Source: Ylistrum balloti (taxonomy: Eukaryota). From it: a DNA stretch of 64,000 nt. Position 1 is the stretch's first letter. Each line of letters opens with the position of its first letter. The stretch covers positions 620,001-684,000 of the forward strand of contig NW_026781960.1 of assembly GCF_031769215.1 (NCBI RefSeq), given 5' to 3'. The notes under the pieces were generated by a model. That model worked only from the letters and a program-made list of their open reading frames with translations, was not told the DNA's origin and did no database searches. Made by a program: the position numbers and the translations under genes. Shown here piece after piece: positions 1-64,000 of this stretch.

Positions 1-433
1 CATTTCAAACATTTATATCAAGGCCAATTTGGCATTATGTGAACAAAAATGATTTCAAAAAAGAAAATCAAATCAAATTCATGCATCATTTGACAATATT
101 GCAATTTGTATGCGTTGATCTTAATATTGATAATTTTTTATCCATCTGTTTCAAATAGACTTATTCAATCGAACATGCTATTTCTGGTAAAACTTTGGCT
201 GAAAATATTACTATTTCCTCCTTTTTGGAGACAATATATTATAAAATTATTCAATATTCGTCACATATAGTTATATTATTTATACTATATTTACAATGGT
301 TTTAAATTGTAGATAAAATGACCTTGATAAAGTTTTATTTCAGCATTTTAATAGTCCTTACGTTGTCATTTGATAACATTATTTGACTTACACATTGCTT
401 TAAATATTAAGGTTATAAAGAATGAAAACGCAC

Positions 434-3400
434 CATCGCTATGTACTTGTGTTTGTTTCGGCGGGACTTCAGTTTCTTCGATAGGAGCAGTGGGATAGAT
501 CTTGGGAACGCCCTCTTCTGCTGCTGATGAAGCCTTGTACTCCTCCGAATTAATCTTATAGATAATAGAGGGGAATTCGCCCTGCTTATCGTCCTCTTTC
601 GCTTCAGGTATGGGGGCTTGCACGTCATGAATTGTCTTTGGTTTTTGTTCCTTTGTTTCAGCAGCTGCCTTATTTCTGGTGAAGTATCCACGCAGTAAGT
701 CAAATGCTGTTGATACTATCATCATGGCCACGAAGAAACCACATATACTCCTACAAACAATAATAATTGTTACAACCAACATCACAACAACATTGACAAA
801 GAGAAAGAAACAGTTTTGATCGATACAAATTAACACAGTTTCAGGCAATAACGGATTTGTTTAGATGATAAGAAACAGGTAAAAAACAAAGTTATAACAA
901 TTAATTTTAATGGGTCATTCATAGTCTGAATGTCAACATGCGAGTGTGTTTCTAATATTTTATTTCTGTATAACAATATAACTAAAGCTCTGCGGACACT
1001 TACATCCCAACGATCGCATTGGTGTCGTATGTAGTTTCCAAAAGACTGCAGGTGGTTTGGTATGCATAGATAGGCGAGTCACCGGCCGGTATTGTGGACA
1101 ACACTTATGAAATATAAAACATTCGGTATTTGACGCTTACTTTCCGAAACGCCTGGTCTTATCCTCCTTGTACTTTTTCAGGATTCTCAGGGTAAATCTT
1201 GATTTTTTCCATATTTTCCCCTGGATTTATTACATTTTATTTTGGATTATGATAATGTTGACATGTTGGTATTATCTTTTCATTTATTGTTGTTAGAAAT
1301 AAAATTTGAATACAAACACCATGTTGCCTGATTGCTAATTCATCTGGCATATTTGCCTAAAACATTTATAAAGATCGAATATCACATAGGGAGACAGATC
1401 TATGCTTTGTCATTTAGGCTGTTCCATACCGATTGTATATTGATTTAAACTAAAATACATTATTTATCATCGACAACCATTGGAAATTTAACGAGAACAG
1501 ACATCCTCACAGCGAACCATTATGGTTTCTACGTTAAACACGGTCTATCCATTAAAGCGTTTAAGTCAAATAGTCTTGTTATGAATATAAAGCAAGACAC
1601 GGGCGAAATATTTCCATATAGCCGTGGCAGGGTAACACCTCAGTTTAATCATACAATGTGAGAAGACTCTTGAGAGCAGTGTACATATATGAATCATATG
1701 GTATTAACATAAGACGAAATGGATTTTGGCAAAGGTAAACATATCAATATTATTCTTTGAGGCGACCATTTATTGGTGAAAGGTGATGAATCGTGATGGT
1801 TGGATTAAAAAAACTAACTTAAAAATATAGATAATGGTGATAAATATTTCAGTATTTAAAACGAGTTTGACCTCCTAGGCATAACCGGTACTTCAGTTGT
1901 AAAGGTGTGTTGGAAGTCTAATCGTCAATATATCAGACTATAAGTACATTTTTTAAAAATCATCCTACATTACAGCAATAATTGTCATAATTCATGTTTG
2001 TTTCTGTCACCAACAACCAAATGTTCCCCTTTCTAACATGGTCATGGCGATTGCGATGACGTTGAATTTCCTGAAATTTACCATATTTATTCCTTTCGTT
2101 AAAGGAGCTGAATATACAGCATTAAGTAATTATTTATAGATTCGTGTTTCGATAAATTATGTTTATGATCGAAAATAAAATTTAACATTACCAAACAAAC
2201 AAAATTATACTTGAATTATTGGCATTAATTTATAATTCACTATCAAACAAAAATGGCAATCACCATCATCAGATAGCTCACTGTAGAATTTTCTATATTT
2301 GAATAATTCTCTGTTTATCTTTCTTCGGAAACAACAGATAATTTCTAGAAACTCTTGACTCAATGAAGTAAGGCAACTATAAGCTATGAAGACTTACAAG
2401 CATTGGTCAAAATTAGAATGTCACTTTCTCCACATTTACTTGGTACGCATACACCTTCTTTTAAAACCAGTGGGAAACCCTGTAAAATGAAGAATGATGG
2501 ATTTGAAATGTTAAACTGAATTTTAAACATAGCATACATTTCCATTATCTAAAATTTATCTCATTAAAGTATTTGTAAAATTTTGTCACTTTCAAATATG
2601 AGAATCTAGATGGTTACCCGATCAGTCATTCCACAGTCTCGTTGTTTTTCATATGTAATTCAGACAAATATAATTAAGTTGAATTCTAAACAAAATCACA
2701 TTAAACATTTATTAAGGTAAAACAATTCAGTTTCCCTTCAGTGGCGACAAATTTCAAAATTTTCTGTCTATTGAAAATACATGTTATTGGATTATCTTTA
2801 AAGTCAACATTGAAGACTAAGCTCTCCTAAAAGACAGGTATGATCGTGATTGTCAATATGAGAGAACAACACTAAATTGCCCGTACAGAAGAGAAGAAAT
2901 TTGATATTCTACTTCAAGTAGAGTGACTGAAATATCTCTGGGGATTGTATATGAAAGTGAATGATGGATGGAGCTGTAATTGTAATTATGTATTCCATGT
3001 ATCATTGTTAAATACCTGAATGGAGATAGGTAAGTGGATCATACAGTATCGCGTGGAAAACTCCGAAGGTTGAATGTTTAGGCATTGGTCATACATTCCC
3101 GGGAAATACGCATTTCCTTCAAGAATACCTGCTCGAATCTTCCCCATACTGTCTAACACTGTAAAGGGTAATGTACGTATTGGCTCATTGAGGTTCAACA
3201 TTCATTTAATATGGGATGATACAATGCTAATAGAAAGTTCATAAGTAAGTGGTGATAACACATAAGCCATCTTATATGCTAGAGGTAATAAGGCGGCATA
3301 TCAAATAAACATTTGTAAACTTGCATGCTTTTAGAAGTGAATTAAGGATTGTTGGCTTCTTTCTTAAAGAAATATTATATCAATGTATCAAATCATCTCA

Positions 3401-4330
3401 AGCTGATAAAACCCTCGGTAAAAGTATTGATGCTATAACATAATATCAAAACCAGATTTCAAATGCTCGTTAAACTTGTTCTTCGCCTTTCATTTCATCA
3501 AAAATTAGAAACATTAAAACGTGCAACAAATCTTATTTCAAAAGTATTTATATTTAGTACAACTTACTTTGGATAGCTTCCATTGAACCTTGGGTAAGTG
3601 CAGTCATCATCAGTCCTAGATCCTGAAGACAGAGAGGAGAGACACCCATACCTGTCAGCATAGCCATGGGATCAAAATTCATGGCAGTCAAGTTGGCTTG
3701 TTCAAGAAATGTCTGTAGGTCTCTGGGTCCACTTCCGAGAATTTCGGTTAACATTGCAGTTATCGAAGTCATGTTGATTTGTTGAAGAAATGACTGAAGA
3801 TCTTGGGAACCACTGCCAAGGACTTGGGCTAACATTACCGTAAAATTTTCACCGGCAGTCAATGTCAAATTGTTAAGAACATTTTCAAGTATCGGAAGAG
3901 TTACGTCTGTAAATCCTGCTCCCATACCTGTTATAATGTCTTCGAAGTCAGGTGGTGTTGATGAAGTATCTTCAATAGTGGAGAGAAATTGAAGGAATTT
4001 CAGAACATTGTAAATCATGTCTAAATTCTCATTATCCACTCCAAGAAACGATATATTTTTAGATTGTGCAAGTTCAAGGAATCGAAAAGTGGCATTGAAA
4101 CCAATCCGATCAATAATGTTGGAAGTTGCATTTAGAAGTTTGAACGCAGCCTTTACTTGATTTGTGATGTTCATTCCGGACGAAATGGATGTGGCAAACT
4201 TCATAATTCCGTCTGTGTAGATATCACGTGGAAAATAAGTGTTCGTGTTGTTAACATTACCGAAGTACTGACCATCTATGATGGGTACTGTAATAGCCAG
4301 TAATAAAACAAGCTTCAATAAGCGCGACAT
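434..4330 (-). CDS. nrf-6: NRF-6-like / O-acyltransferase-like protein, paralog A (5' part only; 3' exons lie beyond the left edge)
   Basis: Exons 4330-3568, 3158-3016, 2479-2398, 1103-1004 and 750-434, all GT-AG with consistent phases. Translation: signal peptide MSRLLKLVLLLAITVPIIDG; NRF-domain motifs EAIQ|MLDSMGKIRAGILEGN..GMYDQC and KEGVCVPSKC; then a TM segment SICGFFVAMMIVSTAFD. Exon lengths equal those of paralog B. Confidence 0.9.
1120..1280 (+). repeat. Dispersed repeat family (Penelope-like element UTR-type), copy 1
   Basis: Motif gcttactttccgaaacgcctggtc...tgtactttttcagg...atgttgacatgttggtatt recurs at about 13500-13680(+), 23130-23200(-), 29190-29270(-) and 47745-47900(+). Confidence 0.6.
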
Positions 4331-4388
4331 TGTTGATGTCAGGTGTCGCAATGCTGTATTGGGAACTAATACGCTAGAGGTTGCCGTC

Positions 4389-4426
4389 TTTATATACTAT
4401 CCAGGAGACTGTGTCACATGACGTCA
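4389..4426 (-). promoter_or_regulatory. TATA box plus palindromic CRE (TGACGTCA) upstream of NRF-6 paralog A
   Basis: TATAAA on minus at 4389-4394, about 60 nt upstream of the ATG. Perfect TGACGTCA at 4419-4426. Confidence 0.55.
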
Positions 4427-6164
4427 CCCATATATGTAGACAGCCTTAAAAGGAGTTTTTCTATTTAAGTATTATTGTCGTAATACCTACCGATAAGAAA
4501 ACAGACCTCGATATGATATTTATGTACTCTGATATTGTGTCCATGCCTTTTTTAGATCATATAAACGTTTATGACGAAAGAAAAGTAAAAAAGTAAACTT
4601 GATATCGTTTAATATATCAAACAAAATGACATTTTCGTGTCTACAAGCTAACAATGCTTGGGAGAACACTTCAACAGGTGCAAAAGGCATTGAATAGGAT
4701 AGGACTACAACAAGTGGTGTACGTGAAGTGTCCTGAATCTCTCTCAATAAATTTCAGTATTGTGCAATATTTTGTACTTTTCCCCACCAAGTAGTGTTTC
4801 CAAATATCTTTATTACGCATCAGTAAACATTCTATCATGTCAATAGTATATTTGTTGTATTGGCATAACTTAAGTAATTGATTACCTTTTCAGTTCGTCT
4901 ATTTAGTTTAATATCATATGGATATCAGGTAACAACACGATTAGCAATAACATAAAAAGGGCAGTTGTTTCCTTTTTTGAGTTCTGTAATATCTTAGTCT
5001 ACTGTGTATTGGATATTTAGAAGATATTTCATAGTTTCTTCAGTTACAAACATATACTTCCCAAATGTGTTTAACATTTAAGTATAAAGACACAAACATA
5101 TTAGACACGCGAGTAAAATATATTTGTTATTACTGGAGACACTGGAGAAATAGCAAATGGCGTCGTCAGAGGTAAGGTTTCAATACAGAGAGCGGTGAAC
5201 ATTGTGAAATTTTGTGTGTTTCTGTCGTTCCCGACAATGTGCAGTTGTTGCACAGAGACAGCGATTCGGTTAGGAATGGAAGAGGCTAGGTAAAGGTGAA
5301 TGTGCTGTATTTGGCAGAATAGTTTGAAATTGAGCTGCGCTATTGTATTGTATATATATACATGCACACACATTTACCTGTAAGTGAAATCGAACTCACG
5401 ATCGACATGTTGTCACGCTCTACTGCGGTTCGGCCATTACACACGGTGGATAAACCGTACTGGGCAAATATTGGTAAATCACTACAACTCTATTTCACCA
5501 ATGATGCACTTCGCTGTTTATGCGGCGCAATAAAGAGACTTCCGGCCTGTATATATATTGCATTTTGCTATAACTGAACCTTACTTGTGATAACTTATGA
5601 TTCACATGTGATATACTTACGATCGACGTTTCGTCATGCTCTATCGGGTACATGTTTGGCCGGTCTCTGTTACTCACGGGGAATAACTTGTACTGCCTAA
5701 TAATGGATAAGTACTGTTATACTTAAACAAGGATACATATTTCACCAAGCGTTTGAATTGTATAATACATCTAAAATTAGTACACCGGGGAAGGACACAT
5801 CACAATCGCAGCAGGACGGTCTATCCGACAAAGACGATATGACCGCAACACAAATAGACAAAAATATCTATGCACTCCTTACAAAGCTTGTGTTAAGTTA
5901 AAAAAGTGAATAATCTGTATAAAAGAAAATTGACAATCTTGCTTTTGTGAGGCAATAGGTATACGATATGTCACTGACTAAACGGATCGAAACCCCTATA
6001 GGCACACTTGTAAGGAGAACAAACCCAGGGCACTCGTCGGCCATGAAAAATATCTAGAAGATATATACCAGCTATATCGATACGTAGTGTCGGTGTAAAT
6101 GACATACAAAATATCATGTGTTATAGGCACAGAACCCCTGGTGACAACATGGATGACATAACCG

Positions 6165-8465
6165 TTGTTGAAGATGTCACCAATCAAAGGAGGTAAAGCC
6201 AACGCGTCACTGAACGGTAACGATGACAACTCGCTATTCGGTAGTCAGACAGACATCGTTAGTGATGAAGTCAACCAATACGCTGATATAATGCGGCTCA
6301 TTGTCAGTATGAGAAATGAGATTATGGAAAGTGTGTCATTCTTAACAGTTGAAAGCCGACGGGAAATGAATAGTCTTAAGTGTGCAGTCTCGGAACTGCA
6401 AAGCGATCTTAAGTTCAAGGATAATCAGATAACAGCATTAGAACGAAAGCTGAAGTTGCGCTCGAGAAATGATGTTGTATCATGGGAAGCACCTCTATCC
6501 GGCAGGAGCGATAGCGATAGCGATTTGGCTTTCGTCTGTGGACATTGGTTGATGCCAGAACAGTAAGAATTCTTGCACAGTATCGACAATAGTTTTCACG
6601 CTTACGGCAGATCTGATTCTCGAATAAACGTTGACCCATCGAAACGTAAAGGTCGTGGGTACGGCGGCGTCGCGCTCATTTGGAGGAAATGTTTACAAGC
6701 TACGCCCTTACTTCAGGAGGGAGATGATCGAATATTTGGGCTATGTGTACGTGAATCTGACATAAATATTTATATATTTGGAGTCCTAATGCCGTCATCA
6801 AATTCGTCATTGGTAGCTTATTCTGAAAGCTTAGAACTTCTGTTCTGTATTTATGTTCAATACTCGGAAAATGGTGTTGTCATAATATTAGGTGATTGCA
6901 ATGCTCATTTGTCTAAAGAATTTGGTTAAAAAAAATTATGTTGATTTTAACAATCGTAGAAATCTTCTCGGACAATTTATGAGACGCATAGTAGTGATCA
7001 GTAACCAACCCTGCAAGGAGTCGGTCAAGGTCGCGTGTTGTCATCGTGATGCATTTTGTAATGATATATGACCTTCCATTGCAACTTGATGCTGGACATT
7101 TTGGTCTCCGCATAAGCAACATTCATACCCTGTATATTACTGGCTGATGACTCACTGGTTCTTGCTGCATCAATGCAGTTGCTACAAAATAAACTGGAAA
7201 TCGTTTACAAATATTCTTGTTAGTGGAGACTTACATACAACAAAAGGTCTTTGATGGTAATTTCCGCTAGCCGATCACGTGTAGGATCTCCCTTTCGGAG
7301 GTTAATTCTTGGAAATAAGGAAATACAGTGAACAACAACAAAAACGTATGCAGGTGTAGGATTTACCTCAGATCTCAACTCGACTTCTTCAATTATTGAA
7401 GCGAGTGAAAAGGGGCGGAAATCACTGAACTCATTAGTAGGAATCGGGACCCATCAAAATGGAATGCATCCGTTAATAAATGCAAACATTGTAAAACTTA
7501 TAGTGTTACCAACTATGCTGTATCGCCGCAAATTTGGCAGCCACTCAATTACTTGGTATACAGAATGGAAACACAGTAGTTAATGTTTTGGAACAAGTTA
7601 TGCAACGGTAGCATTTCATAAATATGGAAGGCAATATTCCTTGTACGTCTCTTGGATGCTATATATGGACCTTGCTATAACGTACGAATAGGTTTCATAC
7701 CTGACATATTTCATATTTTCAAACGTTTGGAATAGTTTCTTTTTTGGGAATGATTTCATATTCAACGAGTTCGTACCTCCCAAAGCATGCTAGAGTCGTT
7801 TTCTGAAACGTTTTTGAACGATTTTTACGATCGACAATGACGCAAAGATTCATTCTTATTAGGGAGTAAATCCGGTGTTGCAGCTAAGTAAGCTAAAATC
7901 ATCTGTGGTTGCTTGGGAAATAACTGAAATGGTGAAAATGTCGTTTCTTTATGTGACAGAGACGTTGATATGTCGGTTCTGTGGAAAGAAGTCAGACAAT
8001 ATAATTCTTCATTTCCTTAAACTATGTCCAAAGGTGTAGAAAAGTAGGGATTTGTTGTTTGATCAGGTAGTTTACATTATTGACGTCAATGACTATATCA
8101 TGTTTTCCAACTTTGATGAGCAGGAGCAGTGTAGTTTCTTTTTAGGAGAATACTTAACGCTATTCTAAAATTATCTGATGTATGAAAGTTACGAAATTTA
8201 TCTAATTATGGGGCTGCTGCTCCTCCCCGTCTAGGTTTTGACTTTTCTTTTGATCACCTTAGAATTTTCTTAGTCGCCTCCTAGACTTCCACTTGTAGAC
8301 CCTCATATCATCACTGACAAGTCCTAGAAAGATGATACAGCTGTATGATGTAGCACTACTGACGAATCCTAGAAGGACGATACAGCTGTATGATGTAGCA
8401 CCACTGACGAGTTCTAGAAGGACAAAACAGCTGTATAATGCAGTTTAATTCATTGTTTGACTCTA
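6165..8465 (+). mobile_element. Decayed, internally deleted non-LTR retrotransposon (CR1/L2-like LINE)
   Basis: Coiled-coil ORF1-like piece. APE endonuclease motifs VCGHWL..Q*, GRGYGGVALIWRK and VIILGDCNAH. RT motif LADDSLVLAASMQLLQNKLE..YSC*WRL. C-terminal CRFCG..H...C zinc finger near 7970-8030. Tail of about 44-bp tandem units at 8310-8450. Multiple stops and deletions. Confidence 0.8.
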
Positions 8466-8539
8466 GTGTATCTCAGTTTAAATCATTAAATGGCGCTATT
8501 CACTTGTGTGTCTTTTGCACAATCTTTGTAGGTTTATGT

Positions 8540-8900
8540 GTTCTTATGAATAGACCACTAGGTACACTCGTGTTATATATAGGAGGCTCTATATTCAAGG
8601 TCATTGTCCATGAATCATTACCTGTTTTATCCTACAAGTCTGAAAAACTGTGTCTTATGACGTCTAGCTTCGGTCATTGTCAACAAGGGGGCACTTCTTC
8701 AGGCGTAATGAGATTTGTTCAAATATTTGTTGTTCGAACATCCCACTTTGAAAATTTGTATAGCATACAAGTATGTGTATTGTGTGTAATGTCTATATAT
8801 AACCCGAGCGCATAGATATATATATGCAATAGATACTGAAGGAGTTCTTATTACTGACCCCATCTGCAATATTATGCGTAGCATTTAAATAAACTCTGTG
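8540..8900 (+). repeat. Dispersed ~400-bp repeat, copy 1 (putative non-autonomous DNA element)
   Basis: Collinear and visibly similar to 27440-27800 (accactaggtacac...caagggggcactt...gatactgaaggagttcttattactgaccc). Confidence 0.7.
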
Positions 8901-9742
8901 TCATGTACCTATATAGCCAAATTGTTAATAACCTTGTTAAACTTCTATACATTTAGCATCAACTTTAACAATAAGTAAGGCCAGATTTCTATACTGTTTC
9001 AATGTAGTCTAGTAGGGGATATTAAAGTAATTTTTCCTCTTTTTATTGAAAGGCTAGTTTCAACTTATAACACGAAAACTTAAATATCGACCCTTTGAAA
9101 ATGTTATTTTTCTAAAAGACTTTGAAAACGATCCTCGCTTTACCTTTATTTGTAGCATTTGAATTAAGTATAAAAGTGACAATATGGTTACTATATTCAA
9201 TTTTGAAGGAACAAAACGATATGCTATTCGTTTTTGATAAGGCAAGCGTTAGGATAACAAACCTGTAACTATCCTGTTGCCCAAACATGAGAATGGGAAA
9301 CAGACTCGAATGAGAATCATTTGAAAATGAATATACATCTACGTTATTACACACCGTACAACCTGATGCCCCACCATGAACGACACTTACATACAACAAA
9401 AAATAATACACAAATAAAGAGCATTCGAAATCAAATCACTTATGTCTTTATTGAAATGACTGATGCATTCATAACATTCTACAACATGTTTGATAATAAA
9501 TGAATCAATCATTGTATTTCTTTCCAGATCGATAAACAGATTTTGTTTTTCAAGATCTCTTTATTATTATTTTAATCAATGTGTGAAGAAAGAAACTCAA
9601 CATAAACTTCACGAAATTAAGTTTAGAATGACTAAAGGTAAATAAAGATGTGTATTATTCTGTACTTTCTGATTAATACTGATAAAACATCAATAGCGCG
9701 ATGGGTAATCATGGAGAGTTACAGTCTTCCTTTAACGATCTT

Positions 9743-12700
9743 TCACTTTCTGGTTTTGATATTCTTTTTTTGATCACCTCGTCGGAATATGGCCTTTTCC
9801 AATGCCATCATTGGCGCTTCAAATGCCAGGGAGAGGACAAACGCAACCATATAGGACATCACCATATATCCAAGGAATAGATAAATCTGTGGGGAAACGA
9901 CAAGATTTCATTTGTTACTTAGGAAATATTTTCTATGAAGATTATGGAAAGAAATAACATAGATAAACTTAGTAGGTGATCAAGTGAGATTTATAGTTTA
10001 TTAACGTTTTTGTTTCGATCACAGAAATTTTAAAAAATATACATATCAGACTGAATGTTGATTTAAATACACCAGAAGCTAGAAAAAACTGACATCATCA
10101 GTAAGAAGAATCGTACCTTACATTTAATATTTATTAGCGAAGACACAGAGGGAGGAAGGGGGAAGCTGTAAATCAGTACTTACGAAATTTTTATCTGTCG
10201 CATATAAATGTTGTCTTGCTGATAAAAGATTCATGTAGATGATGATCATGTGACAGAGATAAGCACAATATGTCAACCTTCCTAATGGAATAAATGGCTT
10301 CCATGACAAAATTGTATTCACGAAACCTGTCAGAAATATCAATAATAGATATCAAATATCATGATGTTTCTAATTTTAATATCTTAAGTACAATTCATAA
10401 TTCATAAGGTTATCAAGAACGTTATTTGAAACTTCATATTAAGTTCCATTTAAAATGAAATGTAGAAGCAAGCAAACAAATTTCCAAACGAAATTGGTGT
10501 ACTGAATGTCGAAAAGTGCAATTTGCCAATTTACTGGTTCATAAGTACTGAACAAGTATTTATCTTAGTCCAAATCCATGATCTTTTCCGTATAAAAGTC
10601 TTTAAATATTAGAAAAAAATAAACTTTTTCGTACCTCCGTTTCCAGTAGCACATGCAAATATCACCCAGCTAATGCATGCACCCCACAAGGTCCTTGAAG
10701 TTGAATTGAAAAGGGCAGCAACACCAACATCAATGGGTTTTCCGTTTACCGCGTCATAAATACCGTACACAACCAAACAAGCGACAACTGTAGCTACTAT
10801 CCAAATGAAGAAGTTGACATACTGAAATAAAAGGAAATATTGTTGAGGATTATTTTCATATATGTGAAGTCATACCCCGCGTGACGTTTATAAGAAATAG
10901 TACATAGTTTGATAATAACATACTATAACGACCATTGATAATAAGAGAAAGAAATTCTCTTTCATGTGCTAAAATGCCGATCATGCCTTTTCCTAGAAAA
11001 CAACTGAACAATGTATAGTGGCCCATGATAACAAAGGCTCTGAGTGTGTCTGACGATTGTTCGAAAGACACACAATTGAATAGCATCTGATCCTGATCAT
11101 TATGCATCACAAGTGATTCATGAAATCAAAGGCATATTAAGAACAAACCTTGTTAATTTTCACTTTTAGTCCTTTTTCGAAGAGAAAGTATCCAGTGATC
11201 ATACCGACGATGTAAGGCCCCATGCGACAGTACGGCTTGATGTAGTACATGTTAAAATAATCATTACTGCCTGATCTGAAAATAAATACAAACACTACAG
11301 TAAATTATTCGTAGAACGAAACTTTTGAAAATCCAATTTATCGTCACAACATTATCTTTGTTGTATTTTTTTTGTAAGTTGTGTGGTACAAAGCGCCAGA
11401 TAAGATTAAGGATATTTATTTATTATACTTATACCAATAAATCGTTTATTTTCATGCAATGTTACATTTCAGCACATCATTATTCCAGATATTGTATCTT
11501 ACAAAAACTGTCTGGAAGAAAGTGTCTTCACTATTTGATTGCGTATCACATGTTTGTATTATGTATTACATATTGTGGAGTTATAAACAGGCGTTTATCC
11601 AACACATATATAACAGGTCTATACATCATGCTTTATGTAGTAATTAAAGTTAATATACCTGTATTGAATTTGTGATATTTCTTATTTTCATTTTGTCGAT
11701 AACTTTTTTGAAAATTCAATGTTTCCATGATCCGAACATTTTTGAAATCACAAATATCGCAAAAGAGATAAACTTACTGGTCAGCTACTGTAATAGGTAG
11801 GTTGTTTACTGCGGAGATAACGGCAGTAGTGACCGTCACTCCGAGGAGGAACACAGCACACACAAGGACTCCTTTCTTCCGGAAGCTAAATAAGAAAAAC
11901 ACCGATATATCTATAATTATACATATATATTTTATCATGACAAAAAAGATAGGATCTTAAATGACCTTTCATTTCAAATTTAAACAACAAACAAATTTAA
12001 GATGCCTTTTATCAACTCAGTAAAGTTACATTTTGAGAGATTTTAAAATCAAACGGTGGATAACGAAACGAAATGGAGGAAGTAATTCTGTAGCATGACT
12101 TTCACATCTTGACATGACGTCAAAGTCCCTTTTATGATTTCACTATCGATTTCTGACCGGAGCAACTAGTGAAATAAGCTTCAGTGTAGATTATACTAGT
12201 GACATTTATGCAAAAATATCACATTTGTGGAAAGTATCTATTTTTAATTGATGACATGTGTCATCTCAAATAACCAAACCGTAAAGGATAGATTAATCAC
12301 ATGTCAACGATGAATATTTAAATATTTAGTGCTACCCTTAAACTAAAACTATTTTTGTCCTGTTGCAGACCAGAAGCTATTTTGTAAATGTCTTTCTTTC
12401 TCACTTTTTAAGTTTATATTTTCACAAAAACAAAAACTTCCTTTCTAAACATCTATATAAAGAGACATGAAAAAATTAATATGACTGTTCAGATAAATGG
12501 TAGGCGTCTACCCGCTTCACTCCCAAAACCTCAACCTCATATAATAACACATTTCATTGTTGGTATGTTTGATAATTAATTACATTTACCAATGAATGTG
12601 AATATAGAAACATATACGATATTAACAGAGAGAGTATCATCATACTTACAAGTACAGAGGCACCAGCAGTAGCGGGCTGATAACGTAAAACTGCATGTCA

Positions 12701-15700
12701 TTGGCTAAATACCACGACACCCCGAGGCACTAGAATAATATCATAAAGTAAAAATAGAGAAGAATATTTCTTTTTTACAAAATATCAATTAATTAGTACC
12801 TATTCGCTTTTAATGTCTATAAGAAGTTAATTGCAATGCAACTAAGTTTAGTCGTTAATGGTTTTACTGGATTTTCTGGTAATTGACATCATACCTGGTA
12901 TCATATTCTGACTACGATAATTTTGACAAATACCAAAACATTTCTGCACTCACCAATTTGTCGGTTTTGACGAAATTGTTCACATACAAAAGATTTGTCC
13001 ACCATGATTCTGCGCAATTTTTAGTTTCAAATCCTTCATTTATCCATTGGGGACCATCACCGAGGTAAGGTGACAAAGTGGCATCAATCATCAATATCAA
13101 CATATAAGCAGGAGTGAGTCTGTTAAATACAGAATTGAAGAGTTATACACGAACGATTCAGAAAAACTGAAAACGAAATGTCTAAATATTGCAATTTTCT
13201 ATTCACGAACTCACACAATAAGTCAATACATATGATAACAGGCGTTCCGAAAATTAAAAGCAAAAACAAAATATCACGTAGCTCGCGTATTCCAATAACA
13301 TTATGACTTGTTCTCATATGAAAGCCTAGTTTACAACATAACAAGGTTTTCATTTCATCAATTGAAAAACATTGTTAACTTTTAAAATAGTTTGAATAAA
13401 CAATATAAGGCCAGCATTTGGGCAAACAATTCGAGGAAAGAAAATCATTTCAACATGATTTCTTACAATATGGTTCCATTAATTTGATTTATTGACCAAG
13501 GGTATCGTCGAAGAAGCAGAATATGCTTACTATTTCGGAACATCTGGTCGTATTCTTGTACTTTTGTTTATAAGTCTTTGTGTAAATCTTTCTTTTGCTC
13601 ATATTTCGACCTAGCTTTATGGAATTGAGTTTAAATTATGAATATGTTGCCATGTTGGTATTTTCTTGGTAATTTGTTACATTTGGATGTTCAGTCCTGT
13701 CCAAGTTCAGAATTATTCTCAGGATTTTTTTAATGACCTACCTCCAAAATCGATGGAAGTAGAACATAAACCAGTTGATTCGTCCTTTTTCTTTCTTCAT
13801 TTCCTTCAGAACCACATACGCAACGAGTAGCCCGCTGTATAAATGAAATTTGAACTTGACAAAATATGAGAGTATTAATAACATATCATATTTGAAACTT
13901 ATATGATGGTAAGAAACTTTGATTTACTTTTTAAGTTCCTCCAGAGCTCTTATTTTTCGTGTCAAATTTTGTTTTATCTGTTAAATGTTACTTATACTTA
14001 CTTACTGATAGTATATTTTTGTTTGCATGAATTGATGAAAGGAAGCGAACCTAGTGCAAATGAGATGAACTGTGAAGCAGTTCGCCACATAATACAACTT
14101 CAGATGGCATTGCCATACAATGTAGTGTCGCTTTGTTCCAGTTATCGTACGTTTACATTTAAATTAATATTACAAAAACAATGCGCCATGGTTTTAATTC
14201 GTGTCTTTTCGCCGAAAATAAAATCACGCGACCCTTGTCCTTTATCTAAAATAATTTGATTGGAGTTACTTAGTTTCAAGGAGGCAGAAGGAAAGTCAAA
14301 ATGTACTGTAATTTTTTACTAAGCATTTTTAAGATACTAAGTGAATGTTGATCGATCACAGAAAAACATCCAGTCTATACATTTTGTTTAATGCTACTTT
14401 TGATATCATCTCGATTTCACTTTTTAAAAATATTTGTTTTGCCCGAGATAAATCAATTACAAAACTGTACCGTGTATCACTTTAGAAAAGGACGATTTCT
14501 TCACTGAAATTTCATTATTCATTTTTATTTTCAATTTTCAAAATGATTGGAAACTAATGATTTTTCGTGAAGAAGAGAAATAACTCGGATGTGTAAAGAA
14601 AACCTTCGTGAAAAATTGATCACCTACTTCACTGTCACGTGTACACAATTAAGATGTGTTGGTGTATCGAACCTGTTACTATGATAACTGGGTTAGAAAG
14701 ATCATTCCTAAAAACAGAGTATCAGAGTAAAAACTTGACTATAATTAATATACTAAGAACATATGTCAAATTATTCTACTATTGAAAGTGTAAGTATTAA
14801 CAAACGGACTATTTACAAACCTCATAGTAAAAAAGGTGTCTACCGACATCAGTCCATTCATGATAACCATAAAACTCCAGCGAGACAACATACTGGTATA
14901 GTACGACAATGGATTCTCTAAGAAAATAAACCACACATGAAGGCGTCACGATAATAACAAATACCAAGATAAACTAATACAAGTTATTGTATAGCAAGCG
15001 TAGGCATGAATGATGACGTAAACATGCGATGAACATAGTATTTGCAAATAAACATGATTAAGAGAGGATTTGCCAATAAATACTCATGAAAACCTAATAT
15101 AAACAAATTAAAATCCAAAACGGGCAAATACTGTGTATTTATACAGCTTTACATTTATCTTCATTCAATTGAATATTTTGAGCTCAAATTTAACAGAGTT
15201 CATGAAAGACAGCTTTGAATACAAATATATATGGTATATTTACAACCTATGTGTAAAGCTATTCAGTTACCTCGAAAGTTACTTACGAATAAAAGTCATG
15301 GAGAAGGAATATGTGTGTCCGAGTATTACCCACGACATGCTCAGGAACCGGATACCATTCACAGCTCCAAGTGCCCCGCCCTGTTCTGCATTTAAAAGCT
15401 TCTTTCCGTTGGTCCATACGGAGAATGACAGTAGTAGCTTAACAAGAATCCCTTAAGATGAAACATAGCATTATTGATAATTCCTTTTCAAACATTCAAA
15501 TTCAGGTAAGTGTGACAATGGATAGACAAATTTGATTTCCACAAAGAAAAGCGTATAATGCAAAAAGAGGAGTATTATTTTTATCAATAACATAACTTAA
15601 TGTGTTTTATGTTTTTTTAAAGATCATTTTGATATTTTTGTTTACAATTTTTATATGCAAATTTAATCGAATATGAATCGTTTCGTTAAAATGTTACTTT

Positions 15701-18700
15701 GCTTTGTTTTTTGAAAGACAACATATCAGATCTTTTTATTATTCGTCGTATGGTACATACATTATCGACACTATATGTATCTATCATTCCTTCATCAGTA
15801 CCTATAACCAGATGTTTCATATAACATATTATTCGACAAAAATATTGCTCTAAATGTGAAATGAAGGAAGCAATAATGCAAACTCACCATCGCTATGTAC
15901 TTGTGTTTGTTTCGGCGGGACTTCAGTTTCTTCGATAGGAGCAGTGGGATAGATCTTGGGAACACCCTCTTCTGCTGCTGATGAAGCCTTGTACTCCTCC
16001 AAATTTATCTTATAGATAATAGAGGGGAATTCTCCCTGCTTATCGCCCTCTTTCGCTTCAGGTATGGGGGCTTGCACGTCATGAATTGTCTTTGGTTTTT
16101 GTTCCTTTGTTTCAGCAGCTGCCTTATTTCTGGTGAAGTATCCACGCAGTAAGTCGAATGCTGTTGATACTATCATCAGGGCCACGAAAAAACCACATAT
16201 ACTCCTACAAACAAAAATAATTGTTACAACTAATGACACACAGGTTGTGTAAAGAAAAATGGAACAATGGAACATCGAGAGACTAATTCAAAATGCGCGG
16301 ATGTGTTACTGACAACAACGGAATATCTTAAAAATAGAACAGAGGAAATTGTCTTTTCTATTCTTTTAGCAGGTATGTATAATTGTCAATATCCAAACGT
16401 GTTTCTAGTTTTCAGTTTTTAAATATTTATAACAATACAATTAAAACTAGAAGAACACTTACAATCCAACGATCGCTTTGGTGTCGTATGTAGTTTCCAA
16501 CAGACTACAGGTGGTATAGTATGCATAGAGAGGCGAGTCACCGGCCGGTAGTGTGGACAACACTTATGCAAAATAAAGCATAGTCTCTGATATAAGAAAT
16601 TGTCTAGATTGCTTAATGGTGTATAAATATCACGTATAATGATAAACAATAAGAAGACCGTTTAATTTCTTTTACATGTCCTTAGATATTCTTTATCTTT
16701 GCACCATTAGCGTTTACACCAAAATGATGAAAGTAACAGAAATAACGTCCTTTATACCTAAATGACTTTGTTTTTCCAAGAAGGGATAAAAATACTGAAA
16801 GACGAAAATTGAGTCCCTCAACATTATTTTTATTTACTTATTTTTCTATCCAAGGAAATACTACAGAATAAGGGTGATTTTCTTATACAAATTATCGTCC
16901 GTTTGGCACAAAATGGCTAAAATACAAGGAACCAAAAACTAGCTTGTTTAATCTCTCATATCTCAAACCTGTACATACCAACAACCGTTTGTTAAACACG
17001 GTCTATTCCTTAAAACATAACGTCATATTTTGTTTTGTTTATGTTATGCATATTGATCAAGAATAAGGTTATTTCCATCTATGTTTAGCAGGGTAACACT
17101 CCCATTTATTCATGCAAGGTGCAAAGACTCTTGGCCGAAATCAATTGACTGGTGGCAGTGTACATAAATGAATCATATCGTATTTATATAAGAAAAAGGT
17201 TTTAGCAACGGTAAACATTTCAATGTTATCCTTGGGGGTGAGCGTGACATGATGAATAAAGGACAGAAATAAGGGACACTCATGATGGATCGTGATGGTT
17301 TATTGATCTAACTTGAACATAGATCTTGACTTTGAGATAAAAATCACCACCAAATTATAAAAGGGCTGTATGTGAATCCTACCAAGCCCTTTAGTTTGTA
17401 AGTTCCTTTATTCGATGTTAAATCGTGCTATACTGATTAAGTAAATATATGATGTATGATTTATCGTATAAGAAATCAAATCGGGCATTATTAGTAGAGA
17501 TTTCATAACAAAAAATGATATTTGATTTATCAGATCGGATCCATAACTCACGAGCAAACCAATTAAACTAACGCTGTCATCAGACTGTTCATTATAAACT
17601 TAGGCGTATTTGAATGATACTCCATTCTTTTCTCGGAAACATATTTTAAGATATCTTTATACATTTACATCAGCACAATAAGATGAGAAATATTTTGAAT
17701 ACTTACACGCATTAACAAGAATCAGCATGTCATTTTCTCCACAAGTATTTGGTACGCACACACCTTCTTTAAGAACCGCTGAATAACCCTTAACAGAAGC
17801 AGGATTAAAACTAAATTTTCTGACCAACTAACTTTCTGGCAAATCATTGTGTAAAATTGTCCATATAAGTAAATATATAGGTTGTGTGTGATATTTGTAT
17901 CGCTCACGTTAGTTATTTTACAGCACGAAAACTGACATTGTAACTCATTATGGTTAGAAATAAACTGACTTGTTATCTTAAAAGAAAAAGAAATTTTCGA
18001 ATAACAAGTAGATAATTCAAAAGCATGTTGAACAATTTACATTCTTACTTCAGTGGGTGCGTGAAGCACCCCTACGGTCAAAGTTCATCCTATTATCAAG
18101 CAAAGTAAATTGTTAAAACATATATGTTTGTACAACAACCACATGATGAATTGATGTCTGGGGAGCTGAATAATACCTACAAATGTCTGGGTTGTAGATA
18201 AAAGGTTTCATTTTTTATTAATCGTACGAACACGAAATGGAATGCCATCTGGAATTTCATAACCTCGCTGTTTTTTCATTTGTAATTAAATGATTCTGGC
18301 ATTATTATTATTGGTCTAGATGCAATCCAATAGGTATTCAAGGGTATCTCGATAATTTAGCAAAAGTTCGCGCATAAAATCTGTGCTAATCTATGGATTA
18401 CATTATACCCTATCACAAACTTTAAAAATAACGTTTCGCTAATTCCTTTGCATTCATATGTTTCTAAGTAAAAATACTCGAAAATATTAAAGTAACACAT
18501 TAAAAAAATCATATTGCCCTTTCATGGCGATAAATTTCTTAATTCTTCGGAAATTAAGATGTAAGTGAGTGATAGATTGAGTTTCTACTGTAATTATGTA
18601 TTCCATTTATCATTGCTAAATACCTGAATGGAGATAGGTAAGTGGATCATACAGTATCGCGTGGAAAACTCCGAAGGTTGAATATTTAGGCATTGGTCAT

Positions 18701-19972
18701 ACATTCCCGGGAAATACGTATTTCCTTCAAGAATACCTGCTCGAATCTTCCCCATACTGTCTAACACTGTAAAGCGTAATGTACGTATTGGCTCATTGAG
18801 GTTCAACATTCATTTAATATAAAATGATATAATGTTAATAGAAATATATAAGTTCATAAGTAAGTGGTGATAAAACTAAAGCCATCTTATATGATAAACG
18901 TAGTAGGGCTGCATATCAAATATCATAAAACAATTGTAATTTTTTAAGTATGCTTTAAGAAATCAAAGTGAATTAATAATTGCCGACTTCGTTCTTAAAT
19001 ATACAATAAATATTACATCAATATATCAAATAATCTAAAGCTGATAAAAAGTATTGACGCTATTACATAATATCAAAACCAGATTTCAAATGCTCGCTAA
19101 ACTTAATGATATTATGAATAAAACGTTCTCTTCGCCTTTCATTTAATTAGAAACATCAAAACGTGCAACAAATCTTATTTCAAAAGTATTTATATTTAGT
19201 ACAACTTACTTTGGATAGCTTCCATTGAACCTTGGGTAAGTGCAGTCATCATTAGTCCTAGATCCTGAAGACAGAGAGGAGAGACACCCATACCTGTCAG
19301 CATAGCCATGGGATCAAAATTCATGGCAGTCAAGTTGGCTTGTTCAAGAAATGTCTGTAGGTCTCTGGGCCCACTTCCAAGGATTTCGGTTAACATTGCA
19401 GTTATCAAAGTCATGTTGATTTGTTGAAGAAATGTTTGAATATCTTGGGAACCACTGCCAAGGACTTGGGCTAACATTACCGTAAAATTTTCACCGGCAG
19501 TTAATGTCAAATTGTTAAGAACATTTTCAAGTATCGGAAGAGTTACGTCTGTAAGTCCTGCTCCCATACCTGTTATAATGTCTTCGAAGTCAGGTGGTGT
19601 TGATGAAGTATCTTCAATAGTAGAGAGAAATTGAAGGAATTTCAGAACATTGTAAATCATGTCTAAATTCTCATTATCCACTCCAAGAAACGATATATTT
19701 TTAGATTGTGCAAGTTCAAGGAATCGAAAAGTGGTATTGAAACCCATCCGATCAATAATGTTGGAAGTTGCATTCAGAAGTTTGAACGCAGCCTTTACTT
19801 GATTTGTGATGTTCATTCCGGACGAAATGGATGTGGCAAACTTCATAATTCCGTCTGTGTAGATGTCACGTGGAAAATAAGTGTTCGTGTTGTTAACATT
19901 ACCGAAGTACTGACCATCTATGATGGGTACTGTAATAGCCAGTAACAAAACAAGATTCAATAAGCGCGACAT
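9743..19972 (-). CDS. nrf-6: NRF-6-like / O-acyltransferase-like protein, paralog B (complete, 15 exons, 904 aa)
   Basis: Exons 19972-19210, 18766-18624, 17788-17707, 16562-16463, 16204-15888, 15451-15287, 14917-14821, 13834-13742, 13119-12954, 12729-12650, 11885-11778, 11275-11149, 10821-10635, 10326-10184 and 9886-9743 sum to 2715 nt in one open frame. Acyltransferase-3 motifs: NGIRFLSMSWVILGH, SVDTFFTMSGLL, FHRFWRLTP, SWYLANDMQFY, YIKPYCRMGPYIVG, LGRLTYCAYLCH, FEAPMMALEK. Confidence 0.95.
13500..13680 (+). repeat. Dispersed PLE-UTR-type repeat, copy in an intron of NRF-6 B
   Basis: ggtatcgtcgaagaagcagaatatgcttactatttcggaacatctggtc... matches the copies at 1120 and 47745. Confidence 0.6.
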
Positions 19973-20031
19973 TGTTGATGTCAGGTGTCGCAATGCTGTA
20001 TTGAGAATTAATACCGCTTGGTTTTTCTGTC

Positions 20032-20037
20032 TTTATA
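20032..20037 (-). promoter_or_regulatory. TATA box of NRF-6 paralog B
   Basis: TATAAA on minus about 60 nt upstream of the ATG at 19972, in the same context (gtctttatatacta) as in paralog A. Confidence 0.55.
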
Positions 20038-21044
20038 TACTACCAAAGAGACGCTGTCACCTATACATGTTGGCAGCCTTAAAGGAGTTTATCTACTTAA
20101 ATATTGCTGTTGTTATACCCACCTTTATGCAAACAAACCCCAATTTAATATTTATATAACTTAGCACTGTGTACCTGGCTTTTGAGGATTTTTTAAAGGT
20201 TTATGACGAAAGGAAAGGCAAAATATGACCTTGAATTTACATAATTTATCATGAAAAATTACAGCAATTCTGTTTAAAAGCTAACAATGCTTCGGATAAC
20301 TCTTATTTGGTAAATATCATAGATATTTGTTTTAAAGTTTCGAAAGCTGTAAACAAAATCTAGAACAGGATAGGATTACAACTGGTGGATTACATGAAGT
20401 GACCTTAATCACTCTCAATTATGATGTGCAAGCCTTTATATTGCGAAAGTGATCTTCCCCTCAAGTTCGTCATTACATCGTTTCCGAATTTTTTCTAAAT
20501 ACTGTCATTGCGAAATAGGATACAAAGACTAGAATCTACTTGATGCATTGACATAGCTTTAGTAAACGATTACAATTTTTAGCTTGTCTATTTACTGTAG
20601 TCATCTAGATATCAGGAAACAACACTAATAGCAATTTTTTTAAAGAAAACAGCAGTAAGAAAAATATACAGAGACGGACTCTTTAAATGTCTGATCAATA
20701 GACGTGAAAAGGTTATTTCCTATTCTGGATTTGTGGTCTGTCTTAGGCTATTGAATATTGAATATATAGTAGTTCATTGGTGGAATACATATTATTAACT
20801 TAAATCGAAATTGCATGGATAACAGATAGCGACAAAGAAGATGATATGTTTTGTTTGATTTGTTTGCAACTACGTTTTTATTTTTGTTTTATATGATAAC
20901 AAGGGATCGATCATATAAATAGATGTTGCTATATACAGGTTCCCGTTCGATATAAACATTACCACGTGTGATGTCATATACGTTGTATTCGAGTCCCCTT
21001 AGCTATGAAGGCAGCCCTATCCATTGTGTTGGTGTTTAACTATT

Positions 21045-22960
21045 ATATTTGTCGTTTACTTTGTGTTGGTGTCTCTCTGACTACGGCGCCTGTCATTTAC
21101 TTTGTGTTGGTGTCTCTCTGACTACGGCGCCTGTCATTTACTTTGTGTTGGTGTCTCTCTGACTACGGCGCCTGTCATACTTCGTGTCGGTGTTTCTCTG
21201 TCTAAGGCGCCTGTCATTTACTTTGTGTTGGTGTCTCTCTGACTAAGGCGCCTGTCATACTTCGTGTTGGTGTCTCTCTGACTACGGCGCCTGTCATTTA
21301 CTTTGTGTTGGTGTCTCTCTGACTAAGGCGCCTGTCATACTTCGTGTCGGTGTCTCTCTGTCTAAGGCGCCTGTCATTTACTTCGTGTTGGTGTCTCTCT
21401 GACTATGGCGCCTGCCATTTACTTCGTAATGGTATCTCTTTGACTACGGCGCCTGTCATTTACTTGGTAATGGTGTCTCTTTGACTACGGTGCCTGTCAT
21501 TAAGATCGTGTCGGTGTCTCTCTGACTATGGCGCCTGTCATATACTTTGTTTTGGTGTCTCTCTGACTACGGCGCCTGTCATTTACTTCGTGTTGGTGTC
21601 GCTATAACTACGGCGCATGTCAGATACTTCGTAATGGTGTCTCTCTGACTATGGTGCCTGTCATATACTTTGTTTTGGTGTCTCTCTGACTACGGCGCCT
21701 GTCATTTACTTCGTGATGGTGTCTCTCTGACTATGGCGCCTGTCATATACTTTGTTTTGGTGTCTCTCTGACTACGGCGCTTGTCATTTACTTCGTGTTG
21801 GTGTCTCTCTGACTATGGCGCCTGTCATTTACTTTGTGTTGGTGTCTCTCTGACTAAGACGCCTGTCATTCACTTCGTAATGGTGTCTCTCTTACTACGG
21901 CGCCTGTCATTTACTTTGCAATGGTGTCTCTTTGATTACGGCGCCTGTCATTTCCTTCGTAATGGTGTCTCTTTGACTACGGTGCCTGTCATTAATATCG
22001 TGTCGGTGTCTCTCTAACTACGGCGCATGTCATATACTTCGTAATGGTGTCTCTCTGACTACGGCAACTGTCATTTACTTCGTAATGGTGTCTCTCTAAC
22101 TACGGCGATTGTCATTTACTTCGTGTTGGTGTCTCTCTGACTACGGCACCTGTCATTTACTTCGTGATGGTGTCTCTCTGACTATGGCGCCTGTCATATA
22201 CTTTGTTTTGGTGTCTCTTTGACTACGGCGCCTGTCATTTACTTCGTAATGGTGTCTCTTTGACTACGGTGCCTGTCATTTATATCGTGTCGGTGTCTCT
22301 CTGACTACGGCGCATGTCATATACTTCGTAATGGTGTCTCTCTGACTATGGCGCCTGTCATTTACTTCGTATTGGTGTCTCTCTAACTACGGCGATTGTA
22401 ATTTACTTCGTGTTGGTGTCTCTCTGACTACGACACCTGTCACTTACTTCGTGATGGTGTCTCTCTGACTATGGCGCCTGTCATATACTTTGTTTTGGTG
22501 TCTCTCTGACTACGGCGCTTGTCATTTACTTCGTGTTGATGTCTCTCTGACTACAGTTCCTGTCATTTACTTCGTGATGGTGTCTCTCTGACTACGGTCG
22601 CTGTCATTTACTTTGTGTTGGTGTCTCTCTGACTACGGCGTTTGTCATTTACTTCGTGTTGGTGTCTCTCTGACTACGGCGCCTGTCATTTACTTCGTGA
22701 TGGTGTCTCTCTGACTATGGCGCCTGTCATATACTTTGTTTTGGTGTCTCTCTGACTACGGCGCTTGTCATTTACTTCGTGATGGTGTCTCTCTGTCTAA
22801 GGCGCCTGTCATTTACTTCATGTTGGTGTCTCTCTGACTACGGTCGCTGTCATTTACTTCGTGTTGGTGTCTCCCTGACTACGGTCGCTGTCATTTACTT
22901 TGTTTTGGTGTCTCTTTGACTACGGTGCCTGTCATTTACTTCGTGATGGTGTTTCCCTAA
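21045..22960. repeat. 41-bp minisatellite, about 46 copies
   Basis: Unit gtcatttact(t/c)gtgttggtgtctctctgactacggcgcct with occasional 39-bp variants and no unique spacers. Confidence 0.95.
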
Positions 22961-23219
22961 AAGCTCAGGATGCCCTATTCTTGGTGTTGGTGTGTTCCCT
23001 CTACAGAGAATGACAGATACTTAACCTATTGAAAAAGAACAAGAAAATATCAGCATGTCAACATAATCATAATCTAAACATAAATTCAATCAAACAATGG
23101 AAGCATCTGAACAAAAGAAAGATTTACACGGAACCTCCTGAAAATGTACAGTTAGAATAAGACTAGGTGTTCCGGAGGAAATCACTTTGATGACTGTACA
23201 ACTTTCCCATAATCAAAGA

Positions 23220-23620
23220 CACGACAGACTGTTCTACATCATCTGCTTATCTCGAGTTTTCCCTACAACGAAACCAACCTGGACAGCTTTCCACCAAGCT
23301 GAATGATAAAGGTGGTGATTTCCATTTCCCTATTGTGAATTTTCCATTTCTGAATAGCAATACCCAGGCATCTCCAACCTATGGTATTTACATGTCTAAG
23401 TTGATTCAATGTTCAAGGGCCTGTTCCCATTATCACGATTTTTGGGAAACTGGAATTACTGTACAGCTCGGTGGAAAGCTGTCCATGTTGGTGTTGTTGA
23501 AGGAGATCGAGATAGGAGGCTGGTGTAGAAGAGTCTTGTATGTGATTTCCAATTTATGATTGGTTTATACGACGGACGTGGTCAATACATTTCTCGAAAC
23601 GTCATAAACATACGCTGAGT
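23220..23620. mobile_element. Two Penelope-like reverse-transcriptase fragments in inverted orientation
   Basis: Plus strand 23220-23443 reads SSAYLE..GQLSTKLNDKGGDFHFPIVNFPFLNSN..SPTYGIYMSKLIQCSRACSHYHDF, matching the KLYDKRDDFNFPIVNFPFL..NIP motif of a common mollusc retroelement. Minus strand 23445-23620 reads DSSTPASYLDL..GQLSTELY. The PLE assignment is from recall. Confidence 0.65.
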
Positions 23621-25406
23621 CTGTACTTTGTGATGTCATATGTGTTGTGTTGGGGCCCTTTCGTTTATGCTGTTGTATCGAACAAACGGGTCAAACCATT
23701 AAATGAACTACAATGTTCATTTTCGTTCCGGACCGTTTTCAATGACTAAGCTCGCAAGCTTTGACTGAGGGGTCCAGACGGAACCAAGATGGCTGCTCGG
23801 ATAACAAATTAAATAAATGCAATTGGAATTTGACAATAACCTTACGTTTCTACATATGCTAAAATGGATAAAAAGAAAGTATATATTTTAATATTCTTGT
23901 ATATGATCGAAAACTACCGTAAGTGGCACCATTTCTTTATATTATGACATTATATCGCGAATATGAATTACGACAAAACGCATTTCAGTTAAAATAACTA
24001 TGTATCAGTGTTTATCTTCATACTAACAATGCGGACTATATACCTGCCAATAAATACGCTGTTAAGAAGTAACGTGTTATCTCTATTGCATATCAAATAC
24101 TTAAAATATTGCAACCGCATGATTTGTTTTTGTTGAGTATTGTAGATATGTTGTATTCAGTTTATTTAATCATAATAATATGCTTGAGCATTTTAATACA
24201 GAACATGGAAAAGAAATGACTGTTCCTGCATTATCTCTATATAAAGAGTAACTTTAGATAAATTTAGTCATACTATGTATGGTATATCTATGTATCAACT
24301 GTCCTAGGGCTTTATGATATTTGTTTTTCCAGGTTTCTGTTTGAAGCAAATAACAATGTTCGAAAGTTAAAGTTGTACCAGAAAACTATAATTATATTAC
24401 AATTTGATTGATAATTTTATGTTTCATGTATGTAAGAAATAATGTTAATATTGCGCCTTTAGTATATTAACCACAAATTCTTCAAATGTTTGCACCAATA
24501 TTCTACCCTTAGTAATAAACGTAATTGTTTATTAATACAATTTTCTTGGATCAATTAGCCATCTCACAGAAATCTTTGCTGAATACAGGTTGAGCTGAAG
24601 CACATGGATGAATCTTTAATTTTTCAAATTCAAAAATTAAAAATAAGGAATAATTTTCCATTTTCTGTATCATATCAACAAAGTGTTACATAGGACTGTA
24701 TTTACATCCTTTGACATCTATCACTATAACGTCATTAGTAATTAATGTGTTCACGTGTTTGGTTGCTGTATCAATGGAGCCGTTGTAATTTGATGAAGAA
24801 CATAAGAGGTTTAAGGAGAGCAAACCATTATACATTTTATAAATTGTACCAATTCACAATGTAATATTCATTCTTGAAAAGAAAGGTTATCAATACATGA
24901 AAAGTTAAATGTATTTTAATTTCCAGAACTTGCTTTATCTATAGTGGTAATATTTCTTACCGGCTTATTTTTGATTGATACATAACTGTTTTTATTTACT
25001 TTAATGATGTTAATTGAAAAAAATAGGATCTCAATCACCTTCTTAGAATAAAGTAAGATGAAGGAAATGGAAACTTGTATTCGAGAATTTTTGATATATT
25101 TAATGATGAATAAATTATACACAGCTGTGTACAGTCTACTTTTAAAAAAAAACTTATTTCGTACATAGATAACATTGATTTACCACCGTAAAAATAAATA
25201 ACGTATTTAACAGAAATTACAGCATGTATTCAAAATAAATATACTGATTATATACTGTTTGATGAAATATTTTTTTCTAATAAAATTGAATTTTCTGCTC
25301 TCGTTAGTGATGTATATCATCAAACACAGCTCTTATGACATACTATTATGGTACTCAGTCAAGTTAAGCTTAATACCAGTACAGGATCATCAAAGATTCT
25401 TTACAC

Positions 25407-25545
25407 CGCTCTCAAATATTATACAGAAGATAAGAAAAAAGGAAAAGCACATCGGTCTCAAATATTATACAGAAGATAAGAAAAACGAATAGCACACCGG
25501 TCTCAAATATTATACAGAAGATAAGAAAAAAGGAACAGCAAACGG
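25407..25545. repeat. ~46-bp tandem repeat, 3 copies
   Basis: tctcaaatattatacagaagataagaaaaa... occurs three times. Confidence 0.85.
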
Positions 25546-26199
25546 GTTAAAAAGGTTAGTTAAAATGAATGTATTTCAGATATTTAGCCAATAAACGTAG
25601 GAATTACAATAAGAACAAATTTTATGAAATAATCTTTGCTTCATTGAAAATGCATGGCTATCAATCGATAAAATTCTATTCAGAAAAAGTAACATGCTCA
25701 TGCATTGTTCAATAAAATTTTCTGAAGAACAGAAAAATTGTTTATAAATAAGCAAAGCAGGCGTTTTCATTTTTTGATCCTATTTTACTATTATCTCTTT
25801 TGCCATAAAACATGCAAAAACAACAAGAAAAACAATACATAAGTTTCTGATAAAAAGAAAACTAAAGATATTTATGGTCATTGACTTGTGTACTCATTTG
25901 ATTAACAAATAATTAAACAACAAAATGAAGAATGATTTCCTTAAAATATTTGCACAATATACATTTTACAATGCACATGGTACTGGCTTCGTTTGCTATT
26001 TAAATAATTAGTGGATAATTACATAAAATAAGGAAAATAATTGCAAAATGATTTACATCTGAATGAGAGTATGAATACTATTGTTTTATCCTTATCTTAT
26101 ATTTATAAAATTTCCTTTCCTTGACTATAACTATCGACTTTGCAGGTAAGATATAATAAAGAAAGAAGTCTGTCAATTAATATTTTTTATCATTTAATG

Positions 26200-26960
26200 A
26201 AAATATGTGAAATCTGCCTTAGATTGGTGTCTTTTTGTTGTTCTTAACAAAGAGATGCTATTACAAAGTCATTATTATTGTGGATGTCTGAAAACAATGT
26301 ATCAGAAACTAGAAATCTTCCAAAATACAAACATTCGATGTGAAGTGTCCGGTAAAGTTTGTCATTGGTCGCCATATTTGAATGTAAATGCTGTTGGAGC
26401 CTGTTCTTCAAAGCGGACCAAAACTGTGTCACATGCATGTCGTAACGGCCGGATAAAAGAAAGCGGTTTTGGTGTCTCTATAACGACTAAGTCTCCTTAA
26501 CAGTTTAACTGTCACATACTATGTGTTTATATATAAATCTGTTAATTTAGTCCCAGTAAGTTCAAGCTTCTTTCTATTACGATATCAGGTCTTGTCAATG
26601 GCTGGTGGTTTTACCATCTTTTGTATCATATAACTATATCTGTAGCCTGTGTGTAAATTTCAAGATATTATCTCATCGATTTTTCTCTTTGATGTAACGT
26701 CCTACATTTCCTGTCTTCAGCGGTCACGTTAATTAGTCTGATAGATATTTTTGTAGCGTTTGTTGGTTTAACATATCAAGTTTTGTGTTTGACCAGTGTG
26801 TGAATATGATATATGTTACCGGCAGCTGCACTTTCTTATTAGAAGTTATATAAAATCCAAGTAAAATTTTGCCAATCAATGTATCCATCTCCGTGTAAAT
26901 AGTCTTTCTCGTTCATGTTTTTCACGGGTGGAGTTATGATGAAGCCTTCAAACAAAAACG
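26200..26960 (-). pseudogene. Decayed thioesterase-like paralog (tentative)
   Basis: Broken frames give IRLINVTAEDRK, ETPKPLSFIRPLRH, NSIYIQ..HFTSNVC and CLYFGRFLVSDTL. These occur in the same order as KVVSVDSESRR, PPPDAFRTLTRSRPSD, AVFYR..YKEDMC and TFLGEAPSSVNL in the intact gene. Many stops. Confidence 0.4.
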
Positions 26961-27399
26961 TGACAATTGCAATTTTTGTTTTTGGTTTTGTTGGGTTTTT
27001 TGGGGGAGAGGGGGCGTGATGTATGAATTTTCAATTGAAGTATTTCTGACAATGTTAAAAATGAAAATGTCCGTCTATATGAAATAATTTATCACAAGTA
27101 ACTGATCAAGATGAACTGTAGTGTGCAATACATGACATTATCGACCGCATAGTCTGCAATGTGACGGCATGTCAACACCAAAACAACCGTTAAACAGCTA
27201 CATGATTGAAATGGGGAAAATATTCATGTTTCAAATCTCGTTTTTGGGATGGTAATTCATAAAACGTTAGCGTGAGTTACAAAATAATTATATCATTTGG
27301 TCAATTGATGTTTTACCATTGGGATTTTTTCCATATAAATTCATAGTTATTAACAAAGCTAAATGCTTGGATTTAGAGATGATTGTGATTCACACCAGT

Positions 27400-27880
27400 A
27401 TATCACATAACACAGTATACATACAGGTCTACACTAGGTGAAGGGACCACTAGGTACACCGTGTTATATGTAGGAGGCTCCATATTCAAGGTCATTGTCC
27501 ATGAGTCATAACCAGTTTTATTCAAGTCTTTAAAAAAATCGTGTCATATGGTGTCTAGCTTCGGTCATTGTGAACAAGGGGGCACTTATTCAGACGTAAT
27601 GAGTTTTATTCAAATATTTGTTATTAGAACATTTAACTTAAAAAGTTTGTATAGCGTACAGGAAATTGTGTATTGTGTGAAATGTCCTTAAATAAAGTGA
27701 CGGCATAGATATATGCAATAGATACTGAAGGAGTTCTTATTACTGACCCAATCTTCAATATTGTGAAATAACATTTAAATAAACAGTATATCATGTACTT
27801 ATATAGCCAAACTCTTCGTACGACATTCATGTAAGTGTATTGTATGAGATGTCCTTAATTGGATCGAACGCATAGATATA
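27400..27880 (+). repeat. Dispersed ~400-bp repeat, copy 2
   Basis: Aligns with 8540-8900. Also carries a partial internal duplication (gcatagatatatgca at about 27703 and 27870). Confidence 0.7.
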
Positions 27881-27944
27881 TGCAGTAGATGACAGAAGAG
27901 ACCTTACCAAAAATAGAAAATGAGGCCAACCCACAAAACGAAAC

Positions 27945-28115
27945 AAAAAAAGACATTAAAACAGAAAAAAGACATTAAAACAAAAAAAAAGACATTAAAA
28001 CAGAAAAAAAACAATAAAACAGGAAAAAAGACATTAAAACAGAAAAAGACATTTTAACAGAAAAAAGAAATTAAAACAAAAAAAGACATTAAAACAGACA
28101 AAAAGACAACAAAAA
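27945..28115. repeat. ~18-19-bp A-rich tandem repeat
   Basis: aaaaaagacattaaaaca(g) repeated about 8 times. Confidence 0.85.
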
Positions 28116-29319
28116 ACCCTATCATGAATAAATTATAGAACATGTCTTTAATTTCTTCTATTTTATTATGGAGACATGTGAATTTAAGAATCCTTTTCAT
28201 ACATAATAATACTACTGTAATGTTATTGGTTTTTCTCTCTGGTTTGGAGGCCAGAACAGATTTGAAAAAAATAATAGATATCGTGAACAGAAGATTTATG
28301 AACAAAAATGTGGTTTGTTTCATAATTTCCGCAAAAATATGTCTTTTTGCTTCAAACTTCGGTTTGCATCTGGTGGAACAACAAAAACAAAACACACAAA
28401 AAACAAAAACATAAAATAAAACCTCGAAAAACAAAGAAAAAATATATGTGCCGGCACAACTGAGACAAATGATGAAACTGCGGAGATATTCCTAGCTGAA
28501 AAGATAGCAAAAAGTTCTTATCAAATTAATTATCTATTTCTCTAATTATAATTACTCCAAAAAGATCATGCGGTAAAGTGAATTTAAAACAAAGGAATGC
28601 GTGGAATGTTTGGATGTTATCACTTTGTAAAATATATGATCCTGCCGCGATATCGGAACATTGCGAAATACTTCAATGTAATTTGCATACATACAAGGAT
28701 GGGTTTATAGCAAGGACGATATGCCATGCAGTTTATCAAAAGCCTATCCCACTTAAAGCTTTGTGTCATCTGATATATTCAGCTGTTGGTGTGAACAACA
28801 TGGAACTTTAATTTGCTTTAAAGAAAACAAGAAGTATGTAGATGGAAAATGACTCACTTCTTCTCAAGTCGTATTTAATACATTTACATATCATGTTGCA
28901 GAATTTCTGTCAACACCTTTATATAGATAAACTGTTAATAACAAAAGAGCTTAATGTTTAATTTGAAAAGGAATGCGATTGTATATATTATATTTTCACA
29001 ATTAGAAATGGAGTTTTGCCTTTTTACCTATCGGCATTTCAGTTTTTATTTTATTTATTTTCCAAAACTTTTCTACTTGAACATATTTAACTGTCGTTAA
29101 AAAAAGCAGAAAAAAATAAAAAGATTTCATTTCAAACCAAAAATGCTTCTAAAATATATAACCGAACATTTTAATCTGAGACCCTTGATGAAGTATGTAA
29201 ATGAAAATAAGATTCGGAATTTCGGAAGGATAAGCGTCTTCTGCTTCATTGACGAAGCCCACCATTTCGATCAAGATCAAGTGTGGTAATGCGTTAACAT
29301 GAATAAATGTAGTATGTAA

Positions 29320-30090
29320 TTATATTAAGATAAAATCTTCCTATGCCGAAAATGAGAGAGATGATCCTGTATGGTTTTAGATTAGATCTTCTTATGCCCA
29401 ATATAAGTTAAATAATCCCCTATGTTTTAAGATAACATCTTACTACGTACAATATAAGTTCGATAATCCTATATAGGTTTATGATAAGATCTTCCTATGC
29501 TCAATATAAGTTAGATAACCCGTATGGCTTAAGATAAGATCTTCCTATGCTCAATATAAGTTAGATAACCAGTATGGTTTAAGATAAGATTTTCATATGC
29601 TCAACATAAATTAGATAATCCCGTATAGTTTAAGATAAGATTTTCATATGCTCAACATAAATTAGATAATCCCGTATAGTTTAAGATAAGATCTTCCTCT
29701 GCTCAATATAAGTTAGATAACCCGTATGCTTTAAGATAAGATCTTCTTCTGCTCAATATAAGTTAGATAACCAGTATGGTTTAAGATAAGATTTTCATAT
29801 GCTCAACATAAATTAGATAATCCCGTATGGTTTAAGATAAGATCGTACTATGCTCAATATAAGTTAGATAATCCCGTATAGGTTTAAGATAAGAACTTCT
29901 CATGCCCAATATAAGTTAGATAACCCGTATGGTTTAAGATAAGATTTTCATATGCCCAACATAAATTAGATAATCCCGTATGGTTTAAGATAAGATCGTA
30001 CTATGCTCAATATAAGTTAGATAATCCCGTATAGGTTTAAGATAAGATCTTCCCATGCTCAATATAAGTTAGATAACCCGTATGGTTTAG
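29320..30090. repeat. 50-51-bp minisatellite, about 15 copies
   Basis: Unit ttaagataagatcttcctatgctcaatataagttagataacccgtatggt; period 50 seen between 29481 and 29531. Confidence 0.95.
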
Positions 30091-32521
30091 TATTCATTTT
30101 AATCTGAAGCTTTTTTTCTTTTAATTTTTTTCAGGTTTAATATAAAATAATACAATATGGTAGAGAAGAAAAATAGAAACCCTATATAAATAAGCAATAA
30201 CATTCCAGCTGGACAGCATATACATAGCTGATAGCAAGGTTTCACATTAACAATGATATATGAATAGATTAAAAGAGGAAGGAAGGAAGTTAGATGTAAA
30301 ATTCAACAACATGAAATTCTATGTCTTATAAGTTTATAATTTTGTTCACGTAGTGTCTCGTTCGCAAAGGTTGTAAGATCTAATGTAATATTATAAGGTA
30401 ATGAATGCAAATACCAGTTAGTTTCATTATTTAACTGCATTAGCATAGTGGAGGTAGTTGATGGAACTGTACTCCACTTGCAGTCGAGGATGATAAATGT
30501 ATTCTTAATGGTTCCAAAATTGTAATTTTTGAGAATTTTTCAACTTTTTATCTGCTTATAAAACATCTGATATCAGATGAAAGTTTTATTTGAAGTTGGT
30601 GAAAGTAAAAATGACTGGCAGTTTTGCTTTAAATAAATGTGTGGTCTCAGTTCCTAGTTTCAAATATGTCTCTTCAAGACAATGTAAGAAGTTCGAAAAA
30701 AGTATGCAAACGTTTATTGACAGAATATTTCATGAAATTGAATCACTTTCTAACTTTGTCAATGATCAAAGACGATAGCGGGGTGACCTCGATACTTGCT
30801 TTCTTTCACCAGTTTCAAATCGAGTGGCTCCAATTATCTGATATCCGATTTTCCCATGATTCTTTCGGTAGACTTACGTGATTTTCAGTCCAGACATGGC
30901 GTGTGTACTTGATTGAACTAATGTCTTTTGGTCAGAGCTAAAATTAGTATAATTACACGAATTTGAGATTCAAATATTAATAGTGTCAGTTACTTGTACA
31001 CCCTGGGACCTTGTTTGTGACTAAGGCTAGACATTTGATATACAGACACATTCTCTATTCACACACGAATATACGTGAAACTAATATAGGTATTTAACAC
31101 TGGAATGTCAGTATGCTCTGTTCTTATGCAATAAGGTCTTTTAATGTATACATTCATAACTGAGAACAACTAACCCTAACCCAGGCTGTTCATGATTTAA
31201 ATCACAATAGCATGAAAACAATAAAGTTAATTTGCTTTATTTTTCAATTCTTATAGAAATTTAATGTATTTTGAATTCAATGTCAATGGAATTTATATGT
31301 ACATATATTCAGATTTGTGGTTTTTATACTGTTTGATATGATTTTCTTCATGTAAACTAATTTAGACCGACAACACTGGTGTATAGAAACAGTAAGGTAG
31401 CTACAGTAACAATGGGTATTAAACCGAAGGTCTCTTGGCAGGGTTATCAACAATATAAATGTGTTTTTATAACTCACATGACAGGAAATCAACACGCCAA
31501 CGCGCAAGCTGAATTTGGTTAAGTGTTAACACAACGCTCATTGAAATTATCGATTTATGACATTTAATTGTTTACACAGTGTACATTTAAATGCTTGTTT
31601 TGTTTACCAAACAGTATTGGTTAAATGCACAGACGACAGCAATTTGTTTACAAAGTAAGATGAAGAAATATTCACAGCATAATATATATATATATATACC
31701 AATGGCATTTTTTCGCAAGAGGTGTGAATTATTGACCAAGAACTAAAAAAATAAATATTGTGATACCTTGTGATTTTGTTATTATTTAAATTATTCGTTG
31801 TAATGTGATTTCAACAAAACCAAGATTATCAAAACGCGATATCTTTGAAATGCGTGGCAACATCCTGTCTAGTTATACAATGGATACGTTTTAACAAACA
31901 CGTTCTTGACTAGTAACGCACACATTAATAATAACGTACCTTCACATAATTCTACAGATGGAACTGATGAACATCATGGCTTATATTGGGAAGCAAAATG
32001 TTTCACAAATAAAGGGTAGCATCTCTTTGCCTAGCATAACACTACTGTATGTAATGACCATTAACCCGGGAAGTGGCGTTGTGATGTTATATTAATATAT
32101 TATATAACAAAAAAAATGCTAGATCCCAATTTTTTATTTACCATTTTTTAACTTTCTTTCATGTTTTGTTTTCTTCTGATGTCATTAACACAGTGTATCA
32201 CGGAGTATATAACGTAATAAGTACTTTGATACAACTAACTGGAACACTTGGGAACTCATATAATTGTGTATTGTCTGAATTATATTCTTGTCCCACTTAC
32301 ATTCAAGTCCGATACTACTACTAAACTTGTCTTACCTTTGTGTTGTGTTTATTTTGTTTTTGTCTTGTCTTTTTCTTTTCTTTGTTGTTTTTTTAATGCT
32401 TATGGTATTAGGGCAATGAAACTAACCATGTAACATCGTGATATTAGACATATCTTAAAGTGAGAAAAAATAATTAAATTTGATATTGTTTGTTTAATAA
32501 TTTTGTAACAAGATGAAAATG

Positions 32522-34426
32522 CTAGATCATTGGAGCCATTGTTGTAGTGTGGTGGTGATGTGCTCCAGATACGGTATAGACGGAGGCGCCTGCACACATA
32601 TGCTCAACATGTTGACTTAAATGATTGACCTGGTCGTGGGACATAGGGTGCTTTGTTCCTTTAGATACCAAAAACATCAGTCTTGTCTGAAAAGACAAAA
32701 AAAATTATTTCTTAATCTGTACTTGATATTTAATCTTTAGGTGAAAATAAATCGATTGTTATGACAAATGGTCAATATATCTTTAAAGGATAATTCAACA
32801 CTAATTTTATTTATTGATATACCATAAATAACAGTTACAATATTTGTTAGATTATTTTAAGGATTGATTTTCGATATTGTTACTTGCATGGACTTATGAT
32901 GGGAAGTGAACCTCGTGCAATCGAAGATCTAAAAACGGCACATACATAGAAATTAATTTCTATTTGTATATCAAAAATCAAATGATCGTACTTTTTCAAC
33001 TGATTCCAATATTTATACTTATCAATATTTATCTAAATTGTTGATAACAACAGTGATCACCTCAGCTGCTAGAAGGCCTTCCTCCGTGTGCACGTTAATA
33101 CCATGGTGTGTAGAAAATTTCTCCAGATAGCAGTTGTCTGCCAGTTTCATAACCAGGTAATTCTATCAGTAAAAATGGTTGATCTTAGTTCAGTTATTAT
33201 TGGTTTTTATTTTGAAATAAATTTAATTTCAGGTAAGTATTAGCTGAAATTTAATTTTATATCACATTATAACAAAAAGAAACGATATTCTTCGAATTGA
33301 TTTCAAATTTCGCCATTAGAGATTCTTTTTTACACAAGAGCGGCATCATTTTATCATAACTAAATTTAAAACAAAAACCGAAAAACAAAAAACGGAAAAA
33401 AAAAAGAAAAAGAAAACATTAGATATCGCCATAGAAAGTTTAGGCTTGTCCATTCGTAACAAGAACTATACACATACACATAATTAGTGAATGAACACGG
33501 CCACCACAATGTTGATATTTCCATTAATTTTACTGATAAGTTAAGGAGACAGTGTACAAGGATTTTTACACGTCTGCAATATCCTAACTGGTGCTTTTAA
33601 TATGCAAATGAATCTTCCAATATGAATATATTATTGTTCGATAAAACTAGTTTTTTATTTACCAGTCCTGCCTGTCTTTACGTTCGGACTGCAGACTGCC
33701 CATATCTTAATCTAATGTTCGAGATGAGATGCGTCAGTAAAGTATACATACTATTCAAAAAGACGTTTACCTTGACTACATATAACTATTTGAAACGGTA
33801 CATACGTCCTTTCGAAAATGTTTCCTTTCTCAAGAAAATAGGGCAAAAATATTTAAACTACTTTGGAAATTTTGACATTGTGTGCTACTTTGTATGTGTT
33901 GAATTTGGAGATTTAGGGAATATTTCTAATCTTAGGTACCTTTTTAAGACTACACATTTGAAGCAATTCATGTAAATAATATAATAATAAAACTGTTATA
34001 ATGTTATATCATGATAATGACGCTATCTTAATCATAAGTATATAACATCTATTTCCATATACATCTTAGGATTTTAGGCAACAAACAATAAAAGTAAACA
34101 CTACATACGGAAGCGGCATCGTAGTAAAAAAGTGTGGGATCTAATTCGTTGGACTCATGTGCGTGGTGGTGAGGTTTGACAGTAGTAGCCGCGTATATCT
34201 GAAAAATGTAAAACAATACATAAGGTTACTCCTTCTTTGAATCTATCATAGTTTATTATAAACAAAAATGATGTAATTACATCATACATTCACTGATTGA
34301 TAAGAATAATTAAATAAGAATAATGTAAACAGCTGATCTAGATGTCAATATGGATCTAGATGTTGGATGGTTTTCATACTTCACCTGGCCAATTACGCAG
34401 ACAGCGACAAAAACAACACCCTGCAT
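32522..34426 (-). CDS. Small His-rich secreted protein, paralog 1 (132 aa, unknown family)
   Basis: Exons 34426-34385, 34198-34109, 33162-33061 and 32686-32522, all phase 0 and GT-AG. Protein MQGVVFVAVCVIGQ|IYAATTVKPHHHAHESNELDPTLFYYDAAS|NYLVMKLADNCYLEKFSTHHGINVHTEEGLLAAE|TRLMFLVSKGTKHPMSHDQVNHLSQHVEHMCAGASVYTVSGAHHHHTTTMAPMI*. Supported by two paralogs. Confidence 0.88.
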
Positions 34427-34610
34427 GTTGGAATTTCTTTAACCACAGACAAGTAGGTCGAAAATGCCGTGAAAATGAAATTCGTGCACTGGACTCAGTG
34501 TTCCCCTCTATATACTGATCATCGATAAGGCAAGAGAGGCAATGTAAAGGGAATCTACCAAAAATACAAAACCAAATCGCAAACGCAGATAAGAATTGTT
34601 CCAATAAATG

Positions 34611-35035
34611 TCTCAAATTCAACGTAGACTCATAACAACTTAAACAGAGTTCCTTCTCAAATTCAACGTAGACTCATAACAACTTAAACAGAGTTCCTTC
34701 TCAAATTCAACGTAGACTCATAACAACTTAAACAGAGTTCCTTCTCAAATTCAACGTAGACTTATAACAACTTAAACAGAGTTCCTTCTCAAATTCAACG
34801 TAGACTCATAACAACTTAAACAGAGTTCCTTCTCAAATTCAACGTAGACTCATAACAACTTAAACAGAGTTCCTTCTCAAATTCAACGTAGACTCATAAC
34901 AACTTAAACAGAGTTCCTTCTCAAATTCAACGTAGACTTATAACAACTTAAACAGAGTTCCTTCTCAAATTCAACGTAGACTTATAAAATCTAAACAGGT
35001 TTCCTTCTCACATTCAACGTAGACTTATAAAATCC
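34611..35035. repeat. 44-bp near-perfect minisatellite, about 9.5 copies
   Basis: Unit aacgtagact(c/t)ataacaacttaaacagagttccttctcaaattc. Confidence 0.95.
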
Positions 35036-35463
35036 AAGACAGAGCTCCTTCGGTTTCCTTACATTTTAGACAGACATTAAGAAATATTTCATAAGGTTTA
35101 TCATTTATCAAAGTTTGTGCTTCGATTGATCAACCTCAAATTCAAATAAAAACGTATACAGATAAATCCATCATTTAACACACAAGATATAGATCGGTGA
35201 AAACCAATTAGTTACAAATGAATGGATACCGACAAATTTTAATACTCCAGCTAACATGTCATATTCATGTACCTACACAAATCACAGAATTTCATTAACA
35301 GCTGATGTGGTTGATATTTGATGACCAGTGCAGGATTTCATCTGAGCCACCGAAAATGGCTTATAGCTTAATGCATCTTTTTTACATTGTATTATCTTAT
35401 GTAGACTTCAATACCACACATAGAAATGTCCCTCAATGAAATAGTACTGACAAGCTTATAATC

Positions 35464-36021
35464 TTGTTACGTTACGGAGTTAACGTACAGCAAATAAAGC
35501 CCAACAGCTAGGTTACAATTCAACTTAACGACAAATACATTCTATACAGTAAAATTACAAATATTGTGATGTTGTACAGAGCTAACTACTAATTAATCAA
35601 ATGTCAGAACTTATCTTTCGGTGGAAATCATCCAAATGCAGAGGAATTCACAATAGATTGTCCAGAAAACAGGGTAACCGAAGAATAATCCAACAATTGT
35701 TTCCTCGCTGGGTATATATAAGTGCAAGTCCACAAGGCGCTATCACTAAATCACTGTAAAAGTCCTTACTTCACAGACTGAAGTCTCAAAGTAAGCCCAC
35801 TCAAGGCGTTAATACTTCAAAAAGGCTGCTCATGCTCAGTCCCATCAGGTTTATATACACTAAAGGTTTCTAGAAAGGAACTTTCTAGATGATTCTTGAC
35901 TACCAGGTACCTAGCTTGTTTACCTGTGGCTATAAAAACTTCCGGAAACACCCAGGTAATTCTAATAACCGAGTTTTCTAGAAAACAAACTGCCTAGCAC
36001 TATCCACACATTTTGTGACAA
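35464..36021 (-). mobile_element. Probable solo LTR (~560 bp)
   Basis: Termini (T)TGTTAC...GTGACA(A). Identical ATAATC on both flanks (35458-35463 and 36022-36027). Composition differs from the flanks. Confidence 0.55.
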
Positions 36022-38090
36022 ATAATCATAAACAAGTGGTTTTTTATGTAAACAATCAATATGATACAATGCATGTAAACACAGCACATCTGAATTTGGA
36101 TGAATAAACAACATTTATACATAACAATCTACTTAACCTAAATCTATATCGTAAGATTCTGGGTAGAAATCGGCATGTGATATGGACATTCTGGTAACCT
36201 CCATTGCATTTTGGTTCGTTTGGGATCGGCACAAAACATCTTGGTTTATATTGTTTGAATTCGTTCCTTAACAACTGTTGATAAAATGGAAAACAAAGTA
36301 TATGCTATGTGTCCGAAACATTGGTCACCATAAACATATGAAAGAATTTGGGATTCTGTCTCCGTCGGCAATGGAGAATCGTGGCTGATAGAAGGTGACA
36401 ATCTCCTTCAAAAACATAGCAACTGTTTCATGCAATGATATATATGTGTACATCAAAAATTTTTGGACTTTGGACTGAATTGCACAGGAAACCAACAGAA
36501 CGAATACAGCATTGGTGTAATGTGTTCTCACTTTGTGCATGACTACCCAGATATGATGCAGTATTCTGTTTAAGGTAAACTAATTAGTATATCATATCTA
36601 CTTAAGAACAATGTATTGTCCCACTCCCAAAGAGAAGGAACAAGTGAACGTACTACATCCAGCTTTGCATAAATCTGTGTTGAGGAATTGTCTGGTAGTT
36701 TCATGTTTCGCAAAAGGGGTTTACCGGCTCTATAAGATTTTTTTATGCGAATTAATCCATTTAAAACGAAATAATTGATAACTCATTCGTTTGATCACCG
36801 ACATTACACTGGAAATCTTAATGGCAAACGACCCGTTCTTTCTTAAATAAGCTTAATCATATAATTGAAGTCTATCGACTTAAATAGCCTCTCATTCAAA
36901 ACCACCAATGATTGGGGTTTTTATCATTTTTAAAGGATATTCCATTGTGATATTATCTGAGATGAGTTCGATGCTTGTTAATATACCCTGTTGTTATTCA
37001 CCAGGGTAAAACTTTGAGAAAATTATTATGTCACGGCAGATACTGATGACCTTATCACTTCCCATGTAATTCTTGCTTTCAATGGTATTTTCCCCTCGGT
37101 TTATCGAGTCAGGATTCTGCAGACATATTGGTGTTTTCTTGTTAAGGTAAATAAGCCTCATTTTCGGATGGTTGTTTTGTAAATAATTAGAAAAAAACTA
37201 TCTGCACATGAAGGATATGAATGATACTTGATATGTACAACTATCTAATTACCGACATTGTTTTAAGCTTTCTGTTTATATAGATATCTTCGTAAGAAAA
37301 CCATACTATTAATTAAAACAAACCTACCTTTACATTCTCCTATATAGATATATATTTTTCATTTATCACGTGTACCGGTTATATTCCAGATTCCCTCCTA
37401 ACTGGTAATTCCATCCTGATTTACATTCTTTGAGAATTCTGCCTTTTGGACCTGTTGAATAAAGTCATGTATAGACAAATCTTGTTTTAAGTAGATTTCT
37501 TATTCAATGAAAACATTAAATGGAACGAAAGAAAATGTTGATTTTTACTGCAGCCAAACGATTAGCTATATTCTTTTCTGAAGTTGTTTTGAAAGTTTTG
37601 TTTTGTGATTCCTAAACATCGTATTGTTGTTTTCATTTTCCAAAAACAGCGATAGCACAGTGAACGTCGATATATTGAAATCATTATGTTATGATCATTA
37701 ACATGATTTATTACTTTGAAAAATCTATTCTTTAAGCTGAAAACTATAAAATATGTTCTATCTATTGTTTTAAACTGCGTGAATAACTGATAGTATCACA
37801 TTAACAGAATTTATCATCGATTCATCTCTTTCTAATTTGCCATTAAAATACAGTTAAAATATGACAAAATTAAACAGACTTGACCATATATTTGTTTCTA
37901 GTGAATTGTTTGGCATGTATTTCACCCGTCTACTGTTTTCTTTATTTACTTATACTGTTTTTACGCTGAGTAATACTCTTTCAACAGTCTTAGCATTTTT
38001 AAAAAATTATTTTATTTTTTAAATTGCCGCTTCCTCCCAACCATAGAATAACATCAAACGACACTTCGGAATGATGCGGTATTATTTTAT

Positions 38091-39269
38091 TTAAACAATT
38101 GGAGACATTGTTGTAGTATGATGGTGATGAGCAATCGAAACCTTGTATACATCTAGACCTGCGCACATGTGTTCCACGTGCACACTTGACGCTAATACAT
38201 CACCATGGCTCATCAATGTATGGTTGCCTTTGGCTACGAGAAACATCAAATTATTCTGAAAGAGAAATATAATGTTTTGGTTAGTTGTATAGTTAAATCC
38301 CGATACAAATGTATGTGATCGTTTTACGTGTAAATGACAAAAATGTACTTGCCTCGAGTTGCATAAGACCGTCCGTTGTGTGCACCAGGGGCCTTTGGAT
38401 ATTTCTCAGCTTCTCAACATAGCAATGATTTCCGCGTTTCATAACCATTTGATGCTGTGGAGATATTAATGTATATATTTAAACATATTTCAACGTCATT
38501 GAGAATAAATGTTATCTTAAGACTTCATTTCAAATGATGGAATTCAGTGGTCATAATTCGAAATATGTCCTCCACTTCGTTCAATAGCTCAGAAAAAAAT
38601 GTTGTATATACCCAAGTTTATCTTTTATATCAAAGAATGCCGGTGAAAACTACTCCGTGGTATGATTATATTTTAAATTGTCTTATCATCAAACGACCGT
38701 TTATACAGCTGTCTATCCGCTAAATAACAACAGGCTTCACAAATTTCTGAAAGTATACTCATAAGCGAAGAGTAGTACATACAATATGATTTCCATTCAT
38801 GTTGATAACTGATTGAAAAAAAACACCACAATCAAGTGTACTTACCGAAAGGGCGTCATAGTAGAAGAGAGCCTGATCAAACTCGTTTGATTCGTGGACA
38901 TGAGGACGATGAGAAGGAGGTATAGTAGTCATACTGTAAATCTTGAGGGAAAAGAAAATATCAAGGAGTTTCACACAGAAATTGCTACCGCTCAGAAATT
39001 GCTAACGTTCAACACAGAAATTACACTTATACATAACAAATATATATTATTGTAGTGTTAATATTCAAATCGCGTCAGTTTCTTAACTCAATTATGGATA
39101 CAATAAACATACTTTTTTATCATGGAAGCAAACAGACAAAGTAACTAAAAATCTTACACCTTCCTAATAGAATTGTAGTAAGGATTTCAAGAAATGTCTT
39201 CCATCGCAACAAACAACGGTTACGTACCTGCCCAATAACGCAAACGATGACAAACAATGAAAAGTGCAT
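38091..39269 (-). CDS. Small His-rich secreted protein, paralog 2 (134 aa)
   Basis: Exons 39269-39228, 38941-38846, 38454-38353 (GC donor) and 38255-38091. Protein MHFSLFVIVCVIGQ|IYSMTTIPPSHRPHVHESNEFDQALFYYDALS|HQMVMKRGNHCYVEKLRNIQRPLVHTTDGLMQLE|NNLMFLVAKGNHTLMSHGDVLASSVHVEHMCAGLDVYKVSIAHHHHTTTMSPIV*. TATATAA at 39334-39340; AATAAA at the stop. Confidence 0.88.
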
Positions 39270-40039
39270 CTTGTTTAGGTACTGTTATACTGAGGTCTTC
39301 TCTCGACGAAAATGAACTAACACTATCTACACATTATATACTACTGGACACGGAGGTTCTTAAGGGGCGTCCTACATACTCCAGCATATTTGCAATATCC
39401 GGAAAATGTGCAGGTTTTTTACTTTAGTTTTATACATTTTTAAACCCAATATTACATTATGCTTTATACTATGAAGTTGAAAATGTATATATCAAACATT
39501 AGTCATTATTTAATAATCCAAGTATCCTTTCTTTTATTTATGGATACAAGAGTTTATAATCAGACGTATAGGTTTCATTGGCGATTCAAACATCCGTCTA
39601 AATTCGTTCGATTTTATGAACATATTCACATATCTTTGAATTATGCAATTCACAACATATGTCGATTCCCTTCCCGCTCGGAAACAGAGATCGTGACAAG
39701 TTTGTACTCTGTCACGTAGCCAAGCTGTTTGTTCCTACGAGTTCATGGGTCTAAAATTATGCCTATGTTGGGTCATGAGAGAACTATTTAATCTTAACTT
39801 CGTCGTTCTAACGGCAGTTTTCCCATTTTGGTTAAAATATGTCGATTTTGTTAGTTTCGTATTAAATGTGATATATATTTAGAAATGAGTGACATTTGAT
39901 TGGGAACGGATCATAAGAAATGTCACTTATAGTCGCAAAAGGTTTAGTTAACAGCAAGTGTTTAAAACAAACCGAAAGCATAACTGAAGACGTAAGTCCT
40001 TTCATTTATAAATGAATGTATATATCAACTCCGTAACAA

Positions 40040-40920
40040 AATACAAGTGTACCAGTGAATTAGGAATGCTCCCTGTAAACGAAATTACTGAACACAAAAT
40101 TTTAATTTTAACACAAGACAATGATTTTGCAGTTAAGGGCTTGCAAGTCCTGAATTTGAAATATATTCACATTCTCTTAGTATGACCATTGTATACACCA
40201 AGTTTCATGGCCCTAGTTTTAAAGCAAGCAAAGATACACCCATGGTACAAAATTTAACAAAGGGATTATAAAGAAGGGTTTATAGCCCCAAAAATTGCTA
40301 CAATGTATCTTTCTTAAGCGTGACTGATGTATATATCATTAAGATGTTACTGACTTTAACATTGCTACACTGCATATTGTGTTAGTACTATCGATGTATA
40401 CATCAAGACTCATTATCCTTACTGAAATGAAAGCAAAGCTATGATCTGGATACAAAATTTTAACAAAGGGTAATAAATTTGTACTTTAAGATTGCGGGGC
40501 CTGAATTTGGTACACTGCACATCTTCTAAGTATGATTAATCAATAGATAACTCAGTTTCATTATCTCCTTTTTGATGCAAGCAAACATATACTCTAGAAA
40601 ACAGTTTTCAACAAACGGCAATATTCTGTAGTTGAGGGATCCAGGGCTCTGAATTTCGTACACTGCTCATTTTCAAAGTATGAATAAATGTCATTATCCC
40701 AGTTTAAATGCGAACAAAGTTATGCTCGAGATAAGAGCAATCATTTTGTAATTGGGGGATCTAGAGCTCTGAATGTGGAACACTGTACATTGTCATAGTA
40801 TGATCAGTGTATTCACCTAGTTTCATTAACCTCATGCAAATACGAGCAACTTAACGTTACGCTCCGGACACAAAAAGACGGACGGACAAACCGGGGACCA
40901 TGTGCTCCCCGATAATGAAA
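40040..40920 (+). mobile_element. Helentron/HINE-like non-autonomous element with internal satellite-like repeats
   Basis: 5' acaagtgtaccagtg..aatgctccc. Degenerate ~150-170-bp internal repeats (tttaacaaaggg..., gaattt..gtacactgc). GACG microsatellite gacggacggac. Terminal hairpin CGGGGA-ccatgtgc-TCCCCG at about 40891-40910. Confidence 0.55.
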
Positions 40921-41207
40921 TAAAACAAACAATAAGTAGTTACAGTAGACAAGACATATGTTGTCTATTTTACCAAGACATGATGACATTTTATACAGAA
41001 CGAGGTTAACATTAATTCTCACAGCCAGTGTATGTTTGCTTCAAAATTATTTTTCTTTCTCGCAATAGAACATGTTGAGTACTGTGTCACCTACATGTCA
41101 AAAATGCTTGAAACATCAATACCGATTAACCATTAAACAAGTTATAGAAATATTGCATACTATCAAAATATAATTACCGTTATAGAAAATGATATCAAGT
41201 GTGATCC

Positions 41208-41725
41208 CGCCAGCTTATTGATTACCATTATACAAGAATAATTATCACGTGTTATCCCACCAGCTTATTGATATAATGAATACCATTATACAAGAATAAT
41301 TATCAGGTGTTATTCCAACAGCTTATTGATATAATGAATACCATTATACAAGAATAATTATCACGTGTTATTCCAACAGCTTACTGATTACCATTATACA
41401 AGAATAATTATCAGGTGTTATTCCACCAACTTATTGATATACTGAATACCATTATACAAGAATAATTATCACGTGTTATTCCACCAACTTACTGCTAAAC
41501 TAATTACCATTATACAAGAATAATTATCACGTGTTATTCCACCAACTTATTGATATACTGAATACCATTATACAAGAATAATTATCACGTGTTATTCCAC
41601 CAGCTTACTGATTACCATTATACAAGAATAATTATGAGGTGTTACTCTACCAGCTTATTGATATACTGATGGATTACCATTATACAAGAATATTTATCAC
41701 GTGTTATCCCACCAGCTTATTGATA
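41208..41725. repeat. 50/58-bp minisatellite, about 9 copies
   Basis: Unit ccattatacaagaataattatca(c/g)gtgttattcca(c/a)cagctta.. with long and short variants. Confidence 0.92.
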
Positions 41726-42986
41726 AACTAATTTGTAAAAAGGTATAAAATCATATTTTATTGATATAATCACAAGTCAGTTCCCAGGAAGAAACGTTGT
41801 TTGAAGCCCCGAGTGAATAAAAGTCAAAATTACAAACAGTTGCAAAATGCAGCGTGTGTTGCTTGCCCATCGCATTTTTTTTGTTAGGCACGTTGCTATT
41901 TTTTTTACTTTTATTTTAAAAAAGATTTTTAGGGGTAGGGTGTTTTTGTATTGTTTTTTCTGTTTATTAAGGAGACAGGAAAGCTCATGGACATATGCTG
42001 TTGATATTCTTTGCTAAATGCATGTCTGTTAATTCTGATATAGGGACAAATTATTTATTAGTCAAATGTGAATAGAACTCAAAAGTGTACTTATCTGAGA
42101 CAAAGGAGATAGAAAATGTCTCGACAATGACCTTTCTTATCAGAATATCTACATTTTCTAAACGTTATAACTGCTATCCCTTTAAGTGCCTCGGTAGCTT
42201 GTCATATATAACGTGTTGATAGTGCCGGATGATCCTTGCTTAGAGAGGATTTTATCTCCAATTCTAGTCCAATTACAAGATGTACTGTGTGTTGGCGATC
42301 TCCGTGTGCCTGTTTGGACAGGCATGTTTCTATAAGTTTTTATATGATTCATCATTGCACATGGAATGCTCATCTTGAATCCATGCCTTTCGTCTTTATC
42401 TAATTTTTTCACTGATTGTCCATATGTATTGTGAATGCGATAGGCTTTTATTCAGTTTATTTCTAGTTTTAATCCCAAAAACAAACTTAGTCTACATGTT
42501 TTAGTTCTGGATTATACTGACTGTTTGTTTGTGTTTCCTTTTGATAGCGATATCGAGCACGAGAAATTCTATAATATGTATTATTTTAGAACTATAAGTA
42601 AAGATGCAATCTAGATAAGCCTGTTTTAATAGCCCACTTTCCTTTTTACGGAATGATTTATATTATGTAATTTATATTCTTTAAACTCAGATGTCGCAGT
42701 GAAATCTTAATTTATAACCTAAATAAATTGAATTGCAATTTCTGGATGTAAACTGAAATCTATGACACTCGTCTCATCATTTCAAGGATTGAATTCTCGT
42801 TAACTATCAATGTATCGCAATATAGTGAAAATATTCATCGAAGAAAATAGCAGGCTATACGCTAGGTTGTTACATCACAGTTGAAACTTTGCTGAAATCA
42901 TGATATTTGTTTGCCACTTGGTTTCAGCTGATACGTAAATAATTGTTTTTAAAGAGATATATCAACGCAATATCGATTATTTACAG

Positions 42987-44121
42987 GTCTTGAGTGCGAC
43001 TACAATGATTCCTTCTACTCATCGTCCTCATCACCACGAACCAAATGAGTTTGATCAAGGTTTATTCTACTATGACGCATTGTCGGTAGGTACCTACCTT
43101 CAGCATTATATCAGATAAAATCCTGTATCATATGTCACAGTTACGCAAATTATTATTGGTGTTTCTGCATGTAATGATATGCATCTAGTGTATACCCCGG
43201 CCCATCGTCCCCAGCCAAATTAAAGATACATGTCACATAGGAATTGCTGATATATATATGTGTGTGTATATATGTTAAGGGTATTTCCGTCGTGGGAATT
43301 TGGTCAATTCCTGTTGCAATGAAATCAAGCGATGTACGTGTTTTCTATAATATTGTACAAAAGACACATTTTTCATAATTTAGAGTAGAATGAATTAAAC
43401 TGCATCATACAGATGTTTCGTCCTTCTAGGAATCGTCAGTGATGCTAAGGGCCTGAAATTTGAAGCCTAGGGTGCGACTAAGGAAAATCCAAAGTGATCA
43501 AAAGAAAAGTTAAAATCCAAAATGATCAAAGGAAAAGTTACAATCAAGGCCAGGACGTGCATTAGGACAAAGGATAGCTTTCACGAAACAGTAGATTCTG
43601 ATTTATTGACTTCTTAAAGTGTTTTTTTCCTATTTTGATTTCAACCATGAAAAGAGTGATTCATGGAACTTCTCTGAAATAGTTATCTTTACGTCAGCAC
43701 AACTTCGGACCAAGATTATTATATTATTTCCATCGTTTAATTCCTCTTTATAGCATCAAATGGTGATGAAGCTTGGAAGTAACTGTTACATTGAGAAACT
43801 GAAAGCTTCCCAACGGCCACAAGTCCATACAACCGATGGGCTTTTGAAACTGGAGGTGAGTATATTTTGGCAATATCAACAGTAAAACACGCCAGAAATC
43901 ACTTATCAACTTGTTTTCCTTATTTTATACTACGTCCTTTATTTGGTTCTTTGTAGAGTAACTTGATGTTCCTCGTAGCAAAGGGAACCAAAACACAGAT
44001 GGGACATGATGAAGTGAATTCTTTAAGCGTGCACCTTGAGCACATGTGTGGTGGTCAGGACGTCTTTGTAGTATCGCACCCTCATCATCACCAAACAACA
44101 ACAATGGGTATAATTGGTTGA
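42987..44121 (+). CDS. Small His-rich secreted protein, paralog 3 (inverted; exon 1 uncertain)
   Basis: Exons 42987-43085, 43754-43855 and 43957-44121 read VLSATTMIPSTHRPHHHEPNEFDQGLFYYDALS|HQMVMKLGSNCYIEKLKASQRPQVHTTDGLLKLE|SNLMFLVAKGTKTQMGHDEVNSLSVHLEHMCGGQDVFVVSHPHHHQTTTMGIIG*. AATAAA overlaps the stop. Candidate exon 1 at 41847-41891. Confidence 0.8.
43385..43450 (-). repeat. Truncated 3' tail of the LINE family seen at 8310-8460
   Basis: The reverse complement matches ctgacga.tcctagaaggacgaaaca.ctgtatgatgcagtttaattcatt. Another copy lies at 49350-49475(-). Confidence 0.7.
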
Positions 44122-44179
44122 ATAAAAGGGAAATCCTTTATGTAAACGTGCTTTTGTTATCATATTGGAAAGGAAATTT

Positions 44180-44360
44180 TTATATGGTAAGTTTTATAGT
44201 AGTTTCTATGTGCGGGACACACTGGTGAAAACAAATATAATGGAAGTTTTTATGTGATAAGTTTTATAGTAGTTTCTATGGGCGTTACACACTGGTGAAA
44301 ACAAATCTAATGGAAGTTTTTATATGGTAGTTTTATGGAGGGGACACACTGGTGAAAATA
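44180..44360. repeat. ~65-bp tandem duplication, about 2.5 copies
   Basis: cacactggtgaaaacaaat.taatggaagtttttat repeated. Confidence 0.75.
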
Positions 44361-46367
44361 TTTTTTTAAATTATATAGTGACTGTAACACCATATGTTTG
44401 ACATATGAACCGAAGAAGGAAGCTTATCGGACCAAGTTCATAAGAATAAAAGATTAAATGAAGTGAATAGAAATGACAAATTCTGATTGATCGACCTCAA
44501 AAGAATACAATTTCCTATTTAATATATTTTATTATTCCATCAACAAATCATGTCTGAACTACATAACTTACACAATTTATTTCAAAACTCTTATACTAAA
44601 TAAGTAACTCTAACAATTGCATTAAAACACAATAGTAACTAGATGGCAATAACATACAGTAATAAGCGTACCTGGAACTCTGGTAGAGACTGATATCTCA
44701 TCTATATGTCCACTAGGATGGCGACCGGACAAAAACAGCAACCGGTTAGAACCGTTCCAGGAGGAACCAGGCAAATAAAATCCGTTTGCATAGCACACCG
44801 TGCTCCAAGCATTTACCTAATTACCAATGTGACGATCCATGGCCGACACATAAATTACTTGAGTCTATCATCTATTTCTTGCCAGAGTTACCTCCTCTTA
44901 TTATATTACCACCCAGTTATGTCCCTTGGGAAAACCTAGCAGACACATCCCTGATATCTGTACAACGTGAATATTAAGGAAGAGTGTTTGTTTATTTTTT
45001 AAAAAAAACTGGCATGTTCCTTTATTGCCAGATTTTCGCCATGTAAATTTAAATCATGAAACAACGACTAAAAACTCGCATAATGTACACAGAACACTCA
45101 ATATATAGATATCAATAGATTTCTTCTATTTACAGTCATTGTCCAATAAATTGGATTTAATTCAATCTCTGGTAATGTCTCGTGTCCCTTGCTATAGTAA
45201 TCTAAATATTATAGCTACAGTTCCATTGAGAAAAGAATTACTGAACATTTCAGCAATAATTCTAATGCAGTCACACACAAACACATATATAGTATCTCTG
45301 CTAGGTATTCCGTAAAACCATGATGTATTTGGTATAAACTGAAGCAAAAGAAATCTAGAAGCAGCATGTACTCGCTAAACTTAAAAACTTACTGCACATG
45401 CCAGAAATTCACAAGTAATTGCATTCTGGGAAACTCTCTGGAGAGTTCTACACGAAGAGAGATAATTCTAACGTTCGATTTTATTTTAGATTTATCAAGA
45501 AAGACAACTCTTGTGACCTTATGATATCAAACTTTTGATTACTGCATACAGATGTAATCGGTATTTTAATCAAATATGAATATGTTAAGTGAATAGATGT
45601 CATTACCAGGACGTTATTGTAAATTAGAGAGCAGCTGTTTTCATGGTTCGAGCAAATTTTGAGGTTTAACAATAACTCACAACGTGACCTATTTGGTCTT
45701 GGCTGGATTTATTTATCTTTTGTCAAGATTTATATCATTAAGATAATGGTGTCTCCTCACTTCACGCAAGATATCTTTCATTCCTATGTAAGTCCCCAAT
45801 CAGAGATTTGGGTCATATAGAAGGATTTATGTGGTAAAAGATATTTTTAACAGAAACAGTATTGATATGGATATTTCAAAGGGGAGTTAATTGACTCTGC
45901 AAAACAAGGAAAATAGAAAATACCAATATGTTAACATTATCTTTATTTAAATTCAAAATAAATGAAAGTAGGGCAAAATTTGAACAAATGAAAAGATTTA
46001 CGCGGTTATACTATTGCAACAGTTTAAGGAGAAGAATACCAGATATTCTGGAAGGGTTGGCGTTTTCTACTTCATCGATGACATCCTCCTTGTAAAGTGT
46101 GATAAATAGGACATTATCAAATTTTATTTATGTACGTGTTGATTAGAATGGAGTTTGACAGTAAGCGTTAAAAAAGTTTAAATATATGAATTAGAAAACA
46201 TTTGGTCGCTTAATGAAATACAGGATTCACTTATCAATTATTTCTTTTTTAGTTCATACCATTTTCCCATAAAAATCAATAACAGAATGATTTGTTCTTT
46301 GTAAAACCATCATGATAAAAGTGAAATTTTACTTTAACGTATCATCGATTCTATTTGATTTAGTAAA

Positions 46368-48169
46368 TCAAAGTTTTGATAAATCCTGTTGTGTTAATTT
46401 CTCCATGCTGTAGAGGAAAGATGCTTGAAAGATTCTCTTGTTCCTGAGATAAATTGCAAAATAAAACCTCTGCACATCATGTGTTTCTTGCCAACTGTAA
46501 ACATCTAGATTGACACTGGATGGAGCTTCTCCCAGAAATGTTACTTTGGTTTCTAATATCGGATACCAACACATGTCTTCTTTGTAATAACGGTAATATC
46601 CTGCTAGGGACGCTTCTGTTGCACAGTCTGTACAGAATCTGTAAAATACTGCAAAATTTACGTGAAAATTGGTATCCATATCACTAGGTCGAGAACGAGT
46701 CAGCGTTCTAAAGGCATCAGGGGGAGGGATTAAGTCTTCTTGTCTGGTAGACATTATTGTAAGGTCAGTTTTTGGGAATTTCGAAAATGTTTCATTAACC
46801 CATTCAGGGAGTTTCAATGGACGACGTGATTCTGAATCAACACTAACAACTTTTGATTCCAGGCGCACAAGTTGCTCCATTGAAAGCGGGTCTATTAAAG
46901 TTTGTATAATAGAGAATGAGGTTTTCCCAAGAGACACAAAAGTCACTCGATGCAGAAGAGAAACGTTGTCCCTAGGAGTCTTCTGTTGTAGTTTTGGAGA
47001 ATAAAAGATGTCCTCCTGCACAGTATACGCTCTCATATGTCCGAATTTGGCAGTGAAAAATCCTTTTTCTTCTGCCTCATAAAAACTTTCTGCTAAAACA
47101 CGAATGATACCTACAATTGTAAGATGTCCTGAAAATAAGACAAGACAGATTTATTTGAAAGAAATCTACTAGTGAACGATATACATTCTACTTTATTCAT
47201 GTGCAAGATAAAAGAGAACAAGTGGAATTCGTGTTACAAATCAAACAATATCCTTATCACATTAGAGATGCATATCGGAAATTTTCACGTTTTTATTAAA
47301 CATAAAAGCAAACAATAAAATCTAAGCTCTCACAATTTGTTCGGTTCATATTGCTGAAGCAGTATTTTAAATTGTGTTTACAAAACAACTCACTAGAAAA
47401 AAACTAAAATTTCAGAAAGCATGTAATGCTATAATATACATATCTATATTTACATATACTCTATATTGATATTAAGATAGATGAGCCTCTTTTTGGCTTC
47501 ATGGTTTCCTAGTTTATTGGCATCAGATGTAATCTGAAATAAGTAATCAACTCATAACACAGAAAAAGATAAAATGTGATGAAAGATAGTTTTACGGTCG
47601 CCATATTGATCTCATTGAGAAATAAACTATTTCTTTGTGTAATATGAAGATGGATGTGTTTGATGCTCGTAAGTTTGCTTGATGGTTCCGTTTTTGTTTA
47701 CCTTGGGAACGTGACATAACATACTTGGATTAACCAAGGTTTACATGGTGGGTGTCGTCGATGAAGCAGAAGACAATTACTCTTCCGGAACACCTTGTTT
47801 TATTTTCATTGTAATTCTTTTCAGGATTCTTTCTTTTGTTCATATTCTGTCCTAGTTTAATTGAATTTGGGTCTGGATCATGTTGACATGTTGGTATTTC
47901 CTTGTTTTTGTTTGTTCGTTATTTTTATTTTTATTTATTTATTTATTTATTCATTTGTAATTAGTAATGGTCTACTTATGCTGTATACTATTTTCCTGTT
48001 GTTTACAGGTTTACGACAATTGTTATTGAAGGATTACTTATATATTCATAGGTTATTTTGCATTATCGATTATCTGTTTGAATCAATTACCTGTTCGATC
48101 ATAATAAGACGCTGTTAAACGTGGCACCATGAGGTCCACCTGTTGTCCTGTGGCAAACTTCGACTGCAT
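46368..48169 (-). CDS. Double hot-dog-fold acyl-CoA/acyl-ACP thioesterase-like protein (279 aa)
   Basis: Coding exons 48169-48091 and 47128-46368 (840 nt, phase 1, GT-AG). MQSKFATGQQVDLMVPRLTASYYDRTG|HLT..., with second-domain motif RSRPSDMDTNFHVNFAVFYRFCTD of FatA/thioesterase type. A further acceptor at 48183 implies a 5' UTR exon. Confidence 0.8.
47745..47900 (+). repeat. Dispersed PLE-UTR-type repeat, best-preserved copy (thioesterase intron)
   Basis: ggtgggtgtcgtcgatgaagcagaagacaattactcttccggaacacctt...tgttgacatgttggtatt. Confidence 0.65.
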
Positions 48170-49349
48170 GTTTCTATTTACTCTGCAAAAAGGAAAAAAA
48201 ATAAGCATCAATTATATAGTAAGTTGATATTAGACAACAGAAGAACAATGCCGTCATTAGAAAAACGTATTTGTTTTTGTCTGATAAAGAACATACATCT
48301 ACTCCAAATAAAAAACAACTGAAATGAATACACAATCCGTACCGTTTGTAATTATATTAATATCATTTCATCAAAAAAAAGTTATATGTGATAGAGAATA
48401 ATGTTTTATCATTATATACTGAATCTTCACATTATCAAGCTTCAATATAAGTATTTCAGTATTACAGCAAATGTGTCTGAGTGATCAACTCTGATTTATG
48501 TTACAATAGACATGTACGATTTGAAAATATATAGAGTTGGTTACAAGCTTTATTTTCGCCTATTTTTTCAACAAGTCCACATCTTTGCATTCGATTAACG
48601 TGATTCCTAATCATTTGTACTGATACGTAAACACGCCCTATTACAACTGTTTAACATCTATTAAATAGTTGAGGCAACAAATTCGCGCCAAGGCAAGCAA
48701 GGGAAGACTTCTAGATACTATTTGTACACATGCAGTTAAGATAAAAAGTCATTTCATAAGAGATAAAAAGAAGGCTGTCTATTCATGTTGATACATATAA
48801 GACTTTCGTCAACAGATGAGAAAAAAGGTTATCTTCAATATCTCCAGCTACGGTGTATAATGAGGGATGTGTACCTTATACACATGTGTAAGGTATTGAT
48901 CACGCCATGGTGTATGTGTACACGTAACCGCGGTGTATGTATACAATAAAGACAGGTAAATGATCACAGGTAAAGTAGACAAACTTGGAAAAATTATGAA
49001 AATATCCAGGTCAAGTACATTGACATTACTTTCTAATTACTGACTCCAACAATACTTACCATCAACGTACGCTACACCTACTTGTCAATCAGAGTGACAC
49101 AATACAAGGATCAAGGTCATTCACCTCATTCAACCACGTCATACCCTTTTCTGTGTGAAGTTTGCGATAACAGTTGACTGTCGTTATCAAGACCATGATG
49201 CTTCACGAGTGTGGTCGTGTGGCGGAATTAAATATAGGCGTGAGATGTCAGTGTATTGAATTCACCTTGCCTTAATCCCTACCTAAGAGAAACTATTGTT
49301 CAGTACAATGACTATACGAGACAAACTAGTAAAAAGCAGCTTTTAATAG

Positions 49350-49475
49350 ATACAGCCAAACAATGAATTGAACTGCATCACACATCTGTTTCGTCCTTCT
49401 AAGACTGTCAGTGATGCTAAACCATACAGCTGTTTCGTCCTGCTGGGATCTGTCAATGATGCTACATCATACAAT
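49350..49475 (-). repeat. Truncated LINE 3' tail copy
   Basis: Reverse complement of the repeats at 8340-8460. Confidence 0.7.
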
Positions 49476-50129
49476 TGTTACTACTAATCAAGTGATTCAA
49501 AACGTGGCATACAGGTAACAGCAAAGCTAGGGGAGTAAAAGTCCGCCAACAGTGTCTACCTTCTGTAATTAAAGATGAAATAAGTCATAACATGTTTTTG
49601 AGACCTTGAAGGCGACTCAGTAAAATTACAATTGATCAAATTAGCGTCAAAACCTAGATGAGACAGTGATCTTAAACCTAAAAGAATGCCAGTAACAATA
49701 TTATTAGCAAGCACGTCACGAGTCGCCACCTTTGTCTGTAACACTTCTCTTCGTTCATACGTTATTTTTTCTTATTCGTTACTGTCTTTTATATCATCCT
49801 AATTATGTAAAGAAGACAGTCCCCAAATTCTGATTGAATGTTTAATGATATCTTTCTGATTAAAAATGATATTGTGCAAAATGAAATATTTATTTTCACT
49901 TACAAGAGCCCTTGTATTTATCGTTGCGACCGTTGAACATTATACCCTGTAAAGTCTACAATTCTTTATAAGTTCTTACACAGGTGACATTCACGAAAAG
50001 ATCTAAAACTGAGTGTCGTATAAACACCTTGAATAAAATAACGATGTAGAATAACGATAATGTTTTTAGCATTATTTTGACAATATATTATATGCGATAT
50101 CACAATTTTAACATTACTTCCCCAGATGT

Positions 50130-50788
50130 TTTCTGACTCATACAGAAAGAAATATTCTATAAGATTTTCGATAAATTGCAAAACAAATTCTCTGGACATT
50201 GACTGTACCTAGCCAAACATATATGTCCAGGTCCGTAAATGGTGGTGATTCGCTAGTAAATGAAACAACAGGAAAGTGGCACATGTCACCGTCGTCATAG
50301 TAACGCTATTATCCTGATTGCGACGCTTCTGAAGCACAGTCTGAACCAAATCTGTAATACTGTGTAAAACCAGCGTATCACTAAATATCGTGCGGATCAC
50401 CGTTTTCAAGGCATGCATTGGTAGGAAAATGTATTCTTTAACATTTGTTATGAAAACAGGTTCATCACTTGTTTAATGATTTGATCATTTTTTCAAAATT
50501 TATGGGAAGTTTTGAAAGGTTTATTTGTTTCCGGATCAATGTTTACCATCTTTTTTTTCAATATGAAGCAGGCGCATGAAGATCATGGACAAGGTTATGG
50601 GACGTAGTTCTAATGGAAGGGACACGTGCAGCATGATATCTCGAATATGGTATAAACAGATTTGATGAAGTTTTGGGGAACATACCATCCTTCTCGAACA
50701 ATGAATACCTGTTTGAGAAACCCACGCCGTCTCGTATCTGCTAAACCATCTGCAACATACTGTATGGTTGCATAAATTGGAAGATAAC
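50130..50788 (-). pseudogene. Thioesterase-like pseudogene (paralog of 46368-47128)
   Basis: Acceptor cttcag|GT TAT. Reads GYLPIYATIQYVADGLADTRRRGFL, then QYYRFGSDCASEASQSG**RYYDDGDMCHFPV..SESPPFTDLDIYVW..VNVQRICFAIY, with stops and frameshifts. Confidence 0.8.
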
Positions 50789-51635
50789 CTGAAGCAGATT
50801 GTTTCAAGCGTATTGCCAAAAAATAAACCAAATGACAAACAGCCCCTACTTTTCTCAGGCATTACATGAAGATCTTTAACATCATTAAGGAATTTTCGTC
50901 ATTTATTGAAACAATTTCACCCCATTTATAGTTTCAGGATATTAAAACGCTATTGGGAAAAGATCTTTTTTGTACTTACATAATCCTGTTCGATAAATAT
51001 TATTTCATGAAAATATGCGCTGAAATATAATGTTTGATCTACAAGAAAATACACTAAAATGCTCGGTGTGTAACGTGTCAACTTAAATTTCAAAGCAGAC
51101 AATAAATCTATGTCAATTATCTAGTTGCATTTTATTATGACGTATCAAACTAGTCGTTCCTTTATGGTGCAATCATTGCTTGTATATTTTGTGCAGTCTA
51201 AACGTATCAGTAGAGTGTATTATATTTGGATATATGTAGGTGCAGTCAAAAATCTAATTAACATCGTTGTTGCATCTTATATATATTTATACTTAGATAT
51301 ATATCTATATATATTATTTTAAATCTTTGAATTGTACGAAGTAATGTGTAGCTATGGTATTTCTATGTCAGTTATATTTATAACTGCCGCCTAGTATTTG
51401 TCAGCGAGCAGAGGTCAACCCAAGTGTACTTCAGGGCGTTTAACTCCCCCATCTGGCTTACAAATCAACAATATAAATCTCAAAATGTAAGTCCTTTAAA
51501 TCATAGCTAAATATCCCCTAGTGTCTGAGATGCTTACAATGACGTCCCTCCTTTTCATGCAATGTAATGGTATTAGTTATTGTATACACCTGATGATAAA
51601 AGTTTATGCTGTTACACCTACCTTGCACGTATGGA

Positions 51636-51868
51636 AAATGAAAAAAATAAGTATGTAATACAATGTTGAAAAATGGACAATGTAAAATAAGAATGTAATA
51701 CAATGTAAGAAAATGGACAATTTAAAATAAGTATGTAATACAATGTTGGAAAAAGGGCAATGTAAAATAAGTATGTAATACAATGTTGGAAAATAGACAA
51801 TGTAAAATAAGTATGTAATACAATGTTGGAAAAATGGACAATGTAAAACAAGTATGTAATACAATGTT
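51636..51868. repeat. 40-bp minisatellite, about 6 copies
   Basis: caatgttggaaaaatggacaatgtaaaataagtatgtaata; period 40. Confidence 0.9.
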
Positions 51869-53929
51869 ATTAAACTTTTTTTAATTGTTTTTTTTATTAA
51901 TGAAAAGACTGGTATTTGTGCATATACGGTGTAACCCATAACACATTATCAGTTAGGAATGTTGATTGTCTGAAAAGCCAGACGTATGCTTTAGCATGAA
52001 GCAGTTGCAACAGAAGCAAAGTGACTTCATCTTGGCAAGTGCTGTTTACTAAAGCAGTTGCTATGACGGCTGATATTGGTCATCGTAAATAAAGGAAAAA
52101 ATCCTTTCAGTCAGGTTTTATTACTCTCACATCTGTTTGTAATCAGAAAATGATCTTGGTTATGTTTGAACAAACGATTTAACCGTATTAGATTCGAATA
52201 TTAATTGCTGTTTTTTTAAATATAATGAAATATTTAGTGATTATATCATTTTTTATGATTTAATAGGTAAGGATGTGTCCAATATCATGTTGACAAAATC
52301 AAATAAATTATCTTCATTGATTGTTAACTTATAACTCCTACCTAACAACAAATTTTTTTTATCCAGATTACATTGTATTTGCGGATTGAGGTTTTTGAGA
52401 CGTCCCCTCAATAGTCCAAATCGATATGAGTATCTATATTTCTCCCCACCGTACACAAGTGACTATGACAATGTTAATACTCCTTTGTTTTCTTCATTAC
52501 CATAGCTGTATTGGTGATTATGTAAGTGTTCTCCCTCTACGTTTGATGCTAGCAATATTGTCTCTGTAGACTCGCTGATATTCTTAATGCATTATCATTT
52601 GATATTTCTATTTAACAGCCAATTCGGGTTTATTATAAGGTACACTGATCATTTTTGACGGCTGACCGATAACATTACACATTAGTACATACCAAAATGC
52701 AGGACAGAAAAACGAAAACAAAATTATGCGAACAGTGCTGATGTTGCGAACGGAATGCCAGAAATACATGCATTTTCAATTTAATAGCACTTTTCAATGC
52801 AAAGTTGGATAAAGTCATCAGCCGCATTCACTATTCTGAGACAAAGTCTACTCAACTCCTTTCTGTTTTTCTTACTGAGTTAATGCCTCTCAATTATGAT
52901 ATATTTCATTCGTACAATCTACAAAATATTGTCTCAAGATTGAGTCTGCTTGTCAACCTATGAACCAGGCACATCATTGTGAGAGTTTATTTCTGCCACC
53001 ATTTGAAGGGATATTGGGGCTTAATCTTAACACAATTATAAGGTAAATTTTCACTAATATATGAAAACTGGTGTTTTTTTGTTTTCTTTTTATTTATCTA
53101 TATTACACGATCTTCTACATTTTATATGTTCCAGTTATTTTATATAATTCGATAATTCACTGACTATCTTATTCATGTGTTTGTATAATTGTTTGTTATT
53201 GTCGTCAAGATTGTATATAAGGTTTTTGTATTGAAAGGCGTTATTCAATCGTGTGTCTTTTGAATAATCTTCGACGTTTTAAGTAGTAGACAGTGCTGGT
53301 GGACGATAAATATCAAATTAAACACAGACCAATTATAAAATTTCCCCGGCCGTGTAATTTGACAAAAACAAACCCAATTCAGCCCTAAACCACATAACAT
53401 TTAAATGCTTTTGCGTCGAATATGATTTTCATCACAGACGTATATTAGTCACACTTTCACGAGTAATTATATCAAGTTTCTTCATACAATTATTGAAAAC
53501 GAGAAATGGAAACACATAGAATTTTATATATGTTTCAAAAATTCATACACACAACGATAGAAATTACCGATTTGTTCCCAGGAACACCACTAAAATAAAC
53601 AGGAAATATTAAATGTGTTTTGAATTTTTTTTCTTTTTTCAAACAATTTACCATTTGGTAGATAACGTTTGCATATTTGGTAGATAACGTTTGCATATTT
53701 GCAATAAATCGTTAACTTGGTAATCTTTTTCTTGCTGAAAGCTAACACTTAAAGCATTTCTTCAGTGTCTGGGAATTTTCGCACGTAGTCGGCACATGTT
53801 CCTGAAATGCTGTTCAGAAAAATGGTATCGTTTTCTTGTGAAATCTTCGACAATAGTGCAACTGTAGGGTGTTTATTATATCTCCTTATATACGGAAAAG
53901 ATTAATCCAATTCGCCCTTATCTTACAAT

Positions 53930-54530
53930 TTTGTGGCAATCGCTTTATTTGAAAAATTATGTCAGATTTCAGATAAATGTCAAATTATATAGTCTGCATA
54001 TTGACTTCATTTTGCGACGTGCAATGGTACAGATTGGACCAAGGTTGAGCTTCTTCACTATATCTGTCTATAGAACTGGAAATCGTTGTTATAGTGACGA
54101 TAGTACCCGGATTGTGACAATTCTGAAGAACAATCCGCGTAGAATTTGTAATGTACTGCATGATCCGTGTTTTGAAGGCGTTGTGTAGTGAGACGATGTC
54201 CTTAAGGACATCTGCTATCAGTGCTGTCACACCACTTTGAACATCTGAATCATTGTTAAGGTAATATTTTTTGGAGTTTAGATGACTGTCTTGTCTCATG
54301 ATCAACGTTTACCAGTTTCGATTTGACACGAGAGTGGCCCCAGTGTGGGTGAATCATAAGAATCCTAACAAATGGAAATAAATGTTGTTCCAACATGGGT
54401 TATCGGCACTTCAAACGAAAAGGTAGAGTACTTTGAACATCCATCTGTGTTGAGTTTGGGAAATCGTTCAGTCTTTGTACGGATTCCATGATCACTTGAA
54501 AGCCGTCCTACATTAATCTCAAGATCCCTT
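53930..54530 (-). pseudogene. Thioesterase-like pseudogene (second clear paralog)
   Basis: ITHVGTTF, KSKLVNVDHETRQSSKL, HAVHYKFYADCSSELSQSGYYRHYNND and FDIYLKSDIIFQ align in order to the intact gene. Stops and frameshifts. Confidence 0.75.
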
Positions 54531-56043
54531 GATTAGAGAGTTGCCCTAAAACATACCTATATCACTTTTTATAATCATTTTTAGTTTTCTACATCAATAC
54601 TTTGAATATATTTGGATCATTTTTAGTTTCTTAGTTCAGCAGTAAATTTAAAAGAAAATGTCACATCCATGTTTTACAAAGGTTAAATTGTATATGATTG
54701 TTTGTAATATTGTGTACAGGTAATTGTTTAATCCAACCATTATTTATACCCACCCATGTCATGCGACACAGATATGGTTCGATATCAAAATAAATATCGA
54801 TCTTAACCGGCTGCCATCTTCAAACTGATATGATTTGAAATTATTCGCACCACAGAATTTGTTTATCATTAAATTAATGGTATTTGTTTGCCGAAAACAG
54901 GATTTGGCACAAATGGTACAAATTATCAATATGATGTTGTTTGTTTGTTGTGTTTATCGCCCAGTGAGCCGCCAAGGTCATATTAAGATTCCTTTTCTGT
55001 ACAGAATTGGTCTTGTTGTTGTATTAAATTTGACCTCAATTTTTTCATTAACTTTGTTTAAACAATGGTTCTTCTGTATATTTTAGATAAAGACAAAAAT
55101 TATATTTGGCAGGTTTAAGCTATCACAAAAGCACAAAAGTAATTATTTTGTTCATCATAAACATTGCATATTGCAGATGCTGACAACTGAAACTACTTGC
55201 AATATATATGCAATACATTGCATTGCGAGTTAGGGATACCGATGTTCTAAAATATTATTGTCATTTGATTTCTAGAATTTGGAAAGTTCTAATGTATCTA
55301 CAGACAGTTTTAAAGACTGACTTTTGTAATGATCATCATATTGTAGGTTAAATAAAAGCATCGTTACTTTGAGATATTTATCTGAGCGTATTTTCCATTG
55401 ATACCAGTAGATCGTTTAACACACAGTAAATAATACGCGATTCTGAATATCATATTAGGTATTTAAATTACCATTTTCAGTGGTACACTGGGAATCACTT
55501 AATTTTTTTTTCGTAAACGGAACTGGGATCTCTGGTCTGGTTCCCAGTTCCCTCTAAGGTTAGGGTCTGATTCCTGGTTCCGTTTTTCTTACTAGGTTCT
55601 GGGAACCAACTTCAGCTCCCTAGATCAAATACCAATGCGAATTCCATTGTCATTCTCTGTAATATGTCTGTATCACTGTAATCACTCACAATTGTATTAT
55701 AATATATTGTTAATGCTGATTAGCCGAAAGGCTAAAGGCGAATAAAACTGTAAACTGAAGGTAACCTCTGGAGCATTGAGGATGCCCTGGTTATGTAATT
55801 TGTAATTATAAAGCGACCAACTGAATCCAAATCGATCAATTGAAGGAAGTTTTTCATGTATGGTTTAAAAACACGAAAAGACCATGTGTTTTGGTATGGT
55901 AAGAGTTTTCTGTTTCATCGGAGATTGGCATGTGAACTTATCAAAGGAACACTGGCCTGCCTTTGATAATTTCCTTTATCTGTATTGTATAAAAGAAGAG
56001 ATAAGAACGTCACAGATAGCTCACATGACTTCATACTCAAGCC

Positions 56044-56260
56044 ATGATAGCCTTTCTTTTGTTTGTGTCCATTGGCTGTATACATGCAGGTAAGTAGTAT
56101 TTAACACTATCAATGAAATGGGAAGTACCAACACCATCCAGTATGCACTCATTGATTATAGGAAATATAGAGCTGATACAGTAATGCAATTTTGATCGCC
56201 ATCGCCATCATACAACTTCAAGTTGCTGTCGTTTTTAAATTTTTTGCGGTTTTTTTTTTT

Positions 56261-56307
<47 letters not shown>

Positions 56308-57468
56308 GGGGGGGATGGTGGGAGGTTGGTGGTCTCGTTGGTTTCTAATGATATCGTTTTTGTACAGAAACAGTGATAACGGTACATATCCGTGTTCATT
56401 GATTGCGATATCTAAACGTTACATATCCTGTATATGCAGTTTTGTTTTAGTACCAAAAATTATCCCTTTCAAAAATCAAGACACTGATATGCTATCAATC
56501 AAATGCTGTTGTTCTATAATTTATTGAAAGGGAGTTTACAGAACGCCAACTCTTAGTTAAGATTGAAACCAATCGAATGTCAATATATATTATTTTCCTC
56601 ACAGCACCAAGCGACTGTAAACGTGGATGGGAAAGTCTCGGTGATTCGTGCTATTGGTTTTCCCACACGACGTTGTCGTGGGCTGAAGCTTCTGTAAGTA
56701 TCTGTAGTCTAAACAATAAGGGGAGATAACCGGCATATCAATTTGATCGGAACTCGAACTCAAATCAAATGAAACAAGGGTAAAATACCAACACAAGATT
56801 TACATAGAGAACAAGTACTTAGTTATTAACTGTAAAATCATATTTTTCGTGGTTTTCCAACAAAAATAGTGGACATTTATTTTTATGAATGAATATAGTT
56901 CAACGAATCACCTTATAAGTATTTTAACATTTGAATTCGTGAGTTAATGGGACACCCGGATTTTACAGTAAATTAAGACGAAACCATGTTATTTCTAAAG
57001 TGTCCCAGAAATATCAAATGTTTTGATATCAACAAGATACATTCGTTAATCAACAACGAAATCCATACAAACATTTCCCGTCATTTTGTCCATTCAACAC
57101 AAAAAACGAAAAGAATGTGAATTAAGTTATGTATGACATAACCTTTTACTGATAAAGAGATAGATATGTATATAATCATTATCCACTGGAGACTAAGCTC
57201 TACAGTCAAAATTCAGGCTTACATTTAACCACAAGTTCCATGTGTATTCATTATTATATTCCATGTAACTTAACTTTTATTGGTTCTTCCCTTTGATAAT
57301 TATTGCACAGGTCTCTCAGCCAATCAAAAGAGGCGTTATAAATAACATCATTCTTTTTATCATGATGAAGAAACTACATCACCCCTTAGAAATGCTTGTT
57401 TCGTATACCAATCTGACATTACATTAAGTTCATTTGCATTTCATTAATTAAAGATGACTGTCTATTAT

Positions 57469-57499
<31 letters not shown>

Positions 57500-57869
57500 C
57501 AATGTATTTTTGTCATATGGCAGGCATCCTGCGAGGCACACCACAGTCATCTCGCCATCGTTCTTAACGCCGAGGAGCAAACCTTTCTCAAATCATTCTT
57601 AAACGGAAAACACAAACTAGGTAAATTGCCTACATTTTTATATAAAACTTATCAAAAAATAACCTGTTTACATTGATGTAAAGTATATTTTCTTGTCTCC
57701 ATACCATTCTTTAAGATACTAGAAATGAAACATAACTTTGGTGTACTAGAAAACTTCACGAATAGCCCCTCCATTTCTGCCATACAGGGTTAAGGTCAGG
57801 ACATTTATAATGTCGTGAAAAGGGTGATGAAGGTAAACACTGAGATATTTTACGCTAAATTTGTTTCCC

Positions 57870-57903
<34 letters not shown>

Positions 57904-58290
57904 TTCTATATGATGTTAGATACATTTTTAATAGTTACAAACGAGTTCTTTTTCCTAGAAATGTTATGCTTCATTCCAACAATGAATAGAGTTCACTCTT
58001 TAAATTCAGTTTCAAATATTCTTTGAAAACACTTATAAAAATAAGCTATTGCTTTTCTTAATTACAATAGATTATGGTTTACACAACTACTGGATCGATG
58101 GAACTGATATGGAGATCGAACATGAATGGGAGTGGGCGGTCAGCGGTCAACCCATAAATTACACCGACTGGATGCTTGGTGAACCGACAGGCAGGCCAAA
58201 CGAGGATTGTTTAATTCTCATGGGAATATCACACTTCCGTATGAGTGATCATTACTGTCAATTACCGGCAAACTTTGTTTGTCAACACAG
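56044..58290 (+). CDS. Secreted single-CRD C-type lectin (perlucin-like); 3' tail exon(s) uncertain
   Basis: Exons 56044-56089, 56605-56693, 57524-57620 and 58071-58290 are in frame: MIAFLLFVSIGCIHA, CKRGWESLGDSCYWFSHTTLSWAEAS, ASCEAHHSHLAIV, YWIDGTD..WEW..YTDWMLGEPTGRPNEDCL..MSDHYC...FVCQ. Possible tail exons 58605-58630 and 58791-58843. Confidence 0.9.
56250..56314. repeat. T21 directly followed by a G36 homopolymer tract
   Basis: Seen directly, in lectin intron 1. Confidence 0.9.
57870..57904. repeat. (CAT)n microsatellite
   Basis: About 11 CAT units. Confidence 0.9.
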
Positions 58291-58931
58291 GTAATTATTG
58301 ATCTGTTAAATTGTGAAACTGCGATTTCAAAGTCCAGGGTGATTTATCATATCATTTAAAAACAGTTCAACTTGTCAACTTAAAGAATAAAAACATACAT
58401 TACTGAAGTTGAAAATTAAAATAGGTTAACTTATTTAATTAAAGATGAACAAACTTCAAATGTTTCAATAAAATGCTACATTATTATGCAAATAAGAAAT
58501 TGTGGTATTAGTTGTAGAAGCATTCAATAAAGTATGTTCCATTTATAATGTTAAAATTATAACAATAAAATACAATTTCGGAATGTAAATATGCATTTTT
58601 ACAGCAGATGTAATGATGTTAGACATCCAGGTAAATTCTGTACCACTAACATATATATGCGTTCGAAACCTCATACAATATAAGTGTGTACTTCCTATTA
58701 CTTTGTGCGACAACGTGTTTACTTTTAAATAGTTATAGCAAACGACTATTCACTTTTAATTACGTTCATTTCAATATATTCTGTTGTTAGTCTTTCAATC
58801 CACCACCTCCCTTCCTACCACAACAATATATCGAATATTATGAATGTATACACTATTAAATTAAAACATGAGAAGATCGAGAACAGATATTTTGGGATCA
58901 TCTTTAATAAGATGAAATTATCATTTGATAT

Positions 58932-59289
58932 TGTAACGTGTCTGGAACCGGCTCAACTATGGTAGCGATTGACCGGTCGGTGTCCCAGCATGCCACAGCG
59001 TTTACCACACAGTAAAAGTGGTTAGTAGGTTCGGATGGCAGGCCAGCCTAAGGAAAACCAGGAGTCGTTGATTCCAGTGGATGCTTCTTTCAGTATAACA
59101 AAATCCACAGCCGGCAATAACAGGTCAAGCTATAGAAAGGTTTGGAGTGTGTAAAGGCCTAATGGTTCTACTGAGTATTCGGTATTCCCTGTCCCTGACA
59201 CCCTGGCTATGGCATGTGGTTGGTAGGAATACGCTGGTACCAATGTAACAGTAGGGCTGGCAAAGCATACAGAAGCGCGGACCGTCACA
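58932..59289. mobile_element. Probable solo LTR (358 bp) with 4-bp TSD
   Basis: Termini TGTAAC...GTCACA. ATAT at 58928-58931 and 59290-59293. GC-richer than the flanks. Confidence 0.6.
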
Positions 59290-59794
59290 ATATATAAAGC
59301 ACAGCTGACTGCTACCGTATAACTAGTTATTTTCATGAGTAGGAAATTTGACGATCTAAATTTGAAAGAACGTCTCTCATTATATCACATATTAAATTTT
59401 CGCGATCACGTTAATGTTCTAAGAAACAGCGAAAATAATATGCCCGCAATAATAACAGGCTCTACCGTATCTAGATGACTTTCGGAGGTTGCTTTAATGA
59501 TATAAAGGTAGAGTTTACATATCAATCTTTCATTTCATATTTTGTCAAAATCTTTAAACAGGTCACGAAAAAACAATCCACATGAATATCGTCGATATTG
59601 TAACAAAGAGTTTGATCAGAAGGCAATTTATAATCAGAAAACAATCCGATTGGTAATTATAAAATATCATTTTTCTCAATGGGGAACCTGACATGGCTTC
59701 TTTGAATGGACAAATATTTACATAACGGCGATAAAACACAAGACATCTACGTCTTGCGTCAGGAGTCTCTGTGTGAATTTTCTGTTTTGTTCTT

Positions 59795-60547
59795 ACACCT
59801 TGTCTGTACACTGATCTGTACACCTTGTCTGTACAATGATCTGAACACCTTGTCTGTATACTGATCTGTACACCATGTTTGTATACTGATCCGTACACCT
59901 TGTCTTTATACTGATCTCTACACCTTGTCTGTATACTGATCTGTACACATTGTCTGTGTACTGATATGTACACCTTGTCGGTACACTGATCTTTACACCA
60001 TGCCTGTGTACTGATATGTACACCATGTCTGTATACTCATCTGTACACCTTATCGGTATACTGATCTGTACACCTTGTCTGTACATTCATCTGTACACCT
60101 TGTCTGTATACTGATATGTACACCTTGTCTGTACACTTATTTGTACACCTTGTCTGTACAATGATCTGTACACCATGTCTGTATACTGATCTGTACACCT
60201 TGTCTCTGTACTGATCTGTACACATTGTCTGTATACTGATCTGTACACATTGTAGGTACGCTGATCTGTACACCATGTCTGTGTACTGATATGTACACCT
60301 TGTCTGTATACTCATCTGTACACCTTGTCTGTACATTGATCTGTACACCTTGTCTGTATACTGATATGTACACCTTGTCTGTACACTGATCTGTACACCT
60401 TGTCTGTATATTGATCTGTACACCTTGTTGGTACACTGTTCTGTACAACTTGTCTCTGTACTGACCTGTACACCTTGTTTGTATTCTGATCTGTACACCC
60501 TGTCTATATACTTATCTGTACACCTTGTCTCTGTACTGATTTGTACA
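59795..60547. repeat. 25-bp minisatellite, about 30 copies
   Basis: Unit ctgatctgtacaccttgtctgtata. Confidence 0.95.
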
Positions 60548-61026
60548 TTTTGACAAAGATCTATAGAAGTCATAACGTAATAACGTATATATGATAATGA
60601 TTCACATTCAAATAAGCAGGTTACTTGAAGTAGATTTCAAAAACATAGTAATATTCTCTTTTACAGGTACCAGACGACCAATAGCACAAATGGCGGATGG
60701 CCTGTAGTGGGATGATGACGTCACTACTACTATGTCATACAGTATAATGTTACTGTATCTGCCTATGTAAAGAATATATAAAGAATGTTTATATAATGTT
60801 AATGATTAATGGTCAGTACAATAATTACACGTTTTAAAAATAAAAAGTAGTCTAGTGTCGTCAAGAAAAAAAAATGGTTTTGTTTAAATGTCAATCGAAT
60901 TAATGTATAACTAATCTTGAATCATAAGTAATAGGATATTTATGTGTATGACCTGTGGGTTTTTTCTTTCCCTTGACAGGTATATTCACGCTTTGAGTAG
61001 GGCAATATTTCCTATTTGTAAAAGAA

Positions 61027-61817
61027 TTATTCACAGATGAACGAAAATAGTAAATTGATCATCATAGGATTATATGATGGGTATTCGGGATGGTTGTTTA
61101 TGTTTTCATTTCCTATAGTTGCGTCCCACTGATCAATATAATACACTTTTCCTTGTAAATCTTTAAATTCCTCGTACAATATCTGTTTATAAAGCATTCC
61201 AAGGTAATCTATCGGTCCCAAAAACATGAAATATGTGAAAGCATGGGGACCTTTGATGAGAACACTTGAATTAGGGGAACGTTTCAAAAGCCGAATTATA
61301 GCCTGTTTAGCACTCCGGAGAAGTTCCCTGTAATTTTGCGGGTTTGTTCTTGCCACGTGACTAAACCAATGTAACACAAGAATAACGCTTTTATTTCCTG
61401 GCAAATCGTCTATTCTAGAGGCAGCAGATCGCAGATTGTTCTTGTTTTGTTCATAGCTGAAGAACGGAATTCCGTGAGGGGCCCAATACAATCCAAGTGA
61501 TTTAATTCTGTTTCCAGCCTCGGAAAATTTTTGCCATGCTTTATCCGTCACTTCCTTTTTACCAACTAAGATGGTTAACTTCAGTAGCACTGCTATACGT
61601 TGAAACCAATTTCTTATAGTAGAGTCTCCTATCATTAGTAATGGGCGATCCTTCAAGCACTTAGCATATGATTCTCTTTTCCATGGCATCAAAGTCTTGC
61701 ATAGCAACGATCGCCATTTACCATTATAAAAGTACCCGGCCGGGGTGCTGATCTGCCACGTGACTTCACTCTTAATATCACTGCATGAAACCATTGGTTC
61801 TTGCCAAGCACCAGAAT
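61027..61817 (-). CDS. NXPE (FAM55)-family protein, terminal exon (PC-esterase/SGNH-like domain)
   Basis: Acceptor tctcctcag|AT TCT and an open frame to TAA. Motifs TPAGYFYNGKWRSLLC, KCLKDRPLLMIGDSTIRNWF, LRSAKQAIIRLLKRSPNSSVLIKGPH and DQWDAT....NNHP. Upstream exons are not in the window. Confidence 0.88.
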
Positions 61818-62244
61818 CTGAGGAGAGAAAGCGAAGGCAATTCATAACATAATTCTAAGTCTATATCAACATATTATCTATATCAACTTACTAAAACATA
61901 TCTTATTGCCCCGCTCCCTTTCCTATGAGAAGTGTGAGATCCGATGCCATCAAATTCATAATTTTGAAAAAATCAGTTTTGGACTCTTCCATCCATGAAA
62001 AGAATTCTGCTAGATATAGATGTAAAGAAGATTTAAAAAAAATTGAAGTCAATTTGACCCCTTTGGGCCCTGGCCATCATGTATTCTTAAAATTTATTTT
62101 TCTTACATAATCTTTAGTATACTTTATAAGGAATAATGTGAGATTATGCATTCCCCAATTTCAGTAAAGCATCTATAATTCTAGGATAGTTTGGAATGTT
62201 TCCAATAGAAATCAAACAAATTACATCAAAGAGAAAAAAAAACA

Positions 62245-64000
62245 ATACCAAATATGCTAACCCTACACCAAATATGCTAACCCTACATAAAATATACTAA
62301 CCATACATAAAATATACCAACCCTACACCAAAACATACTAACCCTACACCAAATATACTAACCCTATATAAAATATACTAACCCTACACCAAATATACTA
62401 ACCCTACACCAAATATACTAACCCTATATAAAATATACTAACCCTACACCAAATATACTAACCCTACACCAAATATACTAACCCTACATAAAATATACTA
62501 ACCCTACACCAAATATACTAACCCTACACCAAATATACTAACCCTACATAAAATATACTAACCCTACACCAAATATAGTAACCCTACATAAAATATACTA
62601 ACCCTACATAAAATATACATAAAATATACTAACCATATATATAATATACTAACCCTACACCAAATATACTAACCCTACATAAAATATACTAACCCTACAT
62701 AAAATATACTAACCCTACATAAAATATACTAACCCTACATAAAATATACTAACCCTACATAAAATATATACCCTACATAAAATATACTAACCCTACATAA
62801 AATATCCTAACCCTACATAAAATATACTAACCCTACATAAAATATACTAACCCTACACCAAATATACTAACCATACATAAAATATACTAACCATACATAA
62901 AATATACTAACCCTACACCAAATATACTAACCCTACACCAAATATACTAACCCTACATAAAATATACTAACCATACATAAAATATACTAACCCTACACCA
63001 AATATACTAACCCTACACCAAATATACTAACCCTACATAAAATATATACCCTACACCAAATATACTAACCCTACATAAAATATACTAACCCTACACCAAA
63101 TATACTAACCCTACACCAAATATACTAACCCTACATAAAATATACTAACCATACATAAAATATACTAACCCTACACCAAATATACTAACCTACACCAAAT
63201 ATACTAACCCTACACCAAATATACTAACCCTACACCAAATATACTAACCCTACACCAAATATACTAACCCTACACCAAATATACTAACCCTACACCAAAT
63301 ATACTAACCCTACACCAAATATACTAACCCTACACCAAATATACTAACCCTACACCAAATATACTAACCCTACATAAAATATACTAACCATATATAAAAT
63401 ATACTAACCCTACACCAAATATACTAACCCTACACCAAATATACTAACCCTACACCAAAATATACCCTAACCCTAACCCTACATAAAATATACTAACCCT
63501 ACACCAAAATATACTAACCCATAAAATATACTAACCATATATAAAATATACTAACCCTACACCAAATATACTAACCCTACACCAAAACATGCTAACCCTA
63601 CACCAAATATACTAACCCTATATAAAATATACTAACCCTACACCTAATATACTAACCCTATATAAAATATACTAACCATATATAAAATATACTAACCCTA
63701 CATAAAATATACTAACCATACATAAAATATACTAACCCTACACCAAATATACTAACCCTACACCAAAATATATACATAAAATATACTAACCATATATAAA
63801 ATATACTAACCCTACATAAAATATACTAACCCTACATAAAATATACTAACCCTACATAAAATATACTAAGCCTACATAAAATATACTAACCATACATAAA
63901 ATATACTAACCCTACATAAAATATACTAACCCTACACCAAATATACTAACCTACACCAAATATACTAACCCTACACCAAATATACTAACCCTACACCAAA
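62245..64000. repeat. 20-bp satellite with an embedded telomeric motif (over 85 copies, runs off the window)
   Basis: Units aaatatactaaccctaca(cc/ta), each carrying CTAACCC. Perfect CCCTAACCCTAACCCT at 63465-63480. Confidence 0.95.

What the first reader, a model, noticed from the sequence alone, without database searches (positions are those of the whole stretch)
32522..44121. Cluster of three unrecognised His-rich small secreted proteins with a conserved two-Cys core
None appears as a full ORF in the supplied track because the exons are only 42-165 nt. All share exon architecture (42 / 90-99 / 102 / 165 nt, phase 0) and a conserved core (NE.D..LFYYDA.S..VMK...CY.EK......VHT..GL..E..LMFLV.KG....H....HMC.G..V). 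His clusters sit at both ends (PHHHAHE/HRPHHHE and HHHHTTTM), and His is about 11-12% of residues in paralogs 1-2. The FYYD..LVMK..CY / C pattern resembles a BRICHOS-like fold (inference). His-rich termini suggest Zn/Cu binding or pH-triggered assembly, as in mollusc byssal, mucus or shell proteins. This is the best candidate for an undescribed family in the window.
Basis: partly seen in the sequence, partly recalled or inferred. Interest (0 to 1): 0.7.

Follow-up and report, generated by a model that had tools for sequence, protein, structure and literature searches.

The report
Scallop His-rich BRICHOS mini-protein genes
Three neighbouring four-exon scallop genes encode small secreted histidine-rich proteins built on a divergent BRICHOS (anti-aggregation chaperone) domain; the genes are real and belong to a mollusc-wide family nobody has studied, but they are not a new fold and their function is still inferred.

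Summary
Three four-exon genes (42 / 90-99 / 102 / 165 nt, all phase 0) lie at 32522-34426 (-), 38091-39269 (-) and 42280-44121 (+). Their exon translations tile three RefSeq "uncharacterized protein" records of Ylistrum balloti exactly, so the genes are annotated but unstudied.

The BRICHOS guess holds:
- Pfam BRICHOS is the only or top hit. It scores 13.5-17 bits here, and a Pecten ortholog passes the 25-bit cut-off.
- AlphaFold models have pLDDT 88, and about 97 in the core.
- Their best match among 48,161 PDB chains is the proSP-C BRICHOS structure (Z 6.1-6.8).
- The defining Asp and two Cys are conserved.

The family spans at least nine bivalve families and three gastropods. It has at least 17 loci in this genome and is under purifying selection (dN/dS 0.13-0.20).

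It departs from canonical BRICHOS precursors in two ways. It has a conserved His-rich linker and no aggregation-prone client region.

Function is inferred, not shown: a secreted trans-acting chaperone whose binding or assembly is tuned by pH or metals. No RNA reads could be laid.

This scan reached the same reading on another piece of the genome (s1-254139).

The parts
34385..34426 (-). Paralog 1 exon 1 (42 nt): start codon and hydrophobic signal-peptide segment, donor GTGAAG
   Evidence: modelled as a helix at residues 3-17
34109..34198 (-). Paralog 1 exon 2 (90 nt): Thr/His-rich linker (PHHHAHE) and first BRICHOS strand with FYYD
33061..33162 (-). Paralog 1 exon 3 (102 nt): strands 2-3 with the first conserved Cys (NCY), the VHT motif and the start of helix 1
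32522..32686 (-). Paralog 1 exon 4 (165 nt including stop): rest of helix 1, strand 4, helix 2, second conserved Cys (HMC), last strand, HHHHTTTM tail
39228..39269 (-). Paralog 2 exon 1 (42 nt): signal-peptide segment, donor GTACGT
38846..38941 (-). Paralog 2 exon 2 (96 nt): Thr/His-rich linker and FYYD strand
38353..38454 (-). Paralog 2 exon 3 (102 nt), followed by a 97-nt GC-AG intron (donor GCAAGT)
   Evidence: the RefSeq model uses the same junction
38091..38255 (-). Paralog 2 exon 4 (165 nt including stop)
42280..42321 (+). Paralog 3 exon 1 (42 nt): signal-peptide segment with a GC donor (GCATGT)
42987..43085 (+). Paralog 3 exon 2 (99 nt): Thr/His-rich linker (HRPHHHE) and FYYD strand
43754..43855 (+). 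Paralog 3 exon 3 (102 nt)
43957..44121 (+). Paralog 3 exon 4 (165 nt including stop)
39321..39367 (-). 47-nt element 52-98 nt upstream of the paralog 2 start codon, 74 % identical to its counterpart upstream of paralog 3; possible shared promoter or 5'UTR element of the head-to-head pair
   Evidence: blastn, E 7.7e-4; function is inferred only
42178..42224 (+). Counterpart of that 47-nt element, 56-102 nt upstream of the paralog 3 start codon

Best explanation
The region holds three old tandem paralogs of a four-exon gene. Each encodes a protein of 132-135 residues made of four parts: a short cleavable signal peptide (exon 1), a flexible Thr/His-rich linker of about 20 residues, one divergent BRICHOS domain of about 85 residues, and a 14-residue His/Thr tail.

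Shown or strongly supported:
- The genes are real and under purifying selection.
- The fold is BRICHOS: three strands, helix 1, a strand, helix 2, a last strand.
- The superfamily's Asp and two Cys are conserved. The Cys sit in strand 3 and just after helix 2, where the BRICHOS disulfide lies.
- The proteins belong to a mollusc-wide, uncharacterised subfamily that is expanded in this scallop.

Inferred mechanism:
- The protein is secreted and its domain is locked by the single disulfide.
- It has no aggregation-prone client segment of its own. It would therefore act in trans as an ATP-independent chaperone that binds beta-prone or partly unfolded secreted proteins.
- The conserved His-rich linker, and in scallops the His tail, titrate near pH 6-6.5 and can chelate Zn, Cu or Ni. 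They would tune binding or oligomerisation to pH or metal, reinforcing the known pH switch of the BRICHOS Asp.
For: Gene reality:
- Splice sites and phase.
- Exon translations tile the RefSeq proteins exactly.
- Orthologs in Pecten, Mizuhopecten and Argopecten.
- Gene order and orientation conserved next to a 4HBT_2 thioesterase gene in Mizuhopecten.
- dN/dS 0.13-0.20 with pS about 0.7.
- Similarity between paralogs is exon-only.

BRICHOS identity:
- PF04089 is the only or top Pfam hit in 11 of 13 scallop members, at 13.5-25.6 bits. P0006, the closest Pecten relative of paralog 3 (81 % identity), passes the 25-bit cut-off.
- 6 of 66 family rows hit it at E<=0.01, best 2.6e-8.
- AlphaFold models of paralogs 2 and 1 have pLDDT 88.2 and 87.7, about 97 in the core.
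- 2yad (proSP-C BRICHOS) fills Foldseek ranks 1-5 and 8 of 350,542 chains.
- 2yad is rank 1 of 48,161 chains by VIA-align: Z 6.1, 67 residues, rmsd 3.0. In the second-look alignments Z is 6.8 with rmsd 2.5 and 2.0 A and 21-22 % identity.
- By shape, the ESM Atlas gives three mollusc clusters and then SP-C (TM 0.50) and ITM2 (TM 0.48) BRICHOS. By features it gives GKN1 BRICHOS at 0.90.
- Over 67 rows: F40 100 %, D43 87 %, C57 100 %, C111 100 %. Asp-to-Cys spacing is 14 and Cys-to-Cys 54, against 16 and 59 in ITM2A.
- The strand and helix order matches the published description (PMC2751770, PMC10182729).

Family range: 63 cluster representatives at E<=1e-3, from nine bivalve families, three gastropods and two metatranscriptome records. 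At least 17 loci in this genome.

pH switch of the BRICHOS Asp: PMC9627735.
Against: - The three window proteins are themselves below Pfam's gathering score.
- Foldseek E-values are weak (0.3-1). Z 6-7 is in the range the tool warns can reflect a common arrangement. A bacterial DUF1488 structure scores Z 5.2-5.4.
- Both structures are predictions, and the disulfide could not be checked because no coordinates are available.
- No transcript evidence for these loci could be obtained.
- Canonical BRICHOS precursors carry a client region, and these do not. Chaperone action in trans is an extrapolation.
- No metal-binding, pH or tissue data exist.
- The C-terminal His tail is missing from most of the family.
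Confidence: 0.8

Rival explanations
1. The proteins are primarily extracellular metal binders or carriers (Zn, Cu, Ni, Cd), comparable in role to bivalve plasma His-rich proteins. The BRICHOS fold serves only as a stable scaffold, and conserved histidines (linker, H47, H71, H109) form the working sites.
For: His is 9.6-12.1 % of residues. 49 of 66 family rows have at least 3 His in the 22 residues before the F.YD motif. In-domain His are conserved at H47 72 %, H71 82 % and H109 54 %. Met and Thr accompany the His runs in both tails.
Against: No metal data exist. The family-invariant residues are the BRICHOS signature, not the His. The His count and spacing in the linker vary, and P0011 and P0012 have none there. 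The geometry of any site could not be examined.
Confidence: 0.25
2. They are host-defence precursors or His-rich antimicrobial proteins, a mollusc counterpart of the polychaete BRICHOS-AMP precursors (arenicin, alvinellacin, nicomicin).
For: BRICHOS-AMP precursors exist in marine lophotrochozoans (PMC9756803). The family is multi-copy, in tandem arrays and fast-diverging, as is typical of immune effectors. A BRICHOS-domain transcript was toxin-responsive in mussel digestive gland (PMC4203926), though it is not known to belong to this family.
Against: There is no Cys-rich beta-hairpin peptide, no dibasic processing site and no extended region after the BRICHOS domain. The tail is 14 residues and is absent from most members. 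The review states that BRICHOS-AMPs are known only in polychaetes.
Confidence: 0.1
3. The family has a fold of its own, unrelated by descent to BRICHOS, and the resemblance is convergence of a small alpha/beta sandwich.
For: The window proteins are below the Pfam cut-off. Structural Z is only 6-7, with an unrelated DUF1488 protein at 5.2-5.4. The PDB sequence search found nothing real.
Against: Sequence, structure and language-model searches all converge on BRICHOS and on nothing else. An ortholog passes Pfam's cut-off. The Asp and both Cys are conserved at the right spacing and in the right secondary-structure elements. Identity to 2yad is 19-22 % in the structural alignments, against 5-6 % for DUF1488.
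Confidence: 0.06
4. The ORFs are decaying or non-expressed gene copies, and the annotation models are ab initio artefacts.
For: No RNA run was found and no contigs could be laid. Two of the nine introns use GC donors.
Against: All twelve exons are intact and in phase. dN/dS is 0.13-0.20 at near-saturated synonymous divergence. Orthologs and gene order are conserved across scallop genera. The GCAAGT donor matches the usual GC-AG consensus (my own knowledge). Two family members come from a metatranscriptome.
Confidence: 0.02

Closest known systems
BRICHOS domain superfamily (Pfam PF04089; proSP-C BRICHOS structure 2yad)
   Same: Same predicted fold and order of strands and helices. The conserved Asp and two Cys are present at comparable spacing. 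The protein is secretory, with a hydrophobic N-terminal segment and a linker before the domain.
   Different: Sequence is very divergent: 13.5-17 bits for the window proteins and about 20 % identity to 2yad. The domain is shorter and lacks the long helix1-helix2 loop. There is no amyloid-prone client segment, either transmembrane or C-terminal. The linker is His-rich, with a family-wide motif.
Gastrokines (GKN1-3), secreted vertebrate stomach BRICHOS proteins
   Same: They are small secreted proteins with a signal peptide rather than a membrane anchor. They are the nearest named cluster by language-model features (0.90).
   Different: Gastrokines are about 180 residues and have a C-terminal region carrying a conserved Cys pair (PMC2751770). 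The scallop proteins stop 14 residues after the domain and have only the two domain Cys. No orthology is shown, and gastrokines have no His-rich linker.
BRICHOS-AMP precursors of polychaetes (arenicin, alvinellacin, capitellacin, nicomicin)
   Same: They are marine lophotrochozoan BRICHOS proteins, and both are secreted.
   Different: Those precursors release a C-terminal Cys-rich beta-hairpin peptide. Nothing comparable is encoded here.
His-rich extracellular proteins of molluscs (mussel plasma His-rich glycoprotein, byssal preCol His-rich flanks)
   Same: Secreted, with clustered His that could bind metals or respond to pH.
   Different: There is no sequence or fold relationship. This comparison is by composition only and rests on my own knowledge, not on a test.

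Membership tests
BRICHOS domain superfamily (PF04089) | One highly conserved Asp and two conserved Cys (PMC2751770, PMC10182729) | tested here: met
   In P0001 numbering, D43 is 87 %, C57 100 % and C111 100 % conserved over 67 family rows. All three are invariant in the nine scallop proteins. Spacing is 14 and 54, against 16 and 59 in ITM2A.
BRICHOS domain superfamily (PF04089) | Central beta-sheet flanked by two helices: three N-terminal strands, then two helices separated by a strand | tested here: met
   Two AlphaFold models give E-E-E-H-E-H-E with core pLDDT about 97. The best PDB match is 2yad at Z 6.1-6.8, rank 1 of 48,161 chains. These are predicted models, not solved structures.
BRICHOS domain superfamily (PF04089) | Score at or above Pfam's gathering cut-off (25 bits) | tested here: inconclusive
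   The window proteins score 14.5, 13.5 and 17.0 bits, below the cut-off, but BRICHOS is the only or top hit. The closest Pecten relative, P0006, scores 25.6 bits and others 22.7-24.0. The best family member has E 2.6e-8.
BRICHOS domain superfamily (PF04089) | Intramolecular disulfide joining helix 2 to the central sheet | not testable with these tools
   By DSSP, C57 lies in strand 3 and C111 directly after helix 2, which is the expected placement. Disulfide mapping by mass spectrometry is needed.
BRICHOS domain superfamily (PF04089) | Precursor architecture: hydrophobic segment or signal peptide, linker, BRICHOS, and an aggregation-prone client region | tested here: not met
   The signal peptide, linker and domain are present. 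No client region is present: the tail is 14 residues and is absent from most of the family. This is a feature of the precursors, not of the domain. proSP-C also lacks the C-terminal region.
BRICHOS domain superfamily (PF04089) | Anti-amyloid or anti-aggregation chaperone activity | not testable with these tools
   Needs recombinant protein and aggregation assays.
Gastrokine family | C-terminal region after BRICHOS carrying a conserved Cys pair (PMC2751770) | tested here: not met
   The mature scallop proteins have only the two domain Cys and a 14-residue tail.
BRICHOS-AMP precursors | C-terminal Cys-rich beta-hairpin antimicrobial peptide released from the precursor | tested here: not met
   There is no Cys and no processing site after the domain.

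The most novel reading that the evidence does not exclude
Molluscs carry a large, so far unnamed family of stand-alone BRICHOS proteins. These have lost the built-in client and gained a conserved His-rich linker, which would make them secreted, trans-acting chaperones switched by pH or metal. They would keep aggregation-prone secreted materials (mucus, digestive secretions, byssal or shell-matrix precursors) soluble until release. If so, they would be the smallest natural BRICHOS chaperones and the first with a metal or pH switch outside the domain.
Probability: 0.2. Interest if true: 0.6.

Novelty: new variant of a known kind. Interest (0 to 1): 0.4.

Why it matters
BRICHOS domains are studied as anti-amyloid chaperones, and every characterised one is tied to a client segment in its own precursor.

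A family of 110-150-residue 'BRICHOS-only' secreted proteins would be useful in two ways. It is widespread in bivalves and gastropods, expanded to at least 17 loci in a scallop, and mostly invisible to Pfam thresholds.

First, it would give minimal natural domains for structural and mechanistic work. Second, it would test whether BRICHOS can work purely in trans.

The conserved His-rich linker offers a simple, testable handle for pH and metal dependence.

For mollusc genomics, the result replaces dozens of 'uncharacterized protein' labels with a domain assignment.

Tried and rejected
- Exon-by-exon Pfam scan. It gave nothing except a chance Tic22 hit (E 0.13); the pieces are too short.
- PDB sequence searches with the family profiles. 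The only hits were artefacts: His-tags, and engineered signal-peptide-plus-His-tag GPCR constructs.
- RNA evidence. One run was found, of unknown kind and probably genomic DNA because it holds the introns. Read laying laid 0 contigs. Splicing is therefore supported only by annotation, conservation and selection.
- The look-up of encoding contigs for P0001 found nothing on record.
- Literature searches by locus names and accessions gave 0 papers. Searches for BRICHOS or gastrokine together with molluscs found nothing on this family.
- Maximum-likelihood tree. The protein is too short and most forks are unresolved. Only the paralog 2 orthogroup (92/94) and the scallop clade (90/96) have some support. 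Orthology of paralogs 1 and 3 rests on best identities (69 % and 81 %).
- DUF1488 (2gpi, Z 5.2-5.4). Rejected as a relative: it is bacterial, has 5-6 % identity and lacks the Asp/Cys signature.
- Cadherin 'fusions' among Mytilus hits. I read these as merged gene models, not as a real architecture. This was not checked.


Full report
**What is in the sequence**

Reading the flanks gives three genes with identical architecture.
- Paralog 1 (-): exons 34385-34426, 34109-34198, 33061-33162, 32522-32686.
- Paralog 2 (-): exons 39228-39269, 38846-38941, 38353-38454, 38091-38255.
- Paralog 3 (+): exons 42280-42321, 42987-43085, 43754-43855, 43957-44121.

Exon sizes are 42 / 90, 96 or 99 / 102 / 165 nt, all phase 0. 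All acceptors are AG after a pyrimidine-rich stretch. Seven donors are GT and two are GC: GCAAGT after paralog 2 exon 3, and GCATGT after paralog 3 exon 1. His makes up 12.1, 11.2 and 9.6 % of residues.

**How the spliced proteins were handled**

I did not type or search a joined model. Exons were searched one by one by reference.

For the word search I used a real 104-codon open frame of the window that ends in paralog 2 exon 4. I restricted scoring to the exon part. That search returned a 134-aa RefSeq protein of Ylistrum balloti, identical over the exon.

A second search returned the records for the other two genes. A script confirmed that the exon translations tile P0009 (132 aa), P0001 (134 aa) and P0005 (135 aa) exactly. 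All later full-length work used these database records.

A fourth, divergent paralog outside the window was only read exon by exon.

**The genes are real but not 'unrecognised'**

All three are RefSeq models (LOC132543683, LOC132543678, LOC132543675), named 'uncharacterized protein'. Each has close counterparts in Pecten maximus, Mizuhopecten yessoensis and Argopecten irradians.

Paralogs 2 and 3 are head to head. In Mizuhopecten the same arrangement recurs: a 135-aa gene and a 136-aa gene head to head, a further family-sized gene (153 aa, not examined further) on one side, and a 4HBT_2 thioesterase-like gene on the other. This mirrors the window, where a 4HBT_2 ORF lies at 46368-47036 (-).

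Between the paralogs, synonymous sites are near saturation (pS 0.69-0.78) while pN is 0.21-0.32, giving dN/dS of 0.13-0.20. DNA similarity is limited to the exons, the very short intron 3, and a 47-nt patch upstream of the start codons of paralogs 2 and 3. These are old duplicates kept by selection on the protein.

Direct RNA support is missing. The only run found holds the introns and is probably genomic. Laying it returned nothing.

**What the protein is**

Single exons gave nothing in Pfam. The full proteins gave the BRICHOS domain PF04089 as the only or top hit in 11 of 13 scallop members.
- The three window proteins score 14.5, 13.5 and 17.0 bits, below the 25-bit cut-off.
- Orthologs score 22.7-24.0 bits.
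- The closest Pecten relative of paralog 3 scores 25.6 bits and passes.

A profile of nine scallop proteins, searched against 1.84 billion representatives, found 63 clusters at E<=1e-3. Six of the 66 rows hit BRICHOS at E<=0.01, the best at 2.6e-8.

AlphaFold2 models built with the 67-row alignment are confident. pLDDT is 88.2 for paralog 2 and 87.7 for paralog 1, and about 97 through the core. Both show strand-strand-strand-helix-strand-helix-strand. This is the layout published for BRICHOS: three short strands, then two helices separated by a strand (PMC2751770; PMC10182729).

Structure comparisons point the same way.
- Foldseek ranked the six chains of 2yad (proSP-C BRICHOS) at positions 1-5 and 8 of 350,542 chains. 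The E-values were weak, 0.3-1.
- An exhaustive VIA-align pass over 48,161 representatives put 2yad first at Z 6.1 (67 residues, rmsd 3.0 A, 19 % identity). The field fell to Z 3.5 by rank 4.
- Second-look alignments gave Z 6.8 for both models, with rmsd 2.5 and 2.0 A and 21-22 % identity.
- The only other row above Z 5 is a bacterial DUF1488 protein at 5-6 % identity.
- In the ESM Atlas the nearest shapes after three mollusc clusters are SP-C and ITM2 BRICHOS (TM 0.50 and 0.48). The nearest named cluster by sequence features is gastrokine-1 BRICHOS (0.90).

The superfamily's three hallmark residues are conserved: Asp43 in 87 % of rows, and Cys57 and Cys111 in 100 %. The Cys lie in strand 3 and just after helix 2, where the BRICHOS disulfide joins helix 2 to the sheet.

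No single line is decisive, and the Z values are modest. However, independent methods converge on one family and on nothing else. I put the BRICHOS assignment at roughly 0.9.

**The family**

Named members come from these groups:
- Bivalve families: Pectinidae, Mytilidae, Ostreidae, Myidae, Veneridae, Mactridae, Unionidae, Dreissenidae and Solemyidae.
- Gastropods: Haliotis, Patella and Gigantopelta.
- Two records from a marine metatranscriptome.

All are labelled uncharacterised or hypothetical. This genome has at least 17 loci with the same intron positions: four on the window's contig, four on C333, eight in a tandem array on C39 and one on C187.

My result is independent of it and agrees.

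Family-wide signatures beyond the BRICHOS triad are F40, Y42, H47, Y58, the V-H-T motif (H71, 82 %), G75 and E80 (96 %). There is also a segment right after the signal peptide of the form Thr-Thr ... His-rich ... His-Glu. 49 of 66 rows have at least three His in the 22 residues before F.YD.

The fourth paralog on this contig, about 108 kb beyond the window's end, has an expanded His repeat in exon 2.

**How it probably works**

Shown: a secretory protein with one BRICHOS domain and His-rich flanks.

Inferred: canonical BRICHOS precursors pair the domain with an aggregation-prone segment of the same polypeptide. These proteins have none, so if they are chaperones they must act in trans on other secreted proteins. 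The BRICHOS Asp titrates between pH 6 and 7 and controls compaction and assembly (PMC9627735). Clusters of His next to the domain titrate in the same range and chelate transition metals. A pH- or metal-tuned binding or assembly switch is therefore the most economical mechanism. I give that functional reading about 0.35.

The main rival is a metal-binding role in which the fold is only a scaffold (0.25). An antimicrobial-precursor role like the polychaete BRICHOS-AMPs is unlikely, because no C-terminal peptide is encoded. Tissue of expression, which I could not obtain, would discriminate between these quickly.

**Comparison, novelty and verdict**

These are members of the BRICHOS superfamily by domain criteria. 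They are not gastrokines: there is no C-terminal Cys-pair region and no orthology shown. They are not BRICHOS-AMP precursors either.

The published surveys that I could read list 13-14 BRICHOS families, and none is described with this architecture. I could not check whether their 'group II' contains any of these proteins. No paper was found for any of the locus names or accessions I searched.

I rate the finding as a new variant of a known kind: a minimal, client-less BRICHOS protein with a conserved His-rich linker.

Interest is moderate (0.4). But the genes are already annotated, the fold is known, the scan has seen the family before, and the function remains inferred.

Noticed in passing
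G000:C103 about 790938-792378 (+), = L004:222-1662, about 108 kb beyond the window's end: A fourth, divergent paralog with the same exon layout. Its exon 2 carries an expanded His-rich tandem repeat (HHTTVKHHGHHHTT twice). Its counterparts may be Argopecten P0013 (180 aa) and a Mizuhopecten record misnamed 'homeobox protein 2-like' (P0065).
   Followed up: partly
window 38256-38352 and 42322-42986: Two of the nine introns use GC donors (GCAAGT and GCATGT). The RefSeq models use the same junctions. They are worth confirming with RNA reads.
   Followed up: partly
window 34611-35051 and 41171-41733: Tandem repeats lie in the upstream regions of the genes. A 44-bp unit in 10 copies (95 % matches) starts 185 nt upstream of the paralog 1 start codon. 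A 58-bp unit in about 9 copies lies between paralogs 2 and 3.
   Followed up: no
window 366-4351 and 15850-19993: A segmental duplication about 15.6 kb apart. Each copy carries a 265-aa ORF (signal-peptide-like start, many N-x-S/T sites) and a 141-160-aa ORF with a hydrophobic segment. The copy tested (ORFs at 366-848 and 3554-4351) has no Pfam match. An 81-bp repeat recurs in both copies.
   Followed up: partly
window 46368-47036 (-): A 222-aa ORF with a thioesterase-like 4HBT_2 domain (E 4.7e-14). A 4HBT_2-like gene flanks the orthologous cluster in Mizuhopecten, so gene order is conserved.
   Followed up: yes
window 61027-61845 (-): A 272-aa ORF matching the NXPE4_C domain (E 4.1e-48), a likely exon of an NXPE-family gene.
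   Followed up: partly
window 21050-22952, 59794-60547 and 62247-64000: Satellite arrays: a 41-bp unit in 46.6 copies, a 25-bp unit in 30 copies, and a 20-bp unit in 88 copies that runs off the window's end. They explain the composition and skew anomalies in the profile.
   Followed up: no
window 6165-6929 (+): Two adjacent ORFs, the second with a weak endonuclease/exonuclease/phosphatase match (E 0.004). This is probably a fragment of a LINE-type retroelement.
   Followed up: no
P0040 and P0041 (Mytilus records): In two Mytilus records the small BRICHOS protein sits at the C-terminus of cadherin-repeat models of 628 and 760 aa. These are probably merged gene predictions rather than a true fusion.
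   Followed up: no
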